NCBI GenBank assembly: GCA_964460075.1
Contig: CAYWPC010000010.1
Coordinates: 3,102 to 67,101, forward strand
Reading direction: 5' to 3'
DNA: 64,000 bases
From: an uncultured Acidimicrobiaceae bacterium
GTDB lineage: Bacteria > Actinomycetota > Acidimicrobiia > Spongiisociales > UBA5794
Part shown: piece after piece, positions 1 to 64,000 of the stretch
Numbering within the stretch: position 1 is the stretch's first letter
Layout of the letters: each line of letters opens with the position of its first letter
Notes under the pieces: model-generated
Told to the model about the DNA's origin: nothing
What the model saw: the letters and a program-made list of their open reading frames with translations, nothing else
Databases searched by the model: none
Made by a program: the position numbers and the translations under genes

Positions 1-1222
1 TGCGGAGCATGCGCAGACTGTTGTCCCGGCTCTGCATCACAAGCAGGATGATGCCCCTCTCTGACCAGTGCCACACCGAGAGCGACCGCACGAAGGTGAC
101 CGGGTGCCGGAACGCTTCCATGAGGAAGCGGACTTGGCGGGGCATGCCAGGGCGACCGTCGACAAGGATCGTGGCGAGGAGCCCCAGGGCATTCGACCCT
201 CTGCCGTATCGCACAGGCTCGATGTGCGTCTCGACGTTCGGATGCATCGACGACGTAATGGCGATGCCCTCCGAGTAGTCAACATCTCTGCTCCGTGCCA
301 CAGCCCCGACCAATGCCTCGCTGTTGGTGCGCGTCTGGTACCCGACTCGATGTGACAGGCCTGGCAGGCGTCCTCGTTCGGCGAGTTCGAGGAGAAGACG
401 GGTAGTCCCCAGAGCCCCCGCACTGAAGACGACATGAGTCGCCTTGAAGACCCGCCGATGCTTACGAAGCCACGCGCCCGACCGCTGGGTTGTCACGACC
501 CAGCCGTCGCGGTCACTCTCTACATCCACGACCGTGTGCTCGGCGAACACCTGTGCACCGTTGTGCTCTGCGAGGTACAAATAGTTCTTGTCGAGGGTGT
601 TCTTTGCGTTGAAACGGCATCCGACCATGCAGTTTCCACATGCAACACATCCAGAACGCCGCGGCCCATCACCGCCGAAGAATGGATCGGATACTTCGAC
701 TCCCGGCTCGCCAAAGAACACACCCACGGGAGTCGGATGGAACGTGTCGGCCACCCCCATCGATGTCGCAACGCTTCGCAGGATATCGTCCGCTGGCGTG
801 TCGAGCGGGTTCTGCACCACACCAAGCATGCGCTTCGCTGTCACATAATGCGGCGCCAACTCACGCTCCCAATCGGCCATGTCGGCCCACTGAGGATCGG
901 AGTAGAACGGCGCCAGCGGCTCGTACAACGTGTTGGCGTACACCAACGATCCGCCTCCGACGCCTGCACCGGAGAGAACCATCACATCCCTCAGGAGCGA
1001 GATTCTCTGAATGCCCTTCAGGCCGAGCCTTGGGAACCACAGCGACTTGCGAACGTCCCAGTTCGTCCTTGGAAAATCGGAGGTCGCCCAGCGCTTTCCA
1101 GCTTCGAGTACGCCAACGGTGTACCCCTTCTCGGTGAGTCGGTGGGCCGTCACGCTCCCCCCGAAACCCGAACCGATCACGAGGACGTCGAAGGTTTCAC
1201 TGTCGTGTGCGAGTAGCGCCAT
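1..1222 (-). CDS. choD: GMC-family oxidoreductase, cholesterol oxidase (ChoD)-like; 3' end runs off the window
   Basis: Manual translation from ATG 1222: MALLAHDSETFDVLVIGSGFGGSVTAHRLTEKGYTVGVLEAGKRW...GAGVGGGSLVYANTLY...CVACGNCMVGC. It has the FAD-binding GxGxxG motif and closely resembles mycobacterial ChoD. Absent from the ORF track because it is truncated. Confidence 0.85.
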   Translation of the reverse strand, partial: MALLAHDSETFDVLVIGSGFGGSVTAHRLTEKGYTVGVLEAGKRWATSDFPRTNWDVRKSLWFPRLGLKGIQRISLLRDVMVLSGAGVGGGSLVYANTLYEPLAPFYSDPQWADMADWERELAPHYVTAKRMLGVVQNPLDTPADDILRSVATSMGVADTFHPTPVGVFFGEPGVEVSDPFFGGDGPRRSGCVACGNCMVGCRFNAKNTLDKNYLYLAEHNGAQVFAEHTVVDVESDRDGWVVTTQRSGAWLRKHRRVFKATHVVFSAGALGTTRLLLELAERGRLPGLSHRVGYQTRTNSEALVGAVARSRDVDYSEGIAITSSMHPNVETHIEPVRYGRGSNALGLLATILVDGRPGMPRQVRFLMEAFRHPVTFVRSLSVWHWSERGIILLVMQSRDNSLRMLR

Positions 1223-1225
1223 GGT

Positions 1226-1939
1226 CTAGATGAGCGAAGAACCCCACACAGGGAGGAAGGCACCGTTCACAACCTTCGAGCGCTCCGATGCGAGGAAGTC
1301 GATCACCTGAGCGATCTCGTCAGGCTGCGGCCAATTGACGTAGTCGGCATAGGGCAGAGCGGCACGGGTCGCGTCCGTGTTGATCACCGATGGCAGCAAG
1401 GCATTGCACGTCGTGTTCGTGTCGAGTAGCTCGACCGCCACCGATTTCGCAAGAGCCATAACGCCGGCCTTCGCCACGTTGTATGGGGCCTGACCTGCAG
1501 GTGAGTCGACTGCATGCTTTGATCCCATCAGGATGATGCGACCCCAGTCGTGTGACATGTGAGGGATCGCGGCGCGTGTCGTATTCCACGCGGTTCGGAG
1601 ATTGAGATCGAGGATACGATCAAGACGCATATCGGACGTCTCGACGACGTCGCGTCCACCAGCCCAACCGCCGACGAGGGATGCCATGACATTGATGGTT
1701 CCAAATGCCTCAACCGCCTCGGCGAAGAACGCCCCGACGGCTTCGCCATCGACCGCATCGACACGACGAAGGATCAGCCTGTCCTCTTCGAGGTCGAGGG
1801 CCTCTTCGAGTTTGTTGGCCTCCTCAGGGATGAGATACGAGACAGCGACGTTGAAGCCGCGTTCAATGAGGAGCGGGACCAGGCAGTAGCCAACCGAACC
1901 CGTTCCGCCGGGGATGACTGCAACGTTCGCTTCACTCAT
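1226..1939 (-). CDS. Short-chain dehydrogenase/reductase (SDR)
   Basis: PGGTGSVG Rossmann motif and YNVAK catalytic motif; leaderless TAGTGT-N6-ATG start. Confidence 0.9.
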   Translation of the reverse strand: MSEANVAVIPGGTGSVGYCLVPLLIERGFNVAVSYLIPEEANKLEEALDLEEDRLILRRVDAVDGEAVGAFFAEAVEAFGTINVMASLVGGWAGGRDVVETSDMRLDRILDLNLRTAWNTTRAAIPHMSHDWGRIILMGSKHAVDSPAGQAPYNVAKAGVMALAKSVAVELLDTNTTCNALLPSVINTDATRAALPYADYVNWPQPDEIAQVIDFLASERSKVVNGAFLPVWGSSLI

Positions 1940-2026
1940 ACCAACACACTAGCGACACTTTCGACACGGGCAGCAACGGTGGTACGCTCACCTGCACGCC
2001 ACGTAGCCCAGCCCACGGAGGAATCG

Positions 2027-3244
2027 ATGGCTTCCATAAACCTCGAAGACGTCGGAAAGATCTATCCAGATGGCACCCGTGCCGTAGGCCAGGTGAACCT
2101 GACGATCCGAGAGGGTGAGTTCCTGGTACTTGTCGGGCCGTCCGGATGTGGGAAGTCGACCTTGCTCCGCATGATCGCAGGTCTAGAGGAGATCACAGAG
2201 GGCAAGCTCAGCATCGGCGACAAGGTCGTCAACGACGTTCCGCCGAAAGACCGTGACATTGCCATGGTGTTCCAGAATTATGCCCTGTATCCGCATATGA
2301 CCGTCAGGGACAACATGGCGTTCGGTCTCAAGCTGCGAAAGATGCCGAAGAAGGAGATCGAGGAGCGAGTCAGGGAAGCTGCCGAGATCCTGGAGATCAC
2401 CGACTACCTCGAGCGTAAACCGAAGGCACTCTCTGGAGGGCAACGCCAGCGTGTTGCAATGGGGCGCGCCATTGTTCGGGAGCCGAAGGCCTTCCTCATG
2501 GATGAGCCGCTGTCGAACCTCGATGCCAAGCTTCGTGTCCAGATGCGTGCTTCGCTCGGCAGGCTCCATCAGCGACTCGGCACGACGACCGTGTATGTGA
2601 CCCACGACCAGGTCGAGGCGATGACGCTCGGCCACCGTGTGGCTGTGATGCGCCCGGTGTCAGGGAAGCGACCGTACAACTTGCAGCAGGTAGCTGCGCC
2701 GACAGAGTTGTTCAATCACCCGGTGAACCTGTTCGTTGCAGGCTTCATTGGGAGCCCCGCGATGAACATGATGTACGGAACGGTAAGAAAGGAAGGCGAG
2801 CGCTACAGCCTTACCTTCGCAGGGCACACCATCTCGGTTGATCAGGTGGCGGTCGATGCGCATCCCGGTATCGATGACTATCTCGGCAAGGAGATCGTTG
2901 TAGGAATTCGACCTGGAGCCTTCGAGGACGCCAGGGTCGATGGAGCCGCTCCCGGCCGTACGATCCAGGTGACGACGGATGTCAACGAGCTGCTCGGTTC
3001 CGAGTCGTACGTGCACTTCGAACTCGATGCAAAGCCTGTGATCACACCTGACATCGAGGAGCTGCTCGCGGATTCTGGAACCGATGCAGCGTCGCTCGGC
3101 GCCACGACGAGATGCACAGCACGCGTGAACCCGGATGTTCCTGTGCCGGATGGATCCGACGTCGATCTCGTCATCGACACCGCAAAGCTGCATTTCTTCG
3201 ACATTGACAGCGGCGACAAGATCGGTGTCGCGGCGAACCGCTAG
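2027..3244 (+). CDS. msiK: Sugar ABC transporter ATP-binding subunit (MsiK/UgpC family)
   Basis: Start MASINLEDVGK after a GGAGGA RBS; Walker A GPSGCGKS, signature LSGGQRQR, Walker B FLMDEP, C-terminal TOBE-like region. Confidence 0.9.
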   Translation: MASINLEDVGKIYPDGTRAVGQVNLTIREGEFLVLVGPSGCGKSTLLRMIAGLEEITEGKLSIGDKVVNDVPPKDRDIAMVFQNYALYPHMTVRDNMAFGLKLRKMPKKEIEERVREAAEILEITDYLERKPKALSGGQRQRVAMGRAIVREPKAFLMDEPLSNLDAKLRVQMRASLGRLHQRLGTTTVYVTHDQVEAMTLGHRVAVMRPVSGKRPYNLQQVAAPTELFNHPVNLFVAGFIGSPAMNMMYGTVRKEGERYSLTFAGHTISVDQVAVDAHPGIDDYLGKEIVVGIRPGAFEDARVDGAAPGRTIQVTTDVNELLGSESYVHFELDAKPVITPDIEELLADSGTDAASLGATTRCTARVNPDVPVPDGSDVDLVIDTAKLHFFDIDSGDKIGVAANR

Positions 3245-4350
3245 ACCGCCTCGACAACGATCCCGACGGTTTCGAGCTCTGGAAGCAGTTCGGATCCGAC
3301 AACGGCCTCACTCATGGTGCGTACGCCGGGCCTGTGCACCGCTCCATTCGCTATCAGGTCGGCGAGGGCTGTGGCTGGGAAGGCAGTCGTCCGAGCGAGA
3401 GCAGAGAAGTCGCCGCGTTGCGTGTCCTCGATTTGGACGGTGGTCGTGACACCGTTCTGGCGTCGCCACACACGGACGAGGACGAGGTCAGGCGCGCCAC
3501 TAGGAAGGCTTCGGCTCAGTGAGTCCAGGAGGACAGCGCGCGGGGCGACTTCGGTTGCACTTACTCCACGTGCCATCTCGTCGAACAGGCCGAGTTCCAG
3601 CATGGCTCTGAACGTCTGCCCATGGCCAGGGAACCGCAGCGTCTTGTACTCAAGATCTGTGACACGCCCCTGGTGGGTCGTGCACATGGTGGATGTGCCA
3701 CCAGCGGTCGAGAATGCCTCGAGCGGCCCCCAGCGATCCCAGGCAACGTCCTCAAGGCGTGTGAGTGGCTCGACTGTGGTGTACATACCGTTCTCGATGA
3801 CCTCACACGGCTCTGCGTACTCGTTGATGAGTCCCGCGGGGCTGAACGCGAGCTGATACCCCAGAGCGCCCACAGGTATCTGAGGGAGCGCTCCGACGCG
3901 GAGTTGGATGCTCTCGATCGGGCCCTCGTCGGCAGACCGTATGAGGTCCTCACCGAGCACGTTCGCAAGGCCAGGTGCAAGTCCACAATCTGGGACGATC
4001 ATTACCCCAGCAGCAAACGCATCGTCGTGAAGGCGCTTCTGTTCGGCTACAACGGTCGGGTTGCCACCAAAATCCAGGTAGTGCGTCTCGGTCGCTACGG
4101 CTGCCGAGGCGACGCCGACACCGTATCGGTATGGAACTGCGCTCACGACGACCTCGCACGTTTCGAGCAGGTGCCTCACTGCTTGCTCGTCTGCCACATC
4201 GATCGTTACGGGTCGTGCCCCGTAGGCGTGGGCAACGCGTCGGGATGCCTCGATGTCGGCATCTGCGACGATCACGTCGTGGCCCCGCCGCTCGAGGTCC
4301 CACACTGCCGCGGATCCGACGATCCCCGCGCCGAGTACCAGTGTTGTCAT
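3241..4350 (-). CDS. Saccharopine dehydrogenase / lysine 6-dehydrogenase family oxidoreductase
   Basis: LGAGIVG Rossmann motif; DCGLAPGLANV and EAFSTAGGTST-YKTLRFPGH family motifs. Confidence 0.85.
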   Translation of the reverse strand: MTTLVLGAGIVGSAAVWDLERRGHDVIVADADIEASRRVAHAYGARPVTIDVADEQAVRHLLETCEVVVSAVPYRYGVGVASAAVATETHYLDFGGNPTVVAEQKRLHDDAFAAGVMIVPDCGLAPGLANVLGEDLIRSADEGPIESIQLRVGALPQIPVGALGYQLAFSPAGLINEYAEPCEVIENGMYTTVEPLTRLEDVAWDRWGPLEAFSTAGGTSTMCTTHQGRVTDLEYKTLRFPGHGQTFRAMLELGLFDEMARGVSATEVAPRAVLLDSLSRSLPSGAPDLVLVRVWRRQNGVTTTVQIEDTQRGDFSALARTTAFPATALADLIANGAVHRPGVRTMSEAVVGSELLPELETVGIVVEAV

Positions 4351-4359
4351 CGTGTCTCC

Positions 4360-5112
4360 TCAGGGTGTCAATCTCTTGAATATTTCGGCTGGAGCGGTGC
4401 CTAGCCGCTCCCCACTCCTGGCGTGCCAAGTATGGATTCTCTCGATGAACGCCGCCCGCTTAGCGCGGCCGTGCTCGGGGTCTCCCATTGTGGTGAGGCC
4501 CTGAGACGAGTGGCACAACAGCGCCTCGATCTTGCGGTCGGCCCACGATGGTGTGACCGGTTCCGCGTGATCGGGAGCGTCGGCTGACCACAGAAGAATG
4601 GTTGACGGTCGATGTGCAGGGAGGTCGCTGTCTCGGTAGGCGAGCGGCTCGCGTGCCGAGACGACGCCGTCGATTGCGGCCATTCCGGTGGCCCGGTGAT
4701 CCGGATGGAGTTGATACCGCTGCCACGGATCGTGACTGAGCACGATATCTGGGCAATACCTGCGAATTGCGAGTGCTACCTCGCGCCGCAGCTCCATTGA
4801 ATACTCAAGCTCGCCGTCAACGTATCCGAGGTGCTCGCACGTGTCGGCTCCAAGGACCTCTGCTGCGGCGCTCTGCTCTCGCTTCCGCTGATCGATCAAG
4901 GCCTGTGTGTCCTGGCCGGGATCCCACGAGCCTTTTGACCCGTCTGTGACGATCAGCATCGTGATCTCAGCACCGATATCTGCCCACCTGGCGAGCGCTG
5001 CTCCCGCACCGAACTCTGCGTCGTCAGGGTGCGCACCGATCGTGAGCACGCGTGAAGGCTCAACGAGGGGTGAGGTGCGTTCGGAGAGGTCGCTGTAGAG
5101 ATTTGTTGTCAT
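4360..5112 (-). CDS. PIG-L/LmbE family Zn-dependent deacetylase
   Basis: AHPDDAE and HPDH metal motifs; leaderless TACGCT-N6-ATG. Confidence 0.88.
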   Translation of the reverse strand: MTTNLYSDLSERTSPLVEPSRVLTIGAHPDDAEFGAGAALARWADIGAEITMLIVTDGSKGSWDPGQDTQALIDQRKREQSAAAEVLGADTCEHLGYVDGELEYSMELRREVALAIRRYCPDIVLSHDPWQRYQLHPDHRATGMAAIDGVVSAREPLAYRDSDLPAHRPSTILLWSADAPDHAEPVTPSWADRKIEALLCHSSQGLTTMGDPEHGRAKRAAFIERIHTWHARSGERLGTAPAEIFKRLTP

Positions 5113-5152
5113 GGAGGAAGCGTACCTGTCGGACTGTGCTTGGAATGTTGGC

Positions 5153-5719
5153 CTATTGCACGAGGTCGGCGAACGCGGCGAGGTGCTCGGGTGTGTCGAT
5201 GTCGATGCTCAGGGAACGAGAAACCAGTACCCGTGCATGCGGCACCGCAGCGAGATGGCGGTGAAACGACCCGGCACCGTAGGAGAAAGGGAACCTGCCA
5301 TACCCAGAGATGACGTTCGTGCCGCCGTCCTGGCTTGGCACGATAACTGTTGACGTTCTCGCTTCAGATGCAACGGTGGCGATGCTCGATGGCTGCACAA
5401 GGGGGAGGTCGGCGTGGATGACCATCCAAGGCTTGTCGCCACCGCTGGCGACACCGGCCGCTGCAGCAGCTGACAGGCCGTCTCCCGGGTCGTTGCACGT
5501 GGCGACGGATCGTTGAACAGCCCAGCGCCAGACATCGGGTGAGTCCGTTACGACGATGGTTCTGAGACCAGCCTCCAACGTTGCGTCTACGACACGTCCA
5601 GCCAGCATCACGGCGAGCTGGCGGCGTTGGGAAGGGGAGAGGATCGGTGCGAGGCGGGTCATCCCTGAGAAGTCCCGGATCGGTACCACAGCAACGACGT
5701 CGCGGATGTGGTCAGTCAT
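5153..5719 (-). CDS. cofC: 2-phospho-L-lactate/PEP guanylyltransferase (F420 biosynthesis)
   Basis: VVPIRDFSGMTRLAPILS, HADLP, DGGTN and DIDTPEHL motifs typical of CofC. Start moved to ATG 5719 because the ORF-track extension overlaps the upstream gene. Confidence 0.8.
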   Translation of the reverse strand: MTDHIRDVVAVVPIRDFSGMTRLAPILSPSQRRQLAVMLAGRVVDATLEAGLRTIVVTDSPDVWRWAVQRSVATCNDPGDGLSAAAAAGVASGGDKPWMVIHADLPLVQPSSIATVASEARTSTVIVPSQDGGTNVISGYGRFPFSYGAGSFHRHLAAVPHARVLVSRSLSIDIDTPEHLAAFADLVQ

Positions 5720-6164
5720 CCTTGTCTGGAAACTCCGCAAGCTGAATGAGTACTCCGTGCGCTGACCTCGGATGGATGAAGGCTTCCTTCCAGTTCTCCA
5801 AGGTGTCGTCGAACCTGGTGACGAGGAAGCCGAGGGCAACCGCACGCTCGGTGGCTTCGATGATGTCGGTTACCTTGAACGTCAGGTGGTGGAGGCCTTC
5901 TCCACGTTCGTCGATGAACCGCGTGATGAAGTTCGCAGGGTCAGATTCGACCGCGGCGATCAGTTCGAGACGGCCCCAACCCGGCAGGGAGTATTGGATC
6001 CAGCGAAAGTTCTCACCTGGACCAAGTCCACTGTCGAGGTACTCGGCGCCGAGGAGAGAGATGAGCGGCGATACCGAATCGATGTCTCGTACGGCGATCG
6101 AAACGTGGTCGAAGCGCTCTACGACCTCTTCGAGACCCTCGATGGGTGAGGTTGTGTCTGTCAC
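5712..6164 (-). CDS. VOC-family protein (methylmalonyl-CoA epimerase-like)
   Basis: FDHVSIAV, GEGLHHLTFKV and AFIHPRSAHGVLIQLAE motifs. Confidence 0.8.
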   Translation of the reverse strand: MTDTTSPIEGLEEVVERFDHVSIAVRDIDSVSPLISLLGAEYLDSGLGPGENFRWIQYSLPGWGRLELIAAVESDPANFITRFIDERGEGLHHLTFKVTDIIEATERAVALGFLVTRFDDTLENWKEAFIHPRSAHGVLIQLAEFPDKDD

Positions 6165-6970
6165 GGTGTTGCAATCCTTCGCTCATACCATTGCAGGACC
6201 AGGCTGAGAGAGACCGTCAGTGCAAGGTACATGGCTGCGAGGATCATGAACCCTGCAAAGAATTGGAAGCTTCGGCCCGTCCACAGCTTCGTCATCTGCG
6301 TGAGCTCCCGGACGGCGAGAATGGACACCAAAGACGAGTCCTTGAGCAGGGCTATTAGGTCGTTGCCCAACGCAGGCATGACGTTCTTGATGGCCTGAGG
6401 CCACACGATAAGGCGAAACACCTGAACCGTGTTCAGTCCCATCGACATGCCAGCCTCTCGCTGGCCTATGTGCACAGACTCGATGCCTGCACGAAAGACC
6501 TCGGCAATGAACGCGGCGTAGATCAGCCCTACGGCGATCGTCGTTTTGAACGTGTTGGATGCAAAGAACGACTGGGGAGATACTCCGATGAGAGAGATGA
6601 ACCACGGGACGATGACGAGACCGAACATGAATATCGTGACGAGGACCGGAATGCCGCGTATCAGCTCGATGTAGAACGTAGCGAGATTGCGTAGGACGAC
6701 GTTCTCCGACATCCGGCCGAGAGCAACGGCGAGTCCGAGGATCATCGCGACAATGAATCCACCTGCTGTCACAGAGAGGGTGAGGGTGACGCCGTCCTTG
6801 ATGAAGTCGTATCCCTGGTTCCAGGTGTCGTCGGTGAGTAGCTTGAACACAGGGAACGCGATGACCGCGAGGATACCGAGGAACCACCACGGGAATCCAG
6901 ACCACTCGTATCTGACCTTGGCACCCGGTGGCGTGGGATCGGTTCCGATCGATGGTTCGAACGTTGTCAT
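6161..6970 (-). CDS. Polar amino acid ABC transporter permease
   Basis: ELIRGIPVLV and AEVFRAGIESV-GQREAGMSMG (EAA loop); multiple TM segments. Confidence 0.92.
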   Translation of the reverse strand: MTTFEPSIGTDPTPPGAKVRYEWSGFPWWFLGILAVIAFPVFKLLTDDTWNQGYDFIKDGVTLTLSVTAGGFIVAMILGLAVALGRMSENVVLRNLATFYIELIRGIPVLVTIFMFGLVIVPWFISLIGVSPQSFFASNTFKTTIAVGLIYAAFIAEVFRAGIESVHIGQREAGMSMGLNTVQVFRLIVWPQAIKNVMPALGNDLIALLKDSSLVSILAVRELTQMTKLWTGRSFQFFAGFMILAAMYLALTVSLSLVLQWYERRIATP

Positions 6971-7017
6971 CGTGTCCTCGCTATTGGTGAACTGAAGTTA
7001 GTTGATGGGAACGAGCG

Positions 7018-7044
7018 AAGGGGTCGGGTTGAACCCGACCCCTT
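7018..7044. terminator. Perfect 13-bp inverted repeat between the substrate-binding and permease genes (stabiliser or attenuating hairpin)
   Basis: AAGGGGTCGGGTT-G-AACCCGACCCCTT read directly. Its position matches the intercistronic hairpins typical of ABC operons. Confidence 0.7.
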
Positions 7045-7071
7045 GTCGCATTTAGATGGCGAACCGATCGC

Positions 7072-7839
7072 CTATTCCTCGAAGTTGACGAACCACTTCG
7101 TGATCAGTTTTTCCATCGTTCCGTCTGACTTCATGTCTGCAATGGCCGTGTTGACCGCTGCCGTGAGCTCTGAGCCCTTAGGGAAGATGAACCCGAGTGG
7201 GTCAGACTGGAGATCGTCAGCGAGCAGCTTGGTCTGGTCTGCGTTGACGCCGAGATATCCCTGTCCTGCTACATCGTCGATGATCACAGCATCCACGTCA
7301 CCGGCGATCAGTGCCTGCACGGCGACACCGAACTGGTCGAATGCATCGATGCGGGCCTCACCAACGAGCTCTGAGCCGAGCTCGTAGTTGGTTGTGCCCA
7401 CCTGCGTTCCGAGTCGGTAGTCGCCGGACTGGAAATCAGCCAGGTTGGAGAAACGGGTCTCATCAGTGCGAACCATCAGCTTCTGGATCGTGGTCATGTA
7501 CGGATCGGAGTAGTCAACGACTTTCTTGCGTTCATCCGTGATCGAGATGCCGTCGGCCGCGACGTCATACACGCCTTGCCCTGTCTCTTCGATGACCGCT
7601 GGCCAGCCAGCCTCGACGAACGTAGGTTCGCAGCCGATCCGGTTGCAGATCTCAGCGAAGATGTCGTAGTCGAAGCCCGCACCATTTCCGTTGGAGTCGA
7701 TGTAGTTGAACGGTGTGTACGCGTTCTCGACACCGACCTTGATCTCGCCGAAGTCACCGCCGCTGTCGCTGCTGGAGCAGGCCGAAGCGACCAATGCCAG
7801 TGCGAGGGCAACGACGAGGATGCGGATTGTCTTCTTCAT
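7072..7839 (-). CDS. Polar amino acid ABC transporter substrate-binding lipoprotein
   Basis: Start MKKTIRILVVALALALVASAC (lipobox); SBP family 3 motifs YTPFNY, GFDYDI and ISITDERKKVVDYSDPY. Confidence 0.92.
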   Translation of the reverse strand: MKKTIRILVVALALALVASACSSSDSGGDFGEIKVGVENAYTPFNYIDSNGNGAGFDYDIFAEICNRIGCEPTFVEAGWPAVIEETGQGVYDVAADGISITDERKKVVDYSDPYMTTIQKLMVRTDETRFSNLADFQSGDYRLGTQVGTTNYELGSELVGEARIDAFDQFGVAVQALIAGDVDAVIIDDVAGQGYLGVNADQTKLLADDLQSDPLGFIFPKGSELTAAVNTAIADMKSDGTMEKLITKWFVNFEE

Positions 7840-7957
7840 GAATGTGTCCTCCATTGATGTAGCAACCGTGCGCGGATCTACGGTACTCGCTTTTGGTGCG
7901 GTTCGGAAGTGGGTATGTGGGTATGCTCGGATCGCTGTCGGCTCTAATGTGGGTGTG

Positions 7958-9382
7958 ATGCAGCGCAAGACCAAGATCATCGCCACGCTCGGCCCGGCCA
8001 CCGACTCGCGTGACATGATCGAGAAACTCGCTGCACGTGGCATGAATGTCGCGAGGCTCAACTTCTCCCACGGTGAGCACGAAGAGCATGTGAGGCGTTG
8101 CGACCTCGTCCGCCAGGTCGCCTCGGATATGGACGTTTCGATCGCCGTGATGCAGGACATTCAGGGACCCAAAATCCGTGTAGGGACATTTCCCGGTGGA
8201 TCGGCGATTCTCGAATCGGGTTCGGTGGTGCGTCTGCATCCTGGAAGCGGGGATGGAGATCCAGAGAACGTGTACATAGCGTATCTCGAAGATGTCGAGA
8301 TGAGTGTTGAAGGCAAGATCATGCTCGCAGACGGCCTCATCGAACTCGAAGCGACGAAGGTGTCATCTGAGGGCATCACGGCGAAAGTACTCGGAGGAGG
8401 AGAGCTCAAGGATCACAAAGGGGCCTCATTCCCTGGAGCCAGGACACAGATACCGATCGTTACCGCAAAGGATGAGGTAGATCTCGCCCTCGGCGCGCAA
8501 CTCGGCGTCGATCTCGTCGCAGCATCTTTCGTCAACACCGGGCGCGACATTCGCACGGTGCGTGACGTTGTCGGCTCGACACCGATCATCGCGAAGATCG
8601 AGACGGCCCTTGGATACATGAACCTCGACGGGATCCTGGACGAAGCAGCTGGGGCGATGGTGGCCCGAGGCGATCTGGGCGTTGAGCTTTCACTCGAGTC
8701 GGTACCTCGAGCACAGAATGAGATCGTGCACAGAACCAATGCAGCCGCCCGCATATCGATTGTTGCAACGGAGATGCTCGAGTCGATGATCAGCAGCCCG
8801 CGTCCAACGCGTGCAGAGGTGACCGATGTGTATCGATCGGTGATCGACGGTGTCGACGCCGTGATGTTGTCGGCCGAGACCGCAGTCGGTGCGTTTCCGA
8901 CACGCGCTGTTCGACTCATGGCGAACATCTGTGTAGAGGCAGAGAGGTCCGCCGAGTATGGGAGATCGTCAGACATCTCCAATCTGTCACATGGCGCGGT
9001 CTTTGCGTCTGCAACGGCGGAAGCGGCTGTGGACACGGCAGACAGGCTCGGCATTGCGACCATCGTTGCGTTCACCGAGTCAGGTACGACGGCGCGCCTT
9101 CTCGCTAAATACCGTCCGCACGCCCACATTTTCGCGTTTACGCCGATTATCGGCGCGTATCGCCGCATGGCGATGTACGGCGGTGTGACACCGATGCTCG
9201 TCGACCGTGTCGAATCTACAGACGAGATGATCGCCACCGCTGAAGGCGAGCTGCTTCGACGCAGCCTCGTGGATCAGGGAGAAGGCGTCGTCATGGTCGC
9301 AGGTGTCCCACCGAATCAGTTGGCGTCTACGAACCTCATGAAACTGCACGTCGTGGGCTCAGGTGACACACTCGGCAGGTAG
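7958..9382 (+). CDS. pyk: Pyruvate kinase
   Basis: TKIIATLGPA, ARLNFSHG, IAKIET, MVARGDLGVE, ATEMLESM and DAVMLSAETA motifs; start MQRKTK after TAATGT-N7. Confidence 0.97.
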   Translation: MQRKTKIIATLGPATDSRDMIEKLAARGMNVARLNFSHGEHEEHVRRCDLVRQVASDMDVSIAVMQDIQGPKIRVGTFPGGSAILESGSVVRLHPGSGDGDPENVYIAYLEDVEMSVEGKIMLADGLIELEATKVSSEGITAKVLGGGELKDHKGASFPGARTQIPIVTAKDEVDLALGAQLGVDLVAASFVNTGRDIRTVRDVVGSTPIIAKIETALGYMNLDGILDEAAGAMVARGDLGVELSLESVPRAQNEIVHRTNAAARISIVATEMLESMISSPRPTRAEVTDVYRSVIDGVDAVMLSAETAVGAFPTRAVRLMANICVEAERSAEYGRSSDISNLSHGAVFASATAEAAVDTADRLGIATIVAFTESGTTARLLAKYRPHAHIFAFTPIIGAYRRMAMYGGVTPMLVDRVESTDEMIATAEGELLRRSLVDQGEGVVMVAGVPPNQLASTNLMKLHVVGSGDTLGR

Positions 9383-9439
9383 TCACCATGCGACCGGCAC
9401 GTCGGTGGGAACGATCCGATGCGTCTTGGCTATCGGCCG

Positions 9440-11428
9440 TCAGCCGGAGTACACGCCGACCGTGAGGGTGATCGTTGTTCCCGGCTGCACCCACTCATCT
9501 CTCGCGGGGTCCTGGGCAAGGACGATGTTGTCGTTGGAGTGAGCATTGACGCTCTTGAGCTGCTTGGCAGCGAGCATGCCCTGATTCTCGAGAGCGGTGA
9601 GTGCCTGTTCCCAGGTCTTCCCGACCACTGAGCTCAACTGCACAGGACAATCAACCGGTTCCCCTGTGACCTCGCATGGATGGACAGTCCATTTCTCGGA
9701 CAGAGGTCGATACCGCCAGTCGAGGTTCAGGTCCGTCTCGGTGCGCCCGTCTGGATAGGTGACGATGCGATCGACGTGGATCTTGAAGCCGTCGATGCCG
9801 TTGCGTTCCTTCCTCTGTTCTCCAGGAGCGAGCTCGCCTTCTTCATCGGCGACGAATTCGACGGTGAACGGGACGATGTCCTCCTTTTCGCCAGCCACCG
9901 ACTCGCACGTGCGACCACCGTTGTCGCCATACATCTTGACCGTGATCGACGTTGGTGTATATGCAGTCTTGATGATGACCGGAAAATCGGTGTTGTTGCG
10001 AAACTTCACATCGGGTTTGGGGAATCCGAGCGTTGCTTCTCGGCCGGCTGGGTATCGCGTGAAAGACAGGGAGTGGGGGCGATGTTCGATGTCTTCGAGG
10101 CATGAGAAGAATACAGCGTTGAACAGTGTCGTTCCGAATTGGCTCACGCCGCCACCGATATTCGCAGGATTGTCGCAGCAATAGGGTTGACCGTTGATGA
10201 TTGCGGGAGCAGCGACGTATCCGCCCTGCTCCGTTCGCTTGCCGACGTGATCGTTTATCGACCACTCGTCGCCTGGGAGCACGATCGCTCCGTCGACATC
10301 GTCTGCCATCTGCTGGATGTTGATGACCCGAGGCTGGTTGGCCGGGTGCTCAGTTGTGAATCCAGCGAGCGGCTTGAGCGTGGTGAACGCCTGAGCGTCT
10401 TGTGTCGTGAATGCCGGTTCTGCCCCTACGAGTACAGGAAATTCACCCATTCCCGATCCCATGGCTGCCTGTTTCATCTCGTCCAGAAGCGCTTCTGTGT
10501 CGAGCAACGTCCCGTTTCGGCTCGGGATGATCGCAAACTCATCCGTTTCGAGGTCGATATCGAAGCGAGCATCGACAGGCTCGACCTCGTATTCGGGTCG
10601 TCGCACGTCGAGAATCTCGAGCACCCGGTCTTCGTCGAACGTGACCTCGATTGCGTCTCCCTGCGGCGTGACTTCCGCTCGTACAGCAGTCGTTAGCTGG
10701 TCGACGCTGAAGGTCGTTCTGAATGAGATCTCCGTCGCTCTCAACGTGATGGGCTGGGAGATCATCTGCTCCATCTCAGCTCGGGCAGCGTCGATTTGTT
10801 CATTGGTGAGCCCTGGGCTCTCGGCAATGACAGGTATATCGGCATCTGCCTTGTCGAGCGTCGACATCACGTCCTTGATGGTCGTGAATGCCGAGGGGCG
10901 ATCGATCGCTTCTCCCTCCCTTGGATATTCGGCAACCACGCCATGGTCGACGATCGTGAGGGAACCGTTGAACGCCGGATCCTGAATAGCTGCCGCCTCC
11001 CACGCATCGACTGCGACACCGATGGCGACGTCATCGAATGCAACACGAAGCGGAACACTGTTCGACGACGAGAACGACCGAATCCACGACACGAAATCTC
11101 CGATAAGCCCGTCAGAGCGCCCAATAGCGAATGCGGCATCGACAGCGGAGCGGACATCGGCCTTGAGCCCTATCGAGATCGGGCTCAACTTGAACACGAC
11201 GCCGTTGACGGTGAATACGCCTGTGCTCGACCGCAACTCGTTCTCGTATGCCGAAACTGCGAGGGATGCGTCGCTCAGGTTGAGCCCACCGACGGGTACG
11301 CCGGCGATGGTCACGTTTCGTTCGATTGTCTCTGAGGACGCAACCCGGTCTGCGACGTAGATGGCGAGAGGGAGCAGCAGGATTGCCAGGGGAACGACAA
11401 TGAATAAGGTTCTGCGTGGCGGCTTCAT
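9440..11428 (-). CDS. Membrane-anchored VanW-family protein with PG-binding-4-like region and C-terminal PASTA domain (paralog 1)
   Basis: N-terminal TM helix; VanW core (INIQQMAD...FSINDHVG-like, GGGVSQFGTTLFNA, RPHS, GREAT, DVKFRN); PASTA-like VVGKTWEQA...VLAQDP. Confidence 0.8.
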   Translation of the reverse strand: MKPPRRTLFIVVPLAILLLPLAIYVADRVASSETIERNVTIAGVPVGGLNLSDASLAVSAYENELRSSTGVFTVNGVVFKLSPISIGLKADVRSAVDAAFAIGRSDGLIGDFVSWIRSFSSSNSVPLRVAFDDVAIGVAVDAWEAAAIQDPAFNGSLTIVDHGVVAEYPREGEAIDRPSAFTTIKDVMSTLDKADADIPVIAESPGLTNEQIDAARAEMEQMISQPITLRATEISFRTTFSVDQLTTAVRAEVTPQGDAIEVTFDEDRVLEILDVRRPEYEVEPVDARFDIDLETDEFAIIPSRNGTLLDTEALLDEMKQAAMGSGMGEFPVLVGAEPAFTTQDAQAFTTLKPLAGFTTEHPANQPRVINIQQMADDVDGAIVLPGDEWSINDHVGKRTEQGGYVAAPAIINGQPYCCDNPANIGGGVSQFGTTLFNAVFFSCLEDIEHRPHSLSFTRYPAGREATLGFPKPDVKFRNNTDFPVIIKTAYTPTSITVKMYGDNGGRTCESVAGEKEDIVPFTVEFVADEEGELAPGEQRKERNGIDGFKIHVDRIVTYPDGRTETDLNLDWRYRPLSEKWTVHPCEVTGEPVDCPVQLSSVVGKTWEQALTALENQGMLAAKQLKSVNAHSNDNIVLAQDPARDEWVQPGTTITLTVGVYSG

Positions 11429-11528
11429 GAACGTTTCACGGTGGAGGAGCTGTGGACAGCAAGTGTAGGAAGGCGTACCGAGAATTCTGGGCACCTGCCG
11501 GTCCCGCGGCGCCAGGGATCAGGGACGT

Positions 11529-13589
11529 TTAGCCTCCGCCCGTGTAGTTGCCTACGACAATCGTGACGGTCCCCCCGAGATCTTGAAACTCGGCAGGGGT
11601 CACGGAGAGAACGATGCCGTCCTCAGCGACCTCGGTCGTGTCCTGGGGACTCACCTCGACGATGAATCCTGCTGCCGTCAAGATACTCGACGCGTCTGCC
11701 GTGGTGAGACCTGACACTGCAGGGATTGCAACGGGGCAGACGCCGTCGCCACCGACCCGTTCATCACATGCGTTGAGCAATATGACGTTCTTTGCGCCTC
11801 TGTACCGCCAGAAGAACTTCTCACGCTTTATCTCGTTGCCGTCAGCGTCGTAGAAGATGCGCCAGTTCGTGATGCTCCAGCCACCGGAGCCCTTCGACTT
11901 TATCTCTTCTTCCCCTGGGGCGACGACACCGTCGGGATCGACCTTGTACATGACGACCGGTGGCGTGAGGTTCGACCGTGCGGAGCGTTCGGTGCCACAG
12001 GTTTTTCCCTCTTGGTTACCGAAGAACGTCATGGTGATCGAATGTTCGGTGTAGGAGCCCTTGATGATGACAGGAGCGTTCGAGTCGTTTTCGAACGCGA
12101 CGTCCGGTTTGGGGTACCCGAGCGTCGCCTCTCGGCCTTCTGGGTACTTCGAGAAGTAGATGCTGTGAGGCTGACTTACGACATCCTTGTAGCACCCGAA
12201 ATAGATGGCGTTGAAGATCGTCGTACCGAACTGGCTCACACCTCCGCCGATGTTGACCGTGTCCTGCCCACACGCCAGCTCGCCGCTGACGATCGCGCAG
12301 TCGTATTTGAAGCCCTTCTCCAAGGTGCGCTGTCCGATGAATTCGTTGACGGAGAACGTTTCGCCCGGCCACACGATCGCGCCGTCAACGAGGTCCGCCA
12401 TCAGGCGGATGTTATCTGCACGGTTCCTGCCAGGCATGTAGGTGGTGAATTCGGACACCTCGTACAGATCCCCGTAGGCCTGGGCGTCTGCGGTCGTGAA
12501 GTCAGCCTCCGGCGTGAGATCGAGCGGTAAGAATCCCGTACCATCGCCGAGCGCCGCCTTCTCGACTGCAGCGAACACGTCGTCGACGTTGACCGACGTT
12601 CCAGACAACGACGGCACGAGTTCGATCGTGTCGTTGAGCGGGAGACCGTCAACGCCCGGTGGCCGTGGCGGGTCTGGGATCTCGAAGTTCTCGTTCCACG
12701 GTTCTGTGTCGTCGACGAGGACGATGTCCCAGCGAGCATCCGTTGGTGGTACCTCGAGACTGCTCCTCGCCCGTTCGATGAGTGGTGCAATGACAGACCG
12801 ATCGATGGAGAACTCGAAGTCGGCGCTGCCGTTGGTTGCAACCTTCACGTTGAGCGAGCGGGCTGTGTTGAACGAGTTGACCGCGAAGGTGAATCCGTAG
12901 GTGTCATTGACGAGTTCGACACCCCTGGTGATGATCGACTCTGCTCGTTGGGCCGCAGCGTCGATGTCGGCACGCGTGTGCACAGGAGTCGTTATCGCAG
13001 TCGGAAGCACGATCGTCTTCGCTGACCCTGCCACGAGTGCCGCCTTGATCAGGTCTATCGACACCTTGCGGTCGAGAGCCTCACCGGTCGTGGGGTACTT
13101 CGTGACAGCTCGCTGATTGAGAATGTCGATGGCGCCTTCGAACGCGGGATTCGGTATGGCTGTCTGCTCCCACTGGGTGAATAGGTCGTCGAGAAGGTCC
13201 TCGTCGATGGATGCGGTCACCGGCACGTCGACCTCGTCGGAGAATGCCTTCAACCAATCGGTTACGCCGTTCTTGTATTGCTCCATTGCGAGGGAGACTG
13301 CCGCCTCGGTGTCGAAGGTGAGGTTGACCTCGTCTGGTCGCAGCATGAACGTGGTGCCGTTCACTTCGATGATCGCGGTGTTGGCAAGAAGATCCGCCGT
13401 GTATGCGTCGACTGCGGCGGTGGCCTCGGCCTCTGTGTATCTGGCGACGTCGATACCGGAAATCGAAACATTTCGAGCGACCTTATCTGAGGCGGACGCG
13501 CTGTCCATGAAATAGACGGTCAAGGGCAGGAGCAGTATCAACGCTGGAACCGCGATGAGGAGAAGTATTCTTGATTTCGGGGTTGCCAT
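11529..13589 (-). CDS. Membrane-anchored VanW-family protein with C-terminal PASTA domain (paralog 2)
   Basis: Same architecture: GGGVSQFGTTIFNA, PHS, GREATLG, DVAFEN; PASTA IPAVSGLTTADA. Alternative GTG start at 13601. Confidence 0.8.
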   Translation of the reverse strand: MATPKSRILLLIAVPALILLLPLTVYFMDSASASDKVARNVSISGIDVARYTEAEATAAVDAYTADLLANTAIIEVNGTTFMLRPDEVNLTFDTEAAVSLAMEQYKNGVTDWLKAFSDEVDVPVTASIDEDLLDDLFTQWEQTAIPNPAFEGAIDILNQRAVTKYPTTGEALDRKVSIDLIKAALVAGSAKTIVLPTAITTPVHTRADIDAAAQRAESIITRGVELVNDTYGFTFAVNSFNTARSLNVKVATNGSADFEFSIDRSVIAPLIERARSSLEVPPTDARWDIVLVDDTEPWNENFEIPDPPRPPGVDGLPLNDTIELVPSLSGTSVNVDDVFAAVEKAALGDGTGFLPLDLTPEADFTTADAQAYGDLYEVSEFTTYMPGRNRADNIRLMADLVDGAIVWPGETFSVNEFIGQRTLEKGFKYDCAIVSGELACGQDTVNIGGGVSQFGTTIFNAIYFGCYKDVVSQPHSIYFSKYPEGREATLGYPKPDVAFENDSNAPVIIKGSYTEHSITMTFFGNQEGKTCGTERSARSNLTPPVVMYKVDPDGVVAPGEEEIKSKGSGGWSITNWRIFYDADGNEIKREKFFWRYRGAKNVILLNACDERVGGDGVCPVAIPAVSGLTTADASSILTAAGFIVEVSPQDTTEVAEDGIVLSVTPAEFQDLGGTVTIVVGNYTGGG

Positions 13590-13691
13590 CTCGTGCTCCA
13601 CAGAGTTCGCTTTGGCGGCGTGGCGCGAGTATATGTGTCGGCTTCAGATAGGCGTTCCCTTTCCGAGCATGACGCACGATACGATGTCGAT

Positions 13692-14462
13692 GTGACGGCA
13701 TTCGACGAACTTGGCCCAGGCGAGGCGCTCCCCGTCTCCGCGACGCTGTATGTGACGTATCTCCGTTGTCCTCAACAGGCCCTTGCACGGCTTCAAGGCG
13801 TGTACGCCCGGACCACGAGAGCGTCTTTCAAAGGCATCCTCGCACATCGAATCTTTGCTCACCATCTCGAAGAAGGGCCAATCGATCAGCACGACTTCGA
13901 GCAGGTATGTCGGCGAGAGGCCGGTGCACATCTCGGTGAGATGATGGCTTCGCTTGGCATGAAACCGTCCGAGTTTCGGGTAATGGTTGGCGAGATCGCC
14001 GAGTTGTACGAGCGATTCAATGCCGTGCCGATGGATGGATTCGTCGAGGCGGAGAAGTCGATGGAAGCCGAGCCGGTGGCGGGTGTACGTTTGCGTGGGA
14101 GGGTGGACGCAGTGTTCAACGACGCAGGGTCTGTGCGCATCGTCGACTGGAAGACGGGTTCGAACATTGGAGGTGCAGAGCCCCAGCTCGACTTCTACGC
14201 GATGATGTGGAACGAGGCGTTTGGATCGCCGCCGCAGTCGCTCGAGGCCTTGTCGATCAGAACGGGCGAGAAGATCGTCACGAGGCCAAGCAATGACGAC
14301 ATCGAGCGCGTTCAGCGCGATGTCGCATTGATGATTGCCGAGCTTCGATCGGCAATCAAGGAACATCGTGAACTGCCTCGAAGGGCAGGGCCTCTCTGTT
14401 CGTGGTGCCCGCTGCTCGACGACTGCTCAGAGGGATCAGCTGCTGTGTCAATCTTGACATAG
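13692..14462 (+). CDS. PD-(D/E)XK (RecB/Cas4-like) nuclease
   Basis: RCP...GILAH...RGRVDAV...IVDWKTG...QLDFYA...CSWCPLLDDC. GTG start preceded by TACGAT-N6. Confidence 0.85.
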   Translation: MTAFDELGPGEALPVSATLYVTYLRCPQQALARLQGVYARTTRASFKGILAHRIFAHHLEEGPIDQHDFEQVCRREAGAHLGEMMASLGMKPSEFRVMVGEIAELYERFNAVPMDGFVEAEKSMEAEPVAGVRLRGRVDAVFNDAGSVRIVDWKTGSNIGGAEPQLDFYAMMWNEAFGSPPQSLEALSIRTGEKIVTRPSNDDIERVQRDVALMIAELRSAIKEHRELPRRAGPLCSWCPLLDDCSEGSAAVSILT

Positions 14463-14556
14463 ATCGCCACCTGAGGTTGCGTGGCACGACGCTCTTGGTG
14501 GTGTGCACCTTCAGCTGGCGCACAGTACGACCCGTACGTGCGCCATACTCGCCGTC

Positions 14557-15408
14557 ATGCCCCACACGATCCTCGCCCTCCACGCGCATCCAGACGATGA
14601 GTCCTCGAAGGGCGCAGGCACGGTCGCCCGCCTGGTCGACGAGGGTGTTCGGGCTGTGCTCGTCACGGCCACGGGTGGAGAAGCTGGTGACATCCTCAAC
14701 GCCGCAATGGATCATCCAAACATTGCGAGCAGGCTCCCTGAGATACGCACGCGCGAACTGATGGAGGCAGCCAAGACCATCGGATACGACGAGGTCGTCA
14801 TGCTGGGATACCGCGACTCTGGCATGCCCGATTCGGCAGACAACAGGCGACCGGACGCTTTCTGCAATCAAAGCCTCGAATCCGTTCTCGGCAAAGTGGT
14901 CGAAGTCATCCGCCGCGAGAAGCCGGCAGTGGTTCTGGGGTATGACTCCCACGAGTTCTACCCGCACCCCGATCATCTCCGCATCCATGAGCTCACGCTG
15001 GAATTGGTTGCAGCAGCGGCAAGTCCTGACCGCTATCGCGAGGCGGGGGATCCGTGGCAGATCGAAAAGCTGTATGCCCCTGTGTTCTCAGGCGAACGGA
15101 TTCGGGCACTGCACGAGGCGATGATTGAGAGGACAGGTGAGTCACCGTTCGGAGCGTGGCTCGAACGTGTTGCCGATTACAACGTCCCTGAGAGAAGGCT
15201 CATGCGATTCGACGTGACGGGATACACCGAGACGGCAAGAGACGCACTGCGTTCCCACCGCACGCAGGTCGACCCTGACGGGTTCTGGTTCGCGGTTCCG
15301 ACCGAGGTCGTAGAAGTCGTGTATCCATGGGAGGACTTCGAGGTGCTCTATACGAGAGGCGTATGGGATCCCCTTGAAACCCACCTGTTCTCCGGTCTAG
15401 AAGCGTGA
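14557..15408 (+). CDS. mca: Mycothiol S-conjugate amidase (PIG-L family)
   Basis: HAHPDDESSKGA, TGGEAGDILN, GYRDSG, YPHPDH and HRTQVDPDGFWF match Mca. Confidence 0.8.
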   Translation: MPHTILALHAHPDDESSKGAGTVARLVDEGVRAVLVTATGGEAGDILNAAMDHPNIASRLPEIRTRELMEAAKTIGYDEVVMLGYRDSGMPDSADNRRPDAFCNQSLESVLGKVVEVIRREKPAVVLGYDSHEFYPHPDHLRIHELTLELVAAAASPDRYREAGDPWQIEKLYAPVFSGERIRALHEAMIERTGESPFGAWLERVADYNVPERRLMRFDVTGYTETARDALRSHRTQVDPDGFWFAVPTEVVEVVYPWEDFEVLYTRGVWDPLETHLFSGLEA

Positions 15409-15448
15409 ATCAGACCCGCAACGACCAAGATCTGCTGGAATCTCTGTA

Positions 15449-16744
15449 GTGGATTCCGTACATGCCCTTCGTCACGCGTTTCATGAGGTGCCTGACGTTC
15501 TGCTGAACAGCGACTGTCAGGCGGTCCTGAGGGATGCGCTGGTATCGCTCGACGTGATCGATGACGGGATAAGTGGCGACGCACTCGTGGTGTTCGTCGG
15601 TCCGTCCGGTTCCGGGCGCTCCTTCGTGTTCAATAGGTTCGTCGGCATGGCCGCCTCAGCTGAGGGGCTCATCCGGCCCACGACGTTGCAGCCGGTTGTG
15701 TCTGGGTCCCGGCCGCACACCCTCAGAGACTTCGATGGCCGTTTCGTCGTTGCACCTGATGCGCCGTCTGGCCTCGTCTGCATTGACACGCCGAGTTGGG
15801 AACACCAGCCGGAAGGTGTCATGTCAGCCCTTGTACATGCTGACCGTGTGGTTGTTGTCGTGTCTCCCGGCCGGTACGCGGACGCGTCGGTTGCTTCCCT
15901 CTGGAGCGAAGTATCAGACCGCGACGCCCTCGTGGTCCTCAATCGCGCTCCCGTGGACTCGATGGATCTGGCGAACCTCGTCACCTCGGTGCGCGCAGTG
16001 TTCAACGTAGAGCCGCTCGTCGTCCCTGAGGGAGCCACCGACGGAGCGCATCTTCGAGACGAGCTGGCTGCTGGTGTAGCAGCCAATCCGGAGAGATCCT
16101 CAAAAGCGATCATGGCTCGGTCCGCAATATCAGCTGCGCGCTATATTGCCGGCGCTGTCACGAAGGGTGGAGGGGAGATCGGTGTGGTGCGCGACGCCGT
16201 TGGTCGCATGGTCGGCATTGACAGGGCAATGGCGGGTCTTTCGGTCCACGACACATGGGTTGCAACTCGCCAAGCCCTTCTTGACAAGGTGGCCAAGCAC
16301 ATTCGTGACAGCGACAACGATGTCGTAGCGACCTGCGCGTCGCCGTTTGCTCGACAGATCCTGGAGCGTCTCGGACCATGGGACGACTCGGCGTTGCGTC
16401 ACGACCTCGATGTGTGGCGGGATCGCTGCAGCGTCCACCATTGTGAGGCCGCATCGATCAGATGGCGTCGTGGGTCAGCGGAGCAACTCATCGACCACCT
16501 CAGCTGGAAGTCGGCGATCAACGGTGACGTGGTCCTTCCGAGGCGATACCTTCGGACAATGGGGAAGCACAGGCTTGGCGTAGTGACGTCTGCCCGCGAT
16601 GACCTCCTCGGCGTCGTCTCAGGGTTCGTCGAGGGGCGTCGTGTTGCATGGCTCGACACGTTGACAGAGATTGGTCAATATCAGCCGGGCGCCCTGCTCG
16701 CAGCCGCAGAGCTGCTGAATGTCGACTGGCAACTCGATGCCTGA
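15449..16744 (+). CDS. Dynamin-like/Era-type GTPase-domain protein with degenerate P-loop
   Basis: GPSGSGRS (K to R), IRPTT, IDTP, RYAD and VVLNR correspond to G1-G4-like motifs; helical C-terminus. Confidence 0.6.
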   Translation: MDSVHALRHAFHEVPDVLLNSDCQAVLRDALVSLDVIDDGISGDALVVFVGPSGSGRSFVFNRFVGMAASAEGLIRPTTLQPVVSGSRPHTLRDFDGRFVVAPDAPSGLVCIDTPSWEHQPEGVMSALVHADRVVVVVSPGRYADASVASLWSEVSDRDALVVLNRAPVDSMDLANLVTSVRAVFNVEPLVVPEGATDGAHLRDELAAGVAANPERSSKAIMARSAISAARYIAGAVTKGGGEIGVVRDAVGRMVGIDRAMAGLSVHDTWVATRQALLDKVAKHIRDSDNDVVATCASPFARQILERLGPWDDSALRHDLDVWRDRCSVHHCEAASIRWRRGSAEQLIDHLSWKSAINGDVVLPRRYLRTMGKHRLGVVTSARDDLLGVVSGFVEGRRVAWLDTLTEIGQYQPGALLAAAELLNVDWQLDA

Positions 16745-17642
16745 TCTGATCCAACTACTCGACCTGGCTGATGTAGCCGTTGCTCGCTCGGAGGGCGTGC
16801 TCGATGGGGAGGACCGCCGCTCGATCGCGCACATCGCGAGACGTGTGCGACGTAGGACAGGGTTTCTCGGGGAGTACCTCGTCGTGGCGCTCGCCGGTGG
16901 GACTGGGTCGGGGAAGTCGTCTCTCCTCAACGCGCTGGTGTCGGCACAGGTCGTGGACGTTGGCGTCGTACGACCGACAACGAGCGCTGCCGTTGCAGTC
17001 ATTCCTCAAGATGGCGACGTTGATCTCAGCGCGCTGATTGCAGATCTCTCCATCGAGAAGGTCGTGCGCTCCGAGCATGTCGCATCGACGGTGTTCGTGG
17101 ACCTGCCAGACTTCGACAGCATCGAGGCAGCACACCGCCACATCGTTGAACGGGTGCTGCCAAGAGTCGACGCCGTGGTGTGGGTGTTTCACCCAGAGAA
17201 ATACGCGGATCCCTCCGTGCATCGCGAGTTCCTGCAACAGCTCGTCGCGTACCGCGACCAGTTCATCTTCGTGTTGAACCACCGAGATCGTCTTGGCTCG
17301 CACGCTGCCACTGTTGCGACGAGCCTCAAAGTTCTCCTCGAGCGGGATGGGTACCTTGGAGCTGAGGTGGTGTGCACAGTCGCGTCCGGATCGCTCGATG
17401 TCGCCCATCTCGAGGATGCGCTCAGCGGCCGCTTCGATCTGAAGGCGACGGCGCTGACGAAAGCAGCCTTGGACCTTCGCTCTGTGGCGCAGGATGCATG
17501 GAAGGCCTGCAGAGAGGCTGTCCGATGCGCGGTCGATGACGAAGCGGCAGACCGTGCTGCGCTTACAGCCGCCACGTTCGTATCGTTGGGCGTCGAGGCG
17601 TACGCATTTCATCAGTCGATAGCGAGGGATCATCGTGGGTGA
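16737..17642 (+). CDS. Dynamin-like/MMR_HSR1 GTPase
   Basis: GGTGSGKSSLLNAL, VRPTT, DLPDFDS, PEKYAD and FVLNHRD motifs; overlaps the previous gene. Confidence 0.8.
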   Translation: MPDLIQLLDLADVAVARSEGVLDGEDRRSIAHIARRVRRRTGFLGEYLVVALAGGTGSGKSSLLNALVSAQVVDVGVVRPTTSAAVAVIPQDGDVDLSALIADLSIEKVVRSEHVASTVFVDLPDFDSIEAAHRHIVERVLPRVDAVVWVFHPEKYADPSVHREFLQQLVAYRDQFIFVLNHRDRLGSHAATVATSLKVLLERDGYLGAEVVCTVASGSLDVAHLEDALSGRFDLKATALTKAALDLRSVAQDAWKACREAVRCAVDDEAADRAALTAATFVSLGVEAYAFHQSIARDHRG

Positions 17643-18531
17643 AGCGATCAGTAACTTCCTATCTGAAATATGGAACGACAAGGGTTCCGAGATGGCCGTC
17701 ACGCTCGGCACGATCATTGGCGCCATCATTCTCCTTGCGATCGTTCGAAGGTTCCTCGACCGCTGGAACGCACGAATCGACGCCAAACTGACCTCATCGG
17801 AAGCTCAGGCTGACAGAGAGCGTGGGCAACGGCTCGCCACGCTCACCGACGTCGTCAAGATCATCGCCAGCATCATCGTGTGGTTTGTCGTGGTGCTCAC
17901 GATCATGGGCATCTGGGGGATGCCGATGTCACCCCTGATCGCCATAGGTACGACCGTCGGCCTCGCTGTTGGTTTCGGGGCCCAGGACCTCGTGCGAGAT
18001 GTGATCGCCGGGTTCTTGATACTGCTCGAGAACCAGTACTCGATCGGCGATGTGGTGACGATCGCCGAGGTCTCTGGAACGGTCGAATCGATCAAGCTGC
18101 GCACGACGGTGCTCCGAGATCTCGAAGGCAACGTCCACCATGTACCGAATGGGCAGATCCAGGTTGCTTCGAACAGGACGCCCGACTTCGCCAGATACGT
18201 GGCCGACATCCCCGTCTCGTACGATACGGATATTGATCACGCAATGGAAGTGATGCTCGACGAAGCCAAAACATTGGCGGAAGATCCGAAGTGGCGCAAG
18301 AAGTTCCTGAAGGAGCCAGAGATGTTCGGCGTCAACGAGCTCGCTGACTCGTCTGTGGTGATTCGTCTCGTGATGACGCTCGCACCTGAGGAGCGGTGGG
18401 CCGTCAAACGTGAGTTCCTCAAGCGTGTGAAGTCGAGACTCGACGACGAGGGCATCGAGATCCCGTTCGGGTATCTGAACGTGATTGTGCAGTCACCTGC
18501 AAGCGAAATCAGTCAGGCCAAGGCCGACTAG
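17635..18531 (+). CDS. mscS: Small-conductance mechanosensitive channel
   Basis: GLAVGFGAQDLVRDVIAGFLIL, YSIGDVV, GTVESIKLRTT and VPNGQI motifs. Confidence 0.9.
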   Translation: MGEAISNFLSEIWNDKGSEMAVTLGTIIGAIILLAIVRRFLDRWNARIDAKLTSSEAQADRERGQRLATLTDVVKIIASIIVWFVVVLTIMGIWGMPMSPLIAIGTTVGLAVGFGAQDLVRDVIAGFLILLENQYSIGDVVTIAEVSGTVESIKLRTTVLRDLEGNVHHVPNGQIQVASNRTPDFARYVADIPVSYDTDIDHAMEVMLDEAKTLAEDPKWRKKFLKEPEMFGVNELADSSVVIRLVMTLAPEERWAVKREFLKRVKSRLDDEGIEIPFGYLNVIVQSPASEISQAKAD

Positions 18532-18532
18532 G

Positions 18533-19456
18533 TCAGCTTCGCCCGGGTCTTAGCACCAAGATGGCGTCGTCATGTGGCACCACCTCGAGGTGGTACGCGT
18601 AGCCGAGGAGCTCCCCGTCAGCCTGGAACGGGGTCTTCGGCTCTGCGTCCACAACGAGATGTTCATAGTCGGTCCACAGATGGGTGCCCGTCGCTTCACG
18701 GTGCCTCCTACGAAGAACCGCTCGACCGAAGATCTCGGCTGCCTTCCTCACGCCAAGATTGTTGGCCGCAAGCGTCGCGATGCCGACCGGCGGATCCGGT
18801 GTGAGGTGCAGGGGTACTCGGCCGAAGTAGGTGTACGGGTTGTGTACCTGGGTCATCGCGACCACGGCATCGAAACGTTCTCCGTCACATTCGATGCGCA
18901 GATTCGGTATCTCGGTTCGCCAACTCGACACAAGGCGTGTCATCGCGGTAGTGGCGTAGTGCACGCCTCCGAAGCGCGACTTGGCGAATGGTCGTGCCTC
19001 GGCGATCTTGACGATGTCTGCGTCGAATCCCATGCCGAGGGAGAACGTTGCGTATCGCCTGATGAGCCCGTGGTCCGTCTCGGCCTCGACGCGGACCATC
19101 CTCGTCGGCGTCGGGACCAACGTTGCTGCTACATCCGCGGCGACTCGCGGCTTCATCGGAACGCCGAGTATTCGTGCGAGGACGTTCGTCGTCCCTGCAG
19201 GTATGAGACCGAGTGCGGTTCGCGACCCAACGAGTGCGTTCGCGACGTGGTGTGCAACGCCGTCGCCTCCCATGGCGAACACGATGTCAATCTCAGAGGC
19301 CGCAGCTTCCCGTGTGGTGACGCCTGTTTGAAGTGCAGAGACAGGCCACGCCGTGGTGAGGTCAAAATCCGACTTGAGGGAGGCAACAACCTGGCGATAG
19401 AGGCCGCCGGTGAACTGCGACGCGGAAGGATTCGCGATCAGAAGGGCCGTCGGCAT
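18533..19456 (-). CDS. Diacylglycerol kinase family lipid kinase
   Basis: IANPSA, MGGDGVAHHV, IPAGTTNVLAR and FQADGE motifs; leaderless TAGGCT-N6-ATG. Confidence 0.88.
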   Translation of the reverse strand: MPTALLIANPSASQFTGGLYRQVVASLKSDFDLTTAWPVSALQTGVTTREAAASEIDIVFAMGGDGVAHHVANALVGSRTALGLIPAGTTNVLARILGVPMKPRVAADVAATLVPTPTRMVRVEAETDHGLIRRYATFSLGMGFDADIVKIAEARPFAKSRFGGVHYATTAMTRLVSSWRTEIPNLRIECDGERFDAVVAMTQVHNPYTYFGRVPLHLTPDPPVGIATLAANNLGVRKAAEIFGRAVLRRRHREATGTHLWTDYEHLVVDAEPKTPFQADGELLGYAYHLEVVPHDDAILVLRPGRS

Positions 19457-19501
19457 GGTGTAAGCCTACGCACCAGATCGTCCCCAACCTGCGTCGGGAT
19501 G

Positions 19502-19870
19502 TCAGTTGGCGAGGAGTTTCTCCACCTGTACACGCAGGTCGAGCGGACGGAAGGGCTTCGTCATGAATGCATCGGCTCCACCCTTTGCCGCACGATCAGC
19601 CATTTCAGGCTGTGCGTGTGCCGTGAGAACCAGAACTTTGAGGTCTGCGGTGTCTGGTTCGGAGCGAAGTTGGCGCAGGACTTCCCAGCCGTCGAGGCCT
19701 GGGAGACCGATGTCGAGTACCACGGCATCAGGACGCTCTGCGCGTATCGCCTCAAGACCTGCCGTGCCGTCGACCGCCGAGGTCACGTCGATGCCGAGGA
19801 CACGAAGGCACACTTCAATCAGCCTTCTGACCGACGCCGAGTCTTCAATGACGAGTACTTGCTGTTGCAC
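19502..19870 (-). CDS. Single-domain response regulator (CheY-like receiver)
   Basis: VLVIEDS, VVLDIGLP (phospho-Asp), LTA and MTKPF motifs. Confidence 0.9.
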   Translation of the reverse strand: MQQQVLVIEDSASVRRLIEVCLRVLGIDVTSAVDGTAGLEAIRAERPDAVVLDIGLPGLDGWEVLRQLRSEPDTADLKVLVLTAHAQPEMADRAAKGGADAFMTKPFRPLDLRVQVEKLLAN

Positions 19871-19996
19871 CTATGGCTTATCGGCGCGTTTTTCGGTCGA
19901 CTTCAGGGTTTCGTCATGAGATTCCCTTGCACGTTTTCGGTCACGCTCGCTCACGGCGTAGCCTTAGAAGCCAAGACGTCCGACCCAGGAGACATC

Positions 19997-21544
19997 GTGT
20001 TGAGCCCGTACCGAACACAGCCCTACACCGATTTCACTCAATCAGTCAACGCAGATCGATATCGCGAAGCCATCGTCGATGTGGAGTCACAGCTGGGTGA
20101 GCGAGCGATGCTCGTGATCGCAGGCGAGCACATCGACACGGATGCATCCATCGAATCGCTGAACCCATCGGCACCGAGCCAGATCGTTGGCACGTCGGCA
20201 GCGGCGACGATCGAGCATGTGGGACGAGCGATCGATGCCGCCTGGGATGCTTTCGGTGACTGGTCGAGGCGGCCGGCGAGCGAGCGAGCCGCACTCATCC
20301 ACCGGGTTGGTGACGTGATCGCTGAGCGAACGCTGGAATTCGCGGCCTGGCAGACATTCGAGGCGGGGAAGAACTGGGCAGAGGCCGAGGCGGATGTTGC
20401 TGAAGCGATCGATTTCTGCAGGTACTACGCACACCAGGCTCTGCGACTCGACGAGCCTGTCGAGGTGTACACCTATCCAGGCGAATCGAACGAGTCATGG
20501 CTCCAACCGATCGGTGTAGGCATTGCCATTCCACCGTGGAACTTCCCGCTCGCGATATTGGTCGGTATGGCTGTCGGGCCTGTCGCAGCGGGAAACACGG
20601 TTGTACTCAAGCCGGCATCAAACACACCGCTCATCGGCTGGGAGTTCATGAAGGTCCTCGAAGAGGCCGGTCTACCTCCAGGAGTGGTGAACTATCTTCC
20701 CGGCTCCGGCGGGGTCATCGGAGATGCGTTGGTGGATCACCCGCGCACACGATTCGTCAACTTCACCGGCTCCAAGGAAGTAGGGCTCCGGATAGCTGAG
20801 CGCTCCGCAAAGGTCCACGATGGCCAGCGGTGGCTCAAGCGCGCATACATGGAGATGGGTGGCAAAGACGGCCTCATCGTCGACGACACGTGTGACCTCG
20901 ACGCCGCAGCTGTCGACGCCGTTCGCTCCGCATTTGGGTTCCAGGGGCAGAAGTGCTCGGCGTGCTCTCGGTTGATCGTGTTGGACTCGGTCCATGATGA
21001 GCTCCTCGACAAGGTCGTGAACATCACCTCAGAGCTGGTTGTCGGTCCAGCGGTCGAGAACCACCCGGTTGGTCCGGTTATCTCTGCCGCACAGCACGCC
21101 TCGATCCTTGCCGAGATCGCTGCAGGCATCGATGAGGCCTCCCTCGTCGTGGGTGGTCACGCGATTGATAGAGATGGCGGCTACTACATCGAACCGACAA
21201 TCTTCGACGGTGTCGATCCGAACGCTCGCCTCGCCCAGCACGAGATCTTCGGGCCCGTGCTGTCGGTCATCACGGTCAAGGACTTCGACGAAGCGATGGA
21301 CGTTGCCAACGGCACCGAGTTCGGCCTCACCGGTGGCCTGTACTCCAACGACGAGCAACGACTCGAGCGGGCAAAGCAAGATTTCCATGCCGGAAACCTA
21401 TATCTCAACCGAAAAATCACCGGAGCACTCGTCGGCATCCAGCCCTTTGGCGGATTCAACATGTCTGGGAGCAACGCCAAGGCAGGCGGTCCGGACTATC
21501 TGCGGTTGTTCATGGAGATGAAAAGCGTCAGTCGCCGATTGTGA
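19997..21544 (+). CDS. pruA: L-glutamate gamma-semialdehyde (P5C) dehydrogenase
   Basis: IPPWNFP, FTGSKEVG, EMGGK, FQGQKCSACS, EIFGPV and GSNAKAGGPDYL motifs. GTG start after a CAGGAG RBS; the ORF-track 5' extension is an antisense shadow. Confidence 0.92.
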   Translation: MLSPYRTQPYTDFTQSVNADRYREAIVDVESQLGERAMLVIAGEHIDTDASIESLNPSAPSQIVGTSAAATIEHVGRAIDAAWDAFGDWSRRPASERAALIHRVGDVIAERTLEFAAWQTFEAGKNWAEAEADVAEAIDFCRYYAHQALRLDEPVEVYTYPGESNESWLQPIGVGIAIPPWNFPLAILVGMAVGPVAAGNTVVLKPASNTPLIGWEFMKVLEEAGLPPGVVNYLPGSGGVIGDALVDHPRTRFVNFTGSKEVGLRIAERSAKVHDGQRWLKRAYMEMGGKDGLIVDDTCDLDAAAVDAVRSAFGFQGQKCSACSRLIVLDSVHDELLDKVVNITSELVVGPAVENHPVGPVISAAQHASILAEIAAGIDEASLVVGGHAIDRDGGYYIEPTIFDGVDPNARLAQHEIFGPVLSVITVKDFDEAMDVANGTEFGLTGGLYSNDEQRLERAKQDFHAGNLYLNRKITGALVGIQPFGGFNMSGSNAKAGGPDYLRLFMEMKSVSRRL

Positions 21545-21554
21545 ACGCCGGGGC

Positions 21555-22493
21555 CTACCCGTCGACACCTGTATAGGTGAACCAGATCACTGCGTTACCA
21601 AGCGTGTCAGACACGATGACCGTGTCACCCCCGTTCGACCACACCGGCGTGTCTGAGCACCAGTTGAGACTGTCGGGAGGTCCGCCGTCACAGCCTGTCA
21701 CCACGGTCACTGAATCACCAGGCGACAGCATCACCCCGCTCGGGAACGTGAAACGGTTCGACGAACTTTCGTCGCGAAGCGTCCAACCGGACAGGGAGAC
21801 ACGACCGTAACCCTCGTTCACAATCGTCACGTACTCCTGATCGAGCGCGTCCTCGTCTGGACCTGGCGGGTCAAACTGGATGTCGGACACTCGCACGACA
21901 GGACGGTCCGCCTTGAGTGCCTCTTCGTCGCCGCAGACCAAGGTTCCCCACATACCCTTACCTGACTGGAACGCTCTCGCCTCGAGGGCCTTGAGCATCG
22001 CCTCGTTCGGTCCACCGTTCTGGACAGCAACTGCGTTTCCCTCAGCCACCATCGTTGCGTTTATGAACTCGGGCCCATCTGCTGTCTCGAGGTACACATC
22101 GCGAAGCAGTCGCCCGAATTGGTCTGTGTCGTTCTCGCCGGAAACGAGGACGAGCTCCTTGCCGGAGAGGCGCGAGAGCATCAGTGCCGTGGCTTCAGAG
22201 CCCCAGCACTCCGTCCGCTCCGGGGCGTTGATACCCTCGAGCCGCACTTCGACAGTTGCTCCCTTGACGATCATCGAGAGCGTGTCACCGTCTGTGACGG
22301 ACACGACCGTGCCGACCTCCTGCTCTTCGGGTGGGGGGAGTGTCAGCGTTGTCGTGGAGACACCCGAGCCGTCAGGCAAGGTGGTTGCGGTGATCGTCGT
22401 CTCTGTGAACTCTGGCGGCAGCGGTCGCGTCGACGTACATGCTGCGGCCACGAGGGCTAAGGCCAATCCAACGAGTACAACCGATTTGGACAT
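21555..22493 (-). CDS. Lipoprotein: thermonuclease (SNase) fused to a lamin-tail domain
   Basis: Lipobox VAAAC; Thr-rich linker; SNase VTDGDT, VRLEGINAPE, DQFGRLLR; LTD EYVTIVN, LSGWTLRD, VWSNGGD. Confidence 0.85.
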   Translation of the reverse strand: MSKSVVLVGLALALVAAACTSTRPLPPEFTETTITATTLPDGSGVSTTTLTLPPPEEQEVGTVVSVTDGDTLSMIVKGATVEVRLEGINAPERTECWGSEATALMLSRLSGKELVLVSGENDTDQFGRLLRDVYLETADGPEFINATMVAEGNAVAVQNGGPNEAMLKALEARAFQSGKGMWGTLVCGDEEALKADRPVVRVSDIQFDPPGPDEDALDQEYVTIVNEGYGRVSLSGWTLRDESSSNRFTFPSGVMLSPGDSVTVVTGCDGGPPDSLNWCSDTPVWSNGGDTVIVSDTLGNAVIWFTYTGVDG

Positions 22494-22579
22494 GCCTGAA
22501 CGGTACAACGGGTTCTCAGAAACTCGTGGTTGTTCAGTCCTAGGATGCGTCACCTACGCGTATTCGGGAGGATCTAGTC

Positions 22580-23344
22580 ATGGGTAACCCGTTCGATCTC
22601 ACGGGAAAGGTGGCCCTTGTCACAGGGGGAAACAGCGGCATCGGGCTTGCAATGGCTGAGGGTCTTCAAGCCGCAGGCGCAAGGGTCGCGATCTGGGGCA
22701 GAAACGAGGACCGCAACGTCACCGCCCTTGAGCGTGTGCAGCGGCTGGGCGGAGACGCCGTTGCGATGGGGGTCGACGTTGCAGACGAACAGGCGGTCAT
22801 CGACGGTTTCGCGGCGGTGCTCGACGCATTCGGACAGGTCGACGCGGTGTTCGCAAACGCCGGCGCAGGAGCAGGAGCCACTCCGTTCCACGAGATGAGC
22901 ACACAAGAGTGGCGCGGACTATTCAAGGTGAACGTCGACGGTGTCTTCTGGACGTTCCGCGAAGCAATTAGGCACATGCAACCCCGCGGGTCGGGCTCGC
23001 TGGTCGCGACATCGTCGGTATCTGCAGACATGGGTTTCCCTAGGGGTGAACACTACGCAGCCACCAAGGCAGGAGTTCGAGCTGTGGTTCAGGGCATCGC
23101 GGTCGAATACGGCAAGTACGGGATCCGAGCCAATGCGATCTCTCCTGGATGGGTAGTCACCGGCATGACGGACGGCTTCATAGAGGGTGATCGTTTCGAA
23201 GCCACGGTCAAGCCGAGGATTCCGCTCGGCCGATGGGGGAGACCGGAGGACTTCGCTGGGATCGCCGTGTATCTCGCCTCTGACGCCTCGCGGTGGCACA
23301 CGGGGGATACGATCACGATCGACGGCGGCTATCTCTACAAATAG
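22580..23344 (+). CDS. SDR-family oxidoreductase
   Basis: TGGNSGIG, ANAG and YAATK motifs. Confidence 0.92.
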   Translation: MGNPFDLTGKVALVTGGNSGIGLAMAEGLQAAGARVAIWGRNEDRNVTALERVQRLGGDAVAMGVDVADEQAVIDGFAAVLDAFGQVDAVFANAGAGAGATPFHEMSTQEWRGLFKVNVDGVFWTFREAIRHMQPRGSGSLVATSSVSADMGFPRGEHYAATKAGVRAVVQGIAVEYGKYGIRANAISPGWVVTGMTDGFIEGDRFEATVKPRIPLGRWGRPEDFAGIAVYLASDASRWHTGDTITIDGGYLYK

Positions 23345-23396
23345 CAGCTTGAGGCACCCCTACAATAAGTGAACGGCGGATAACAATCGAGGAAAC

Positions 23397-24311
23397 ATGA
23401 TCACGTTCGATGAACAGGTTGCAATCGTTACCGGGGCAGGCCAAGGTCTCGGACGTTCACACGCATTGGCCCTTGGTGCGCGTGGCGCACGCGTTGTCGT
23501 TAACGACCTCGGTGGCGCACGCGACGGTACCGGCGCATCGCTCACAGCTGCCGAGACAGTCGTTGCAGAGATCGTTGCCGCCGGGGGCGAAGCCATGGCT
23601 AGCGGTGCAGACATCACCGATCCAGGGGCCGTGGAAGCCATGGTCGAGGAAGCCGTGGATCGCTGGGGTCGTGTGGATGTTCTGATCAACAACGCAGGGA
23701 TCTTGAGGGACAAGACGTTCGCCAACATGGAGCGGGCCGATTTCGATATGGTCGTCAACGTCCATCTGAGGGGCACAGCCATCTGCACAAAGGCGGTGTG
23801 GGGCCTGATGCGCGATCGTGGGTATGGCAGGATTCTCGTCACGACGTCGTCCTCCGGTTTGTACGGGAATTTCGGCCAAGCGAACTACGGCGCAGCGAAG
23901 CTCGGCATCGTCGGACTCATGAACACACTGCGGGCCGAGGGCGGTAAGTACGACATTCGAGTCAACGCACTTGCACCGGTAGCGCACACTCGCATGACAG
24001 ACGATCTCTTGCCGGAGGAGGCCAAGCAACTTCTACGCCCACAGGAGGTAACGCCGGCTGTGGTGTACCTCGTGTCGAAGGACGCGCCCAACGGCATCAT
24101 CCTTGCCGCGGGTGCGGGCGGTTTTGCTGCAGTGAGGATCTATGAGACCGACGGCATCTGGCTAGAGGAACAGGACCGAACCCCTGAGACGATTCAGGCC
24201 AGGATGGACGACATCCTCGACCCGGCGGGACAGCAGGAGTTCACCGCTGGAGGGGAACAGTCGATGAAGTTCCTCGGCAAAGCCATGGAAGGCGCACAGA
24301 TCTCGGACTGA
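23397..24311 (+). CDS. SDR, (3R)-hydroxyacyl-CoA dehydrogenase type (MFE-2-like)
   Basis: [22 protein letters not shown] and [12 protein letters not shown] motifs. Confidence 0.9.
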
Positions 24312-24321
24312 GGAGGGCAAT

Positions 24322-25503
24322 ATGAAGGAAGCGGTCATCGTATCGGCTGCGAGGACGCCCATCGGCAAGGCATATCGCGGCGCCTTCAACAACCTAGAAG
24401 CTCCGAGCCTTGCTGCGGTTCCGATCAGGGCCGCGGTTGAGCGCTGCGGCGTCGAACCGGGAGAAGTCGATGATGTGATCATGGGATGCGCCATGACCCA
24501 GGGCACACAGTTCCCGAACATCGGTCGTCTCAGCGCGCTCGCGGCGGACCTTCCTACGTCCGTGAGCGGCATGACGATCGATCGTCAATGTTCCTCAGGC
24601 ATGATGGCGATCGCAACAGCGGCCAAGCAAGTCATGTGCGACGGCATGGACATCGTGATTGCCGGTGGCGTCGAATCGATATCGCTCGCACAAAACGAGC
24701 ACACGAACACGTGGAGAATGATAGATCCAGCGCTCATCGAGAAGCATCCAGCTGCCTACATGCCGATGATCGCAACGGCGGACGTGGTCGCTGAGCGATT
24801 CGAGATTTCGAGAGAGGCGCAAGACGCATACGGCTATCAGTCCCAGATGCGTACCGCCGCAGCCCAGGAGGCAGGTGCGTTCGACGAGGAGATCGTGTCC
24901 GTCACAGCTACCAAGATGCTCGTGAACCGCGAGACTGGTGCGTCGACATACGAAGAAGTGACCCTGAGCAAGGACGAAGGCAACAGGCCGTCGACCACGG
25001 TTGAGGGCCTTGCAAGTCTCGGACCTGTAACCGTTGGTGGGACCATCACAGCGGGGAATGCGAGCCAACTCTCAGACGGTGCCGCTGCCACGGTCGTGAT
25101 GGATGCCGCGCTTGCAGAGCAGCGCGGTTTGGAGCCACTTGGCTACTACCGGGGCATGGCTGTCGCCGGCGTCGACCCAGACATCATGGGAATCGGCCCC
25201 GTGTACGCCGTACCCAAGTTGCTCGAGAACACTGGTCTCACGATGGACGACGTCGATCTGTGGGAACTGAATGAAGCGTTCGCCGTTCAGGTGATCTACT
25301 GCCGTGACCAGCTGGGGATTCCCAACGAGAAGCTCAATGTCCATGGCGGTGCCATCTCGATTGGCCATCCGTACGGGATGACCGGTGCGCGAATGGTTAT
25401 GCATGCCCTGATCGAAGGGAAGAAACGCGGGGCCCGATACGTCGTTGCGACCATGTGCGTCGGCGGAGGGATGGGAGCTGCCGGCCTGTTCGAGGTTGCG
25501 TGA
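24322..25503 (+). CDS. Acetyl-CoA C-acyltransferase (thiolase)
   Basis: [19 protein letters not shown] and CVGGG motifs. Confidence 0.95.
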
Positions 25504-26513
25504 TGCGGGCGGTTCGCTGTGTCGAGCTCGGTCCATTCACGAACCTTGAACTCGTAGACATACCAGACACGGAGGTCGGCAAGGGTCAGATACGTATCGC
25601 GATGCGTGCAGCCAGCCTCAACTTTCCCGATCTCCTCGTGGTTCAGGGCCTGTACCAGATCAAGGCTGATCCTCCGTTTACGCCTGGCGCCGAAGGTGCA
25701 GGTGTGGTCTCGGAGGTGGGCGAGGGCGTCCAACACCACCAGGTTGGCGATCGGGTAGCTGCCGTCGGGGCAACGGGTGCGTTTGCGGACCAATGGGTCA
25801 TCGATGCCGACGCAGCGACGCAGATCCCGGACGGTGTCGACTTCATTACCGCTGCGTCACTCATCTTGGCGTACGGAACGTCGTATCACGCTCTGGTGCA
25901 ACGAGCCAACCTTCGAGAAGGTGAGACCCTGCTCGTACTCGGCGCAGCCGGTGGCGTTGGAGCCGCGGCAGTTGAGCTTGGCAAAGCCATGGGCGCCACC
26001 GTGATTGCAGCGGCGAGCACTGCGGCCAAGCTCGACTTCTGTCGTTCCCTTGGTGCGGATTCGGTCATCAACTACTCGGAGGAGAATCTCAAAGATCAGG
26101 TGAAGACGCTCACGGGAGGCCGCGGCGTCGATGTGGTCTTTGATCCGGTGGGAGGGGACCTGTCCGAGCGGGCGCTTCGCTCCATTGCTTGGAAGGGACG
26201 GTATTTGGTGATCGGGTTTGCCGCGGGAGACATTCCCAAGATCTCACTCAACCTTCCGCTGCTCAAGGGTGCCTCGATCGTCGGAGTGTGGTGGGGGTCG
26301 TTCGTTCAGCACGAGCCGGAGGTCAATGATGCGAACCGTTCGGCGATCTTCGACATGTTGGCAAGCGGCTCGCTCAGCCCCCGCATCACCAACGTGTACC
26401 CTCTCGCCGAGTACAGGGAGGCGTTCGACATGCTCGCCTCGCGTCGTGCGATGGGCAAGGTCGTCCTGAGTATTAGCGACCCGTCAGGCGTCGGGCACCA
26501 CGAAGGCCTGTAG
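25503..26513 (+). CDS. NADPH:quinone oxidoreductase family (MDR)
   Basis: LNFPD, PGAEGAG, GAAGGVG and DVVFDPVGG motifs; ATG overlaps the thiolase stop. Confidence 0.9.
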   Translation: MRAVRCVELGPFTNLELVDIPDTEVGKGQIRIAMRAASLNFPDLLVVQGLYQIKADPPFTPGAEGAGVVSEVGEGVQHHQVGDRVAAVGATGAFADQWVIDADAATQIPDGVDFITAASLILAYGTSYHALVQRANLREGETLLVLGAAGGVGAAAVELGKAMGATVIAAASTAAKLDFCRSLGADSVINYSEENLKDQVKTLTGGRGVDVVFDPVGGDLSERALRSIAWKGRYLVIGFAAGDIPKISLNLPLLKGASIVGVWWGSFVQHEPEVNDANRSAIFDMLASGSLSPRITNVYPLAEYREAFDMLASRRAMGKVVLSISDPSGVGHHEGL

Positions 26514-27305
26514 CTTCCGCATCCCTACGAGCCACCGGTCGTAGTCGTTCGCTTTTCGCTGAAAGTACTCACCGACCACTGCGTGGGGGAGGATCAGGAA
26601 CCGCTCTTCTGCGATCCCCTGAACGACGGCTTCCGCCACATCCTCGGCGGTGATCGCGTTCTCCCTCACCCACGTCTGCATCTCGAGCGTGTGGCCACCA
26701 AAGGCCTCGAGCATCGGGGTATCGACAAACTGCGGGCAGAGGCAGGAGACCTTGATGCCCCGGTCACCGTAGGTGACGGCGATCCACTCGGCGAGAGCGA
26801 CCGCTGCATGCTTCGTAACGGAGTACGGTGCCGCTCCGATGTTGGTGAGCAGCCCCGCGGCGGATGCCGTCGTCAGTATGTAGCCGTCGCCGCGAGCGAG
26901 CATCCCAGGGAGCGCGTGGCGTGTCGCGTACACATGCGCCATGACGTTCACATCCCAGGTTCTCTGCCAGTCGGCGTTCGTTGCATCGACCGACCCGTCG
27001 GTTGGGATCCCAGCGTTCAAGCAGAGGAGGTCGATCCGCCCATACGTCGATTCCACGTGTTGGACGACGGAGCGCGTTTGGTCCTCGTTTGTCACGTCGA
27101 GTGCCATGGCTTCGCCGTGGACCGCACTGGCAACCGCGGCTGCTCCCTCTGCATCAACGTCGGTGACTATGACCGCTCCCGCGCCACCGTCTGCGAACCG
27201 TTTCGCCATTGCAGCGCCTATACCGCCGGCGCCGCCCGTGATGACGACGACTTTCTCTCTGATGTCCAAGGATGTCCTCTGATCGCTCAGGAGTGATACT
27301 GCCAT
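26484..27305 (-). CDS. SDR-family oxidoreductase
   Basis: TGGAGGIG, LNAG and YSVTK motifs; exact start uncertain. Confidence 0.88.
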   Translation of the reverse strand: MAVSLLSDQRTSLDIREKVVVITGGAGGIGAAMAKRFADGGAGAVIVTDVDAEGAAAVASAVHGEAMALDVTNEDQTRSVVQHVESTYGRIDLLCLNAGIPTDGSVDATNADWQRTWDVNVMAHVYATRHALPGMLARGDGYILTTASAAGLLTNIGAAPYSVTKHAAVALAEWIAVTYGDRGIKVSCLCPQFVDTPMLEAFGGHTLEMQTWVRENAITAEDVAEAVVQGIAEERFLILPHAVVGEYFQRKANDYDRWLVGMRKLQAFVVPDA

Positions 27306-27372
27306 CTTCGGTCGACCTACGGAGGAGTATGCCGAGTAAACTGCCGTTCACAAGTAGCGAGAGAAGGATGCC

Positions 27373-27840
27373 ATGACAACCGTTCCCATCGATCAACTCT
27401 CCTCGTACATCGGCACCGAGATAGGGCGGTCCGACTGGTTCACCGTGGACCAGGCTCGAATCGATGCTTTCGCCGACGCCACGCTGGACAATCAGTGGAT
27501 TCACGTCGAAGGCGACGCTGCCGCGTCCGGACCATTCGGCAGACCGATCGCTCACGGTTTCTTGACCTTGTCGATGCTGAGCCACCTCACGGGGAACGCC
27601 TCAATCGTTCCTGAGGGTGCAGCGATGCTTATCAATTACGGCAGCGACAAGGTGCGCTTTCTCGCTCCGGTACGAGTCGGCTCGAACATCAGGGCGGTCT
27701 CGACACTGAAGGAGGTCAGGGAGCGGTCCTCGGGCCAATACCTCATGACCTCCAACATCGTGGTCGAGATCGAGGGAGAACAGACTCCAGCGCTCGTGGC
27801 GGATATCTTGACCCTTGCGGTAATGGCACCAACTGCGTAG
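27373..27840 (+). CDS. MaoC-family dehydratase
   Basis: FADATLDNQWIH, IAHGFLTLS and NYGSDKVRFLAPV motifs. Confidence 0.92.
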   Translation: MTTVPIDQLSSYIGTEIGRSDWFTVDQARIDAFADATLDNQWIHVEGDAAASGPFGRPIAHGFLTLSMLSHLTGNASIVPEGAAMLINYGSDKVRFLAPVRVGSNIRAVSTLKEVRERSSGQYLMTSNIVVEIEGEQTPALVADILTLAVMAPTA

Positions 27841-27875
27841 TCGCAACAGCTACGCACACACCGGGAGATATCTAC

Positions 27876-29081
27876 GTGACAGACACAACACACGACGCAG
27901 GGGTCGTCGAGGAAGCCATCGACCGACTACTCGCCGACTTCCCACCCGATGCCACCGACACCAAGTTGTTCTGGGGCGCCCAGTTTGACGCAGGCCTAGC
28001 GTTCGTGGACTTTCCAGTCGGCCACGGTGGCCTCGGCGTGTCACCCAAGCACCGCGAGACTATTGCGAGAAGACTCACAGAAGCGGGTGCGCCGACTTGG
28101 AATCGTTTGGCGAACGTTCTCGGCATCGGCATGGGGTCTGGTGTACTCGCTGCACACGGAACGGAAGCACAGATGACTCGCTGGCTGCGCCCGATGTTCA
28201 CCATGGACGAGATCTGGTGCCAGATGTTCTCCGAGCCTGGCGCAGGCTCGGATCTTGCCGGTCTATCGACCCGTGCGGTCAAGGACGGTGACGAATGGGT
28301 CGTCAACGGCCAGAAGGTGTGGACCACACTCGCCCACCTCGCCAAGTGGGGGATGCTCGTGGCGCGAACGGACCCCGATCAGCCAAAGCACAAGGGACTC
28401 ACCTACTTCATCGTCGACATGGAGGCAGAGGGGATCGACATTCGGCCTCTGTACCAGATCACGGGTGAAGCGGAGTTCAACGAGGTGTTCTTCGACGACG
28501 CCAGGATCCCCGACACTTTCAGGATCGACGACGTTGGTGCCGGTTGGCGGGTGGCGATGACAACGCTGATGAACGAGCGGGTAGCCATTGGCGGCAACAC
28601 AGTACCGAGAAACCACGGTGCCATTGGTGTAGCAATACAGACGTGGAAGACGTCCGGCTCTCGCGATGAGGCGACGAGGCGTGAGTTGGTTCGGCTATGG
28701 GGAGAGGTCGAGGCACTCCGTCTCACGACGCTTCGAGCCACCGAGGCGATGGAGGCAGGTGTGCCTGGACCTGAAGGATCGACAGGGAAGCTCGCGTGGG
28801 CCGATCTGAACAAAGAGGTCACATCCTTCACTGTTTCGATGCTCGGACTCGAAGGCGCAACCATCCCAGAGAGCTACACACTCGAAGCGACCACCTACGA
28901 CACTCGGGAGGTTGAGCGGGTCATGAGCCCCCAGAGACAGTTCTTGCGGGCTCGTGCCAACAGCATCGAGGGTGGCACATCAGAGATCATGCGCAACATT
29001 CTTGGCGAACGAGTGTTGGGCCTCCCAGGAGAACCTCGGGTCGACAAGGAGATTCCATGGAAGGAGGTCCCACGTGGCTGA
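27876..29081 (+). CDS. Acyl-CoA dehydrogenase (heterotetramer alpha-type)
   Basis: WCQMFSEPGAGSDLA, VNGQKVWT, FNEVFF and IEGGTSEI motifs. Confidence 0.93.
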   Translation: MTDTTHDAGVVEEAIDRLLADFPPDATDTKLFWGAQFDAGLAFVDFPVGHGGLGVSPKHRETIARRLTEAGAPTWNRLANVLGIGMGSGVLAAHGTEAQMTRWLRPMFTMDEIWCQMFSEPGAGSDLAGLSTRAVKDGDEWVVNGQKVWTTLAHLAKWGMLVARTDPDQPKHKGLTYFIVDMEAEGIDIRPLYQITGEAEFNEVFFDDARIPDTFRIDDVGAGWRVAMTTLMNERVAIGGNTVPRNHGAIGVAIQTWKTSGSRDEATRRELVRLWGEVEALRLTTLRATEAMEAGVPGPEGSTGKLAWADLNKEVTSFTVSMLGLEGATIPESYTLEATTYDTREVERVMSPQRQFLRARANSIEGGTSEIMRNILGERVLGLPGEPRVDKEIPWKEVPRG

Positions 29082-30198
29082 TGCAATCACGTTTCAACGC
29101 AGCGAAGAACAGTCGATGCTCGCGAGCACACTTCGTGCATTCCTCGAAGAGCACACGAGTCTCGACAAGGTTCGTGATATGTCTCTCACGCTCGATGCGT
29201 TCGACAAGACGGCATGGGAGGGTCTTGCTGAGATGGGCGTCATCGGTCTCACCATCCCAGAGGTCTTTGGTGGTGCCGGCTGCGGGCTCGCCGAGATGGC
29301 GGTCGTGTTCGAGGAGCTCGGCCGGATGGTGACACCATCACCGCTCCTCTCCTCGTTGCTTGCGTCGACTGCGATCCTGGAGGCAGCATCGGAAGATCAG
29401 AAGGCAGCATTCCTCCCGTCCATAGCGTCTGGGGAGACGATCGCGACCCTTGCAGTCTTCGAGGATGCCCACAGCGTGGACCTCACCGATATTGGAACGG
29501 TTGCCCAGCCCGACAACGGTGGGTGGGTGATTGGTGGGACCAAGCGTTTCGTCACCGATGCTCCGAATGCAGACCTATTCATCGTCACCGCACGCGTCAG
29601 GGACGGCGTTGGACTGTTTGCCATTGACGCTGAAGCTGACGGTGTCACCGTGCTCGCAACACCGTCTCTGGACGCTACTCGCCCACTCGGAGAGGTCGTG
29701 TTGAGCGGCGTGCGTGTGGCAGCAGCCGCATATCTGGGTGAAGCCGCACATCCCGAAGCTGTTCGGCTGGCACTCGACGTTGGCGTCGTGGCGCTCGCGC
29801 AGGAGCAGGTTGGAGGCGCCCAGCGTTGCCTGGAGATCGCCGTCGACCATGCCAAGACGAGATATCAGTTCGGGAGAGCTATCGGTTCCTTCCAGGCTGT
29901 CAAGCACACCTGTGCGAACATGCTCGTAGCGGTCGAGCATGCGAAATCTGTTGCTTGGCACGCTGCGCGGTCGATTGAGGATCCATCTGAGGCGTCGATC
30001 GCTGTGCCACTCGCGAAGTCCGTTTGCTCTGATGCATACGTGAGGGTCGCAGGTGACACGATTCAGGTTCTCGGCGGCATAGGCTTCACTTGGGAGCACG
30101 ACGCACATCTCTATTTCAAGCGAGCGAAGTCGACGGCGCTCCTTCTCGGATCCGTCGGCAGTTATCGGGATCGTCTCGGTGCCTCGATAGGGGTGTGA
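29074..30198 (+). CDS. Acyl-CoA dehydrogenase (partner subunit)
   Basis: GTKRFV, RYQFGRAIGSFQAVKH and QVLGGIGFTWEH motifs; GTG start after a GGAGG RBS. Confidence 0.92.
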   Translation: MADAITFQRSEEQSMLASTLRAFLEEHTSLDKVRDMSLTLDAFDKTAWEGLAEMGVIGLTIPEVFGGAGCGLAEMAVVFEELGRMVTPSPLLSSLLASTAILEAASEDQKAAFLPSIASGETIATLAVFEDAHSVDLTDIGTVAQPDNGGWVIGGTKRFVTDAPNADLFIVTARVRDGVGLFAIDAEADGVTVLATPSLDATRPLGEVVLSGVRVAAAAYLGEAAHPEAVRLALDVGVVALAQEQVGGAQRCLEIAVDHAKTRYQFGRAIGSFQAVKHTCANMLVAVEHAKSVAWHAARSIEDPSEASIAVPLAKSVCSDAYVRVAGDTIQVLGGIGFTWEHDAHLYFKRAKSTALLLGSVGSYRDRLGASIGV

Positions 30199-30202
30199 CC
30201 TC

Positions 30203-30838
30203 GTGACACAGGCCTCGGACGGCATCCCTCAAGGTTCTGCGACGCGGCGCGGGCAAGTGCGCCGAGAGCAGATCGTCACTGCTGCAACGGCCCTGTTCCA
30301 TCGAAACGGATTCCACGCCACCGGCATCGACGACATTGGCGCAGCCGCAGGGATCACAGGACCAGGGATATACCGCCACTTTTCGAGTAAGGACGAGATC
30401 CTCATGGTGGTGTTCGACCGAATTTGGTTGATCTTGCGTGACAGCATCCAGGCCGCCGCCCTACTTCCACCCCGTGAGGCACTCGAACTGCTCGTGGAGA
30501 CACATGTCGGATTCGTCGTTGATCATCGTGCAGCGACCACGCTTCTGCTGCACGAGCTTCGTTCACTCCCTGAGGACTACCAAGTGAAAGCGAGGCGAAA
30601 CGATGTCACATATCAGGATGCTTGGGCGATGGCGATCGTCGCGTGCAACCCACACCTAGGACTCGACGATGCCCGAATCGTCGCGAGGTCGTGCTTCTGG
30701 CTGATCAACTCGTTCGATGACGACTCGGACGCCGGACGCGTGCCTCCGGATCGTGCCAAGGAGCTGCTCACGTCAATGACGAACGGCGTTCTCACATCGC
30801 TCAACGCAGTGAACGCCGACGTTGGGCGATCGCAGTAG
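30203..30838 (+). CDS. TetR/AcrR-family transcriptional regulator
   Basis: N-terminal HTH AATALFHRNGFHATGIDDIGAAAGITGPGIYRHFSSKDEI. Confidence 0.93.
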   Translation: MTQASDGIPQGSATRRGQVRREQIVTAATALFHRNGFHATGIDDIGAAAGITGPGIYRHFSSKDEILMVVFDRIWLILRDSIQAAALLPPREALELLVETHVGFVVDHRAATTLLLHELRSLPEDYQVKARRNDVTYQDAWAMAIVACNPHLGLDDARIVARSCFWLINSFDDDSDAGRVPPDRAKELLTSMTNGVLTSLNAVNADVGRSQ

Positions 30839-30839
30839 G

Positions 30840-30947
30840 GTAAAATTATGCAATTCGGAACATTTATCCCACAGGGTTCGGTACGTCGAATTCCGAGCAT
30901 TGAGCGATACGTAAAATGATGCAATTCGGAACATTTATCCCACAGGG
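30840..30947 (+). repeat. 37-bp direct repeat (1 mismatch) separated by 34 bp; duplicates the 5' end of the downstream LLM gene
   Basis: GTAAAATTATGCAATTCGGAACATTTATCCCACAGGG (30840-30876) versus GTAAAATGATGCAATTCGGAACATTTATCCCACAGGG (30911-30947). Confidence 0.95.
30848..30919 (+). CDS. Putative 23-aa leader ORF MQFGTFIPQGSVRRIPSIERYVK; its stop overlaps the LLM start
   Basis: TAGGGT(30836-41)-N6-ATG(30848) fits a leaderless start; TGA 30917-30919 overlaps ATG 30916/30919. Confidence 0.4.
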   Translation: MQFGTFIPQGSVRRIPSIERYVK

Positions 30948-31905
30948 CTGGCGACTCGACCTCGCAGGTATCGACACAGCCGAGCACTGGGACACGATGG
31001 TCGCAACGACGAGGAGCGCCGAGTCTCTCGGGTTTAGCTCGGCGTGGGTGTACGACCACTTCCACACCGTGCCCGTACAAACGCAGGAGGCGACCTACGA
31101 GGCATGGACGCTCATGGCTGCGCTCGCCGGGGTCACCAACACCATCCGCCTCGGGCAGATGTGTACCTGCAACGGGTATCGGCAACCCTCGTATCTCGCA
31201 AAAGTAGCAGCATCGATCGACGTGATTTCGAACGGACGTCTCGAGATGGGCATTGGCGGCGGGTGGTACGAAGAGGAGTATGTGGCCTACGGATACCCGT
31301 TCCCGAAGCCGTCCGTCCGCCTCGGCGAACTTGACGAAGCGATCCAGATCATGCGAGCGATGTGGACCGAGGAGGAGGCAACATTCGACGGGAAGCACTA
31401 CACCGTCCAAGGTGCCATCTGCCAGCCGAAGCCGGTCCAGGAGCCGATGATCCCACTCTGGATCGCCGGTGGAGGAGAGCAACTTACGCTTCGGACGGCC
31501 GCGAGGTACGCCGACTACACGAATTTTGGGGGAACACTCGACTCGTTCAGCCACAAGTCGTCGGTTCTTGAACAGCACTGCGATCGAATCGGACGGGATT
31601 TCACAACGATCACGAGGTCCACGAACCTCAACGTGGCCATCGGCACAGACGAGGCAGAGGTGACGGCGAGCATCGAACGGATGCGAACTCGATTCAGCAC
31701 CGTGCTCGACGACCCCGCACTGGCGATCGATCGGCTGTTCGGTGGGATAGGCGCAGCGGTCGGAACGCCTGATCAGATCGTTGAGATGCTGAAGGCCTAC
31801 GAAGTAGCTGGCATGGGGTATGCAATCATCTACTTCCCCGATGCGGCGTACACCACCGAATCTGTAGAACTCTTCGCTGCCGAAGTGATGCCTGCGTTCG
31901 ACTGA
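30916..31905 (+). CDS. LLM-class F420-dependent oxidoreductase
   Basis: FGTFIPQGW, VYDHFHT, EAWTLMAALA, IRLGQM, YRQPSYLAK, GGWYEEEY and IAGGGEQLTL motifs. Confidence 0.92.
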   Translation: MMQFGTFIPQGWRLDLAGIDTAEHWDTMVATTRSAESLGFSSAWVYDHFHTVPVQTQEATYEAWTLMAALAGVTNTIRLGQMCTCNGYRQPSYLAKVAASIDVISNGRLEMGIGGGWYEEEYVAYGYPFPKPSVRLGELDEAIQIMRAMWTEEEATFDGKHYTVQGAICQPKPVQEPMIPLWIAGGGEQLTLRTAARYADYTNFGGTLDSFSHKSSVLEQHCDRIGRDFTTITRSTNLNVAIGTDEAEVTASIERMRTRFSTVLDDPALAIDRLFGGIGAAVGTPDQIVEMLKAYEVAGMGYAIIYFPDAAYTTESVELFAAEVMPAFD

Positions 31906-33207
31906 TCATTCCTCGCCGTCGTAGAACTGGGCTTGCTCTGTTGAGCCCTCCAACGCCAGCGTGGCCGCAGTACCTCCCGAGATCGTCTGACTTACCTGGT
32001 CGAAATAGCCTGCCCCAACTTCGCGTTGGTGGCGCGTAGCTGTGTAGCCGGCCGCCTCCATCGCGAATTCGGACTCCTGCAACTCGACGTACGCTTCCAT
32101 GCCACGCTCCGCGTAACTGCTTGCGAGGTCGAACATCGTTGCGTTGAGCGCATGAAATCCCGCGAGTGTGATGAACTGGAACCGGTATCCCATCGTCCCG
32201 AGCTCCTTTTGGAACGTCGCGATCGTCGCGTCGTCAAGATGACGCTTCCAGTTGAACGAGGGTGAACAGTTGTATGCGAGCATCTTGCCCGGGTACTGGT
32301 CGTGGATTGCCTCGGCGAACGTGGCGGCCTCTTCGAGGTCGGGAGTCGATGTCTCGCACCAAATCAGATCGGCGTACGGTGCGTAGGCGAGACCTCTCGA
32401 GATGGCTGCTTCCATTCCGTTGACGATCGTGTAGAAACCCTCGGCCGTGCGCTCGCCTGTGGTGAACATGCGGTCACGCTCATCGACGTCCGCCGTCAGG
32501 AGCGTCGAACCGAGAGAGTCGGTCCTCGCAACGACAAGGGTCGGTGTGCCCATCACGTCTGCGGCGAGCCGAGCCGCTTTGAGGGTTCTCACATGCTGGC
32601 GCGTCGGGACGAGCACCTTGCCACCCATATGACCGCATTTCTTCTCGGACGAGAGCTGGTCTTCGAGGTGAACCGCTGCTGCACCGGCATCGATGAAGGC
32701 CTTCGTCAACTCGAACGCGTTGAGTGCACCACCAAAGCCTGACTCGGCATCTGCGACAATCGGCACCATCCATTCGCGGGTGCCGTCACCTTCGGACCAC
32801 TCGATCTCGTCGGCGCGTTTGAGAGCGTTGTTGATACGCCGTACAAGAGCAGGTGCTGAGTTCGCGGGGTAGAGAGACTGGTCCGGGTACACCGAGCCGG
32901 CGAGATTCGCGTCGGCAGCAACCTGCCAACCAGAGAGATAGATCGCCTGCAAACCGGCCCTGACCATCTGGACTGCTTGGCCACCTGTCATAGCGCCGAG
33001 GGCGCTGATGTAGTCCTCGGCGTTCAAGATGCGCCACAGCCTCTCGGCCATCGCAGAGGCAACGGTATGTTCTTCCACGAAGGATCCCTGAAGTCTGACG
33101 ACGTCGGAGGGGGAGTAGTCCCGGCGTATCCCCACCCAACGCTCGTTCGTGTCCCACTCGTGTTGGATCGTTGCCGCCCGTGATGCGATCGTGTGTTCGT
33201 TGGTCAT
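31906..33207 (-). CDS. aceA: Isocitrate lyase
   Basis: [17 protein letters not shown], catalytic [23 protein letters not shown] and HQREVG motifs. Confidence 0.97.
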
Positions 33208-33229
33208 CGTCACTCCTGGTGTCGTTGCG

Positions 33230-34819
33230 TCAGGCATCGAGGATCTCGTAGGCAGGAAGGGTCAGGAACTCGGGGAACTCGTCAGAGAGCGCGACCTGCT
33301 CGAAGAGTGCCCTTGCTTCGTCGAAGCGAGATGCGTCATAGACCGCGTGGCCAAGCTCGGCGCGAACACGGTCGGTCTCTTCGTCTGCGATCTTGCGGAT
33401 GAGCTCGGGGGTGATCCGTGTGCCGTTCTCGGTCGACGAGGCAGAGTGCACCCACTGCCAGATCTGGGACCGAGAGATCTCAGCGGTCGCTGCGTCCTCC
33501 ATGAGGTTGTAGATCCCCGCCGCTCCGACGCCAGAGAGCCACGATGCGATGTAGCGGATCGCGATGTCGACGTTCTGCCTGACTCCGCCTTCCGTGATCG
33601 ATCCCCCTTGCACCGTGAAGTCGGTCAGATCTTCGACGGTGACTGCCACGTCATCGCGTTGCTTGGACAGTTGATTCGGGGCATCACCGAGAACGTCGTC
33701 GAAGATGCGGGTCACGAGCGGCACGAGATCGGGGTGTGCGACCCACGTGCCATCGCAGCCGTCGCCTGCCTCTCTCTCCTTGTCTTGCGTGACCTTGGCG
33801 AACGCGACTCGGTTGACCTCGTCGTTGCTCCTCGAAGGAATGAAGGCTGCCATTCCGCCCATTGCATGTGCGCCTCGCTTGTGGCACGTCTTGACTAGGA
33901 GCTCCGTGTATGCCCGCATGAACGGAACGGTCATAGCAATCTGTGCCCTGTCTGGCAGCGCTGGCACCCCAGCGGACCGGAACTTCTTTATGACGGAGAA
34001 GATGTAATCCCATCGACCGGCGTTGAGGCCACCGCAATGGTCGCGCAGTTCGTAAAGGATCTCGTCCATCTCGAATGCCGCGGGAATCGTTTCGATGAGA
34101 ACCGTTGCCCTCACGGTGCCGACGTCGATGCCGAGCACGTCCTGAGCATGTAGGAATACGTCGTTCCAGAGCCTCGCCTCGCGATGGCTCTCAAGCTTTG
34201 GAAGGTAGAAATACGGCCCAGAGCCTCGATCGATGAGAGCCGAGGCGTTGTGGAAGAAGTAGAGCCCGAAATCGAACAACGACGCCGAAACGGGAATGTC
34301 ATCGATCGTCACGTGGTGTTCGTCGAGATGCCAGCCTCTGGGCCTGACCATCAGCGTCGCGGTATCCGTGTCGAGTGCGTATTGCTTGCCCTGATCGTTG
34401 GTGAAGTCGATGCGCCCGCGGATTGCGTCGAACAGGTTGATCTGACCCTCGACCATGTTCGACCACGTTGGCGAGTTCGAGTCTTCGAAATCGGCCATAA
34501 ACACCTTCGCTCCGCAGTTCAACGCGTTGATGATCATCTTGCGATCGGTCGGGCCCGTGATCTCGCAGCGACGGTCGACCAGGTCGAGGGGTGCGGGCCG
34601 AACGGACCACTCGGCGGATCGCACGTTCGCTGTTGAGGTGAGAAACCCCAGGGGTGCGCCATCGTCGAACTGGATCTGACGCTCCCGTCTGATATCGAGG
34701 AGATGGAGTCGCGTTTCGTTGAATCGTGTGTGGAGATCCGCGACGAACTCGAGCGCGTCGTCAGCCAGCATGTCCGAGAAGTGGAGGCCCATCGGTCCCT
34801 CTATCGTGATGTCGTGCAT
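33230..34819 (-). CDS. aceB: Malate synthase A
   Basis: [36 protein letters not shown] and [14 protein letters not shown] motifs. Confidence 0.97.
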
Positions 34820-34930
34820 GGCACTCCTTTCGATCTCTCAACAGGAAAGACGAAAATTGCTGATTATGCGACCAGCCTGCAATAAAAGAAACGCTATACT
34901 TTCGCATGTTGGCGACAGATGGGCATTTTC

Positions 34931-36379
34931 ATGACGACGATCGATCCTCTGATGTTCGGACAGCGTGTTCGGCACTACCGCAAGAAGTCCAACATGACCC
35001 TTGACGACCTCGGGGCGATCGTCGGCAAGCCTGCTCCGTACCTGTCGTTGCTCGAGAACGGCAAGAAGGAACCGAAACTCGGTGTGATCAACGACCTGTC
35101 GATTGCCTTCGGTGTGGACGCCACTGACCTTCTGGCCCAAGAGGCACCGACACGGCGGGCCGAACTCGAGGTCATGATCGAGCGAGCGCAGCGTGACCAG
35201 GCCTACCGCGATCTCGGTCTTCCGTACTTCAGACCCGGCTCTCGCGTACCGGACGCGGCGCTCGAACACCTCGTCAGGTTGTATGAGGAGCTTCGTGGTC
35301 GGGACGCGGCAGCGAACTTCACCAGGGACGAGGCACGGGCGGCGAATGCGCAGCTACGAGCAGAGATGACATCACGGGGTAACTACTTTGCGGAGATCGA
35401 GAAGATTGCAGCCGAGGCGGTCGCAGCGATCGACTTCACGGGTCAAGGAGCGATGTCGAAGGGGGACTTGAACGCGCTCGCAGCTCATTTCGGGTTCAGG
35501 GTCATCCGTACCCAGGACATTCCTGCGTCGGTCCGCTCTGTGACCGATACGAGGAACGGGAAGATTTTCGTGCATGGTCGTGACAGCTTCGACTCCAAAC
35601 AGGCTCGTTCTGTGATCCTTCAAACGCTTGGCCATTTCGCTCTCGAGCACCCGGATCCGCAAGACTTTGGAGACTTCCTGCGTCAGCGTGTCGAGGTCAA
35701 CTACTTTGCTGGTGCGGTCCTTGTGCCTGAGGCATCCGCCAGCCGTTTCCTGCTCGATGCCAAAGCAGACCGAAACCTGTCGGTCGAGGACCTCAAGGAC
35801 CGATTCTTCGTGTCCTATGAGATGGCAGGCCACCGGTTCACGAATCTCGCAACGGAGCACCTCGACCTCGGCACGCACTTCGTGCGCTCTGACGATCAGG
35901 GCATTATCTGGAAGGCATACTCGAACAACGGTGTGCCGTTCCCTAAGAACTCCGCCGGCGCCATCGAGGGGCAGAGACTGTGCCATGAGTGGGGTACGAG
36001 ACAGGCGTTCACCTCTGACGCTCGCTTTACCATTCATTACCAGTACACCGACACCTCAGCCGGAACCTTCTGGTGCGCTACCTTCGTCGAGACGGCCCAC
36101 GAGCCGGCACATGCGATCACTGTCGGCGTCAGATTCGAGGATGCACGCTGGTTCAGGGGATGGAATACCGAGCGCCACACTGCGTCGAAGTGTCCTGATG
36201 GCGAGTGCTGCCGATATGTGAGCGAAGACGCAGCAGAGCGATGGAACGGATACGCCTGGCCCTCTGTTCGGCCAAACTCGCATGTGCTTGCTGCAATGCC
36301 TGTTGAGACGATCCCCGGCGCTGACATGGTGGAGATCTACGACTTCCTGACACAACAGGAGAGAGAGGCGTTCCACTAG
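34931..36379 (+). CDS. ramB: XRE/ScfR-family regulator (RamB/PrpR-like), divergent from aceB-aceA
   Basis: N-terminal XRE HTH (YLSLLENGK), IrrE-like central region (QTLGH, NYFAGAVL) and C-terminal Cys motif KCPDGECC; classic RamB position. Confidence 0.8.
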   Translation: MTTIDPLMFGQRVRHYRKKSNMTLDDLGAIVGKPAPYLSLLENGKKEPKLGVINDLSIAFGVDATDLLAQEAPTRRAELEVMIERAQRDQAYRDLGLPYFRPGSRVPDAALEHLVRLYEELRGRDAAANFTRDEARAANAQLRAEMTSRGNYFAEIEKIAAEAVAAIDFTGQGAMSKGDLNALAAHFGFRVIRTQDIPASVRSVTDTRNGKIFVHGRDSFDSKQARSVILQTLGHFALEHPDPQDFGDFLRQRVEVNYFAGAVLVPEASASRFLLDAKADRNLSVEDLKDRFFVSYEMAGHRFTNLATEHLDLGTHFVRSDDQGIIWKAYSNNGVPFPKNSAGAIEGQRLCHEWGTRQAFTSDARFTIHYQYTDTSAGTFWCATFVETAHEPAHAITVGVRFEDARWFRGWNTERHTASKCPDGECCRYVSEDAAERWNGYAWPSVRPNSHVLAAMPVETIPGADMVEIYDFLTQQEREAFH

Positions 36380-36519
36380 CGTTCCGTCAACACACCAGCC
36401 ATGTATCACCTTCGGGTACCGTTGCTCGAAGCGATACGGTCACAACGATGCTGAGGCATGAGGAGACGACGCAACCGATGTGGGCAGAGACGCACGCGCA
36501 GAAACACGAGTGCTGAGAC

Positions 36520-37449
36520 GTGACTTCGAGGCAGATCATCATCGATACCGATCCTGGCCAGGATGACGCCATCGCGATCTTGCTCGCGTTGGCGTCGCCG
36601 GAGATCGAAGTGACGGCGGTGACGACCGTTGCGGGAAATGTGCCACAGCCCCTCGTCACGGACAACGCGCTCGGTGTGCTCTCGCTCGCCGAGCGCGAAG
36701 ACGTTCCAGTGTTCCAGGGGTGTGAGCGACCGCTACTGAGAGATCTCGTGACGGCTGAGTATGTACACGGACCAACCGGTGTCGACGGCACGGTCCTTCC
36801 ACGTTCGCTGGTCGGTGTCGCTCAGGGCCACGCAGTGGATCACATTGTCAAAACGTGTTCGAGGGCTACGGATCGTTCTGTCACGCTGTGCCCGATCGGG
36901 CCGCTCACGAACATCGGTATGGCAATTGCGAAGGAGCCGTCGATCACCTCGAAGATACGCGAGATCGTATGGATGGGGGGTGCGTTCGATGAGCCTGGGA
37001 ACACCACAGAGGTTGCCGAGTTCAACGCCTACGTCGATCCACACGCTGCTCATATCGTGTTCACGGCTGGTGTCCCACTCACCATCTTCCCTCTCGATGT
37101 CACCCACAAGGCTCTGATGCTGCCACGCCATGTCGAGGCATTGGCGGGCTATGCGTCGCCGGTCGCGGTGGCAGCGTCCGGAATGATCAGGTTCTACGAA
37201 GCATATGACATTGGCAAGTACGACATACCTGGTGCACCCCTCCACGACCCGTGTGTTATCGCCTACCTGGTTGACCCTGCGATGTTCACAGGATCGCAAC
37301 ACCATGTAGCGATCGATACGGTGCATGAGGCGACGATCGGGAACACCTTTGTCGACGATCACAGCGGTGAGCCGAATGCAACGGTGATGTTGGACATCGA
37401 CGCAGAACGATTCTTCGAACTCGTCGTTGGACGGATCGGCGAATTGTGA
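36520..37449 (+). CDS. Nucleoside hydrolase (IU-NH family)
   Basis: DTDPGQDDA, GPLTN, MGG, AEFNAYVDP and LHDP motifs. Confidence 0.93.
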   Translation: MTSRQIIIDTDPGQDDAIAILLALASPEIEVTAVTTVAGNVPQPLVTDNALGVLSLAEREDVPVFQGCERPLLRDLVTAEYVHGPTGVDGTVLPRSLVGVAQGHAVDHIVKTCSRATDRSVTLCPIGPLTNIGMAIAKEPSITSKIREIVWMGGAFDEPGNTTEVAEFNAYVDPHAAHIVFTAGVPLTIFPLDVTHKALMLPRHVEALAGYASPVAVAASGMIRFYEAYDIGKYDIPGAPLHDPCVIAYLVDPAMFTGSQHHVAIDTVHEATIGNTFVDDHSGEPNATVMLDIDAERFFELVVGRIGEL

Positions 37450-38588
37450 CACGCCGTCCTCTCACCGGTCTCAGCGTCGTCGAGTTCGCCGGCATAGGCC
37501 CTGGTCCCTTCGTTTGCAACTATCTGGAGGATCTCGGAGCCACGGTGGTGCGTGTCGAACGAGCGGGTGGGGCGAACGCCCTCCCTGCAGCCATGGCTGC
37601 GATTGGACGCAGGCCGAGACCGACGTTGAGCCTGAACCTCAAGGACGACGAAGATCGATCGATCGCAACCACACTGATCGCCCATGCCGATGTCCTCGTC
37701 GAAGGGTTTCGACCTGGTGTTGCGGAACGTCTCGGTATTGGGCCCGAGCCGATGTGCGACGCCAACCCAGCGCTCGTCTACGCCAGGATGACTGGCTGGG
37801 GTCAGGACGGGCCCTACGCGCCGATGGCAGGGCATGACATCAATTACGCAGGACTGAGCGGAGCGCTCGCAGCGATCGGGACACGCGAGATGCCGATCCC
37901 GCCACTGAACCTGGTTGCCGACTATGGCGGTGGAGCGATGTTCGCCATAGCTGGGATACTCGCCGTGCTGTTCGCTCGATCATCAACGGACACCGGCGGC
38001 GTCGTCGACGTTGCAATGGTCGACGGCGTCGGAACCCTCATGGGACCCATACGCGACCTTGCAAACGCTGGCCAGTGGTCCGATGAGCGCCAGTCCAACT
38101 TCCTCGATGGAGGAGCACCGTTCTACGCGTGCTATCAGACATTGGATGATCGCTTCGTGGCTGTCGGTGCGCTCGAACCCCAGTTCTACTCGGAGCTCCT
38201 TCGGGGGCTTGGCCTGAACGAAGCAGATCTGGGTAACCGCTTCGATCGCACACAGTGGTGGCGTCTTCGGGAGCAGTTCGCCGCAGCGTTTGCTCAACGT
38301 ACGAGAGACGAGTGGACAGATATCTTCGATGGAACCGATGCATGCGTCACCCCGGTGCTCGGCCTCGACGAGGTGGCCTCACATCCGCACAACCAAGCGC
38401 GTGGGGCGCTGCGCTCCTCGCCAAACGGTCTTGTCCCCGCATCTGCGCCTCGCTTCTCGGGCTCTGGACCAACACGTAAGGCGGCGAAGCTCGACGAAGG
38501 GGCCGTCGTGGACACACTTGTCGGGATGGGATTGGACGGATCGGTCATCGGGGCAATGATCGACCACGGGACGTTGGACTGGGTGTGA
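37446..38588 (+). CDS. CaiB/BaiF family III CoA-transferase, alpha-methylacyl-CoA racemase-like
   Basis: GIGPGP, EGFRPGVAERLG, GHDINY, NLVADYGGG and LDGGAPFY motifs. Confidence 0.9.
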   Translation: MTRRPLTGLSVVEFAGIGPGPFVCNYLEDLGATVVRVERAGGANALPAAMAAIGRRPRPTLSLNLKDDEDRSIATTLIAHADVLVEGFRPGVAERLGIGPEPMCDANPALVYARMTGWGQDGPYAPMAGHDINYAGLSGALAAIGTREMPIPPLNLVADYGGGAMFAIAGILAVLFARSSTDTGGVVDVAMVDGVGTLMGPIRDLANAGQWSDERQSNFLDGGAPFYACYQTLDDRFVAVGALEPQFYSELLRGLGLNEADLGNRFDRTQWWRLREQFAAAFAQRTRDEWTDIFDGTDACVTPVLGLDEVASHPHNQARGALRSSPNGLVPASAPRFSGSGPTRKAAKLDEGAVVDTLVGMGLDGSVIGAMIDHGTLDWV

Positions 38589-38706
38589 AGTACAGGCGCA
38601 ACTTGGCCGATACAGGGCCGAAGCCACCGCGAATATGTGCAGTGAGGTGCATGAAGCGGCGAGCCGGGCATAATGCACAATATTCACGTGTCAGCGGGGA
38701 GGAACG

Positions 38707-40149
38707 GTGAGAGCTGTCGTGGTAGGTGCGGGTGCAAGTGCCCGCGAGCTGATCAGGCGTCTCGGCGATAGTTGGAGCGTCGTCGTTGTGGATACCGATC
38801 AGGATCGTCTCGATGCTGTGCGAGCGATCCGTGACGTCGAGACAGTCCTTGGCGACGGGTCAAGCGCCGTGGTGTTGCGAGAGGCCGGCGTGGCGAGTTC
38901 GGTGGCGGTCGTTGCGTCGGCAGGCTCCGATGACGTCAACCTCGAAGTTGCACGCTTGGCGCGGGACGCCGGCGTCGACCAGGTGATTGGACTGGTTCGG
39001 GATCTCGACCGCGTTGACGAATACCGTGCCCTTGATGTTGACGTCATCACACCGCCCCGACTTGCGGCGAGGGGTATGGAGATTGCAATGGAGCCGCGAA
39101 AGCTCGCGTCGACGACATTTGCCGAGGGTCGTGCCGAAGCAATCGAATTCGAGATCACTCCCGATTCCCCTGTGCAGGGAAGAGCGTTGAAAGAGATCCA
39201 TTCAGAGCTGTGGGTCGTCGCAGCGATCCTTCGAGATGGCAGCCTCATCGTGCCGCACGGCAACACGCGACTGCTGACTGGCGACAAGGTGACGGTTGTT
39301 GGATCGGCTGCCGACTTTGCCTACATGGTTCGCACGTTCTCGGGAGGTGTGTCGAGGTTCCCACTCAACTTTGGCAACAAGGTCGTCGTACCGCTCGCAA
39401 CCAAGGCTGACAGGGCTTCCGCGGTCAACGAGGCTGCGTACTTCGTGCGCAACTCGAACGCTGTTGCCTTGCTCGTTCTCCACCGCGACCCCGCAGCGAT
39501 ACGGAACCAGGAAGAAGCCGATGAGTTTGCGCGGCTCATAGACACGGTCAGTTCCGAGGAACTCGGTGTCGAGGTCGACCGACGCGTTGTTGCAGGTGAT
39601 CTGCTGCGTGCCTGTGTTGCTGTGGCTTCAGAAGAGAGCGTCGGCACGATCGTCACGTCGCTTCCCAGGCAGAACAGGTCTAGACCGTTTGCGAAGATCC
39701 CTTCGATTCTCAACGTTCTTGCTCAGGCGAGGGTTCCGATCCTCCTCACGAGGGGGGATGCCAAGTTCAACACGATCATTGCGCCGTCGCGCCGAACGGT
39801 TTCAGGTGACGTCGCGGGACGCGCCGCGATCGACATAGCGAAGCGATCGGGCGCGAAGGTCGTCGGCGTCGCTGCTGCCAACCCCGTCTTCATGGGGTCG
39901 GACGACCTCAAAGAGAAGCGGGGTGCAACCGCTTGGCTCCGTAGGGAGGCAGCAGTCCAAGAGGTTGATGTTGAGCGTCACGTCGTTCGAGGTAATCCGA
40001 TCAAGGTACTCGCAGAAGTCACCGCTCGTGACACGCTGCTCGTCGTCTCGATGCCCAAGACACCGATCAGAAGGTTCCGGCCTGGGACAGCGGTGTGGGC
40101 CGCCGCGCGGGGAGAGGGATCAGTGATCTTCGTACCGGTATCGGAGTGA
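38707..40149 (+). CDS. TrkA-type RCK_N/RCK_C protein fused to two USP-like domains
   Basis: VVVGAG, LGDGSS and DDVNL (RCK_N); VAAILRDG-VPHG-LLTGDKV (RCK_C); then two USP-like repeats ending in VVRGNPIKVL and AVWAAARGEGSVIFVP. Confidence 0.75.
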   Translation: MRAVVVGAGASARELIRRLGDSWSVVVVDTDQDRLDAVRAIRDVETVLGDGSSAVVLREAGVASSVAVVASAGSDDVNLEVARLARDAGVDQVIGLVRDLDRVDEYRALDVDVITPPRLAARGMEIAMEPRKLASTTFAEGRAEAIEFEITPDSPVQGRALKEIHSELWVVAAILRDGSLIVPHGNTRLLTGDKVTVVGSAADFAYMVRTFSGGVSRFPLNFGNKVVVPLATKADRASAVNEAAYFVRNSNAVALLVLHRDPAAIRNQEEADEFARLIDTVSSEELGVEVDRRVVAGDLLRACVAVASEESVGTIVTSLPRQNRSRPFAKIPSILNVLAQARVPILLTRGDAKFNTIIAPSRRTVSGDVAGRAAIDIAKRSGAKVVGVAAANPVFMGSDDLKEKRGATAWLRREAAVQEVDVERHVVRGNPIKVLAEVTARDTLLVVSMPKTPIRRFRPGTAVWAAARGEGSVIFVPVSE

Positions 40150-40150
40150 C

Positions 40151-41380
40151 ATGTTCCCTGTGATCGCTGCGGTAGAAGGTGTGCTGCCGAACGCTACGAC
40201 GTTCGTGACGATCGGATTCGCCGCGTTTCTTCTGCCGCTGTTGGCACGAAAGGTCGGCATTCCATCGGTGGTGCTTGAGATCCTGTTCGGACTCCTGATC
40301 GGGCCTCAAGTACTGGGGCTGATCGCTGCAGAATCGACGTCTGAGGGATTCATTCTCGTCCTCGCAGAACTCGGCCTCTTCCTGCTCATGTTCCTTGCCG
40401 GGTTCGAGATCGACTTCACTTCGCTGGAGCGAGAAGGGAGAGGTCCAATCGTCGTCGGTCTCGGCGGGTACGCGATCGTCGTGCTTCTCGCTTGGCTCGG
40501 ATTCGGGTTCCTCGACCTCGCAACGACGAACCAGAGGATATTTCTCACTTTGCTCGTGTCGGCGGCATCGGTCGGAATTATTGTGCCCGCTCTGCGAGGG
40601 ACCAACAGGACGAGCACGCGCCAGGGACAGATCGCGATCGTCATAGGCATTCTCGCGGAGTTCATCGCGGCGACAGGGATCATCGTCTTCTCGGTCTGGG
40701 TCGAGAACGGCTGGGGAGTCCAGCTACTTGCTGTTCCGTTGTTTGCGGTGATCCTTCTCGTATCGCTGTGGCTGATGCGTGTCCTCGCTTGGTGGTACCC
40801 AGAACGTGCAGCGCGACTCTTCGATGCCGACGACCCTGACGAGCTCGGTATCCGATTCTCCCTTGCTCTGTTGTTCGTGTTCGTGGGCGTGTCGATAGCA
40901 CTCGGCATCGATTCGATCCTTGGGGCGTTCATGGCTGGAGCCATATTCGCGTTCGTGTTCCGGAACGCTGGGAACGTAGAAGAGCGCCTTTCGGGTTTCT
41001 CGTACGGGTTTCTCATCCCCATCTTCTTCATCTCGGTCGGTGTCGGATTCCCACTCGATGCGTTTGGGGAAAGGAGCGTCCTCATTGCAGCGATCGGCAC
41101 TATCACGGTGGCGATTGCAGCAAAGGTGCTTCCAGCCCCCTTGTTGATGTTGCGCGGATTGTCGCTGCGCGACAGCCTTGGTGCAGGCGTCCTCGTAGCG
41201 GGCCAGCTGACTGTGATCATCGCCCTCGCAGAGGTCGGTGTCGCGATCGGCGTCATCGACGAGGGACTCGCAGCGGGTGCGGTGCTACTCGTCGGTGTGA
41301 CAGCGATTCTGTCACCTGTGCTGTTCAAGGTGCTCTCGCCGAGTCTGGAAGACCGTCAGGGCGATCGAACTGCGGGTTGA
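40151..41380 (+). CDS. CPA2-family cation:proton antiporter
   Basis: About 12 TM segments; LMFLAGFEID, AEF, LGAFMAG, PIFFISVG and AAKVL motifs. Confidence 0.88.
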   Translation: MFPVIAAVEGVLPNATTFVTIGFAAFLLPLLARKVGIPSVVLEILFGLLIGPQVLGLIAAESTSEGFILVLAELGLFLLMFLAGFEIDFTSLEREGRGPIVVGLGGYAIVVLLAWLGFGFLDLATTNQRIFLTLLVSAASVGIIVPALRGTNRTSTRQGQIAIVIGILAEFIAATGIIVFSVWVENGWGVQLLAVPLFAVILLVSLWLMRVLAWWYPERAARLFDADDPDELGIRFSLALLFVFVGVSIALGIDSILGAFMAGAIFAFVFRNAGNVEERLSGFSYGFLIPIFFISVGVGFPLDAFGERSVLIAAIGTITVAIAAKVLPAPLLMLRGLSLRDSLGAGVLVAGQLTVIIALAEVGVAIGVIDEGLAAGAVLLVGVTAILSPVLFKVLSPSLEDRQGDRTAG

Positions 41381-41382
41381 CC

Positions 41383-42303
41383 TCAAGGTCTTTCGGTGCG
41401 CGCTGTGTCTGAGAGCTCGAGCTTCTGGGCGACTCGAGCGATAACGACGACAACGATGAACGCTGCCACAGCTATGACGAGGGATCCGATGACCTGGCCG
41501 TTGGGAGCCCCAATCGCTGTCGAGTCGACACCGAGCGGCCACGGCCACAGCACTCGCATCGAGGCTGCCATGAGTCCGATCAGTGACGCGAGGACGGCGT
41601 CGTGATACTCGCTGAGTGCCTTGTGTAGGGCCTGAGAGAACAGGGCCAGACCGATGACAGCTCCCGATGTGAACACGACAAGTGATACGAGGTCACGATC
41701 GGTTACCGCACCGAGCACCGGCCCAAACATCCCCATGAGCAGCAGGAGGAATGATCCGGAAATCCCCGGCAGGATCATGGCAGAGATCGCGATTGCCCCT
41801 GCCCCGAAGAATGCCCAAAGGCGGGGGTCCGCGATTTGAGACACCGTGTCCTCGGTTGTGCCCCCACGAAGCCCGAGGAGGACGAAAACGACAACGGTGA
41901 CACTTACGAGTATGAGCACATATGCGCCAGTAACACGCGAGAGCATCTGCCAAGTAACAACGATCGATCCAGCGACGAGCCCAACGAACAGGGCGGCCAT
42001 GAGCACCTGCTGCTGATCAAGCAACCTTGTGATGAGGCCCGCGAGTGATCCGATCGCCAGCAGGATCCCGCCACCGAGTGACAGGATGAAGGTCCACTCG
42101 ACCTCGCCGAGCCAGCGTCTCATTCCCACGATGTCGCCGCGTACGAGATAGCCGAGGGCGGATGAGCCGGCTCGCACGGAGGCGATGAGACGTTCGTAAA
42201 TGCCGAAGATCAGGGCAATCGTGCCACCGGAGACACCAGGGACGACGTCGGCTGCGCCCATGGCGAAGCCGCGGGAGACCGAGAGAACAACAGAGCGAAG
42301 CAT
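41383..42303 (-). CDS. DUF368 membrane protein (undecaprenyl-phosphate translocase family)
   Basis: MGAADVVPGVSGGTIA and AMILPGISGSF repeat motifs; leaderless TACACT-N7-ATG. Confidence 0.88.
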   Translation of the reverse strand: MLRSVVLSVSRGFAMGAADVVPGVSGGTIALIFGIYERLIASVRAGSSALGYLVRGDIVGMRRWLGEVEWTFILSLGGGILLAIGSLAGLITRLLDQQQVLMAALFVGLVAGSIVVTWQMLSRVTGAYVLILVSVTVVVFVLLGLRGGTTEDTVSQIADPRLWAFFGAGAIAISAMILPGISGSFLLLLMGMFGPVLGAVTDRDLVSLVVFTSGAVIGLALFSQALHKALSEYHDAVLASLIGLMAASMRVLWPWPLGVDSTAIGAPNGQVIGSLVIAVAAFIVVVVIARVAQKLELSDTARTERP

Positions 42304-42348
42304 GCACTCGAGTGTAGGTTGACGCGCTACAACAACGAGGTAGCAGCT

Positions 42349-42804
42349 ATGCGAGCGGTCGTTCAGCGAGTACACGACGCGTCGGTGTCGGTCGAAGGTG
42401 ATGTCGTAGCGTCCATCGATCATGGCCTTCTCGTCCTCGTCGGCGTCGTCCCCACCGACACCGTGGCAGACGCCGCGGCGCTTGCGTCGAAGCTCACGTC
42501 AATGCGCATCTTCCCCGACCGTGGAGGGAAGATGAACAGGTCGGTTGGTGAAGTCGAGGGCGCGGTCCTCCTGGTCTCGCAGTTCACGCTCGTCGGTGAC
42601 GTGAGGAGGGGGAGAAGGCCATCGTTCAGCGGAGCCGCTCACCCCGATCATGCCCGCCCAATCATCGACCACATCGCTGCCGAGATGCGCGGCAGCGACG
42701 TTCCCGTGGCGTCGGGTCGATTCGGCGCACACATGAACGTGTCACTCACGAACTGGGGACCGGTGACGTTTGTCGTGGACGTACTCAATGGGAGGATCGC
42801 ATAG
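42349..42804 (+). CDS. dtd: D-aminoacyl-tRNA deacylase
   Basis: MRAVVQRV, SQFTL, GRRPSF, FGAHM and NWGPVT motifs. Confidence 0.95.
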   Translation: MRAVVQRVHDASVSVEGDVVASIDHGLLVLVGVVPTDTVADAAALASKLTSMRIFPDRGGKMNRSVGEVEGAVLLVSQFTLVGDVRRGRRPSFSGAAHPDHARPIIDHIAAEMRGSDVPVASGRFGAHMNVSLTNWGPVTFVVDVLNGRIA

Positions 42805-42819
42805 GGCGACCAAGGTAGG

Positions 42820-42972
42820 ATGTCGTTGTGCCTGATTGAAGGCAACGAGGACGAGGTCGAGGCAGGCATCGACGCCGCTGCCGATTTCGTAGACGACAAG
42901 ACCGGCGGCGAGTACAGCGAGAAGATCGATACCGCCGCAGATCAGGCCAAGAGGCTCCTCGGCGACGAGTAG
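42820..42972 (+). CDS. Small MT0933/Rv0909-like antitoxin-family protein (50 aa, possibly 5'-truncated)
   Basis: Manual translation MSLCLIEGNEDEVEAGIDAAADFVDDKTGGEYSEKIDTAADQAKRLLGDE; the DxKTGGxYSxKID motif is characteristic. Not in the ORF track. Confidence 0.65.
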   Translation: MSLCLIEGNEDEVEAGIDAAADFVDDKTGGEYSEKIDTAADQAKRLLGDE

Positions 42973-43026
42973 GTCTCACTGTCCTGGCAGCAGGGGACTG
43001 CCGTGGAGGTCTACGGATCTGACGCC

Positions 43027-46000
43027 TCAGGTCACGACGGACTTGCCGGCCTCGCAATGGTGGAGGAAGTCGCAGAACCGACATGCGGGTGACGGCGAGG
43101 GGTCGAACGGCCCGGACGTCGCTGCCGCAACAAGGTCTGTGATGTTTGACTGTGCAGCTTGGAGCCAGTCATCGCTGACGACTCTCGTCACTTCCTCACA
43201 CGTCCCGTCACCGAAATAAGCGAACGTGACCTCGACGTTCTGCGGGATGGTGCCGGCTACGGTGCCGTTTGCGACTGCGAGAGCGTACGCCTCAAGCTGA
43301 ACGTTCTTCGCCGCGTCGTCACGCCGTTTGCCTGACTTGTAATCGACAATCTCCCATGTGCCGTCGTCACCGTCGTAGATGGCGTCGATCTTGCCCCTAA
43401 TGGTTCCTGGTTCGAGTCCGAGGACGAACGGTATTTCCACGAAGCGGGCCTGCATGCGGTGGAAGCGAGACCGAGCAAAGGCCTCCCAAGGGTCGCTTCG
43501 TGTCGGGCGCACAGTGGTGGCACCTTTGATGTGTACGGTGTCGAAGGCTCCGGTAGACGGATCGTCGAGGGCCACCACGCCGAGGTTGTGGAGCTCGACT
43601 TGTCGATGGAATCGGGTGCCGAGCGCAGCGGAGACCTGTGGGCGTCTGGGCAATCGGTCGTGCTGGATCCACTTGAACTTGAGGGGACACTCTGCGAGTG
43701 CGACCAGGTTCGTCACCGAAGTCGAGAACACGGTTCTGGTCGCTTCAGCCTTTGGAAGTTGGAGGTTGCCGATCTCCATGATGAGCTGTTCTGTTCGGTT
43801 GTGCACAGTGTCGACCATATCCGGGAAGTGATCCGTGATCCAGTGTGGATCACGGATTCGCTCACGCAGGGCACTCGTCCAGCCTCCTGGAAACAAAGGA
43901 TCAGGAGGGTCTGCAGGCTCCTCATGGGATCTCGGTGCCGGTTTGGGCCCGGCATCGTCCGTCCAGACGAGTGCGGTCGCCCCCGGCGTGTCGTTGGCTA
44001 TCTCAAGGAGCGGTGAAGGCGTACGAGGCCTCGTCACATCTCGGTCCCAAGCGTGGCCCGTCATGATGAGGTCGTGTTTTGCTCTTGTCACCGCGACATA
44101 CGCCAACCGCCACTCTGCAACGTTGTGGCGGGCACTGAGAATCTCTCTGCACTCTTGTGGCGACGCCGCACCTTGCACCGCTGCAAACGACGACCTGTCG
44201 AGACGGAGTTCGTACGGCAAGACAAGGGCCGATCTGCCCGGGTCGTCATAGGTTCGCACACCCGCTGGGAACGTGCCCTTGGCTAGGGACGGCAGGAACA
44301 CGATCGGCCACTCGAGGCCCTTCGCGGCATGAGCCGTGATCAGATGAACGACGTTTGACGACGTGTCCGCGGCCGCATCCAGTTCCTCGCCGGGTGATGC
44401 ATCATCGAGAGCGTCGACGTAGCGCAGAAACGCAGTGAGTGTCGGGGTGCCGTCGAGTGGTCTCCAGCGGCGGGTGAGCGAGGCGAACCGGCCGATATTG
44501 GCCCGTGCCGTTGCTGCGTCCGATGGCGACTGGGCTGCAACCTCGTCCCAGAATCCGAGGTTGGTGATCGTCATCTCGAGGATGCGGGGAACAGGGAGCA
44601 TCTGCGAGCGGGTGTACATATCTATGTGCAGCACTCCGAAGCGTTCGAGCCTGGCTCTCCCTTCGCTCGAGAGGCCTTCGATGTCGTCGAGATGCTCGAG
44701 CGCCACAGCCAAGTTGCGCGTTTCGACGTGTCCACACCATCTCCTCAGTCTCGAGATGTCGCGCATGCCGACCCGGAACATGCCTCCCAGGAGTATCCGT
44801 AGGAGTGACGGCTCGTCCGCTGGGTTTGCGAGGATTCGTAGCCAGGCGAGGAGATCTGCAACCTCAGGAACCGTGAGCAGGCCACCCATGGAACTGACGG
44901 CGTAGGGAATGTCTGCGTTTCTGAGGGCGTCCGCGATGGCGGGGATCGCTGATCTCTTGCGGCACAGGATCGCAACGTCGCACCATGACGAGCCGGATTC
45001 GCGACGGCGGTGTATCTGGTCGGCAATCCATTCGGCCTCATCATCATCTGTGGCGAACCACCCGACGCTGAGGCTTCCGTCTGCGGCGCCCTCACACGGA
45101 GTCAAAGGTTTGGAGGCTTCGATACGGGGGAGGTGACCCTGGATCTTGTTCGCCAACGCAAGGATGACCGTGTCAGAACGCCGGTTGATGCTCAGGGGGA
45201 GCGTCTCGGTCGGTAGACCATCTCTTCGAGGGAAGTGCACAGGGAAGTTGGCGAAGTTGTCAAGCGATGCGCCCCGCCAGTCGTAGATCGTCTGATCGGC
45301 ATCTCCGACGGCGGTCACAGGCTTGCCATCCCCGAATACGGAGGTGAGCAGCCGGCGCTGAGCCGGATCGGTGTCCTGGTATTCGTCGAGGAGAACCGTG
45401 TCGTATCGATCCGAGATCCCTGAGGCGACGTCTGGGAAGCCCTCGACGATCTCCACAGCGAGCCTGATGAGGTCGCCGTACTCGAGAAAGTGCAGGTCAC
45501 GTTTCGCCGAGGCGTAGCGGTCGGCAGCATGTGTCAGGGAGATGCGTGCCTTCCACACGTCATCCAAGGTAGCGGGTGCTGCATCTAGCACATCTTGCGC
45601 GGTGAGCAGGTTCGCGGTCATCGAGTCGGCAACGGTGAGTAACTCCTCCCTCCGTCTTGACAGGGATGAGAGATCGAGGTCCGTCGAGTCGAGATCTCGA
45701 AGGACTCGGTATGCAAGTTCCGATCGGTGACCTTGGTCCATCAGGGCCGATGCGGGCTCGTAACCAACGAAGGCTCCGAACTCGTCGAGGATCGACGACG
45801 CGAAACCGTGATACGTCGTCACCTCGACTTCTCTGTCATCGTCCCTATCACCGATAGCTTCCCGTAGCCGGGTCCGTAACTCGTCTGCGGCCTTGTTGGT
45901 GAAGGTGATCCCCAGAGCTCTCGTAGGGTCTCCCCCGCTATGTACCACTGCAGCGAAGCGCTCAACGATCGTTGTGGTCTTTCCGGTGCCTGCGCCCGCG

Positions 46001-46071
46001 ACGACTCGCAGCGGCACGGGCGGGTAGTCGATGATTGCCTGTTGTTCTGCGGTAGGTACGAACTTGGTCAT
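43027..46071 (-). CDS. adnB: UvrD-like helicase-nuclease, AdnB subunit
   Basis: AGAGTGKT, DEYQD, VGDADQTIYDWRG, TAHAAKGLEWP and LAYVAVTRAK motifs; C-terminal nuclease GKIDA-IVDYKSG-QLEAYA with C...CRFCDFLHHC. Confidence 0.88.
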   Translation of the reverse strand: MTKFVPTAEQQAIIDYPPVPLRVVAGAGTGKTTTIVERFAAVVHSGGDPTRALGITFTNKAADELRTRLREAIGDRDDDREVEVTTYHGFASSILDEFGAFVGYEPASALMDQGHRSELAYRVLRDLDSTDLDLSSLSRRREELLTVADSMTANLLTAQDVLDAAPATLDDVWKARISLTHAADRYASAKRDLHFLEYGDLIRLAVEIVEGFPDVASGISDRYDTVLLDEYQDTDPAQRRLLTSVFGDGKPVTAVGDADQTIYDWRGASLDNFANFPVHFPRRDGLPTETLPLSINRRSDTVILALANKIQGHLPRIEASKPLTPCEGAADGSLSVGWFATDDDEAEWIADQIHRRRESGSSWCDVAILCRKRSAIPAIADALRNADIPYAVSSMGGLLTVPEVADLLAWLRILANPADEPSLLRILLGGMFRVGMRDISRLRRWCGHVETRNLAVALEHLDDIEGLSSEGRARLERFGVLHIDMYTRSQMLPVPRILEMTITNLGFWDEVAAQSPSDAATARANIGRFASLTRRWRPLDGTPTLTAFLRYVDALDDASPGEELDAAADTSSNVVHLITAHAAKGLEWPIVFLPSLAKGTFPAGVRTYDDPGRSALVLPYELRLDRSSFAAVQGAASPQECREILSARHNVAEWRLAYVAVTRAKHDLIMTGHAWDRDVTRPRTPSPLLEIANDTPGATALVWTDDAGPKPAPRSHEEPADPPDPLFPGGWTSALRERIRDPHWITDHFPDMVDTVHNRTEQLIMEIGNLQLPKAEATRTVFSTSVTNLVALAECPLKFKWIQHDRLPRRPQVSAALGTRFHRQVELHNLGVVALDDPSTGAFDTVHIKGATTVRPTRSDPWEAFARSRFHRMQARFVEIPFVLGLEPGTIRGKIDAIYDGDDGTWEIVDYKSGKRRDDAAKNVQLEAYALAVANGTVAGTIPQNVEVTFAYFGDGTCEEVTRVVSDDWLQAAQSNITDLVAAATSGPFDPSPSPACRFCDFLHHCEAGKSVVT

Positions 46072-49055
46072 TGGGCGAAGGCCTCTCTTCCTTGAGGCTG
46101 GGCCGGGCAGACGAGGGCGACATCGCATCGGTCGCAATGTTTGCCGACGACCGGATCGAACCGCTCAGCGGCGATGGCCTTGGTGATGGCCTCGAGTTCC
46201 GCGGTCACTCCATCGAGTTGCGAGGGCTCAAGTGACCGGGTGACGATGCTGGTCTTGTTCGGGTCGATTCGCGGATACCAGAACTCGGCTCCGACGATCG
46301 ATCCCTTGGAGACAAGGGACGCATCATCTCTGGCGGCCAGAACGTAGTAGCCGAGCTGGAGTGACACCGCGGCGTCCGCAACTCTCACCGCTGATCCCGA
46401 CGTCTTGTAGTCGACGACGAAGAGCTCCTCGCCTCTTTGCTCGATACGGTCGGCCCGGCCCGTCCAGGGAACTCCTGCAACCGTATACGGCAGCTCTCTC
46501 TCGAAGGCCACGGGAACCCCAGAGGTTGGCCAGCGCTCGTAGAGGTTGTCCAGCGTAGTTTCGGCCCTCTCCCTCCACGATCTTCCCACAGCGTCGTCGT
46601 CGAAGCCCGCATCAGCCCACAGATCGTCGAGACACGCCTGGGCCTCTCTCCGTGTGGAACGCTGTCTGTCGTCCTCGACGGCTTGACGCTCGGCAACCTC
46701 GATGACCTTGTGGATGAGCGTGCCGAACTTCATGTGGTCACTGGTTTCGCTCCGCGAAAGCAGGTGCCTGCCTATGGCGTACTGCCGTGGGCAGGTGGCA
46801 TACGCTGTCGCCTGGCTCGGTGATAGCCGAAGCTGGTCAGGGACGATGTGGCGATGCGGACCTGATTCGAGTGCACCGTACCGGGTCATCGGATCCGATA
46901 AGCCGACGTGCGTGCCTCCAGCGAGCACGTCGATCGCCGCTAGCCGTTGGATGGCTGGTGCCTCAGGATCCTTGGCGGTCAGACGAAGCGCGGCTTCGAA
47001 CGAGCGAGGAGTCAGCGGCTCTGTGTTTCGATGTGGTGGTGTGATGGATGCCACGAGGGGAAGGAATCGGCTGGGCTGAGGTCCGTTTGGGACGGCGTCG
47101 TTGCTGGTCGCGGTCCATACGACGCGAGACGTTGCTCTGGTCATAGCGGTGTAGGCAAGCCGGCGTTCCTCGTCGAGCCGGAATGCAACGTAGTCGCTGG
47201 TCCTCGCGGGAAGGTGCGGGTTGAGGAGCCGCACGCCGAGGAGCGAGTCGCGCGATCGAAGATCCGGCAGGTCGCCCTCGACGGCGTTCGCGATGTAGAC
47301 GACATCGAAATCGGTGCCCTTGGCTCTGTGCAGTGTTGCGATCGTGACGCCGCCATCGTCAGCGGATCGGAAGGAGAACAGCGGATCCGCTTCGAAATCG
47401 GTTCCTGCCACGAGTGTTCCGTGGTCGGTAAGGGTCGCCCCAGGCGATCGTTCGACGAGCCGCGTGAGTACCTGGTCGAATGCAGCCCACGCACGCCGAT
47501 CGGCCAGGTGATCCGCGTCGAGCGCTACGGGAACGAGTTGCGGGAGCGTGGACCACACATGCCAGAGCCCGACGGGAGCCGGCACATCGCAGGCCCACGA
47601 AGCGTCATCGATGAGCGTCGCGAGGCGTTGGCCCTGAGGAACCCTCGATGCGATGAGTGCGGACCACGTAGCTCCATCTGCGGCCAAGCGGGCGAGGTGA
47701 TTAACGGTTCCATACGGCACGGCGAAGAACGGGCTCAGGAGAACTCGTTCGATCGCGAGGCCGGCACCTTCGTCCGTTCCGGTGGCGAGCACGAGGTCGT
47801 GGACGAGGCGGACGACGGGCTCGTCTGTAAGCCTGCTCTCTGTGAAGGAGTGGGGGAGAGAGCGACGCTCGAGCGCCGTTGCCAGCTCGCTGCCAAAGTC
47901 AGACTTCGTTCTTGTGAAAACGGCGACGCGCTCGAGCGGCACACCGTCGAGGAGGTGGACACGCTCGATGTCGGATGCGATCCAGTCGGCTTCGTCGTGG
48001 ATCGTCGTAAACGTGTGGGCGGCAACGCTTCCACCCGTCCGTGTGCTGTGCACCCTCCCCGCTCCTCCTGGCAGTTCACGCGCTGTGACACGGACGGCCG
48101 CATCGAGAATCTCGGAAGGAACCCGGAAGGATGTGGTGAGCACGATGCGCTCGGCCTCGGTTCCGAGGCGTTCCTCTGTGTCTTGGGGGAACGTGAACAC
48201 GTTGTTGATGTTCGTGCCGCGGAATGAATATATCGACTGATAGGGGTCCGCTGCGACCGTGAGGCTCGATCCCGGTGCGGCGAGCCGGAAGAGCATCTCT
48301 GCGTGAGCGTGAGACGAGTCCTGGTACTCATCAGCCACGATGAGGTCGTAAGGATCTGCGATCTCGGGTATCGCGCCGAGCGCGGCGACGGCCTCGGTGA
48401 GAATCCTTCCGTAGTCGGTTCGGTGTTGTGCAGTGAGGTATGCGTTGTACCGGTCGAAGAATCCGGCCATCGCGATGAGCCTCGGGTCGCTCATCGTCGT
48501 GAGATCTTCTGGGGTGATGAGCTGCTCGTGGCATCGCAGGATGAAGTCGGTGACCTCACTGGCCATCATGGGCGAGTCGAGGAGCGTTCGGTGGCCCGGG
48601 GGCCATGCAGACGGTGTCTCGGATGCGAGGAGGTCTGCCACGACCTTCTCTTGCTCCGCTGCGGTGAGCACGCTCGGCGTCCTCTCCCAGCCGAGGCTTG
48701 CAGCGTTCGCTTCGACGATGCGCATCGCGAGACTGTGATATGTGGCGACGTGGATGCGTTGTGCGAAGGGACCGATCATGTCGACGAGGCGTCGTCGAAG
48801 ATCGTTTACACCTGATCGCGAGAAGCCGAGAGCGAGGATCGCCTCTGGTGCGATGTGAGCATCGGCGATGGCAGCGTTCACGCGTGCAACGAGGAAGTGT
48901 GTCTTGCCCGTTCCCGGACCGCCAACAACGATCTGTGGCCGATCTGGTGGTGCGACAGAGCCACTCCAGTCTTGCGGTCCGAGTCTCGTCTCGATCAGCG
49001 GCATCGCACGAGCCTCTACGGTGACGGGGTCGAGTGGCGGGTCATCATCCGGCAT
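46068..49055 (-). CDS. adnA: UvrD-like helicase-nuclease, AdnA subunit
   Basis: GGPGTGKT, ADEYQD, TLHRAKG and EERRLAYTAMTRA motifs; C-terminal GRADRI-VVDYKTSG-QLGYY with C...CDRCDVALVC. Confidence 0.85.
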   Translation of the reverse strand: MPDDDPPLDPVTVEARAMPLIETRLGPQDWSGSVAPPDRPQIVVGGPGTGKTHFLVARVNAAIADAHIAPEAILALGFSRSGVNDLRRRLVDMIGPFAQRIHVATYHSLAMRIVEANAASLGWERTPSVLTAAEQEKVVADLLASETPSAWPPGHRTLLDSPMMASEVTDFILRCHEQLITPEDLTTMSDPRLIAMAGFFDRYNAYLTAQHRTDYGRILTEAVAALGAIPEIADPYDLIVADEYQDSSHAHAEMLFRLAAPGSSLTVAADPYQSIYSFRGTNINNVFTFPQDTEERLGTEAERIVLTTSFRVPSEILDAAVRVTARELPGGAGRVHSTRTGGSVAAHTFTTIHDEADWIASDIERVHLLDGVPLERVAVFTRTKSDFGSELATALERRSLPHSFTESRLTDEPVVRLVHDLVLATGTDEGAGLAIERVLLSPFFAVPYGTVNHLARLAADGATWSALIASRVPQGQRLATLIDDASWACDVPAPVGLWHVWSTLPQLVPVALDADHLADRRAWAAFDQVLTRLVERSPGATLTDHGTLVAGTDFEADPLFSFRSADDGGVTIATLHRAKGTDFDVVYIANAVEGDLPDLRSRDSLLGVRLLNPHLPARTSDYVAFRLDEERRLAYTAMTRATSRVVWTATSNDAVPNGPQPSRFLPLVASITPPHRNTEPLTPRSFEAALRLTAKDPEAPAIQRLAAIDVLAGGTHVGLSDPMTRYGALESGPHRHIVPDQLRLSPSQATAYATCPRQYAIGRHLLSRSETSDHMKFGTLIHKVIEVAERQAVEDDRQRSTRREAQACLDDLWADAGFDDDAVGRSWRERAETTLDNLYERWPTSGVPVAFERELPYTVAGVPWTGRADRIEQRGEELFVVDYKTSGSAVRVADAAVSLQLGYYVLAARDDASLVSKGSIVGAEFWYPRIDPNKTSIVTRSLEPSQLDGVTAELEAITKAIAAERFDPVVGKHCDRCDVALVCPAQPQGREAFAQ

Positions 49056-49875
49056 CGGCGGTCTGCCATGCAGGACACAGCGTTGCCTTGAAGTCGCACC
49101 AGTCGCACAACGCAGACGTGGTAGGTGGCCACGTATCGGTCTCAATCGCATGCTCGATTGCCGTCCACAGCGCCTCGAGTTGACGTTCCATGGCATCGAG
49201 CTGTGCGTCGGTGATATCCATGGTGTACTCGGTTGGCCCGTTGAGATACAGGAGTCGAACGCGGTCGGGCGTGACGCCCTTGGTGATTCGGATCAGCAAC
49301 GCGTAGATTTTCAGGGCGAAGAAGGCCTTGTGTGCGAATCGTTGCGGCGGGGCTCTCCCCGTCTTGTAGTCGGTGATCACCAGCACTTCTCGCACGGAGC
49401 CGTCGGTATCGACCTCGGTGATGTGCTCCATTCGGTCGAGGATTCCCCTGATCGTCATGTCGTTCACCGGAACCGTGAGGTCCATCTCGAGCTCGAGCGG
49501 TTCGAATGACGACGGATCCTCCACCGTGAAGTATGAGGCGAGAAGCTCAAGAGACTCAATTCCCCATTGGCGTTCGTCGTCGAGAGACGTGAACAGATCC
49601 GGGTATTCATCAGTTTTGAGCTCGGTCCATGCGGATCGAAAGAGGTCGTAGAGCTGCTCGGGTGTTCGCTGCGCAGCGGGGAGTTGGAACAGACGTTCGA
49701 GGGCGAGATGTGCCGTTGTGCCTCGAGCCTGGTGTACGGTCGGCTCGGTTGGGATCTTGTCGATGGATTTGAACTTGTACAGCTGAGGGCACGTCTTGAA
49801 ATCGCTGGCCCTGCTCGGAGACAGACTCGTCAGCGTGTGCCCTGTCGTGGGGGTGTCGGTGGGTTCGGTAGCCAT
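49045..49875 (-). CDS. RecB-family/Cas4-like exonuclease (Rv2119-like)
   Basis: LSPSRASDFKTCP, RGTTAHLALE, RGILDRM, TDYKTG and CDWCDFKATLC motifs; overlaps the adnA start. Confidence 0.88.
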   Translation of the reverse strand: MATEPTDTPTTGHTLTSLSPSRASDFKTCPQLYKFKSIDKIPTEPTVHQARGTTAHLALERLFQLPAAQRTPEQLYDLFRSAWTELKTDEYPDLFTSLDDERQWGIESLELLASYFTVEDPSSFEPLELEMDLTVPVNDMTIRGILDRMEHITEVDTDGSVREVLVITDYKTGRAPPQRFAHKAFFALKIYALLIRITKGVTPDRVRLLYLNGPTEYTMDITDAQLDAMERQLEALWTAIEHAIETDTWPPTTSALCDWCDFKATLCPAWQTADAG

Positions 49876-49881
49876 GCTCGC

Positions 49882-49903
49882 AGCGTACTTGCCTGCTGTG
49901 ACA
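49882..49903 (-). promoter_or_regulatory. PafBC/RecA-NDp-type DNA-damage promoter (TGTCAC-N10-TACGCT), leaderless
   Basis: Minus strand reads TGTCAC agcaggcaag TACGCT gcgagc ATG, matching the spacing of the TGTCRG-N10-TANNNT consensus (5/6 in the upstream element). Confidence 0.65.
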
Positions 49904-49977
49904 GAAATGGGTTCAGCGAGTCGTCTCGTGGGCGTGTTGCTCGAAGGGATGCAGACCGCACGAGTGAGGCTGCTGTT

Positions 49978-50051
49978 CGCGAAAAACGTGTGTGGGTCGC
50001 GAAAAGCACATGACGTTGTGAGCTACACAGGTGACGGCAGTTCCGTAGTTT
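49978..50051 (+). promoter_or_regulatory. Candidate ncRNA-A promoter: tandem CGCGAAAA boxes plus -10 TAGTTT
   Basis: Boxes at 49978-49985 and 49998-50005; -10 at 50046-50051, the same offset as in unit B. Confidence 0.6.
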
Positions 50052-50058
50052 CCCAAAT

Positions 50059-50470
50059 ATCCAGAGACGTAAGTCGATGGAGTGGCACAGGGCAAGCTCC
50101 TCACCCGAGCAGGCCTAACCGGGCGACCGGGTGCCTTTGCAGCGAAGGGCGACCGGAGCTGCAGCCTGCCGCTTCGGCGGTAGGCACAAGGTCTCGAGCA
50201 GGAGCCCAGCCTTCGAGAGGCCACCGGAGGTCCGCCGTGAGGTTGGGTCTCCACCCGGAGGCGACCTCGGTCGCCGCCGTAGCGTTTCTGCGAACCTCGG
50301 TTCGTATGAGCGGTTCCGTCCAGTGATGGAGACCTCGGTCCTCGTCGAGGACGGAGCACCCCGGGAGGAGTCGGGAGACTGGCGAGACCCGGATTGGAGT
50401 GACTGTGTCACTTCGCTTGAGAACCCCGAGAGGGCGAGGCCTCGGCCGAGCTTCCTCGGGGTTTCTCTTA
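50059..50470 (+). ncRNA. Putative novel structured ncRNA A (about 410 nt)
   Basis: Dense hairpins with UUCG, GNRA and four c(CUCG)g loops; a GAA/GGA-GNRA module; terminal hairpin homologous to ncRNA B; no credible CDS; convergent with the downstream gene. Confidence 0.65.
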
Positions 50471-50476
50471 TGTTGG
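50419..50476 (+). terminator. Intrinsic terminator-like hairpin ending ncRNA A
   Basis: GAGAACCCCGAG...CTCGGGGTTTCTC followed by TTATGTT. Confidence 0.7.
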
Positions 50477-50532
50477 CGGTGCTTGCCTCAGCGCTCCTCT
50501 GCTCCCCAATCTTGTCCACTTCCGGCGCGGCG

Positions 50533-51165
50533 TCAGCACGTCGGCTCGATTGCGATGAAGTCGACGACCCCCGAGTCACCCGGCGCGTCGAGTTTGCCGA
50601 CCATGTGGGGATCAGAGGAGCCGTCGACGACGAACGTCGCGGAGGCGATGTCGTAGGCATCCGTGACGCTGACCCGAGCGCCGTAGGAGTCGACGAGGTC
50701 ACGCCTTGTAGATCCGAGGCCTACGCCTTCTCGAGTGCGAAGGTTGGAATTCCTGAGGTCCACGGAGTTGGCGGTCACCGGATCGAAACCGTAGGACCAG
50801 CTCGCAAGGCGCTCACCGTCGACGTCCGCAATGAAGACGAGAGCGAGGGAGCCCCAAGACACGACACGGGCAGCACCGCTTGGGCATTCGGGGGCAGCAA
50901 CGGTGCTTGCGTCCTCACGTGAGTCGGCGTCCCACCCGCCGATTGCTGCAGCTATGCCAGCGATCACGGTCTCGGCATCGTCGCCGATGGCGAACGGCCC
51001 GATAGCGTCGCTTGTCAGCGTCAGATCGGTGGAAGGGGTCGGTCCGGAGGGGAGACTCGTCGTTGTCGACGGCTCGGCTGTGACGACCGGTTGTGAGATC
51101 GAACAGGCGCCTGCGAGCAGTGCAAGAGCCGTTGCGAGACGAAAAATAGGCGGAATCGAACGCAT
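50533..51165 (-). CDS. Hypothetical lipoprotein
   Basis: Lipobox LAGAC, Thr/Pro linker, one Cys pair; leaderless TACCGT-N6-ATG promoter. Confidence 0.75.
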   Translation of the reverse strand: MRSIPPIFRLATALALLAGACSISQPVVTAEPSTTTSLPSGPTPSTDLTLTSDAIGPFAIGDDAETVIAGIAAAIGGWDADSREDASTVAAPECPSGAARVVSWGSLALVFIADVDGERLASWSYGFDPVTANSVDLRNSNLRTREGVGLGSTRRDLVDSYGARVSVTDAYDIASATFVVDGSSDPHMVGKLDAPGDSGVVDFIAIEPTC

Positions 51166-51186
51166 TTCGCAACGGTAGTCGGGAGA

Positions 51187-51260
51187 CGCGAAAACTCGTC
51201 GTGGCTCGCGAAAAGCAATCAGCGTTCCAGGTTGCGAAGCCTCTCTGCATGTGCCAAATT
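51187..51260 (+). promoter_or_regulatory. Candidate ncRNA-B promoter: tandem CGCGAAAA boxes, -35 TTGCGA, N17, extended -10 TGn-CAAATT
   Basis: Boxes at 51187-51194 and 51207-51214; TTGCGA at 51232-51237; CAAATT at 51255-51260. Confidence 0.62.
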
Positions 51261-51267
51261 AATGCTT

Positions 51268-51580
51268 ACCGCAAAGGGGCAACCCGGAGCGGACCGCAAT
51301 CGGGGAGACCCGGGAGCGGGTGCCGAAGGGAAACCGGAGGCATCCGGTGTAAAAACCGGTGACCGGTCTGGAAACGGGCCGGGTCCTTGAGAGGGCACCC
51401 TCGGGTGTTCGGGGCGTCCGCCCCAGTCCTCGGCTTCGGTCGACGACAATCACAAGGAGGGTGCGAGTCTCGATTCGCATCTGGCTCCGCTTGCGGAGCA
51501 GCGAAACCGAAGGCCGCAAGGTCGGAGGCGACGTAGAGAACACCCCAAGGGGGCTTCGGCTTCCTTGGGGTTTCTCGTTG
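51268..51580 (+). ncRNA. Putative novel structured ncRNA B (about 310 nt)
   Basis: About 13 consecutive hairpins, mostly capped by GNRA/UUCG/CUUG/CUCG loops; four RAW/GGA-GNRA modules; terminal hairpin; the downstream gene has its own leaderless promoter. Confidence 0.75.
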
Positions 51581-51585
51581 TTGGC
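51536..51585 (+). terminator. Intrinsic terminator-like hairpin ending ncRNA B
   Basis: GAGAACACCCCAAGG-GGGC-TTCG-GCTT-CCTTGGGGTTTCTC followed by GTTGTT. Confidence 0.72.
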
Positions 51586-51661
51586 TCACCAACGACGAGG
51601 CGTCGTCGAGTCCACAGATGCCGGACGTCCACCGAGGTTCAAGGTGAACTATGCTGGCTGC

Positions 51662-52279
51662 ATGTCCTGGCCAGATGACGCCCTCAGCGATGACGAAACG
51701 ATCATCACCTCGTTTAGGCCTCATTGGAAGTTGCTGTTCATCCCGTTCGTGTGGTTCGTCGCGATCGTCGTGGTGTTCTCCTTTGCACTTGCGTTGCTCA
51801 CGGACCTGTGGATCGTCTGGTTGGGCATCCTTGTCGCTGCAGACGCATACTTCGTCATTCGGCCTGTCGTCAACTGGTGGTTCACTCGCTACGTGCTCAC
51901 GACGGAGCGGTTGATCACCCGAGTCGGCCTCATCGCACAGTCGGGTGTCGAGATCCCGCTCGAACGGATCACGAACGTCAACTTCTCGCAATCTGTGTTT
52001 GAGCGGTTACTCGGAGCTGGTGATCTACTGATCGAATCTGCCGGAACATCCGGGCAGAGCAAGTTTTCGAACATCCCTCACCCCGATGACTTCCAGACCC
52101 TCTTGTACAAGGTGCGCGAGAAGCGGACCATCGAGCTGAGCGGCATGCAAGACGCGCTCGACACACCCAAGGCAGACGCCGTCGACTCCATTCGCAGGCT
52201 CGCAGAGCTCCTTGAGGAAGGTCTCGTCTCACCAGAGGAGTACGAGATGAAGCGCAAAGAACTGCTCGACGAGATGTAG
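51662..52279 (+). CDS. Membrane protein with bacterial PH (bPH_2) and SHOCT domains
   Basis: RPHW, two TM segments, YVLTTERLITRVG-IPLERITNV, ERLLGAGDLLIESAG, and SHOCT LAELLEEGLVSPEEYEMKRKELL. TATGCT-N6-ATG leaderless start. Confidence 0.88.
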   Translation: MSWPDDALSDDETIITSFRPHWKLLFIPFVWFVAIVVVFSFALALLTDLWIVWLGILVAADAYFVIRPVVNWWFTRYVLTTERLITRVGLIAQSGVEIPLERITNVNFSQSVFERLLGAGDLLIESAGTSGQSKFSNIPHPDDFQTLLYKVREKRTIELSGMQDALDTPKADAVDSIRRLAELLEEGLVSPEEYEMKRKELLDEM

Positions 52280-52311
52280 AGCGGCGCATCTCGTCGCTCT
52301 GGGAAGCCTGC

Positions 52312-53124
52312 TCAGTCGGCCTGTTTCGGCGGTTCCCGTTCAGCAGGATCCTGCCGGTAGAACTCCCCCAGGACACCGTACAACTCAGGCGTGGCTGCGG
52401 CCATGTCGATGGGACGATCGAAAAAGAACTCGGTGGCGACCGCAAAGAACTCGGCGCGGTTGACCCCGGCGTAGGCGTCGAGGAACGGGTGGCCGCTCAC
52501 GCCCTCCTGCAGCGCCTCGTACTCGCGAGCACAAACTTGTTCCCATCGGCCCCGCAGCACCGTGTCCATTGGAGGCATGCCATCGGCTGCCCCATCAGCC
52601 ATGTCGATCTTGTGAGCAAACTCGTGATATACGACGTTGTGTCCGGTGTCGGGATGTGCCGCGGATCGTTTCGCCGAGTCCCACGCGATCACGACTGGGC
52701 CGTGGAGGGCAGCCTCACCGAGGATCGGGACGATCGTGTCGGTCTCCAAGATGCCGATCTCCGGCACCGAGCGTCTGCCCCTCAACACGACACTGCTCGG
52801 ATACATGATGATCGACGAGACATCTCGGTAGTAGGCATTCTCGAGTCCGAGGATCAGCAGACAGGCAGACGCCGCGACGAGGACCTTGATCTCGACGGAC
52901 TCAGCCAGCTCACTGGCCCACTCGAAGCGCTTCTCGAAGAGGAACACCTTGATGAGGCGCTCGAGGCGGGCCCTGTCATCATCGTCAAGCCATCGCCAGT
53001 GCACCATCTCAGACTCAAGCAGTACCTGCCACTCGGTGGGGAAAGGGGCTTCCATGGCCCTGCGTCGACGTCGCTGCCTTGGTGTTTCGATACGCATGGG
53101 GTCCGTTCGTCGAGCATCGATCAT
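52312..53124 (-). CDS. M90-family (MtfA-like) zinc peptidase
   Basis: GEAALHGPVVIAW, NVVYHEFAHKID and EFFAVATEFFF motifs; start may be 53097. Confidence 0.85.
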   Translation of the reverse strand: MIDARRTDPMRIETPRQRRRRRAMEAPFPTEWQVLLESEMVHWRWLDDDDRARLERLIKVFLFEKRFEWASELAESVEIKVLVAASACLLILGLENAYYRDVSSIIMYPSSVVLRGRRSVPEIGILETDTIVPILGEAALHGPVVIAWDSAKRSAAHPDTGHNVVYHEFAHKIDMADGAADGMPPMDTVLRGRWEQVCAREYEALQEGVSGHPFLDAYAGVNRAEFFAVATEFFFDRPIDMAAATPELYGVLGEFYRQDPAEREPPKQAD

Positions 53125-53146
53125 AGATTGCCGCAAGCGGTCACTG

Positions 53147-54370
53147 TCACGCTTCGTCTTGAACCCGTGCTCTATCGAAACGGGCGACGACCTCGATGTG
53201 GTATGTCTGGGGGAACAGGTCGACCGGCGTTGCCTCGACGAACTCGTAGCCGTGGGACGCGAGCATGCGAGCGTCGCGGGCGAGCGAAGCCGGGTCGCAC
53301 GAGACGTAGGCGATACGCCGAGGCATGGCAGCCGTGACGGCTTCGACGCCCCGCTCACCGAGCCCCTTGCGAGGTGGATCGACGACCGCAACGTCCCAGT
53401 ACTCGTTGAGTTGCTCGATGTCCTTCGTGAAGGAGCCGGTGATGATGTGATGGTCGATACCTGCGCCTGAGAGGTTTTGTCGTGCGAAGTCGACGGCTCT
53501 GCCCGACGCTTCGATGCCGATGACCCGTGCGGCTTTGGCGCCGACGGTTGCACCGAACAACGCAACGCCGCAGTACCCGTCGAGCAGGGTCTCGTGCGGC
53601 TCGATCATCAGCAGATCCCCTACGAGCCCGACGAGTGCCTCAGCCCCATCGGTGTTGTTCTGAAAGAATCCATCTGCTGGTATCGCAAAGTCGACACCGT
53701 CGACGATTTCGGTCAATGTGTCGGTGCCGACGATGGCCTTCGTCGAGCGCCCGTTGCGGTGTGCCACCGACGTTCCCCATTCGGCAACCTGCTCGGGTAT
53801 CTCGCCGTCGACTATCGCGAGGAGGACGCCGGTGCGTGTGCCGGAGCGAAGCGTGAGACGCTCGACGCCTGAGAGGTCGCCCAAGGCAGCGAAGACGGCT
53901 TGGAGCTCTGGCACCATCAGTAGACATTGGCTCAAAGGGACGAGATCATTCGACCGTTCCCGCGAGAGTGCAGGTGTGCCTTCGGCAACCCGAAAGTCCA
54001 TGCGGTTGCGATAGCGGAGGTTCGGACCGACGACGACGGTTTCGTGAACGACAGGGGAGCGGATCTTACCGAGATGTTCGAGTTGGCCAACGACGGTCGA
54101 ACGTTTCCATCGGCGCTGCTCCGACTCATTGGCGAACTGCCACTGGCATCCGCCGCACGCCGAGGCGTGGGGGCACGGTTGGTCTCTGCGCTCTGGTGAC
54201 GGCGCAACGATGTCGACGAGTGCCGTTCTGGCCCACGAGCCCTTGTCCTCGACCACGGTCGCTCTCACAACTTCCCCTGGCATTGCACCTGGGATGAAGT
54301 ACGCCTTTCCGTCGTGACGCGCGACGGCTTCGCCGCCGTGGGCCATGTCGTGTGGGTGGAGTTCCATCAT
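53147..54370 (-). CDS. TRAM-domain RNA m5U methyltransferase (RlmD/TrmA family)
   Basis: TRAM N-terminus, CPHASACGGCQWQ Fe-S motif, FFQNN, DGYCGV, VDPPRKG, YVSCDP and DLFPQTYHIE motifs. Confidence 0.92.
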   Translation of the reverse strand: MMELHPHDMAHGGEAVARHDGKAYFIPGAMPGEVVRATVVEDKGSWARTALVDIVAPSPERRDQPCPHASACGGCQWQFANESEQRRWKRSTVVGQLEHLGKIRSPVVHETVVVGPNLRYRNRMDFRVAEGTPALSRERSNDLVPLSQCLLMVPELQAVFAALGDLSGVERLTLRSGTRTGVLLAIVDGEIPEQVAEWGTSVAHRNGRSTKAIVGTDTLTEIVDGVDFAIPADGFFQNNTDGAEALVGLVGDLLMIEPHETLLDGYCGVALFGATVGAKAARVIGIEASGRAVDFARQNLSGAGIDHHIITGSFTKDIEQLNEYWDVAVVDPPRKGLGERGVEAVTAAMPRRIAYVSCDPASLARDARMLASHGYEFVEATPVDLFPQTYHIEVVARFDRARVQDEA

Positions 54371-54443
54371 GGCGATAACCTACCCGAGTACGGCGAACTC
54401 ATGGGAGCCGGATCGATGTGCGTGCGCGACGTTGGAGGATGCG

Positions 54444-54815
54444 TTGGATCTCAACACGGTAATGCAGTTCCACAGGGAATGGTTCTACGTAGCGGTCGGA
54501 TCTTTGGGGTTCGTGGGCGTGTGGGGACTCATCTTGGCGATCGTCAAGCGGCGGCCATCTCGTGCCTTCATCTGGGCACGAGGATTGGCGATCGGTGCGA
54601 TTCTGTTGCAGGTGGCCGCAGGCGTGTATCTCTACAGCAACGGTGAGAGGCCTGGGAACTCGTTCCACGTGTTCTACGGGGTGGTGATTGTCGCGACCCT
54701 GACGTTCGCGTACCTGTACCGGTCGACGATGGCCCAGAAGCCAGCGCTCACCTACGGTCTTCTTCTGCTGTTTGTCATGGGACTGGGATTGCGAGCTTGG
54801 GCCAACGTCGCGTAG
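54444..54815 (+). CDS. Small hypothetical membrane protein (about 4 TM)
   Basis: Hydrophobic helices, FHVFYG motif; TTG start after GGAGG (alternative ATG 54462). Confidence 0.7.
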   Translation: MDLNTVMQFHREWFYVAVGSLGFVGVWGLILAIVKRRPSRAFIWARGLAIGAILLQVAAGVYLYSNGERPGNSFHVFYGVVIVATLTFAYLYRSTMAQKPALTYGLLLLFVMGLGLRAWANVA

Positions 54816-54885
54816 CGAGTTGGCCTATTGTCATGGTCGTCATTGTCGTGGCATCGCGCCATGACCCAACAATGAAGGGGCGCGG

Positions 54886-55671
54886 ATGCTCACTGGCAAG
54901 CGGTTGCTGATAACCGGAGTGCTCACAGATGACTCGATTGCGTGGCACACGGCGCGAGTCGCGCAAGAGCAGGGCGCTGACGTTGTGCTCACCGGATTCG
55001 GTCGAGGGTTGTCGTTGACGCGACGATCAGCGAAGCGACTCCCGTCCGAAGCTGACGTATTCGAGCTCGACATCAATGACACGTCGCACATGGATGCCCT
55101 CGTCGCCCGCCTGGATGACCGGTGGGGAGGCATCGACGGTGTCCTTCATGCAATCGCCTACGCCCCAGACGATGCGCTCGGCGGGTCGTTCCTTGAAACG
55201 CCACCTGAGTCTGCGAGCACAGCCTTCCTGACCTCTGCGTTCTCGTTCAAGACCCTCGCTGTCGGCCTCAGACCACTCTTGATCAAGGCAGGGGGCGGCT
55301 CGCTCGTCGGCTTCGACTTTGACAATTCATTGGCATGGCCTGCCTACGACTGGATGGGAGTGTCGAAGTCCGCGCTGCAGTCGATCAACCGATATCTCGC
55401 ACGGTATCTCGGCAAGGACGCGATCCGGGTCAATCTGGTTTCGGCAGGGCCGATCGGCACGATCGCCGCAAAGTCGATTCCCGGCTTTGTCCAATTCGAG
55501 AATCTATGGCAGGTGAGGGCGCCCCTTGGTTGGAATCCGCGGGATCCTGAGCCCGTAGCGAGAATGGCTTGTGTGCTGTTCTCCGACTTTGCGACCGCAA
55601 CTTCCGGCGAGGTCATTCATGTCGATGGTGGTTTCCACGCCGTGGCGGCTGGCGAGACCGAGGGTTATTGA
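54886..55671 (+). CDS. fabI: Enoyl-ACP reductase (FabI/InhA)
   Basis: ITGVLTDDSIAW, HAIAYAP, YDWMGVSK, VSAGPIGT and TSGEVIHVDGG motifs. Confidence 0.95.
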   Translation: MLTGKRLLITGVLTDDSIAWHTARVAQEQGADVVLTGFGRGLSLTRRSAKRLPSEADVFELDINDTSHMDALVARLDDRWGGIDGVLHAIAYAPDDALGGSFLETPPESASTAFLTSAFSFKTLAVGLRPLLIKAGGGSLVGFDFDNSLAWPAYDWMGVSKSALQSINRYLARYLGKDAIRVNLVSAGPIGTIAAKSIPGFVQFENLWQVRAPLGWNPRDPEPVARMACVLFSDFATATSGEVIHVDGGFHAVAAGETEGY

Positions 55672-57453
55672 TCAGGCTGTACCTGACGGCGCGCTTGGAA
55701 TGGCGACCGTGAAGGTGGCCCCGCCCCCGAGCGTAGGTTCGTACCACACCCGACCACCCATGGCCTCGACGAGGCCTTTGACGATCGACAATCCAAGCCC
55801 AGCACCGCCTTTCGATCTGGTCGCGTGAGGCTGCAGCTGGGTGAATCGCTCGAAGATGTGGTCGTGCTGCCCATAGGGGATGCCTGGCCCGTGATCGACG
55901 ACAGACAGGTGCACTTCTCCTCTCCCTACGGTCGTGAAGAGCTCAATCGCGCCGTCACCCCCGTATTTGACGGCGTTGTCCACCAAATTCGTGATGACAC
56001 GCGCGAGGTGGTCCGGATCCGAGCGGACGATCTCGATCTCGTCTCGGCGCACGAAAGTGACTCGGTCACCATGGGGCAGTGACGCCAAGAGATCGTTGAG
56101 GAATGATTGGAGATCGATCTCTGCTGTTCGAATCGGAAGGGAATCTGCTCCGATCTGTGACATCACGAGGAGGTCTTCAATCAGCGTTCTGAGCCGCTGT
56201 GATTGTTTCTCTGCCATGTCGATCAATTGACGTGCCCTCGGATCGACCGGTGCGAGCTCAGGGCGGCGCAGGGTGCCGAGTGCCCCGATGATTGACGTGA
56301 GAGGGGTGCGGAGCTCGTGAGAGACGACAGACACGAAATCGGTCTTCATCTGAGCGACCTCGGCCATCCGTTCGCTCGTCGAACGTGCCTGCTCGTACCG
56401 TGTCATCTGGTTGAGCACCAGTGCAGCCGGCGCCGCCACTGAGTCGAGAGTCTCAAGGTCGTCTTCGGTGAACGTGCCAGGCTTGTCTCCGACGAGGAGC
56501 ACGCCGATCGTGTGGCTCTCGACTCGGAGCGCAACAGCGGCTATGCGGTCTAGCCCGAGCTGAGCGACAAGGCGATCTCGTTCGCCTCTCTCGGTGATAG
56601 CGTTCATCACCTCGGCCTCCCCGCTCATGAAGACGCGTTGGCCGATGCCGTACTGGTCGAGGCTGAGATGGAATTCGTCTGCGTGCACCGTACGACCTGC
56701 AACGGCGATCGGTGACATCAGATCGAGTTGCTCAGTCTCGGGGTTGTACAGCAAGACGAGCCCGATTCTCGCGTGTACCGACATTGCGACCCGTGAGACG
56801 AGTTCCGGCAACACCTCGTTCAGTTTCGATCCAGCCCCGATCGTTCGTGATATGTCGTACAACTGGGACAGTTCGCGCTCTTGCTGTGTCAGAGCCGTCT
56901 CGCGGTCGGAGAGTCGGCGGTAGGCCTCGTTCGTCTGCTCAAGTTGGCTCCTGATGCCCATCGAGAGGAGCAGCACGAAGACTATGGCGCCGATCAGCGG
57001 TAGAAGATGGCCGATGAGCACAACGGTGTCGAATCCACTCGGACCGACCACGGCGACGGCGTACGCAGCGCCGGTGATCGCGCCGATCGTGATCAATGTG
57101 CGGTTCGGGACGAGCGTTGCGGCCCCGAAGAAGGTGATGAGGAGGAATCCGACACCGCTCGGTTCGCCTGATCGCTTGACTTCGAACATCAAGACGGCGA
57201 TGTTCACCGCGACCGTCCAGGAGATAAGGAGCCACTCACCAAGGGCAGTGGGGAGCAGCCTGCGCCAGGGTGCGAACGTCAGCATTGCCAACACGGCGAG
57301 GAGACCACCTGCTGAGGCGATGATCTCCATCGCGTTGAAGTCTGGGAGCGTGATCGTCCACAAGGCGAAAACGACCAGACCCGACCACGACAGGATGAGA
57401 CCGGTTGCGATCACCTTGACTCTGTAGTCGATGGTCAGGTCTTGTGTTTGCAC
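55672..57453 (-). CDS. Membrane sensor histidine kinase with GAF domain
   Basis: About 6 TM segments, GAF, H-box SHELRTPL, N-box NLVDNAVKY, and DHGPGI and GAGLGL motifs; GTG start after GAGGA. Confidence 0.9.
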   Translation of the reverse strand: MQTQDLTIDYRVKVIATGLILSWSGLVVFALWTITLPDFNAMEIIASAGGLLAVLAMLTFAPWRRLLPTALGEWLLISWTVAVNIAVLMFEVKRSGEPSGVGFLLITFFGAATLVPNRTLITIGAITGAAYAVAVVGPSGFDTVVLIGHLLPLIGAIVFVLLLSMGIRSQLEQTNEAYRRLSDRETALTQQERELSQLYDISRTIGAGSKLNEVLPELVSRVAMSVHARIGLVLLYNPETEQLDLMSPIAVAGRTVHADEFHLSLDQYGIGQRVFMSGEAEVMNAITERGERDRLVAQLGLDRIAAVALRVESHTIGVLLVGDKPGTFTEDDLETLDSVAAPAALVLNQMTRYEQARSTSERMAEVAQMKTDFVSVVSHELRTPLTSIIGALGTLRRPELAPVDPRARQLIDMAEKQSQRLRTLIEDLLVMSQIGADSLPIRTAEIDLQSFLNDLLASLPHGDRVTFVRRDEIEIVRSDPDHLARVITNLVDNAVKYGGDGAIELFTTVGRGEVHLSVVDHGPGIPYGQHDHIFERFTQLQPHATRSKGGAGLGLSIVKGLVEAMGGRVWYEPTLGGGATFTVAIPSAPSGTA

Positions 57454-57498
57454 GTTGGAGTCCTCAGAGGAGTGTGCACGACACGGTACCCTTCCCTG

Positions 57499-58542
57499 AT
57501 GACGCGAGTGCTTCTTCTCTTTGGCGGTAGGTCGTCGGAACATGAGGTCTCCTGCTCGTCGGCGGTGTCTGTGTACGACGCGCTCGTCGAATCCGGCCAT
57601 CGTGTGATCCCCGTCGGGATTGACCGTGGTGGATCCTGGTTCGTTTCAGATACGACCTCCCGACCGTTCCGAGCGGAAGGAAGATCAGCCGAGTTGCTCG
57701 TACCGAAAGGATCGCTGCGGGTAGGAGACGACGAACTCGATTTCGATGTCGCATTTCCGGTCCTTCATGGACCACACGGCGAGGACGGGACCGTCCAGGG
57801 CGCCTTCGAGACTTGCAACACTCCGTATGTTGGCTGCGGTGTCCTGGGAAGTGCACTCTCGATGGATAAAGACCTCACCAAGCAGGTCATCGCAGCAGCC
57901 GGAATCGCAACATCCCCGTGGCTGGCGGTGCGGCGCAAGAATTGGGATGACGATCCAGCGGTCTCGATGGGTGAGATGACTCGAACGCTCGGTTTTCCTG
58001 TGTTCGTGAAACCCTCGGCACAAGGTTCATCCGTGGGAATCTCTCGAGCAAGTACAGAGGGCGAGCTGAAGGATGCGATCACGAAGGCGTTCCGATACGA
58101 CACGAAGGTCGTCGTCGAGCAAGCGGTGTCCGGTCGTGAGATCGAAGTCGGGGTCCTCGATGGGCCGGTGAGCTCGGTTCCTGGCGAGGTGCACGTTGCC
58201 GACGGTTGGTACACCTACGACGCGAAGTACCAGGATGCGTCGAGTTCGTTCGAGGCTCCGGCGAGCCTCTCGGAGGACGCATCGAGGCAGGTCCGCGACC
58301 TCGCAGAGCAAGTATTCGAGATACTCGGGCTGGCGGGTCTGGCTCGCATCGACTTCTTCTACGAAGACGCGACCCACCGGTTCGTCTTCAATGAGGCGAA
58401 CACGCTGCCAGGGTTCACTTCGATCTCGGGGTTTCCCAAGGCGTGGATGGCGTCGGGTCTGACGTATCCCGAGATCTGCGACAGGTTGCTTGATGCCGCA
58501 ATGCGTCGTCACGACGAGCGTTCACGACTCGCCGTCCGCTAG
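57499..58542 (+). CDS. ddl: D-alanine--D-alanine ligase
   Basis: GGRSSEHEVS, HGPHGEDG, MDK, GSSVGIS, YDAKY and EANTLPGFT motifs; TACCCT-N6-ATG. Confidence 0.96.
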   Translation: MTRVLLLFGGRSSEHEVSCSSAVSVYDALVESGHRVIPVGIDRGGSWFVSDTTSRPFRAEGRSAELLVPKGSLRVGDDELDFDVAFPVLHGPHGEDGTVQGAFETCNTPYVGCGVLGSALSMDKDLTKQVIAAAGIATSPWLAVRRKNWDDDPAVSMGEMTRTLGFPVFVKPSAQGSSVGISRASTEGELKDAITKAFRYDTKVVVEQAVSGREIEVGVLDGPVSSVPGEVHVADGWYTYDAKYQDASSSFEAPASLSEDASRQVRDLAEQVFEILGLAGLARIDFFYEDATHRFVFNEANTLPGFTSISGFPKAWMASGLTYPEICDRLLDAAMRRHDERSRLAVR

Positions 58543-58578
58543 ACATCTGCCTCGGTTCCAACCCCGCTGGGCAGACGA

Positions 58579-58812
58579 CTAGATCCGAATCACGGGACAC
58601 GTGAGTGTTCTCACGATGCCTGGCACGGGTTGAATCTCGGTGACGACGAGATGACCGAGTGCGTCGACGTCGGAGGCTTTCGCCGCCACTATCACGTCAT
58701 AGGGTCCTGTGACAGCCTCAGATGAGTCGACGCCGTCGATCGCAGCGATAGCTCGAGCAACTTCGGAAGCTCGGCCGCTGTCTGTTTGAATGAGCACGTA
58801 AGCCTGAACCAT
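58579..58812 (-). CDS. Lrp/AsnC ligand-binding-domain-only protein
   Basis: MVQAYVLIQT...VTGPYDVIV...IVRTLTCPV; TACGGT-N6-ATG. Confidence 0.85.
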   Translation of the reverse strand: MVQAYVLIQTDSGRASEVARAIAAIDGVDSSEAVTGPYDVIVAAKASDVDALGHLVVTEIQPVPGIVRTLTCPVIRI

Positions 58813-58904
58813 GGCGTAACCGTACCAGCTCGTGCAGTTGAGCGTCCAGGGAGGGCAGGGTCCTGATTGAGCGAACAGGCAAGTCGGCGTGTTGGCCTGA
58901 GGAC

Positions 58905-59117
58905 TCAGTATCCGTCAGATCCGAAGCGAAGGTTTGTCGCCACAGGCTCCTCGGTGTCAGCGACATCGAAACGGAGCCGCTGGCCTTGACGGAGGAAGCG
59001 GAACATTGAACCGTCCAGGCTCTCCGGTTTCACAAGGACCTCGGAGCGGTCGTCATCGCGAACGATGACGCCGATCCCCGTCGCAGGGTCGTACGCCTTG
59101 ACGACGCCCTGCATCAT
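58905..59117 (-). CDS. Divergent cold-shock-domain (OB-fold) protein
   Basis: MQGVVKAYDPATGIGVIV...FLRQGQRLRFDV has CSD topology but non-canonical RNP motifs; ATG overlaps the rpmB stop. Confidence 0.7.
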   Translation of the reverse strand: MMQGVVKAYDPATGIGVIVRDDDRSEVLVKPESLDGSMFRFLRQGQRLRFDVADTEEPVATNLRFGSDGY

Positions 59118-59302
59118 GCCTTTTCGACTTTTCCAGCCTTGATGCAGGATGTGCACACCCTGGCGCGGCGAGTGTTGCTGCCGTGCTTGACACGGATCTT
59201 CTGGATGTTCGGTCTCCAGGTCTTCGATGACCGCTTGTGGGAGAACGAGACCTGCTTGCCTGTCCAGGGCTCCTTGCCGCAGACTTCACATCTGTATGCC
59301 AT
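59114..59302 (-). CDS. rpmB: 50S ribosomal protein L28 (Zn-ribbon form)
   Basis: MAYRCEVCGK...VSFSHKRSSKTWRPNIQ...VCTSCIKAGKV. Confidence 0.96.
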   Translation of the reverse strand: MAYRCEVCGKEPWTGKQVSFSHKRSSKTWRPNIQKIRVKHGSNTRRARVCTSCIKAGKVEKA

Positions 59303-59362
59303 GTGGGGGTAAACCTCCTGAGGTGCGGTTGCAGGGTAGCAGCGGGGCACGGTATTCGACTC

Positions 59363-59384
59363 TGTCGAATCGGGACCGCAAGCT
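59363..59384 (+). promoter_or_regulatory. Possible second RecA-NDp-like promoter upstream of recG (TGTCGA-N10-CAAGCT)
   Basis: Spacing is exact, but the -10 is a CANNNT variant. Confidence 0.35.
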
Positions 59385-59418
59385 GGCATTGCGTCTCGGA
59401 CTCGACCAACATCGAAGC

Positions 59419-61608
59419 ATGGCAGTCGAGGCTCCAGAGAATGAACGCACGCTTGCATACCTTGCCGAGATCGGCGTAGACCTCGTCAAAGGGATCGGGG
59501 CGTCGTCTGCGAGGAAGCTGAACGATCAAGGTATTCGCTCTGTCGCGGATCTCCTGCTCACCGTACCAATCCGGTACCTCGATCGTAGTCAGATGTTCGA
59601 CATCGGTTCTGCCCCTCTCGGGGAGGAAGTGACCATCGGGGGTACGGTGACGTCGTTCTCGAAACGCCGCATCTCGCGTGGTCGAACGATGGTCGAAGCC
59701 CGGATATCAGACGGTACGAGCAGCGTGCGGGTCGTGTGGTTCAATCCATACATTTCACTCGAACGGGGCGAAGAAGTCGCCCTGAGTGGAAAGCTCGACG
59801 ATTTCAGGGGATCGTTACAGATGAAAGGGCCGGACGTCGACCGACTCTCGGGCCAGGAGTCCCTTCTCACCGGCCGTGTCGTGCCTGTGTACGGCAGCCT
59901 CGGTGGCATCCGTCCCGTTCGGGTTCGTGGGGCGATCAGCAACGCCGTTGCGCGGTCGCTTCCGATCGTTGACATCGTTCCCGATTCCATCACACGGCGT
60001 GTGGACCTTGTCGATCGCTCGACATCGATCCACGACATTCATTTCCCTGATGCTTACGCAGCGATAGCACCAGCTCGGCGCCGTCTGATTTTCGACGAGT
60101 TCCTCAGGATCCAGATGGCCCTGCGTGTCCGGGCCCATGATGCCTACGAGTCACGAGTCGGCATGCGCAACGCCGTGTGCGGGGACCTGTTCGATCGCTT
60201 CATAGCCTCCCTGCCGTACTCGTTGACCGCGGCGCAATCAAGGGTTCTCGATGAGATGATCCACGACATGGCTGCCGTCACACCCATGCATCGTCTACTC
60301 CAAGGCGAAGTTGGGTCGGGCAAGACGGTCGTGGTCGTAGCAGCGCTGCTCGCATCGGTCGAGAGCGGGCATCAGGGCGCCGTCATGGCACCGACCGAGG
60401 TCTTGGCAACCCAGCACTATCTCGGAACCGAGATGGCGCTCTTGGATGCCGATATGGCGCCGGCGCTGCGTGACGTCGGTGCGGCAGGCACCGCATCGCT
60501 GTTCCCAGCCGTGCCTTCGGCAGAGCGACCGGTTCGCATCGGGCTGTTCACCTCGAGCAGGGTGCGTGTGAACTTCGTGTCTGGTGACGTCGGCCGCGAC
60601 CAGGGTCTTGCATGGTTGAGGGACGGCACCATCGACATCGCCTTTGGAACCCAGGCCCTGATTCAAGAGGGCGTGTCGTTCGCATGTCTCGGTCTGACAG
60701 TCGTCGACGAACAGCACCGCTTCGGTGTGGAGCAGCGAGTCGTACTCCGTGACACGGTTCCAGGGGACAACGTTCCTGATCTACTTCTCATGACGGCCAC
60801 CCCGATTCCGAGAACACTTGCTATGACGCTCTATGGGGACCTCGACGTGTCGGTGATCGATGAGTTGCCGCCGGGACGTTCCGAGATCGAGACGAGCTCG
60901 TTCGAAGAGTCAGCGGATGACGAGATTGACCTAGCGATCGAGCGTGCAGTCGATGACGGTCATCAAGTGTTTGTTGTATGTCCGCTGGTGGATGTCTCAG
61001 ACAAGGTCCATGCGCGTTCAGCAATAGAAGAGTTTGCAAGAGTGTCCGAAGCTCTTCCTGACGTTCGGGTCGAGCTGTTGCATGGCCAGATGCGCTCACA
61101 AGACAAAGCTGAGGTGATGGCACGATTCGCCAGGGGTGACGTCGACGTACTTGTCTCGACAACCGTCATCGAGGTGGGCATCGACGTCCCGAATGCAACG
61201 TTGATGATCATTCGGAATGCTGACCGCTTCGGGTTGAGCCAGTTGCACCAGCTTCGTGGTCGCGTCGGCCGAGGGATCCACGCAGGGCACTGCATCCTCG
61301 CGGCGGATGTCGACAGCGATGACGGGCGGCGGCGCATCGAAGCGATGCTGTCGACGAACGATGGCTTCACGCTCGCGGTCGTCGATCTGGAGATTCGAGG
61401 ACAGGGCACCATCTTCGCTGGTTCGCAGTCCGGTGCTGCGGATCTCAAACTGGGCGATATCCTCATCGATCACGAGCTACTCGAAGCTGCGAGGGGCGTG
61501 GCAGCAGAAGCAGTGACAACCAATAGGGAAGGGCCGTTCGTTGCTGCTGTGATGCAGGAGTTCGACGTGTTCTTCGGACGAGACACCGAGTGGCTTTCGA
61601 GGAGTTGA
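59419..61608 (+). CDS. recG: ATP-dependent DNA helicase RecG
   Basis: LLQGEVGSGKT, APTEVLA, DEQHRFG, TATPIPRT, HGQM and QLHQLRGRVGR motifs. Confidence 0.96.
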   Translation: MAVEAPENERTLAYLAEIGVDLVKGIGASSARKLNDQGIRSVADLLLTVPIRYLDRSQMFDIGSAPLGEEVTIGGTVTSFSKRRISRGRTMVEARISDGTSSVRVVWFNPYISLERGEEVALSGKLDDFRGSLQMKGPDVDRLSGQESLLTGRVVPVYGSLGGIRPVRVRGAISNAVARSLPIVDIVPDSITRRVDLVDRSTSIHDIHFPDAYAAIAPARRRLIFDEFLRIQMALRVRAHDAYESRVGMRNAVCGDLFDRFIASLPYSLTAAQSRVLDEMIHDMAAVTPMHRLLQGEVGSGKTVVVVAALLASVESGHQGAVMAPTEVLATQHYLGTEMALLDADMAPALRDVGAAGTASLFPAVPSAERPVRIGLFTSSRVRVNFVSGDVGRDQGLAWLRDGTIDIAFGTQALIQEGVSFACLGLTVVDEQHRFGVEQRVVLRDTVPGDNVPDLLLMTATPIPRTLAMTLYGDLDVSVIDELPPGRSEIETSSFEESADDEIDLAIERAVDDGHQVFVVCPLVDVSDKVHARSAIEEFARVSEALPDVRVELLHGQMRSQDKAEVMARFARGDVDVLVSTTVIEVGIDVPNATLMIIRNADRFGLSQLHQLRGRVGRGIHAGHCILAADVDSDDGRRRIEAMLSTNDGFTLAVVDLEIRGQGTIFAGSQSGAADLKLGDILIDHELLEAARGVAAEAVTTNREGPFVAAVMQEFDVFFGRDTEWLSRS

Positions 61609-61611
61609 GAG

Positions 61612-62148
61612 ATGCGGATCATTGCGGGACAGGCCAAGGGCAGGAAGCTCGCAGTCCCTACCTTCGGTACTCGGCCCATGACGGGTCGAGTGCGAGAGTC
61701 GATCTTCTCGATCTTGTCGGCACGGATTCCTGACGCACACGTGCTCGACCTGTATGCGGGTTCGGGATCGCTGGGTCTTGAGGCACTCAGCCGGGGTGCT
61801 CGCACGGCAACCTTCGTCGAGCGTGATCGCTCGGCTGCGCACATAATCGAAGACAACATCGTCCTGGTCGGGCTCGGGGGCGACGTCGTCCGTGCATCGG
61901 TCACCCATGCAATCGATCGACTGGTCGGACCATATGACGTCGTATTTGTCGATCCTCCGTACGCGAAGGGTGACGCATCCGTTGATGCAGTGATCGATGC
62001 GCTCGCCCCGATTCTGGGAGGGTGCGGTGTCGTGATCGTCCATCGGCAGGCTGCGAGCAGGATCTCGACTCCCGATTTCCTCACTTCTACCCTTGAGCGA
62101 CATTACGGTGATGCCATAGTGACAATGATGGAGAGAGCAACGCTGTGA
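61612..62148 (+). CDS. rsmD: 16S rRNA m2G966 methyltransferase
   Basis: MRIIAG, TRPMTGRVRE, DLYAGSG and DPPY motifs. Confidence 0.94.
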   Translation: MRIIAGQAKGRKLAVPTFGTRPMTGRVRESIFSILSARIPDAHVLDLYAGSGSLGLEALSRGARTATFVERDRSAAHIIEDNIVLVGLGGDVVRASVTHAIDRLVGPYDVVFVDPPYAKGDASVDAVIDALAPILGGCGVVIVHRQAASRISTPDFLTSTLERHYGDAIVTMMERATL

Positions 62149-62621
62149 TAACCGTGCTCGTGCCAGGAAGTTTTGATCCCCCAACGAAGGGACACCTTGA
62201 TGTGGTCGAACGGTGCGCGTCACTGTTCGATGACGTCGTGGTCTCCGTGGTCCACAATCCATCCAAGACACCCTTGTTTACGGCGAGTGAGCGTGTCGAC
62301 CTGCTTGAGCAGTGTTGCGTTGCATGGCCGAATGTTCGTGTGGCGTCGTTTCAGGGGCTCCTTGTCGACTTCGCAAAGGAGGTTGGCGCTGCGACGATTG
62401 TCAAGGGACTGCGGGCCGTCACGGATTTCGAATTCGAGATTCAGATGTCACAAATGAACAGGCATCTCTCCGGTGACGTAGTGTCGCTGTTCGTTGCGAC
62501 GAAGCCGGAGTACGGTTATCTGTCATCGTCACTTGTCAAAGAGGTTGCAAGGCTCGGCGGCTCCGTCGATGCCCTTGTCCCTGAACCCGTCGCAGCAGCA
62601 TTGAAGGAGCGTCTTGCATGA
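62145..62621 (+). CDS. coaD: Phosphopantetheine adenylyltransferase
   Basis: PGSFDPPTKGH, KGLR, DFEFE and SSSLVKE motifs. Confidence 0.96.
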   Translation: MITVLVPGSFDPPTKGHLDVVERCASLFDDVVVSVVHNPSKTPLFTASERVDLLEQCCVAWPNVRVASFQGLLVDFAKEVGAATIVKGLRAVTDFEFEIQMSQMNRHLSGDVVSLFVATKPEYGYLSSSLVKEVARLGGSVDALVPEPVAAALKERLA

Positions 62622-63139
62622 TCGACCGTCCCCAAGAGGCGCATCAATCGCCTCCGGTCCCTGGAAGGATCGCAGACCTTCTCGAAGACCTCATCTCAGA
62701 GATCGAGCATGCGAGGACTGTTCCGCTCTCTAACAACGTCATGATCAATCAGGAGGATCTCCTCGATCGGCTCCACCATGCCTCCGAGGAGCTTCCAGAG
62801 GAGCTCCGTGCAGCGCGGTGGATGGTTCGTGAACGCGAGTCCTACATTGCTCGAACGAATGAGAAGGCCCGTGAGGTAATCGCAAGCGCACGGGCCGAGT
62901 CTGTGCGGCTCGTGTCGGAGAACTATGTTGTTCAGGAAGCCGTCGAAGAGGCGAATACGCTGGTCCGCAACGCCGAGAATGAGGCACGGCGAATCCGTCT
63001 TGAGGCTGAAGATTACGCAGAACGGCATCTGAGCGAGGCCGAGACGGTTCTTGGGGAACTCTACCGATATGTGACAGAGGCACGAGCTGAGCTGCACAAG
63101 GCGCTCCCTCCCAAGCCCGAGCCTCCCGTGTCGCAGTAG
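62618..63139 (+). CDS. DivIVA/SepIVA-like coiled-coil protein (Rv2927c-like)
   Basis: IEHARTVPLS...LPEELRAARW followed by a coiled coil; conserved position between coaD and DUF177. Confidence 0.75.
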   Translation: MIDRPQEAHQSPPVPGRIADLLEDLISEIEHARTVPLSNNVMINQEDLLDRLHHASEELPEELRAARWMVRERESYIARTNEKAREVIASARAESVRLVSENYVVQEAVEEANTLVRNAENEARRIRLEAEDYAERHLSEAETVLGELYRYVTEARAELHKALPPKPEPPVSQ

Positions 63140-63177
63140 CGGCGCGTGTTTCCGGATCACAGGGGTACGCTCGAGGT

Positions 63178-63684
63178 ATGACGCGTAGCCTCTTCTCACT
63201 CGATGTCGCTGATCTGATCGGCAGCGATGCTTCACCGCGGCCCGTGAGTATCGAGGTGCACGTCGATTGGGGTATCGACATGAGTCGAGTGACTCCCGAC
63301 GAGATGCTGATCGCCGATCTGATGTTGCACTCGGTTTCGGGCGGTGTCGCTGTTACAGGATCGGTTTCCTACACCACGATCGATACCTGTTTTCGGTGTC
63401 TCGACGAGTTCCAGACACAGCGTCGCGCCGCGGTTGGGGCGCTGTTCGACAAGAATGAGGACGATGACGGGAGCTACCCGCTCTTGGGGAACAAAATCGA
63501 TGTAGAGCAGCTCCTGCGCGATGAGGTGCTTCTGCTGCTTCCTGTTGCACAGGATTGCGGGAAGGACCGCTGTACAATGGCGAGTAGCGCAGAATCAGAC
63601 TTGAATACAGACATCCCGGATGACAATGGCGAATTTGGGTCGCCTTTTGCCGTCCTCAAGGACTTCCTGGAATCCGGGGAATGA
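63178..63684 (+). CDS. YceD/DUF177 protein
   Basis: CFRCL and SPFAVL motifs; upstream of rpmF. Confidence 0.85.
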   Translation: MTRSLFSLDVADLIGSDASPRPVSIEVHVDWGIDMSRVTPDEMLIADLMLHSVSGGVAVTGSVSYTTIDTCFRCLDEFQTQRRAAVGALFDKNEDDDGSYPLLGNKIDVEQLLRDEVLLLLPVAQDCGKDRCTMASSAESDLNTDIPDDNGEFGSPFAVLKDFLESGE

Positions 63685-63702
63685 ACGGGAGAAGTTTTTA
63701 CC

Positions 63703-63879
63703 ATGGCAGTGCCAAAGAAGAAGATGTCTCGATCTCGCACAAGACGCCGTAAGGCTCAGTGGAAGGTGGCAATGCCCACGATCGCGCGTTGCTCGACCTG
63801 TAACGCCCCGCATGCGCCGCATCGCGCGTGCACGAATTGTGGTACCTACAACGGGCGCGAAGTCATCGAAACGTCGTAG
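63703..63879 (+). CDS. rpmF: 50S ribosomal protein L32
   Basis: Manual translation MAVPKKKMSRSRTRRRKAQW...CSTC...PHRACTNCGTYNGREV; below the ORF-track cutoff. Confidence 0.96.
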   Translation: MAVPKKKMSRSRTRRRKAQWKVAMPTIARCSTCNAPHAPHRACTNCGTYNGREVIETS

Positions 63880-63884
63880 CAGTC

Positions 63885-64000
63885 ATGCCCCTGATCGCCG
63901 TTGATGCCATGGGGGGCGACAGCGCTCCGCGCGAGACTGTCGAAGGAGCAATAATCGCCGCAGAGAGCGGTGTAGAGGTTGTTCTTGTAGGCGATGAACA
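63885..64000 (+). CDS. plsX: Phosphate acyltransferase PlsX (5' partial)
   Basis: MPLIAVDAMGGDSAP...VVLVGDE, following rpmF. Confidence 0.92.
   Translation, partial: MPLIAVDAMGGDSAPRETVEGAIIAAESGVEVVLVGDE

Follow-up and report, generated by a model that had tools for sequence, protein, structure and literature searches.

Two probable co-regulated structured RNA genes next to the nuclease-adnAB operon of Acidimicrobiia, candidate members of a new sRNA superfamily

The RsmX/Y/Z and CsrB/C RNAs of the Rsm/Csr systems form sets of paralogous sRNAs that share an upstream activating sequence and consist of modular hairpin arrays with an intrinsic terminator, and sibling sRNAs such as Qrr1–5 and LhrC1–5 are about 100 nt long and carry a common single-stranded seed. 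Ms1 is an RNA of about 300–400 nt which is transcribed from a sigma-A-type promoter (PMC4191392). A HAD-IB hydrolase on one side represents its conserved neighbourhood, and "PH domain-containing protein" is among the flanking-gene phrases for locating Ms1 in Actinobacteria (PMC9130861). Neither of these two papers reports Ms1 in Acidimicrobiia (PMC9130861, PMC4191392). The raiA RNA is found in Actinobacteria too (PMC10861870).

The two plus-strand units A and B analysed here (Table 1) lie in the window, i.e. the whole 64-kb stretch of Acidimicrobiia DNA under study, and had been proposed as an undescribed family in an earlier note made from the sequence alone. This agrees with the comparison to Rfam 15, since cmscan at the gathering threshold gave 0 matches over the whole window, a search of positions 49850–51700 at E≤10 gave chance-level matches only, and 38 related loci yielded only tRNAs and 0 relevant matches. 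Our search of the literature on the box sequence described below and on Acidimicrobiia ncRNAs retrieved nothing relevant. Membership in the Ms1 or 6S families, as distinct from binding of RNA polymerase as such, is not supported. Profiles of type A, type B and the terminator did not match S. coelicolor Ms1 (scr3559) in nhmmer at E≤100, and no HAD-IB hydrolase was present among the genes between 38.7 and 61.6 kb, i.e. within about 10 kb. For 6S RNA, we found neither a match to RF00013 nor a rod whose central bubble would imitate an open promoter.

Table 1. Coordinates of the two RNA units and adjacent features in the window.
Feature	Position	Strand	Description
Leaderless promoter of the PD-(D/E)XK nuclease-adnA-adnB operon	49873..49903	-	TGTCACAG-N8-TACGCT-N6-ATG
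Unit A upstream element	49977..50008	+	two direct CGCGAAAA boxes, 49978-49985 and 49998-50005, 20 bp apart
Unit A core promoter	50023..50051	+	predicted; -35 CTACAC 50023-50028, 17-nt spacer, -10 TAGTTT 50046-50051
Unit A RNA (type A, ~410 nt)	50059..50470	+	predicted fold, covariation, 29 full-length homologs
Unit A 5' GNRA hairpin	50060-50081	+	
Unit A GAA/GGA-GCGA module	50139-50162	+	
Unit A conserved hairpin with AGCCCAG loop	50190-50222	+	
Unit A GGAG/GAG-GAGA module	50360-50392	+	
Unit A 3' hairpin/terminator	50419..50467	+	GAGAA-CCCCGAGAGGGC-GA-GGCC-UCGG-CCGA-GCUUCCUCGGGG-UUUCUC
210-aa secreted/lipoprotein-like gene	50533..51165	-	between the RNA genes; N-terminus MRSIPPIFRLATALALLAGAC
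Unit B upstream element	51186..51217	+	two CGCGAAAA boxes, 51187-51194 and 51207-51214
Unit B core promoter	51232..51260	+	predicted; -35 TTGCGA 51232-51237, 17-nt spacer, -10 CAAATT 51255-51260
Unit B RNA (type B, ~310 nt)	51268..51579	+	predicted fold, covariation in 22 homologs
Unit B purine-loop modules	51269-51292, 51294-51319, 51320-51343, 51506-51529	+	
Unit B hairpins	51344-51359, 51363-51382, 51396-51407, 51410-51424, 51429-51446, 51460-51481, 51484-51499	+	
Unit B 3' hairpin/terminator	51536..51576	+	GAGAAC-ACCCCAAGGGGGC-UUCG-GCUUCCUUGGGGU-UUCUC
bPH_2 + SHOCT membrane protein gene	51650..52279	+	own leaderless promoter TATGCT-N6-ATG, 51650-51664

The paired boxes described earlier upstream of both units were recovered as a unique feature of the window. 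The pattern CGCGAAAA-N12-CGCGAAAAGCA occurred at 49978–50008 and 51187–51217, with no other copy at up to 3 mismatches and 0 matches in 100 shuffles of the window (0 expected), and the box regions of the two units are identical in 24 of 31 bases. With box centres at about −77 and −57 relative to the start, the pair recurs at every homologous locus and across 78 distinct promoters, whose consensus layout reads box 1, N12, box 2, N17, TTGC (−35), N17, TAnnTT. The hexamers TAGTTT (50046) and CAAATT (51255) both begin 41 nt past the final A of box 2. Because they align by position with the TTGC-N17-TAnnTT arrangement of the related loci, they can be regarded as true −10 hexamers, which bears out the −10-like hexamers, the 41-nt register and the shared +1 A proposed before. 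This A (50059 in unit A, 51268 in unit B) lies 7 nt beyond each −10 and is the inferred transcription start. Both units are thus predicted to possess a sigma-70/housekeeping-type promoter of the form TTGC-N17-TAnnTT, of which unit A in the window shows a weak −35 (CTACAC) that is degenerate compared to the TTGC of its orthologs.

Stable folds were calculated for both RNAs, with minimum free energies of −228.8 kcal/mol for unit A (z −6.7) and −169.6 kcal/mol for unit B (z −5.6). A module consisting of a stem, a 3x3 purine loop (GAA/GGA), 2–4 bp and a GNRA loop was located at five sites across the two units, and the body of unit A contains additional UUCG and GNRA hairpins besides those listed in Table 1. 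The hairpin arrays with a shared GAA/GGA-GNRA module and the homologous 3' hairpins postulated in the earlier note are therefore present. The four shared words it had listed are all found as well; only CGGAGGCGAC and GAGACCCGG are unique in the window, while GCAGCGAA (10 copies) and CACAAGG (15 copies) are too common to carry weight. The homologs preserve the stems by compensatory changes, as expected for a conserved RNA structure. In type A, 33 of 101 consensus pairs showed such changes and 92.8% of the cells were paired, and in type B the paired cells amounted to 98.5%, with 23 compensatory pairs compared to 3–7 in slid controls (3–12 over both types). The observed covariation value was matched by 0 of 500 shuffles for either type; the alignments derive mostly from MAGs, and kinship inflates these shuffle statistics and leaves the slid controls unaffected. 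The conserved G.U pairs and the UUCG and GNRA loops fix the strand of the RNAs. In type B, the 3' stem of 13 bp, including two G.U pairs, was invariant in 22 of 22 sequences, and the adjoining helices covary freely. The share of long-range pairs was 6% for unit A and 0% for unit B, the consensus structures being arrays of local hairpins.

In total, 757 GNRA hairpins were counted compared to 215 in shuffles, and 79 strict purine-loop modules compared to 1.2. The latter occur about once per RNA and are missing from forms of about 150 nt. The enriched 5–7-mers were tetraloop caps, namely cUUCGg as the commonest word, cGCAAg, gGAAAc and gGCAAc. No GGA-loop word was among them, and a Csr-like GGA sponge is therefore not supported; likewise, the single purine-loop module per RNA and the lack of an enriched GGA-type single-stranded motif leave a classical multi-site sponge unsupported. 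We also dropped the idea that CGAGAGG mimics the sarcin-ricin loop, because this word appears in three different contexts (tetraloop, internal loop and stem).

Units A and B recur in every related Acidimicrobiia locus retrieved, and promoter, 5' hairpin and terminator were kept in 8 of 8 syntenic loci. A scan with the promoter pattern identified 123 promoter-to-terminator genes of 46–865 nt in 77 loci and the window, all of them with tandem CGCGAAAA boxes upstream and with a 5' GNRA hairpin and the family-specific 3' hairpin in common. The sRNA family proposed previously is thereby supported and at the same time corrected in extent, since the pair is part of a far wider superfamily with multiple copies in a genome; in several cases, two contigs of one assembly carried members at two separate loci. 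The types distinguished were A, B and C, plus a CACAGGCGGAGT-type RNA. Between the conserved ends lies a variable series of hairpins with cUUCGg and GNRA caps, and whole hairpins were gained or lost between lineages. A duplication of the 5' module marks the clade of the window; an additional 3' module is carried by loci L002, L008 and L060, and one more hairpin by L105, L108 and L111. Because 123 of the 132 copies of the family 3' hairpin are paired with box promoters, we rejected the reading of this hairpin as a generic terminator. Mini-genes consisting of the 3' hairpin alone were present at two loci from two related MAGs only, perhaps as remnants of decay. The box-promoter arrangement of the family also precedes nrdJ, coding for class II ribonucleotide reductase (14 loci), another sRNA type (6 loci) and a LexA-box gene (2 loci).

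The ancestral gene order consists of adnB-adnA-nuclease, followed in divergent orientation by RNA1, RNA2 and the PH-domain gene, whose product retrieved only close Acidimicrobiia relatives in searches. The 210-aa protein encoded between the units in the window gave no Pfam match and has only 24 homologs, all of which, where an organism is named, come from Acidimicrobiia MAGs. Because its gene occurs only in the window's clade and RNA1 and RNA2 elsewhere stand in tandem between nuclease-adnAB and the PH gene, it is a clade-specific insertion outside the RNA system. The arrangement of two units flanking a lipoprotein gene was described correctly, but the lipoprotein, which most other loci lack between RNA1 and RNA2, is not part of the system. 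The leaderless promoter of the nuclease operon contains a motif resembling the RecA-NDp/PafBC motif, which 33 of 41 loci retain, its distance from box 1 ranging from 15 to 150 nt. The RNA locus is placed beside the operon in 46 of 77 loci from many different MAGs. The earlier note had seen nothing in the sequence that shows a functional link between the two; their adjacency is conserved. As the two promoters lack a fixed register, the conservation is one of position and does not by itself show a functional link, and the spread of distances makes it unlikely that the boxes also control the nuclease promoter.

We consider it very probable that both units are genuine sRNA genes under common regulation, encoding structured RNAs of a new family. 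As judged from sequence, both fit an independent sRNA gene with a conserved predicted promoter and terminator around a non-coding, covarying structure, and they are paralogs in an Acidimicrobiia superfamily with constant promoter design and 5' and 3' hairpins and a variable body. In the mechanism we propose, one DNA-binding factor would read the tandem boxes and co-regulate all members, and the same factor would act on a second promoter upstream of nrdJ. The RNAs would act in trans by binding protein, either as decoys or as scaffolds, and the invariant 3' hairpin would serve as recognition handle, probably together with the conserved 5' hairpin and its GAA internal loop, whereas the body of tetraloop hairpins may chiefly contribute stability, spacing or an extra binding surface of low specificity. 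The idea of a handle draws on the invariant 3' stem, its association with the boxes and the hairpin-only mini-genes; the invariance could instead result from an RNA–RNA tertiary contact or a special need in termination. Protein binding as the mechanism is a tentative proposal, which we regard as possible. The combination of box-co-regulated sRNA genes with trans-acting, protein-binding RNAs is the best explanation of the whole, in which we have slightly less than even confidence. A further-reaching version, which we consider improbable, is a new kind of RNP or regulatory system in which one transcription factor on the CGCGAAAA boxes drives both the cassette-like RNA genes and nrdJ, and the bodies confer paralog specificity. 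The end hairpins would then be handles for an RNA-binding protein (a class-specific counterpart of Hfq or ProQ), or the RNAs would be ligands of a WYL-domain DNA-damage regulator. In the variant with WYL ligands, the target operon of the regulator would be nuclease-adnAB, the conserved neighbour of the RNAs.

Several paralogs under one promoter design are also typical of sibling sRNAs, which would control mRNA translation or stability by base-pairing, either through exposed conserved loops such as AGCCCAG of type A or through CUUCCUY, the anti-SD-like strand in the 3' hairpin. We regard such base-pairing as rather unlikely, even though type A shows no variation in the hairpin with the AGCCCAG loop, which is also found in forms of about 190 nt (26 copies of the word compared to 2.1 expected). 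As read from the sequence, this anti-SD-like strand faces an SD-like one (AAGGGGG or GAGAGGG) in the 3' hairpin, but it is locked inside a helix of 13–20 bp. Moreover, a target search with AGCCCAG in the window returned no complementary or informative site near the starts of neighbouring genes. The type B alignment contains no conserved single-stranded run of at least 7 nt, its invariant bases belonging to hairpin caps and stems, and bodies of 300–600 nt of ultra-stable hairpins are unusual among seed-type sRNAs. Alternatively, the function might reside in how the RNA itself folds or self-assembles in three dimensions; it would then be a ribozyme, bind a ligand or form RNA-only multimers of the kind reported for some large ornate bacterial RNAs, and its GNRA loops would dock in helical receptors. 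This would suit the strong over-representation of GNRA loops, the purine-rich internal loops as possible receptors, the invariant G.U pairs of the 3' hairpin and the joint conservation of the 5' GCAA and 3' hairpins in types A, B and C. However, a single precise tertiary architecture is hard to reconcile with whole hairpins coming and going among close lineages and with a more than ten-fold range of body lengths. We detected no pseudoknot or long-range covariation in the type A and B alignments, and the commonest word, the cUUCGg cap, does not usually take part in tertiary contacts, so we judge this reading very doubtful.

Equally doubtful is a relation to Ms1/6S by analogous function or by distant positional homology, in which the RNAs would be abundant and structured, transcribed from a strong promoter and bound to RNA polymerase. 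The position of RNA2 directly upstream of the bPH_2 gene recalls the PH phrase among Ms1 flanks (PMC9130861), and a size of about 300–400 nt with a sigma-A-type promoter is compatible (PMC4191392). Against it stand the absence of the defining rod with its central bubble (long-range pairs of 0–6%), of the HAD-IB hydrolase and of any nhmmer or Rfam 6S match in the searches described above, and the variable body length of 46–865 nt. The same position, on the same strand in 19 loci and with a terminator at the end of the RNA, could suggest that the PH-domain gene is controlled in cis by unit B, as its 5' leader or attenuator, with unit A left as a remnant copy. We consider this highly improbable: a conserved −10 belonging to the PH gene itself is placed 6 nt ahead of the ATG (also in L001–L006), the same RNA design stands convergent to genes (unit A to the minus-strand 210-aa gene) or beside unrelated ones, and the terminator is invariant with no apparent alternative antiterminator pairing. 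These observations uphold the earlier view that neither unit is a leader. A reading without any RNA gene, as protein-coding region or as repeated or mobile DNA, is effectively refuted. Long chance ORFs do overlap the units, as expected in GC-rich DNA, and genomes contain several copies of the promoter-plus-terminator cassette. Variability is flat over the codon positions (0.218/0.219/0.226), though, most gap runs have lengths not divisible by three and are thus frameshifting, and the stems are kept by compensatory changes; the ncRNA interpretation therefore withstands the check for codon-level conservation which had been named as its possible refutation. The syntenic position and the lack of any match in plasmid and phage collections argue against a mobile element.

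Soils, sediments and the sea harbour abundant Acidimicrobiia, and to our knowledge almost nothing is known about RNA-based regulation in this class. The family spans MAGs of many samples and combines several copies per genome and a clear box signature with an invariant 3' hairpin and hairpin-shuffling bodies. The boxes offer a route to the proposed transcription factor and the 3' hairpin one to a binding protein, and the nrdJ promoter and the conserved vicinity of adnAB, an operon for the repair of DNA breaks, suggest DNA damage, replication stress or growth phase as relevant conditions. As a new covariance-model family, it would label well over 100 otherwise blank intergenic regions.

Among the known systems, Ms1 and 6S resemble the RNAs of this locus as structured sRNAs of 300–400 nt with a sigma-A-type promoter and a terminator, and a PH-domain gene is among the Ms1 flanks (PMC9130861, PMC4191392). 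They differ in that the RNAs described here have no central-bubble rod, no HAD-IB neighbour and no sequence similarity to them, and occur as multiple variable paralogs. The Rsm/Csr sets share the presence of several paralogs per genome with a common upstream element, variable hairpin arrays and a terminator each. Yet the hairpin loops here are UUCG or GNRA instead of repeated GGA, the upstream element is a direct repeat instead of the palindromic GacA/UvrY box, and the 3' hairpin is invariant in sequence. Like Qrr1–5 and LhrC1–5, the RNAs come as sets of paralogs under joint control that frequently stand in tandem and keep their promoter elements and terminators, but their bodies are long and nearly completely paired, and the shared parts are structured hairpins. 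With the large structured bacterial ncRNAs raiA, OLE, ROOL, GOLLD and HEARO they have in common an extensive structure backed by covariation and many GNRA loops. Whereas each of those families, none of which was matched here by cmscan, keeps one fixed architecture, the RNAs of Acidimicrobiia carry interchangeable bodies between constant ends.

The paired boxes that the earlier note had seen upstream of both RNA genes in the segment 49978–51585 were borne out, as the pattern CGCGAAAA-N12-CGCGAAAAGCA, with up to 3 mismatches allowed, has its only matches in the window at 49978 and 51187, and none in 100 dinucleotide-preserving shuffles of the window. Because single boxes with 1 mismatch are not over-represented (11 found vs. 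17 expected in the window), it is the pairing of the boxes that carries the signal. The −10 hexamers TAGTTT (50046) and CAAATT (51255) both start 41 nt past the last A of box 2, and each has an A 7 nt behind it, as claimed. The promoter layout of eight related loci, consisting of box 1, N12, box 2, N17, a TTGC(R) −35, N17, a TAnnTT −10 and about 7 nt before the 5' hairpin begins, shows that these −10 and +1 assignments are correct. The boxes are direct repeats with centres at about −57 and −77. Two helical turns separate them, a near-consensus −35 follows downstream, and a semi-palindromic CCAGCGNTCTGG element sits between box 2 and −35; one putative factor may bind both boxes.

Folding of unit A (a type A RNA) yielded −228.8 kcal/mol (z −6.7 vs. 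shuffles) and that of unit B (type B) −169.6 kcal/mol (z −5.6 vs. shuffles). Homologous terminator hairpins are indeed present at both 3' ends; the four shared words reported earlier all occur, yet CGGAGGCGAC and GAGACCCGG alone are confined to units A and B. The stems are kept in homologs of both types: the type B alignment (A4, 22 sequences) has 98.5% of cells paired vs. 34–55% in slid controls and 23 pairs changed on both sides vs. 3–7, and the type A alignment (A3, 8 sequences) 92.8% vs. 30–51% and 33 pairs vs. 7–12, with 0 of 500 shuffles reaching the observed values in either case. The many conserved G.U pairs and the UUCG and GNRA loops identify + as the transcribed strand in the window. 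The RNA segments are non-coding for protein; their variability has no three-base periodicity, gap runs are mostly not multiples of three, and no codon-level conservation was found in them, so the ncRNA reading stands. These comparisons show both units to be separately promoted, terminator-bounded, non-coding and covarying predicted structures with a common cis-regulatory design.

A single scan across the collection of species-representative genomes with the pattern box-N13-box-N17-TKGC gave at least 120 stretches, in large majority from Acidimicrobiia MAGs; about 20 matches in unrelated phyla look like chance. Using a promoter profile and a 3' hairpin profile, we defined at least 123 promoter-to-terminator units in 77 loci (L numbers denote such related loci) and the window. 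The units listed measure 46–865 nt, with modes near 150, 280–310 and 400 nt, and the 123 comprise 29 of type A, 30 of type B and 64 with other bodies. Boxes, promoter and a 3' hairpin with the core CCCC(R)AG(R)GGG...CUYCCUYGGGG recur in all types, and all units except two 49-nt mini-genes carry the 5' hairpin (stem, internal loop, 3–4 bp, GNRA, GAA, stem). The 3' hairpin is family-specific; 123 of its 132 copies in 0.96 Mb have a box promoter no more than 900 nt upstream, and 4 of the other 9 are cut by locus ends. The tail behind it is usually UUUYUCGCGU among 120 family terminators examined, the window's two units lacking it, and the reverse complement ACGCGARAAA resembles an inverted copy of the promoter box. 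Several contig pairs with a shared accession prefix (same assembly) have family members at two separate loci. The mini-genes, each located between two full-length members, have nothing but the 3' hairpin immediately behind a complete box promoter; each is a decayed copy or else a functional unit in minimal form. Some contigs bear non-actinobacterial labels, namely Acidobacteriota (L032, L040, L057, L063, L125), Kiloniellales (L096), Armatimonadetes (L123), Saprospiraceae (L121) and Gammaproteobacteria (L066, L077); they show the typical Acidimicrobiia arrangement of RNA with nuclease or nrdJ and are probably mis-binned or mislabelled MAG contigs, giving no evidence for a wider host range.

The RNA bodies are arrays of ultra-stable capped hairpins, in which cUUCGg occurs 225 times vs. 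19 expected, cGCAAg, gGAAAc and gGCAAc are enriched to a similar degree, GNRA-capped hairpins number 757 vs. 215 in shuffles, and the strict 'purine 3x3 loop + GNRA' module 79 vs. 1.2. Whole hairpins are gained or lost among lineages; the window's clade carries a duplicated 5' module, L002, L008 and L060 have an additional 3' module, and L105, L108 and L111 an additional hairpin. Without promoter and terminator, type A and type B bodies retain a weak, collinear similarity (E 1e-5 to 0.1), which fits an old paralogy.

The 210-aa lipoprotein-like protein has 24 homologs, and all those with an organism name are from Acidimicrobiia MAGs. We fetched the loci of eight homologs, and all eight have the gene order M90 peptidase, bPH_2/SHOCT gene, unit B, lipoprotein-like gene, unit A, PD-(D/E)XK nuclease, AdnA, AdnB, unit A of L002 being interrupted by the contig end. 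Of the 77 loci listed, 46 have the first RNA gene in direct divergence from the nuclease-adnA-adnB operon, and 19 have the bPH_2/SHOCT gene after the second. The ancestral order is adnB-adnA-nuclease, then divergent RNA1 and RNA2 (counted from the operon) and the PH gene. The lipoprotein-like gene that the earlier note saw flanked by the RNA pair is a clade-specific insertion. The mechanically called M90 peptidase and tRNA U5-methyltransferase-like ORFs overlap by about 420 nt; because homologs are called at 234–266 aa, the M90 peptidase probably starts well downstream of 53565. In L026, 45 nt separate a type C member of about 156 nt from the gene of a membrane GAF-SpoIIE (PP2C) phosphatase; five loci, including L030 and L039, have ORFs clustering with that gene (Pfam assignment from the L026 ORF only) no more than 1.5 kb away from a family RNA. 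Intergenic tandem repeats of 6–10 nt units (e.g. GGCTGTC, CAGATTT, CCAGAHA, GGTCGCC, GGGGACT) lie beside RNA genes in the unrelated loci L003 (downstream of both RNAs), L004, L077, L082, L099, L118 and L127.

Coordinates of the RNA genes, promoters and neighbouring genes
Feature	Sequence	Position	Strand	Motif or remark
Unit A	window	50059-50470	+	~410 nt
Unit B	window	51268-51579	+	~310 nt
Lipoprotein-like gene	window	50533-51165	-	210 aa
Leaderless promoter, PD-(D/E)XK nuclease-adnA-adnB operon	window	49873-49903	-	TGTCACAC-N8-GTAYRGT-N6-ATG
M90 peptidase ORF	window	52312-53565	-	
tRNA U5-methyltransferase-like ORF	window	53147-54370	-	
Tandem boxes at nrdJ	L009	3162-3460		CGCGAAAA
Tandem boxes at nrdJ	L016, L018, L023, L038, L047, L056, L061, L065, L067, L090, L112, L121, L122			CGCGAAAA
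~110-nt sRNA	L077	~5560-5370	-	…CACAGGCGGAGUNCC…GGACCAACCGC…AAAGGGCGCCUCCCUCGGGGCGCCCUUUG
~110-nt sRNA	L055, L058, L066, L082, L127			as in L077
LexA-type box site	L014	~2966-3021	-	ahead of 281-aa protein gene
LexA-type box site	L042	~4280-4333	-	ahead of 281-aa protein gene
Mini-gene	L027	4084-4213		
Mini-gene	L088	2756-2887		
Type C member	L026	1037-1280		
GAF-SpoIIE gene	L026	1325-3790		

The leaderless operon promoter is kept in 33 of 41 loci (also L001, L003, L005–L007, L010 and others). Because it resembles the mycobacterial RecA-NDp/PafBC promoter, whose RecA-NDp motif was reported by Gamulin et al. 2004, it suggests that the LexA-independent damage response extends to Acidimicrobiia. 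In mycobacteria, PafBC activates DNA-damage genes via the RecA-NDp motif (PMC6789036). Between the operon motif and box 1 lie about 15 to 150 nt, depending on the locus, so the boxes are part of the RNA promoter and not of the operon's. In at least 14 loci the box-and-promoter layout also precedes nrdJ, a class II ribonucleotide reductase gene by Pfam, at a distance of about 200 nt and ahead of nrdJ's own promoter with NrdR-type boxes and DnaA-box-like TGTGGATA words; it would give rise either to an extended leader of nrdJ or to a short RNA. Another sRNA, some 110 nt long and lacking the family 3' hairpin and any Rfam match, stands behind the same promoter in at least six loci. In at least two loci the boxes precede a promoter overlapping a CGAAC-N4-GTTCG LexA/SOS-type box (no Pfam domain was found in the 281-aa protein), and in at least two the layout lies upstream of a short hairpin RNA. 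The putative box-binding factor would co-regulate the RNA set and nrdJ, and this shared regulation hints at a control linked to growth, replication or DNA damage.

The type B 3' stem has zero changes in 22 sequences, both G.U pairs included, whereas ordinary helices vary freely with pairing kept; the 5' hairpin has kept both the GAA loop and the GNRA cap in the various types. Such invariant ends suggest sequence-specific recognition of both end hairpins, most simply by a protein, while the variable body would supply stability, spacing or extra surface, a reading that we favour tentatively. Base-pairing via exposed loops, e.g. AGCCCAG in type A, is a less probable alternative. A Csr-type multi-site sponge is unsupported, since the words enriched in k-mer analysis are the UUCG/GNRA caps. 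Size and the PH-gene neighbour are all that suggest an Ms1/6S-like RNA, a candidate RNA polymerase binder, and this is improbable, as the RNAs do not pass the structural, synteny or sequence tests for membership in the Ms1/6S family. A self-folding or self-assembling RNA is equally improbable, as the interchangeable bodies count against it. A leader role is effectively excluded, and so is a non-RNA explanation, the least probable of all.

No family member in the window or in the 38 related loci scanned matched Rfam 15, which preserves the novelty assumed in the earlier note; plasmid and phage collections held no match to the window segment, and the literature searched contained no description of the RNA family. 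These structured sRNAs of bacteria form an undescribed family. The predicted sRNA genes are a solid finding at the gene level, which opens the way to clear experiments. In its working, the family resembles known kinds of co-regulated paralogous sRNA sets; its organisation is unusual in that promoter, 5' hairpin and 3' hairpin stay constant around bodies that can be exchanged.

What the first reader, a model, noticed from the sequence alone, without database searches (positions are those of the whole stretch)
49978..51217. Conserved tandem CGCGAAAA boxes (20-bp period) upstream of both candidate RNAs: unknown activator site
Seen: CGCGAAAAacgtgtGTGGgTCGCGAAAAGCA (49978-50008) and CGCGAAAActcgtcGTGGcTCGCGAAAAGCA (51187-51217). 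Box centres fall at about -77 and -57 from the inferred +1 in both units, on roughly the same helical face, as expected for a class I activator. Each pair also lies upstream of a divergent leaderless gene (nuclease-adnAB; lipoprotein). I do not recognise the motif. Box 1 of A contains the palindrome TTCGCGAA, loosely like the TTTGCAAA sites of ScfR/RamB-type regulators (one is encoded at 34931), but the spacing differs, so that link is speculative.
Basis: partly seen in the sequence, partly recalled or inferred. Interest (0 to 1): 0.65.

Follow-up and report, generated by a model that had tools for sequence, protein, structure and literature searches.

The report
Conserved tandem CGCGAAAA promoter-upstream boxes
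Two copies of the 8-base word CGCGAAAA sit at a fixed distance upstream of the promoters of two structured non-coding RNAs, and the same arrangement recurs across the class Acidimicrobiia, also in front of the ribonucleotide reductase gene nrdJ and the replication initiator gene dnaA, so it is most likely the binding site of an undescribed transcription regulator.

Summary
CGCGAAAA-N12-CGCGAAAA occurs only at 49978-50005 and 51187-51214; 0.01 matches are expected by chance.

The window comes from an uncultured Acidimicrobiia bacterium. Each box pair lies upstream of a sigma-70-type promoter for a terminator-ended structured RNA that has covariation support and no Rfam family.

In orthologous loci fetched by protein homology (25 RNA promoters, 31 promoters in all), box 2 is essentially invariant. 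It always ends 17 nt before the -35 element (TTGCNN). Box 1 lies 11-12 nt upstream of box 2, and the spacers between them are randomised.

The same architecture occurs upstream of nrdJ in several Acidimicrobiia. One instance lies between dapF and a relA/spoT-like gene. In six AT-rich Actinomarina-type genomes the pair lies upstream of dnaA, with box 2 at the -35 position.

It is therefore a class-wide cis-regulatory motif, not a leftover of the RNA gene duplication.

Best reading, at about 0.6 confidence: tandem sites for an unidentified activator that contacts RNA polymerase from about -57 and -77. An UP-element-like direct polymerase contact is the main rival.

The suggested RamB link is not supported. 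No transcription data exist and the factor is unknown. I found no description of the motif.

The parts
49978..49985 (+). Box 1 of unit A (CGCGAAAA), centre about -77
   Evidence: Exact match. Conserved as CGCGAAA[A/T] in orthologous A promoters.
49998..50005 (+). Box 2 of unit A (CGCGAAAA), centre about -57
   Evidence: Exact match. Seven of the eight positions are identical in all 31 homology-fetched promoters and the eighth in 30 of 31.
50022..50051 (+). Core promoter of RNA A: weak -35 (GCTACA/CTACAC, 50022-50028) and -10 TAGTTT (50046-50051)
   Evidence: Assigned from register with orthologues, in which TTGCNN-N17-TAnnTT occupies the same columns. The strict consensus scan found no promoter.
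50057..50470 (+). RNA A, a structured non-coding RNA of about 410 nt ending in a terminator hairpin and T-run (50422-50470)
   Evidence: Fold z-score -5.9. 100 consensus pairs, 45 with compensatory changes in 8 species. No Rfam match.
51187..51194 (+). Box 1 of unit B (CGCGAAAA), centre about -77
   Evidence: Exact match. Conserved in orthologous B promoters; the spacer to box 2 is 12 nt, or 11 nt in three loci.
51207..51214 (+). Box 2 of unit B (CGCGAAAA), centre about -57
   Evidence: Exact match. Essentially invariant, and always 17 nt before the -35.
51232..51260 (+). Core promoter of RNA B: -35 TTGCGA (51232-51237), 17-nt spacer, extended -10 TGc-CAAATT (51252-51260)
   Evidence: Columns conserved across species: TTGC at 0.87-1.0 frequency, and the A and T of the -10 hexamer at 0.74 and 0.87.
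51267..51580 (+). RNA B, a structured non-coding RNA of about 315 nt and a paralogue of RNA A, ending in a near-invariant terminator hairpin (51542-51580)
   Evidence: Fold z-score -6.0. Terminator scan hit. 73 consensus pairs, 23 with compensatory changes in 10 species. Aligns with unit A.
49873..49903 (-). Divergent leaderless promoter of the PD-(D/E)XK nuclease-adnAB operon: TGTCACAG-N8-TACGCT-N6-ATG. This is context only and does not depend on the boxes.
   Evidence: Conserved in 11 orthologous loci. It lies about 100 bp from box A1.
51163..51177 (-). Divergent leaderless start of the lipoprotein gene: -10 TACCGT (51177-51172), 6 nt, then ATG (51165). Box B1 begins 9 nt further upstream, inside this promoter's spacer.
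   Evidence: The ACGGTA block is conserved next to box 1 in B units of orthologues.

Best explanation
The two CGCGAAAA boxes are tandem, same-orientation binding sites for a sequence-specific DNA-binding protein that is conserved in the class Acidimicrobiia and has not been identified. The protein occupies box 2 (centre about -57) and box 1 (centre about -77), on roughly one face of the helix. From there it stimulates the primary-sigma RNA polymerase bound at the adjacent TTGCNN (-35) and TAnnnT (-10) promoter, most plausibly through the alpha-subunit C-terminal domain, as class I activators do. Box 2 is the essential site. Box 1 is an auxiliary or cooperative site whose distance can vary by a base. 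The same factor controls a small regulon that varies by lineage. It includes the two structured RNAs next to the nuclease-adnAB operon, the B12-dependent ribonucleotide reductase gene nrdJ, and, in Actinomarina-type genomes, dnaA. At dnaA the pair sits one step closer, so that box 2 takes the place of a -35 element; this would mean class II-type activation or repression. In unit B, occupancy of box 1 should also interfere with the back-to-back lipoprotein promoter. What is shown: the motif, its conservation, its fixed register with the promoter, its orientation, and its occurrence at unrelated genes. What is inferred: that a protein binds it, that the effect is activation, and that the contact is with alpha.
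For: (1) Non-random: 2 matches against 0.01 expected.
(2) Purifying selection: in 31 promoters fetched by protein homology, not by the motif, box 2 carries 1.7-2.3 bits at all 8 positions (seven invariant, one at 30 of 31). Box 1 is nearly as conserved. The 12-nt spacer and the flanks carry 0-0.5 bits. The boxes are better conserved than the -35 and -10 hexamers.
(3) Fixed register: box 2 ends exactly 17 nt before the -35 in all RNA and nrdJ promoters, and 18 nt in L118. The box-to-box spacer varies from 11 to 13 nt. L130 unit A and the L146 nrdJ promoter keep only box 2, in the correct register.
(4) Orientation is always the same relative to the downstream promoter.
(5) Independent promoters: nrdJ in L008, L143 and L144; dnaA in six loci whose DnaA proteins are only about 59% identical and whose genomes are AT-rich; and the dapF-relA intergenic region in L118. 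The shared boxes therefore do not simply reflect the A/B duplication.
(6) Ten further Acidimicrobiia hits from the blind genome scan all lie at the nuclease-linked RNA locus, with nuclease identity down to 54%.
(7) The invariant G+C core (CGCG) points to base-specific recognition rather than general A/T-richness.
(8) The core promoters are imperfect: -10 CAnnnT with a TG extension in B, and a poor -35 in window unit A. This is typical of promoters that need help.
Against: There is no transcript evidence. The organism is known only from a DNA metagenome, and metatranscriptome contigs over the Actinomarina dnaA region run straight through the intergenic region, so they give no start site. The strict promoter scan found no sigma-70 consensus, so the -35, -10 and +1 assignments rest on alignment. 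No candidate regulator gene was found in the window or in conserved synteny. I could not show two different target genes in one genome. Three of seven nrdJ loci examined lack the boxes. In L032, L088 and L118 an exact pair occurs without any recognisable promoter downstream. At the Actinomarina dnaA sites, box 2 at the -35 position fits repression as well as activation.
Confidence: 0.6

Rival explanations
1. The boxes are an UP-element-like promoter module. The phased A4 tracts, with their CGCG flanks, are contacted directly by the alpha C-terminal domains of Acidimicrobiia RNA polymerase, or they bend the upstream DNA. Either way strong promoters are boosted without a dedicated regulator.
For: The A-tract of box 2 (-56 to -53) falls in the distal UP subsite region. 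Further conserved A positions follow at +10, +11 and +14 from the start of box 2. The register with the -35 is fixed, as expected for a direct polymerase contact. The downstream genes include abundant-looking stable RNAs with strong terminators.
Against: The most invariant part is the G+C core CGCG, whereas the -40 to -52 region is not A/T-rich. UP elements do not show this kind of base-specific invariance; that statement rests on established knowledge of rrnB P1-type UP elements. Among about 17 promoter-type Acidimicrobiia hits in the blind scan, none was next to an rRNA, tRNA or other known stable RNA gene. The element is found at only some nrdJ promoters. In Actinomarina it sits at the -35 position, which an UP element would not occupy.
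Confidence: 0.17
2. The boxes are operators of a repressor or dual regulator, or sites for a nucleoid-associated or looping protein. Their main job would be to shut down or coordinate neighbouring promoters, including the divergent lipoprotein promoter and dnaA, rather than to activate the RNA promoters.
For: In unit B, box 1 lies within the spacer of the back-to-back leaderless lipoprotein promoter, and this spacing is conserved. In Actinomarina, box 2 overlaps the -35 position of a dnaA promoter. In L118 two pairs face each other about 230 bp apart, which would suit looping.
Against: At the RNA, nrdJ and L118 forward promoters the boxes lie wholly upstream of the -35, separated from it by an invariant 17-18 nt. 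That position is unusual for simple repression, and the strict register is unnecessary for it. Unit A, nrdJ and L118 have no divergent promoter within reach.
Confidence: 0.13
3. The shared boxes have no function. They are promoter sequence copied when the RNA gene duplicated, and they are retained by chance or by low divergence.
For: RNA A and RNA B are paralogues that share promoter, body and terminator similarity.
Against: Spacers and flanks are randomised between species while the boxes are invariant. The motif also occurs at non-homologous promoters: nrdJ, dnaA and dapF-relA. It is retained in genomes of about 33% G+C, where a CGCG-containing 8-mer pair is very unlikely by chance.
Confidence: 0.02

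Closest known systems
Class I / class II activator sites (CRP-type positioning at -61.5/-71.5 and -41.5)
   Same: The site lies upstream of the -35 at a fixed distance. Positions step by about 20-23 bp: -33.5 and -53.5 in Actinomarina, and -56.5 and -76.5 elsewhere. It is therefore on about the same helical face, and the core promoters are imperfect.
   Different: It is not a palindrome and has no TGTGA-N6-TCACA. Instead there are two 8-bp direct repeats 19-21 bp apart. The protein is unknown, and activation has not been demonstrated.
Tandem direct-repeat sites of winged-helix response regulators (OmpR/PhoB; actinobacterial PhoP, GlnR, MtrA) and AraC/XylS-type half-sites
   Same: Repeats are head-to-tail and orientation-dependent. 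One site is proximal and essential, the other distal and auxiliary. The pair can sit either upstream of the -35 or in its place. AraC-type half-sites repeat every ~21 bp.
   Different: OmpR/PhoB-type repeats have a 10-11 bp period, not 19-21. The box sequence matches none of the published PhoP, GlnR or MtrA consensus sequences as I recall them; this was not tested against a motif library. AraC-type sites normally abut the -35.
UP element and Fis upstream activating sites of stable-RNA promoters (E. coli rrnB P1, ssrS, nrd, dnaA)
   Same: It is an upstream element at strong stable-RNA promoters, with an A-tract near -55. In E. coli, Fis also acts on the nrd and dnaA promoters (from my own knowledge), which parallels the gene set seen here.
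   Different: The core is an invariant CGCG, the -40 to -52 region is not A/T-rich, and the element was not seen at rRNA or tRNA genes in the sample. Fis is absent from Actinobacteria.
Eukaryotic G1/S promoter elements (SCB CRCGAAA of SBF; E2F TTTSGCGC; MCB ACGCGT)
   Same: The word is identical (CGCGAAA / TTTCGCG). Those elements also lie upstream of ribonucleotide reductase and replication-initiation genes. The literature search for the octamer returned mainly E2F papers.
   Different: The domain of life and the proteins are entirely different. The resemblance comes from memory plus the literature hits and is a lead only. There is no evidence for a related DNA-binding domain here.
RamB/ScfR operator (A(A/G)AACTTTGCAAA)
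   Same: Only the loose, partly palindromic T-rich/A-rich look of TTCGCGAA in one box.
   Different: The sequence and spacing differ and the palindrome is not conserved. The RamB-like gene in the window sits next to malate synthase, its usual target context.

Membership tests
Class I-type upstream activator site | Site lies wholly upstream of the -35, at a fixed distance and orientation relative to the core promoter | tested here: met
   Box 2 ends 17 nt before the TTGCNN -35 in all 25 RNA promoters and the nrdJ promoters, and 18 nt in L118. The orientation is always the same.
Class I-type upstream activator site | A specific protein binds the site and raises transcription through contact with RNA polymerase | not testable with these tools
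   The organism is uncultured. Only DNA runs hold the window, and RNA contigs for the Actinomarina locus are uninformative.
UP element | A/T-rich sequence spanning about -40 to -60, without invariant G/C positions | tested here: not met
   The conserved columns are CGCGAAAA at -60 to -53. Positions -52 to -39 are mixed or G+C-rich apart from three A columns.
UP element | Stimulation by RNA polymerase alone, through the alpha C-terminal domain | not testable with these tools
   This needs in vitro transcription.
OmpR/PhoB-type tandem repeat operator | Direct repeats with a 10-11 bp period | tested here: not met
   The start-to-start period is 20 bp in most promoters, 19 bp in four and 21 bp in one.
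RamB/ScfR operator | 13-bp motif A(A/G)AACTTTGCAAA near the regulated promoter, with the regulator usually next to acetate or glyoxylate genes | tested here: not met
   The boxes show no such motif. The TTCGCGAA palindrome is not conserved. The RamB-like gene is paired with malate synthase, 15 kb away.
CRP/FNR-type site | 22-bp inverted repeat TGTGA-N6-TCACA | tested here: not met
   Only direct repeats are conserved.
DnaA box / NrdR box | TTATCCACA 9-mer, or tandem 16-bp palindromes acaCwAtATaTwGtgt | tested here: not met
   The boxes differ from both. Separate DnaA-box-like and NrdR-box-like sequences lie further downstream in the nrdJ leaders.
Known RNA family downstream (6S, Ms1, others in Rfam 15) | Match to a curated covariance model | tested here: not met
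   No match at gathering score in the window or in 18 related loci. Only chance-level matches appear at E up to 10. The Ms1 gene neighbourhood (HAD-IB hydrolase / oxidoreductase; PMC9130861) is not the one seen here.

The most novel reading that the evidence does not exclude
The boxes mark a class-wide replication or growth regulon in Acidimicrobiia. One unknown regulator would couple initiation of replication (dnaA), dNTP supply (nrdJ), possibly (p)ppGpp metabolism (relA), and two abundant structured RNAs encoded beside the double-strand-break repair operon. The RNAs would then themselves be part of replication or cell-cycle control. The recognition word is the same as that of eukaryotic G1/S factors (SCB/E2F), so the regulator might carry a convergent or even related DNA-binding domain, for example KilA-N/APSES-like or winged-helix.
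Probability: 0.15. Interest if true: 0.85.

Novelty: new member of a known kind. Interest (0 to 1): 0.6.

Why it matters
Acidimicrobiia are abundant in oceans, soils, mats and wastewater, but almost nothing is known about how they regulate genes, because few of them are cultured. This motif is short and sharply defined, and it can be searched for directly in genomes and metagenomes. It ties together two uncharacterised structured RNAs, ribonucleotide reductase and the replication initiator. That gives a concrete handle for fishing out the regulator with a 60-bp DNA bait, for predicting when the RNAs are made, and for asking what they do. It also survives in the roughly 1-Mb streamlined Actinomarina genomes, which keep very few regulators. 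That narrows the list of candidate proteins and suggests the control is fundamental.

Tried and rejected
- Rfam at gathering and at permissive thresholds, on the window and on 18 related loci: nothing.
- Ms1 identity for the RNAs: rejected on gene neighbourhood and on the lack of any model match.
- Strict sigma-70 scan: no hit. Promoters had to be read from conservation.
- RNA-seq: no RNA run holds the window. Marine metatranscriptome contigs hold the Actinomarina dnaA region, but as contigs that run through it, so no start site could be read.
- Blind genome-collection scan: stopped at 120 rows, so it samples the motif's distribution rather than listing it completely. Most hits were chance matches or GCGAAAA-type simple repeats in other phyla.
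- RamB link: rejected.
- Literature search for the octamer: only eukaryotic E2F work and incidental primer sequences. A search on Acidimicrobiia regulation returned nothing relevant.
- Search for a regulator gene near the boxes, using Pfam on about 35 window proteins: only the RamB-like protein and an orphan GAF histidine kinase, neither in conserved linkage.
- The reversed box pairs in L032, L088 and L118: I first took these for coding sequence. They turned out to be one conserved intergenic element in three different contexts. This remains unexplained.
Full report
**What is there**

The pattern CGCGAAAA-N12-CGCGAAAA, even allowing two mismatches, matches only at 49978-50005 and 51187-51214. 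Shuffled sequence gives 0.01 matches. Four of the five CGCGAAAA octamers in the window belong to these two pairs. The fifth lies inside a pyruvate kinase gene.

The nuclease protein next to the boxes has its closest relatives in MAGs labelled Acidimicrobiia. The only public run holding this DNA is a microbial-mat metagenome. The source is therefore an uncultured Acidimicrobiia bacterium of about 60% G+C.

**What lies downstream**

Each box pair precedes a gene-free stretch that ends in a strong hairpin and T-run. Both stretches fold far better than shuffled controls, with z-scores of -5.9 and -6.0, and they align with each other.

Alignments with orthologues from other species give consensus structures made of many short hairpins capped by GNRA or UUCG loops. 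RNA B has 73 predicted pairs, 23 of them with compensatory changes. RNA A has 100 pairs, 45 with compensatory changes. No Rfam family matches, either at curated or at permissive thresholds. The conserved gene neighbourhood of Ms1 RNA (PMC9130861) is not the one seen here.

The 'candidate RNAs' are therefore real structured non-coding RNAs. They are paralogues of each other and appear to be uncharacterised.

**Promoter anatomy**

The strict consensus scan finds no sigma-70 promoter, so I read the promoters from cross-species conservation.

- Seventeen nucleotides after box 2 comes a hexamer that is TTGCNN or TTGACN in nearly every species. In window unit B it is TTGCGA (51232-51237). Window unit A has a degenerate CTACAC/GCTACA.
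- Seventeen to eighteen nucleotides further on comes a TAnnTT hexamer in A-type promoters (TAGTTT, 50046-50051), or a TG-extended CAnnnT hexamer in B-type promoters (TGc-CAAATT, 51252-51260).

**Conservation test with loci chosen independently of the motif**

I fetched orthologous loci through the nuclease protein: four by exact-protein look-up and fourteen close relatives from metagenomes.

- Every locus that contains the RNA units has the boxes. That makes 25 RNA promoters with the pair, plus one (L130 unit A) that keeps only box 2, in register, where a microsatellite has replaced box 1.
- Over 31 promoters not selected by the motif, box 2 is invariant at seven positions and 30 of 31 at the eighth (1.7-2.3 bits per position). 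Box 1 is nearly as conserved.
- The spacer between the boxes and the flanks carry essentially no information.
- The boxes are more conserved than the -35 (TTGC, 1.3-2.3 bits) and the -10.
- The gap from box 2 to the -35 is 17 nt without exception. The gap between the boxes is 12 nt, or 11 nt in three B units.
- A short extension follows box 2 (CGCGAAAA-nn-AA-nn-A) and a GGG run precedes the -35. Both are also conserved.
- The base before each box varies, so the TTCGCGAA palindrome seen in window unit A is not a conserved feature.

**Distribution beyond the RNA genes**

I scanned 185,579 species genomes for the exact pair. Most hits in other phyla are chance matches or GCGAAAA-type simple repeats. 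The Acidimicrobiia hits fall into clear groups:

1. Ten loci lie at the same nuclease-linked RNA locus, with nuclease identity down to 54%. All have box 2-N17-TTGxxx-N17-(-10) followed by a GNRA hairpin.
2. Six AT-rich Actinomarina-type loci carry TTCGCGAAAAC twice in the rpmH/rnpA-dnaA intergenic region, pointing at dnaA. The DnaA proteins of these genomes are only about 59% identical, and the surrounding intergenic DNA has diverged. Here box 2 is followed after 17 nt by a -10-like hexamer (TATAAT, CACAAT, CGTAAT and similar), so box 2 sits where a -35 would be.
3. L008 has the full architecture (N17-TTGCTG-N17-TAGAAC) in front of a roughly 240-nt leader and the B12-dependent ribonucleotide reductase gene.

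I then fetched nrdJ loci by homology. The pair is present with one or two mismatches and the same register in L143 and L144. L146 has a single box 2 in register. L145, L147 and L148 have none.

L118 has a pair (13-nt spacer, N18-TTGACT-N17-CATATT) between dapF and a relA/spoT-like gene.

None of these loci contains any Rfam-known RNA. In particular, none of the sampled sites lies next to rRNA or tRNA genes.

**Interpretation**

The motif has an 8-bp word with an invariant G+C core. It is repeated head-to-tail, is always oriented the same way, and is locked in register with the -35 element. It is retained at non-homologous promoters across a whole class, including genomes of about 33% G+C. This is the signature of a sequence-specific protein-binding site that works together with RNA polymerase.

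Its position wholly upstream of the -35, the strict register of box 2, the looser placement of box 1 and the imperfect core promoters all fit an activator of the class I type, with box 2 as the primary site. The Actinomarina arrangement is shifted by about 23 bp. This is the kind of step seen between class I and class II sites of one activator, but it is equally compatible with repression of dnaA.

I put the activator reading at about 0.6. The rivals are:

- A direct polymerase contact or bend (UP-like), at about 0.17. It is weakened by the CGCG invariance, by the lack of A/T-richness at -40 to -52, and by the absence of stable-RNA genes other than these two RNAs among the sampled sites.
- A mainly repressive or architectural role, at about 0.13. 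Its support is that box B1 lies inside the spacer of the back-to-back leaderless lipoprotein promoter, that box 2 sits at the -35 position in Actinomarina, and that two pairs face each other in L118.
- A functionless relic of duplication. The conservation pattern excludes this.

The observation, the geometry and the 'unknown upstream site' reading hold. The site is not peculiar to the two RNAs, and it is not tied to divergent leaderless genes: the nrdJ site and the L118 site have co-directional genes upstream.

The RamB idea fails. The protein at 34919-36379 is an XRE-HTH plus M78-peptidase regulator divergent from malate synthase. That is the classic RamB setting. Its own intergenic region has no box.

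**Comparison with known systems**

By position the motif behaves like a class I/II activator site. By repeat type it resembles the tandem sites of response regulators or AraC-type proteins, but its 19-21-bp period, its sequence and its distance from the -35 fit none of them.

The word itself is identical to the yeast SCB and close to E2F sites, which also precede ribonucleotide reductase and replication genes. This is a curiosity from memory and from the literature hits, not evidence of relationship. I found no paper describing the motif in bacteria.

**Limits**

- There are no transcription data and no identified factor.
- The regulon is sampled, not enumerated.
- I found no case where two different targets were shown in one genome.
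- One conserved context is unexplained. In L032, L088 and L118 an exact pair is followed by GGGCCC(T/G)CCCCCGCC(A/G)CCACC instead of a promoter, in three different gene neighbourhoods.

**Verdict**

This is a real, deeply conserved and apparently undescribed cis-regulatory motif of Acidimicrobiia. It is most likely the tandem binding site of an unknown activator that links two new structured RNAs with nrdJ and dnaA. It is a new member of a familiar kind of element. Interest is moderate to high, because it is directly testable and opens regulation in a poorly studied class.

Noticed in passing
window 49873-49903 (- strand); same block in L001-L004, L125-L133: The PD-(D/E)XK nuclease-adnAB operon starts with TGTCACAG-N8-TACGCT-N6-ATG, conserved in 11 orthologous loci. 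It looks like the RecA-NDp / PafBC-type DNA-damage promoter of other Actinobacteria and implies a leaderless mRNA.
   Followed up: partly
window 50057-50470 and 51267-51580 (+): These are two paralogous structured RNAs of about 410 and 315 nt with strong covariation, many GNRA/UUCG-capped hairpins, purine-rich AAGG/GGAG stretches and almost invariant terminator hairpins. They match no Rfam family. They keep conserved synteny (bPH_2/SHOCT gene - RNA B - lipoprotein - RNA A - nuclease - adnAB) across Acidimicrobiia.
   Followed up: partly
window 51163-51194: The lipoprotein gene is leaderless (TACCGT, then 6 nt, then ATG on the - strand). Box B1 starts 9 nt upstream of that -10, so the two promoters are back to back and a protein on the boxes would sit in the lipoprotein promoter's spacer and -35 region. 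This spacing is conserved in orthologues.
   Followed up: partly
L032 1568-1640 (+), L088 3885-3957 (-), L118 3415-3487 (-): An exact box pair is followed by a conserved G+C-rich block GGGCCC(T/G)CCCCCGCC(A/G)CCACC instead of a promoter. It occurs in three different neighbourhoods: nuoD-nuoH, upstream of a BatA-like membrane protein, and dapF-relA. It looks like a dispersed intergenic element. In L118 it faces a normal forward pair about 230 bp away.
   Followed up: partly
L008 3290-3440; L143 about 1850-1990; L144 about 1830-1980; L146 about 1330-1480: The nrdJ leaders carry NrdR-box-like palindromes (for example CCCAACATCTTGTGGG and CTAGATATAGGGG) and paired DnaA-box-like 9-mers (TGTGGATAG, TGTGGACAA) between the box-dependent promoter and the start codon. 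Three layers of control may therefore converge on nrdJ.
   Followed up: no
window 33230-36379: A RamB/ScfR-like regulator (XRE HTH plus IrrE/M78 peptidase domain, 486 aa) lies divergent from malate synthase. This is an ordinary acetate/glyoxylate regulatory pair, unrelated to the boxes.
   Followed up: yes
L001 2150-2250 and 3290-3350; L126 about 2190-2260; L130 about 3905-3950: Short species-specific microsatellites (CTGTCGG, TCTGT-rich, ATAACGG and TTTGGTG repeats) flank the RNA units. In L130 one of them has replaced box 1 of unit A.
   Followed up: no
L011, L026, L083 (Verrucomicrobiota); L012, L021, L033, L069, L076, L124 (Comamonadaceae): The search pattern also hit unrelated conserved sequences. 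One is a shared TTGCGCGAAAAG...GTGRCYCGCGAAAAAAAACC block in three Verrucomicrobiota. The other is inverted arrays of GCGAAAA-type 10-bp repeats in Comamonadaceae.
   Followed up: no
window 9440-13601 and 13593-14462: There are two adjacent paralogous VanW-PASTA proteins, and a second PD-(D/E)XK nuclease gene about 35 kb from the first.
   Followed up: no

Follow-up and report, generated by a model that had tools for sequence, protein, structure and literature searches.

Positions 50058-50468 (+) of the window, the 64,000-nt stretch of Acidimicrobiaceae DNA analyzed here, constitute a stand-alone gene. Its product, which we call A, is a non-coding RNA of about 410 nt that is very stable and rich in hairpins. 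The gene is transcribed independently from its own promoter, composed of two CGCGAAAA boxes, a -35 region and a -10 region, and ends at an intrinsic terminator of almost invariant sequence. A and a second RNA, B, are tandem paralogs in a locus conserved in Acidimicrobiia, and both belong to a previously undescribed RNA family that is widespread in this class. The presence of a structured element at this site, noticed in a preliminary description of the DNA, was confirmed. As the best explanation of all observations we lean toward a non-coding RNA gene of a modular family whose product may act as a stable RNA in trans.

Extent, Promoter and Terminator of RNA A

The features of the locus are listed in Table 1. 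The -10 region of A leads to a predicted start near 50058, and a terminator scan placed the end of the terminator hairpin and its U-run near 50468; the boundaries given in the preliminary description (about 410 nt) agree with both. The full-length match obtained with nhmmer spans 50055-50474. A carries paired CGCGAAAA boxes 20 bp apart followed by -35 and -10 regions (49978-50051). The distal box was invariant across seven orthologous promoters, and the exact 12-mer TCGCGAAAAGCA occurs twice in the 64-kb window, once 5' of A and once 5' of B. Because a simple sigma-70 scan found no promoter at the core-promoter site (50023-50051), the assignment of this promoter is based on the comparison with relatives, in which the -35 region of A (CTACAC) aligns to TTGCGn or TTGACn; the family consensus of the -10 region is TAnnTT.

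Table 1. Features of the A/B locus, in window coordinates. The ends of RNA A are predicted.
Feature	Position	Strand	Description
Distal upstream box of A	49978-49985	+	CGCGAAAA; about -80 from predicted start
Proximal upstream box of A	49998-50005	+	CGCGAAAA; about -60, 20 bp from distal box
Core promoter of A	50023-50051	+	degenerate -35 CTACAC, 17-nt spacer, -10 TAGTTT (50046-50051)
RNA A, whole transcript	50058-50468	+	about 410 nt
P1	50060-50081	+	5'-terminal hairpin, GNRA loop (GUAA), purine-rich internal loop; helices 1-2, 6/8 pairs compensatory
P2	50084-50135	+	three-way junction, GGCAC/GUGCC enclosing P2a (loop CUCACCC) and P2b; minimum-free-energy fold
Hairpin in P2 (P2b)	50119-50130	+	CCGG-GCGA-CCGG; sequence
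P3	50138-50163	+	CUGCAG stem, GAA/GGA 3x3 internal loop, GG-GCGA-CC cap; helix 4, 7/9 pairs compensatory
P4	50164-50185	+	GCCUGCCGC-UUCG-GCGGUAGGC; helix 5, 7/9 pairs compensatory; as DNA GCCTGCCGC-TTCG-GCGGTAGGC (sequence)
P5	50190-50222	+	covarying stem displaying loop AGCCCAG; helix 6, 7/11 pairs compensatory, 94.5% paired
P6	50226-50251	+	hairpin with GUGA loop; helices 7-8, weaker, 73-86% paired
P7	50255-50280	+	GGCGAC-CUCG-GUCGCC and flanking extension; helix 9, 7/9 pairs compensatory
Hairpin in P7	50260-50275	+	GGCGAC-CTCG-GTCGCC; sequence
P8	50284-50311	+	CUGCGAAC-CUCG-GUUCGUA and extension; helix 10, 12/12 pairs compensatory
Hairpin in P8	50290-50305	+	GCGAAC-CTCG-GTTCGT; sequence
P9	50313-50357	+	long hairpin GUUCCGUCC...GAC-CUCG-GUC...GGACGGAGC; helices 11-12
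Stem in P9	50313-50321 / 50349-50357	+	GTTCCGTCC/GGACGGAGC; sequence
Hairpin in P9	50331-50340	+	GAC-CTCG-GTC; sequence
P10	50361-50392	+	CCGGG / internal loops / GUCGG-GAGA-CUGGC / CCCGG; helix 13, 8/12 pairs compensatory
P11	50396-50414	+	GGAGUGAC-UGU-GUCACUUC; helix 14
3' hairpin and terminator of A	50420-50468	+	AGAACCCCGAGAGGGCGAGGC-CUCG-GCCGAGCUUCCUCGGGGUUUCUC; family signature element
Hairpin in 3' hairpin	50438-50447	+	GGC-CTCG-GCC; sequence
Lipoprotein gene	50533-51165	-	downstream of A, convergent with A
B with promoter	51187-51580	+	RNA about 51267-51580; 3' hairpin ACCCCAAGGGGGCUUCGGCUUCCUUGGGGUUU; fold z = -7.2
Upstream boxes of B	51187-51194, 51207-51214	+	paired-box promoter
Core promoter of B	51232-51237, 51255-51260	+	-35 TTGCGA, -10 CAAATT
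bPH_2 and SHOCT membrane-protein gene	51662-52279	+	Pfam PF03703, PF09851; 92 nt 3' of the hairpin of B

Fold, Strand and Covariation of RNA A

The + strand of A folds with -228.8 kcal/mol, corresponding to z = -7.5 against dinucleotide shuffles, and the - strand of the region gave z = -2.8. For the analysis of covariation, 23 full-length A orthologs from Acidimicrobiia metagenome-assembled genomes (MAGs) were compared in a gapped MAFFT alignment, in which pseudoknots would be missed. These orthologs back 15 helices with 115 pairs: 87.8% of the cells were paired versus 33-52% when the partners were slid, compensatory (double) changes were found at 73 of the 115 pairs versus 27-37 with slid partners, and the observed values of pairing and covariation were reached by none of 500 shuffles. 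RNAalifold predicted 78 pairs, 46 of which likewise show a compensatory change. Two G-U pairs in the 3' hairpin and terminator were kept in 21-23 of the 23 orthologs, and a covariance model of the 3' hairpin that was built without any window sequence (model R1) matched A at 50410-50469 (+) with 67.9 bits (E = 6e-15), the score on the - strand being 26.5 bits. Because of the kept G-U pairs and the asymmetry of the model scores, + is the transcribed strand. The earlier proposal of a structured non-coding RNA on this strand is borne out by the fold and by the covariation.

The consensus structure of A is a string of 15 mostly local hairpin helices, and with RNAalifold and the covariation analysis no helix that connects the 5' end with the 3' end was found to be conserved in the 23 orthologs. 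All hairpins named in the preliminary description exist where they had been placed, including AGTC-GGGA-GACT and GCC-GTGA-GGT. In 20 of the 23 orthologs, the loop of P1, which lies 5'-terminally in those family members that were inspected, reads GCAA or GAAA, and GAAA is found in P10 of 15 orthologs and in P2b of 18, where the stem (helix 3) is nearly invariant. The loop of P6 varies between GNRA and YNMG types. The closing helix of P2 was checked by eye in a single ortholog (L014, UCGGC/GCCGA). The array of hairpins itself differs between relatives, as the P9 module is present in one extra copy in L020 and L022 and in three in L019, and hairpins P6 and P8 are missing from L023, L024 and L026. 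The word GGAG(U)G of P11 is found again in B and in the 3' portion of the compact family RNAs inspected.

In the preliminary description, the four CUCG loops of A were taken for a reiterated binding determinant, and two further such loops were reported for B. The loops in B are real (51393-51410 and 51459-51482), and c(CUCG)g hairpins with a stem of at least 6 bp are found on the + strand of the 64-kb window only in A and B. A role as binding determinant is not supported by the relatives, in which UUCG outnumbers CUCG both at these positions of the orthologs and among the loops of the family. At the four CUCG positions of A, 10-15 of the 23 orthologs carry UUCG and 1-9 carry CUCG, the others having UACG, UCCG or CUUG; the loop of P7 is CUCG in nine, UUCG in ten and another in four orthologs, and that of P8 is UUCG in 13 and CUCG in three. 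GNRA or YNMG loops make up 80% of the 1711 loops predicted in 180 family members (GNRA 733, UUCG 451, CUCG 105), and the 6- and 7-mers enriched throughout the family consist of tetraloops and their closing pairs only. Because the orthologs mostly have UUCG at the same positions, CUCG is a generic structural cap, i.e., an interchangeable stable loop of the YNMG type, and therefore does not qualify as a conserved recognition element. Another candidate for a reiterated determinant was the GAA/GGA internal loop with its GNRA cap. This P3 module is shared by A (50144-50157) and B, where it occurs twice (one copy at 51325-51338), and is enriched (58 observed versus 1.4 expected), but it is present in only 36 of the 180 members and thus not family-wide.

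Paralog B and the Conserved Locus

B has the same promoter and terminator as A. Model R1 matched B with 46 bits (E = 2e-9) and the A profile hit B with E = 4e-13, which substantiates the previously claimed relationship of the two RNAs. The A/B locus is bordered on one side by a gene for a RecB-family PD-(D/E)XK nuclease and an operon for an AdnAB-like helicase-nuclease, and on the other by the bPH_2/SHOCT gene, so that A occupies the position characteristic of the family; a gene for an M90 peptidase is also among the flanking genes.

A Modular RNA Family in Acidimicrobiia

The family comprises at least 180 distinct genes that share the promoter (consensus tCGCGAAAa-N12-CGCGAAAAC in 180 genes) and the almost invariant 3' hairpin ACCCCGAGAGGG...CUCGGGGUU, which model R1 detected in A. 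Two to three tandem paralogs are present per locus. The genes are built in a modular manner: promoter, 5' hairpin and 3' domain are constant, and the part between them can expand and consists of hairpins capped by GNRA and UUCG/CUCG loops. The body between the promoter and the 3' hairpin measures about 45 to about 620 nt, the distance from the boxes to the hairpin 106 to 684 nt, and the estimated RNA length ranges from about 95 to about 650 nt. Paired boxes are almost confined to sites upstream of this family: 194 of 236 have the family hairpin downstream, and of the remaining 42 some are truncated at a contig end and many are followed by the same -35 and -10 regions and a P1-like hairpin. A scan of metagenomes with the hairpin only recovered the same gene neighborhood.

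Of the checks suggested in the preliminary description, the searches for homologs and for covariation were positive, and the search for a known Rfam family was not. Rfam 15 gave no match at the gathering score in the window, at E ≤ 10 in positions 49700-50700 or at E ≤ 5 in eight orthologous loci; the hits obtained were at chance level (mir-1180, EBV sisRNA, Acido-Lenti-1, sR55, CcsR1). A description of the family was not found in literature searches on sRNAs and 6S RNA of Acidimicrobiia.

Transcripts of A and B in Metatranscriptomes

Because no RNA run holds the window's own sequence, which was found only in the source mat metagenome, expression was tested on relatives. The data are assembled, strand-blind contigs; the best ortholog is about 77% identical and the expressed one, L014, was matched in part. 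Words of L014 were present in 18 metatranscriptome runs. Four runs, each from a different study, contain contigs that are restricted to A (L014 2924-3282) and B (L014 1872-2122), with none over the genes flanking A and B of L014; sequencing adapters were found at three of the ends of the L014 A contigs. The A ortholog occurs as a discrete RNA species in these four metatranscriptomes. The compact member L128 was covered only 2-3x in soil metatranscriptomes, with some of the coverage on its flanks, and thus lends weak support to expression.

Comparison with Known RNAs

A fits neither 6S RNA, Ms1, CoRP nor raiA, with CoRP set apart by its published features. Ms1 (about 300 nt; mycobacteria and Streptomyces) and CoRP (516 nt; Corynebacterium) are abundant, lineage-specific RNAs of actinobacteria and bind core RNA polymerase, and one such RNA per species was proposed by their discoverers; Acidimicrobiia are not among the listed carriers of Ms1 (PMC9130861, PMC11077062). 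With these structured RNAs of 300-516 nt from Actinomycetota, A shares the lineage specificity and abundance as well as an own promoter, a conserved genomic position and a sequence that is unrecognizable outside the lineage (PMC9130861, PMC11077062). The nearby M90 peptidase gene had prompted the question whether A is Ms1, which is ruled out by the published synteny and by the difference in structure. Ms1 is flanked by genes for a HAD-IB hydrolase/phosphoserine phosphatase and an oxidoreductase (PMC9130861), whereas the flanks of A encode the PD-(D/E)XK nuclease, the lipoprotein, the bPH_2/SHOCT protein and the M90 peptidase; the approximately 300 nt of Ms1 adopt a 6S-like fold plus two terminal hairpins, whereas A has terminal hairpins without the central-bubble rod. 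CoRP is flanked by tRNA genes (PMC11077062), whereas no tRNA gene is present in the 64-kb window, whose host is an Acidimicrobiia MAG. Unlike Ms1 and CoRP, A and B belong to sets of two or three tandem paralogs of very variable length, and binding to RNA polymerase, which Ms1 binds as the core free of sigma, is only hypothesized here. The raiA motif RNA (RF03072) is a large structured ncRNA with Acidimicrobiia among its carriers; it is not cis-regulatory, its mechanism is unknown and it is present in a single copy per genome (PMC10861870). Its conserved core is fixed and comprises about 200 nt. RNAs of the A/B type occur as two to three tandem paralogs per locus and gave no match to RF03072.

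6S RNA (RF00013) resembles A in being abundant and stable and in forming paralog pairs in some species (6S-1, 6S-2), and, like B with respect to bPH_2/SHOCT, its gene often directly precedes a conserved protein gene in the same orientation (ssrS-ygfA). 6S RNA, which binds the sigma-A/sigma-70 holoenzyme and templates pRNA, is, however, a rod of about 180-200 nt with a closing stem, a large central bubble and a terminal loop, and A, with about 410 nt versus about 185 nt, has neither closing stem nor bubble. An identity with 6S RNA was rejected as the Rfam 6S model gave no match (gathering score in the window, E ≤ 10 in the region, E ≤ 5 in the eight loci).

The Csr/Rsm RNAs (CsrB/CsrC, RsmX/Y/Z) are similar to the family: in both, paralogs have a common upstream activating sequence (the paired boxes in the family), homologs differ in their number of hairpins, the gene ends with a rho-independent terminator, and the RNAs are abundant. 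They carry reiterated GGA motifs in loops and linkers, whereas the family has loops of the generic tetraloop types GNRA and YNMG. The idea of a CsrB-like sponge with many sites is not supported, since no sequence motif other than the tetraloops is reiterated in the family; we know of no CsrA from Actinomycetota. OLE RNA is a large, ornate RNA rich in stable hairpins that is encoded directly 5' of the membrane-protein gene oapA, an arrangement like that of B and the bPH_2/SHOCT gene. Its architecture is fixed and highly conserved, in contrast to the variable body of the family, and Rfam gave no match of OLE to A.

Possible Function and Alternative Explanations

Within the favored explanation, A may, with less than even confidence, be a long-lived RNA that acts in trans and binds a protein. 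Its terminal hairpins would shield both RNA ends against nucleases, the 3' hairpin (in the whole family) and the GGAGCCCAG loop (in A) would serve as invariant contact surfaces, and the hairpin array would be an expandable scaffold in which the CUCG loops act as structural caps only. An action in trans is favored by the convergent orientation of the gene downstream of A and by compact family members in unrelated contexts. Against it stands that one copy is almost always located about 60 nt 5' of bPH_2/SHOCT, which a leader or co-transcription would explain as well. By analogy, RNA polymerase would be the leading candidate for the partner and A an Acidimicrobiia counterpart of Ms1 and CoRP, an assignment that we regard as doubtful: the consensus is a string of hairpins, the closing helix and central bubble that typify 6S and Ms1 are missing, and a body of about 45 to about 620 nt would be odd for a precise structural mimic. 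In a wider and still tentative interpretation, A and B could stand for a novel class of abundant RNAs that work in regulatory ribonucleoproteins and have a cassette design, either as an RNA-polymerase-associated RNA or as an OLE-like partner of the bPH_2/SHOCT protein.

It is unlikely, in our view, that A and B are the 5' leader of, or are processed from, the bPH_2/SHOCT transcript, with regulated termination at the 3' hairpin. Such an RNA would be comparable to a riboswitch or attenuator, to 6S-ygfA or to OLE-oapA, and A would be an extra upstream copy. In its favor, the bPH_2/SHOCT gene is the conserved downstream neighbor of the family, located directly 3' of a family RNA and co-oriented with it in 85 cases, and the distance between the hairpin and its start codon (median about 60 nt, mostly 27-110 nt) often affords little space for a separate promoter. 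The linkage was maintained through an inversion in L079, A, B and bPH_2/SHOCT are all co-oriented in tandem in loci where the lipoprotein gene is missing (L001, L006, L015, L017, L018 and L021), and the U-run 3' of the hairpin is short (GGGGUUUCUC), which makes read-through plausible. B is indeed in the position of a 5' UTR (92 nt 5' of 51662-52279), but A is not, as its downstream lipoprotein gene (50533-51165) is convergent both in the window and in many relatives. Moreover, a full promoter is present at A and at B each, compact members have no bPH_2/SHOCT gene nearby, the sequence of the 3' hairpin is the same with or without a gene downstream, and metatranscriptome contigs were found over A and B but not over the downstream gene. 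The approximately tenfold range in body length is unlike that of a ligand-binding aptamer.

A base-pairing sRNA, in which the GGAGCCCAG loop and the GGAG words target mRNAs like the C-rich loops of actinobacterial 6C RNA and the remainder of A provides stability, is quite improbable. The 9-nt string (50201-50209, loop region of P5) is invariant in all 23 A orthologs and looped out on a covarying stem, and no conserved complement to it was found in A, in B or in the 64-kb window, so that an intramolecular or A-B partner is missing. However, the loop is limited to the A subfamily, being absent from B and most of the 180 genes, complementary sites in the window are not in excess (17 observed versus 18.8 expected), and a length of about 410 nt and a number of hairpins above 12 go far beyond the needs of a seed-bearing sRNA.

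A DNA-level element without functional RNA, such as a repeat of the REP or MITE type or arrayed protein-binding sites, would explain the palindrome-rich DNA and the several copies per locus, but is highly improbable given the strong strand asymmetry of folding, G-U pairs and model scores, the compensatory changes that preserve RNA pairs, the fixed orientation of promoter and terminator, the transcripts in metatranscriptomes and a syntenic rather than dispersed position throughout the class; the reverse-complement box TTCGCG was rejected as a terminal inverted repeat because it follows the terminator in only 53 of 257 copies. It is equally hard to believe that one of the long open frames (49796-50326 +, 49913-50359 -, 50115-50702 -, 50131-50922 +) is a real gene, as such frames are common at 60-64% GC, have no Pfam match and include none that is open across the orthologs, of 317 internal alignment gaps 263 have a length that is not divisible by three, and substitutions track helix pairing; the judgment of the preliminary description that these ORFs are spurious was correct.

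Significance

Marine sediments, microbial mats and soils commonly harbor Acidimicrobiia, a class that is genetically almost unstudied. With the promoter consensus, the covariance model of the 3' hairpin and the conserved neighborhood, the RNA family can be annotated by anyone, and its dedicated paired-box promoter points to a transcription factor. The modular build, with invariant ends and a hairpin array that grows and shrinks via duplication of single hairpins, is unusual and makes the A/B family a natural experiment in the growth of large structured RNAs. The family also offers a concrete candidate for the question raised by Ms1 and CoRP, whether each lineage of bacteria possesses an abundant RNA of its own that binds RNA polymerase. 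If A and B do bind RNA polymerase, they would be the long-missing Acidimicrobiia analogue of 6S RNA, Ms1 and CoRP with a different architecture; if they are partners of the bPH_2/SHOCT protein, they would form an OLE-like membrane ribonucleoprotein.

Structure and conservation of RNA A

The region 50059-50470 sits within a 657-nt gap separating two minus-strand genes, in a window with a GC content of about 60%. All hairpins listed for it in the preliminary description were found in the sequence, at the coordinates given there. The plus-strand fold of RNA A reached -228.8 kcal/mol, corresponding to z = -7.5 against dinucleotide-preserving shuffles, compared to only -2.8 for the minus strand, and the element is closed on the plus strand by a terminator-like hairpin followed by a U-run. 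In the entire window, plus-strand c(CUCG)g hairpins whose stems reach at least six pairs are confined to A and its neighbor ncRNA B. The structured element is real and lies beyond chance. A start near 50058, predicted from the -10 region, agrees with the borders proposed earlier, which were correct.

Table. Features of the RNA A locus and its surroundings (window coordinates).
Feature	Position	Strand	Remark
Two UvrD-helicase + PD-(D/E)XK proteins, AdnA/AdnB type	43027-49196	-	about 1040 aa; downstream on minus strand
PD-(D/E)XK "RecB-family exonuclease" gene	49045-49875	-	one flank of the gap containing A
Paired boxes of A	49978-50005		
-10 region of A	50046-50051		TAGTTT
RNA A	50058-50468 (predicted ends)	+	
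Invariant string of A	50201-50209		GGAGCCCAG
210-aa protein gene	50533-51165	-	lipoprotein-like N-terminus; other flank, between A and B
B with promoter	51187-51580	+	paired-box promoter, 5' GNRA hairpin, shortened 3' hairpin CCCCAAGGGGGCUUCGGCUUCCUUGGGG
Paired boxes of B	51187-51214		
RNA B	about 51267-51580	+	
GAA/GGA+GNRA modules of B	51273-51288 and 51325-51338	+	two copies
bPH_2 + SHOCT membrane-protein gene	51662-52279	+	right of B, which lies 92 nt upstream
M90 peptidase ORF	52312-53565	-	beyond the bPH_2/SHOCT gene
TrmA-like methyltransferase ORF	53147-54370	-	after the M90 peptidase ORF

Conservation of the structure was analyzed with 23 A orthologs (alignment A4). RNAalifold predicted 78 pairs with compensatory changes at 46. 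A second consensus, obtained by a vote over the individual minimum-free-energy folds, comprised 115 pairs in 15 helices; 87.8% of its cells were paired, compared to 33-52% when the 3' partners were slid by 1-3 columns, a fraction that is inflated because the structure was derived from the same 23 sequences. The number of pairs changed on both sides is less affected and was 73, versus 27-37 in the slid controls. None of 500 shuffles reached the observed values. From the 5' end, the consensus comprises the terminal GNRA hairpin P1, a small three-way junction (P2) and nine hairpins (P3-P11), with the 3' hairpin as its last element; a helix joining the 5' and 3' ends was not supported. Two G-U pairs of the terminator are retained in 21-23 of the 23 sequences and would be C-A mismatches on the other strand, which identifies the plus strand as the RNA. 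The ORFs overlapping A gave no Pfam match, no single reading frame is open across the orthologs (open frames are frequent at such GC), and 263 of the 317 gaps inside the alignment have lengths not divisible by three. These ORFs are thus spurious, as had been assumed, and a coding explanation of A is effectively excluded, as is a DNA repeat.

RNA A and ncRNA B are paralogs

B, named ncRNA B in the preliminary description, is a true paralog of A. Both are preceded by a pair of CGCGAAAA boxes located 20 bp apart, and both contain common internal blocks and a closely similar terminator. The exact 12-mer TCGCGAAAAGCA has only two sites in the window, upstream of A and of B. The fold of B gave z = -7.2, and a profile built from A orthologs matched it with E = 4e-13.

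The 210-aa protein encoded between the two RNAs had no match in Pfam or NCBIfam. Its gene was found in many relatives with 33-60% identity and is missing from L001, L006, L015, L017, L018 and L021 (loci of relatives or metagenome contigs), where no gene separates the tandem A and B. The gene seems to have been either inserted into the RNA pair or lost from it. On the other side of A, the AdnB-like, AdnA-like and RecB-family nuclease ORFs as listed overlap by 70 and 152 nt, and the two upstream genes probably start further inside their listed ORFs. Their order is kept in relatives with 73-87% protein identity. The M90 peptidase and TrmA-like ORFs overlap by ~420 nt as listed; since the Pfam match of the peptidase starts at residue 164, the TTG listed as its start codon probably lies upstream of the real one.

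The closest named homologs of the nuclease are encoded by Acidimicrobiia MAGs (metagenome-assembled genomes), and the protein identifies the host as an Acidimicrobiia MAG as well. The DNA of the window was found in one microbial-mat metagenome only. Among 80 syntenic loci from species-representative genomes, nhmmer detected full-length A orthologs in about 23, and the 3' hairpin in nearly all, once or twice per locus. A promoter-inclusive alignment of the orthologs revealed two invariant boxes, a -35 region TTGCGn or TTGACn, a 17-nt spacer and a -10 region TAnnTT. Seven loci (L017, L027, L030, L040, L054, L065, L074) have the Acidimicrobiia-type gene order and the RNA in MAGs labeled Armatimonadetes, Acidobacteria or Kiloniellales; probably these contigs were mis-binned or the bins mislabeled.

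A modular RNA family

Scanning metagenome contigs with the hairpin pattern alone yielded 120 further loci, most of them again adjacent to the nuclease and/or bPH_2/SHOCT genes. In about 15 contigs a compact RNA (about 155 nt) with the same paired boxes, P1 hairpin and 3' hairpin has other neighbors, e.g., a TetR-like gene. In seven of these loci (L114, L120, L121, L128, L196, L200, L087) nuclease and bPH_2/SHOCT neighbors are absent within the contig. A small conserved ORF (~90-110 aa, beginning with MADQDQVTQL...HH...WAEWYA) is divergent from the RNA in these seven, and L128 also has a TetR-like gene nearby. Compact RNAs also occur in tandem head-to-tail, three in L152:3950-4534 (-) and two in L113:483-783 (+), spaced by ~260-280 nt and each with its own paired-box promoter.

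Pooling gave 180 distinct genes with the promoter consensus tCGCGAAAa-N12-CGCGAAAAC..AGCGaTCTGG-TTGAC/TTGCG-17 nt-TAnnTT and the 3' consensus gaaCCCCgAGaGGGc...gCUcCCUcGGGGUUU. The distance from proximal box to hairpin ranges from 106 to 684 nt, equivalent to RNAs of roughly 95-650 nt. In part, these differences come about when individual hairpins are duplicated or lost. The P9-type hairpin (GGnGCUUCGGCnnC...GGAGAGAnGGGAC) has extra copies in L019:63-605 (-) (three), L020:1736-2192 (-) and L022:308-765 (-) (one each), and P6 and P8 are missing from L023, L024 and L026. Such tandem duplications in A orthologs show how the RNA body grows.

For the 3' hairpin, a covariance model trained on sequences from outside the window scored A with 67.9 bits on the plus strand (E = 6e-15) and 26.5 bits on the minus strand, and B with 46 bits (E = 2e-9) and 23.2 bits, respectively. 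It detected no third copy in the window. A weak match at 34638-34668 (-) (17.2 bits, E about 0.02) without paired boxes upstream is probably an ordinary terminator-like hairpin.

The loci contain 236 paired boxes, 194 of which are followed by the family hairpin; some of the remaining 42 are truncated where the contig stops, and many have the same -35/-10 elements and a P1-like hairpin. The promoter therefore appears to be dedicated to the RNA family in these loci. The direct repeat (A/T)CGCGAAAA, spaced by 20 bp with copies near -60 and -80 and present upstream of A, of B and in the 180 promoters, implies a putative activator or an UP-like element. As a curiosity and not a test, the word ACGCGAAA is also the MCB box of eukaryotes, to which APSES/KilA-N-type domains bind.

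The four CUCG loops of A had been proposed to be a reiterated binding determinant. This proved wrong, as the orthologs mostly have UUCG at these positions (10-15 of 23), with CUCG in 1-9 and UACG, UCCG or CUUG in others. Among 1711 predicted hairpin loops of the 180 family members, 733 were GNRA and 637 YNMG, the latter including 451 UUCG and 105 CUCG, and enrichment over shuffles was limited, among 6- and 7-mers, to c(UUCG)g, c(GCAA)g and g(GAAA)c. CUCG, which belongs to the YNMG class of stable tetraloops, behaves in A as an interchangeable cap rather than a recognition element.

Expression in metatranscriptomes

No RNA run carries the window's own sequence. The L014 ortholog, which matches the profile over its full length and aligns to the window by blastn in its 3' part only (about 82%), shares words with 18 metatranscriptome runs from sediment, estuary and aquatic samples. 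Contigs of four runs from four studies were compared with 3 kb of L014; they are unstranded, and their depth is informative only in rough terms. They covered A (2924-3282) and B (1872-2122) only, and none covered the nuclease, lipoprotein or bPH_2/SHOCT genes. Contigs start ~12-18 nt inside the predicted 5' ends and end within the terminator hairpin or shortly ahead of it, and adapter sequence adjoins three A contig ends (L014 3276, 3277 and 3282). Ends short of the predicted ones might be expected when libraries are made from an RNA whose terminal hairpins are very stable; processing is possible as well. In soil metatranscriptomes, a compact family member was covered just 2-3x with some flank cover too, which lends weak support. 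At L014:3204-3240, high-depth contigs of runs X19 and X21 (236 in X19) match the conserved P2b/P3 segment only and then diverge, so that other, unsampled family members have even higher contig depth in the same samples.

Relation to known RNAs and possible function

Covariance searches with Rfam 15 gave no match on the window, on eight orthologous loci or, at E ≤ 10, on the A region, so that recognizable 6S, raiA, OLE, HEARO, ROOL and GOLLD RNAs are among those excluded. Ms1 was rejected: its published synteny with HAD-IB hydrolase and oxidoreductase genes and its 6S-like rod are both absent at the A locus. Ms1 has been reported from 14 orders, Acidimicrobiia not among them (PMC9130861). CoRP of Corynebacterium, a 516-nt RNA binding the RNA polymerase core, has tRNA genes on its flanks (PMC11077062), whereas the window contains no tRNA gene. 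RaiA RNAs are present in Acidimicrobiia but single-copy (PMC10861870), in contrast to the two or three tandem paralogs per genome of the A/B family. The nearest design analogy is to Csr/Rsm sponge RNAs, which are paralogs that have an upstream activating sequence in common and differ in how many hairpins they contain; however, the reiterated binding motif that defines those sponges is missing here.

A is a genuine RNA gene forming an independent, dedicated transcription unit. Its RNA has a hairpin at either end and is extremely stable. Conservation across the whole family is restricted to the terminal modules, to which the A subfamily adds one conserved loop. From the dedicated unit, the stability, the conserved terminal modules, the tandem paralogs and the RNA-only metatranscriptome contigs we tentatively infer a long-lived RNA that would act in trans and bind a protein through its invariant elements, the hairpin array serving as an expandable scaffold. 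RNA polymerase would be the most concrete candidate partner, by analogy and with considerable doubt, because other actinobacteria each have a lineage-specific abundant RNA binding the polymerase core, and the Ms1 and CoRP authors predict further unrecognized RNA classes (PMC9130861, PMC11077062). Against this model, A lacks an open-promoter-like bubble, RNA length varies about tenfold, and in 85 cases one copy lies only ~60 nt upstream of the bPH_2/SHOCT gene. The same position keeps alive an OLE-like partnership of the RNA with the bPH_2/SHOCT membrane protein. It also suits a leader or co-transcription role with that gene, which B fits better than A, whose downstream gene is convergent; we regard this role as improbable. 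Slightly less probable still is base-pairing of the A subfamily through the GGAGCCCAG loop; this string is invariant in A orthologs and displayed on a covarying stem, and a conserved complement was found neither in A or B nor in the window.

The RNA gene and its family are, in our judgment, almost certain. RNA A belongs to a previously undescribed RNA family of unusual modular design that is widespread and transcribed in Acidimicrobiia.
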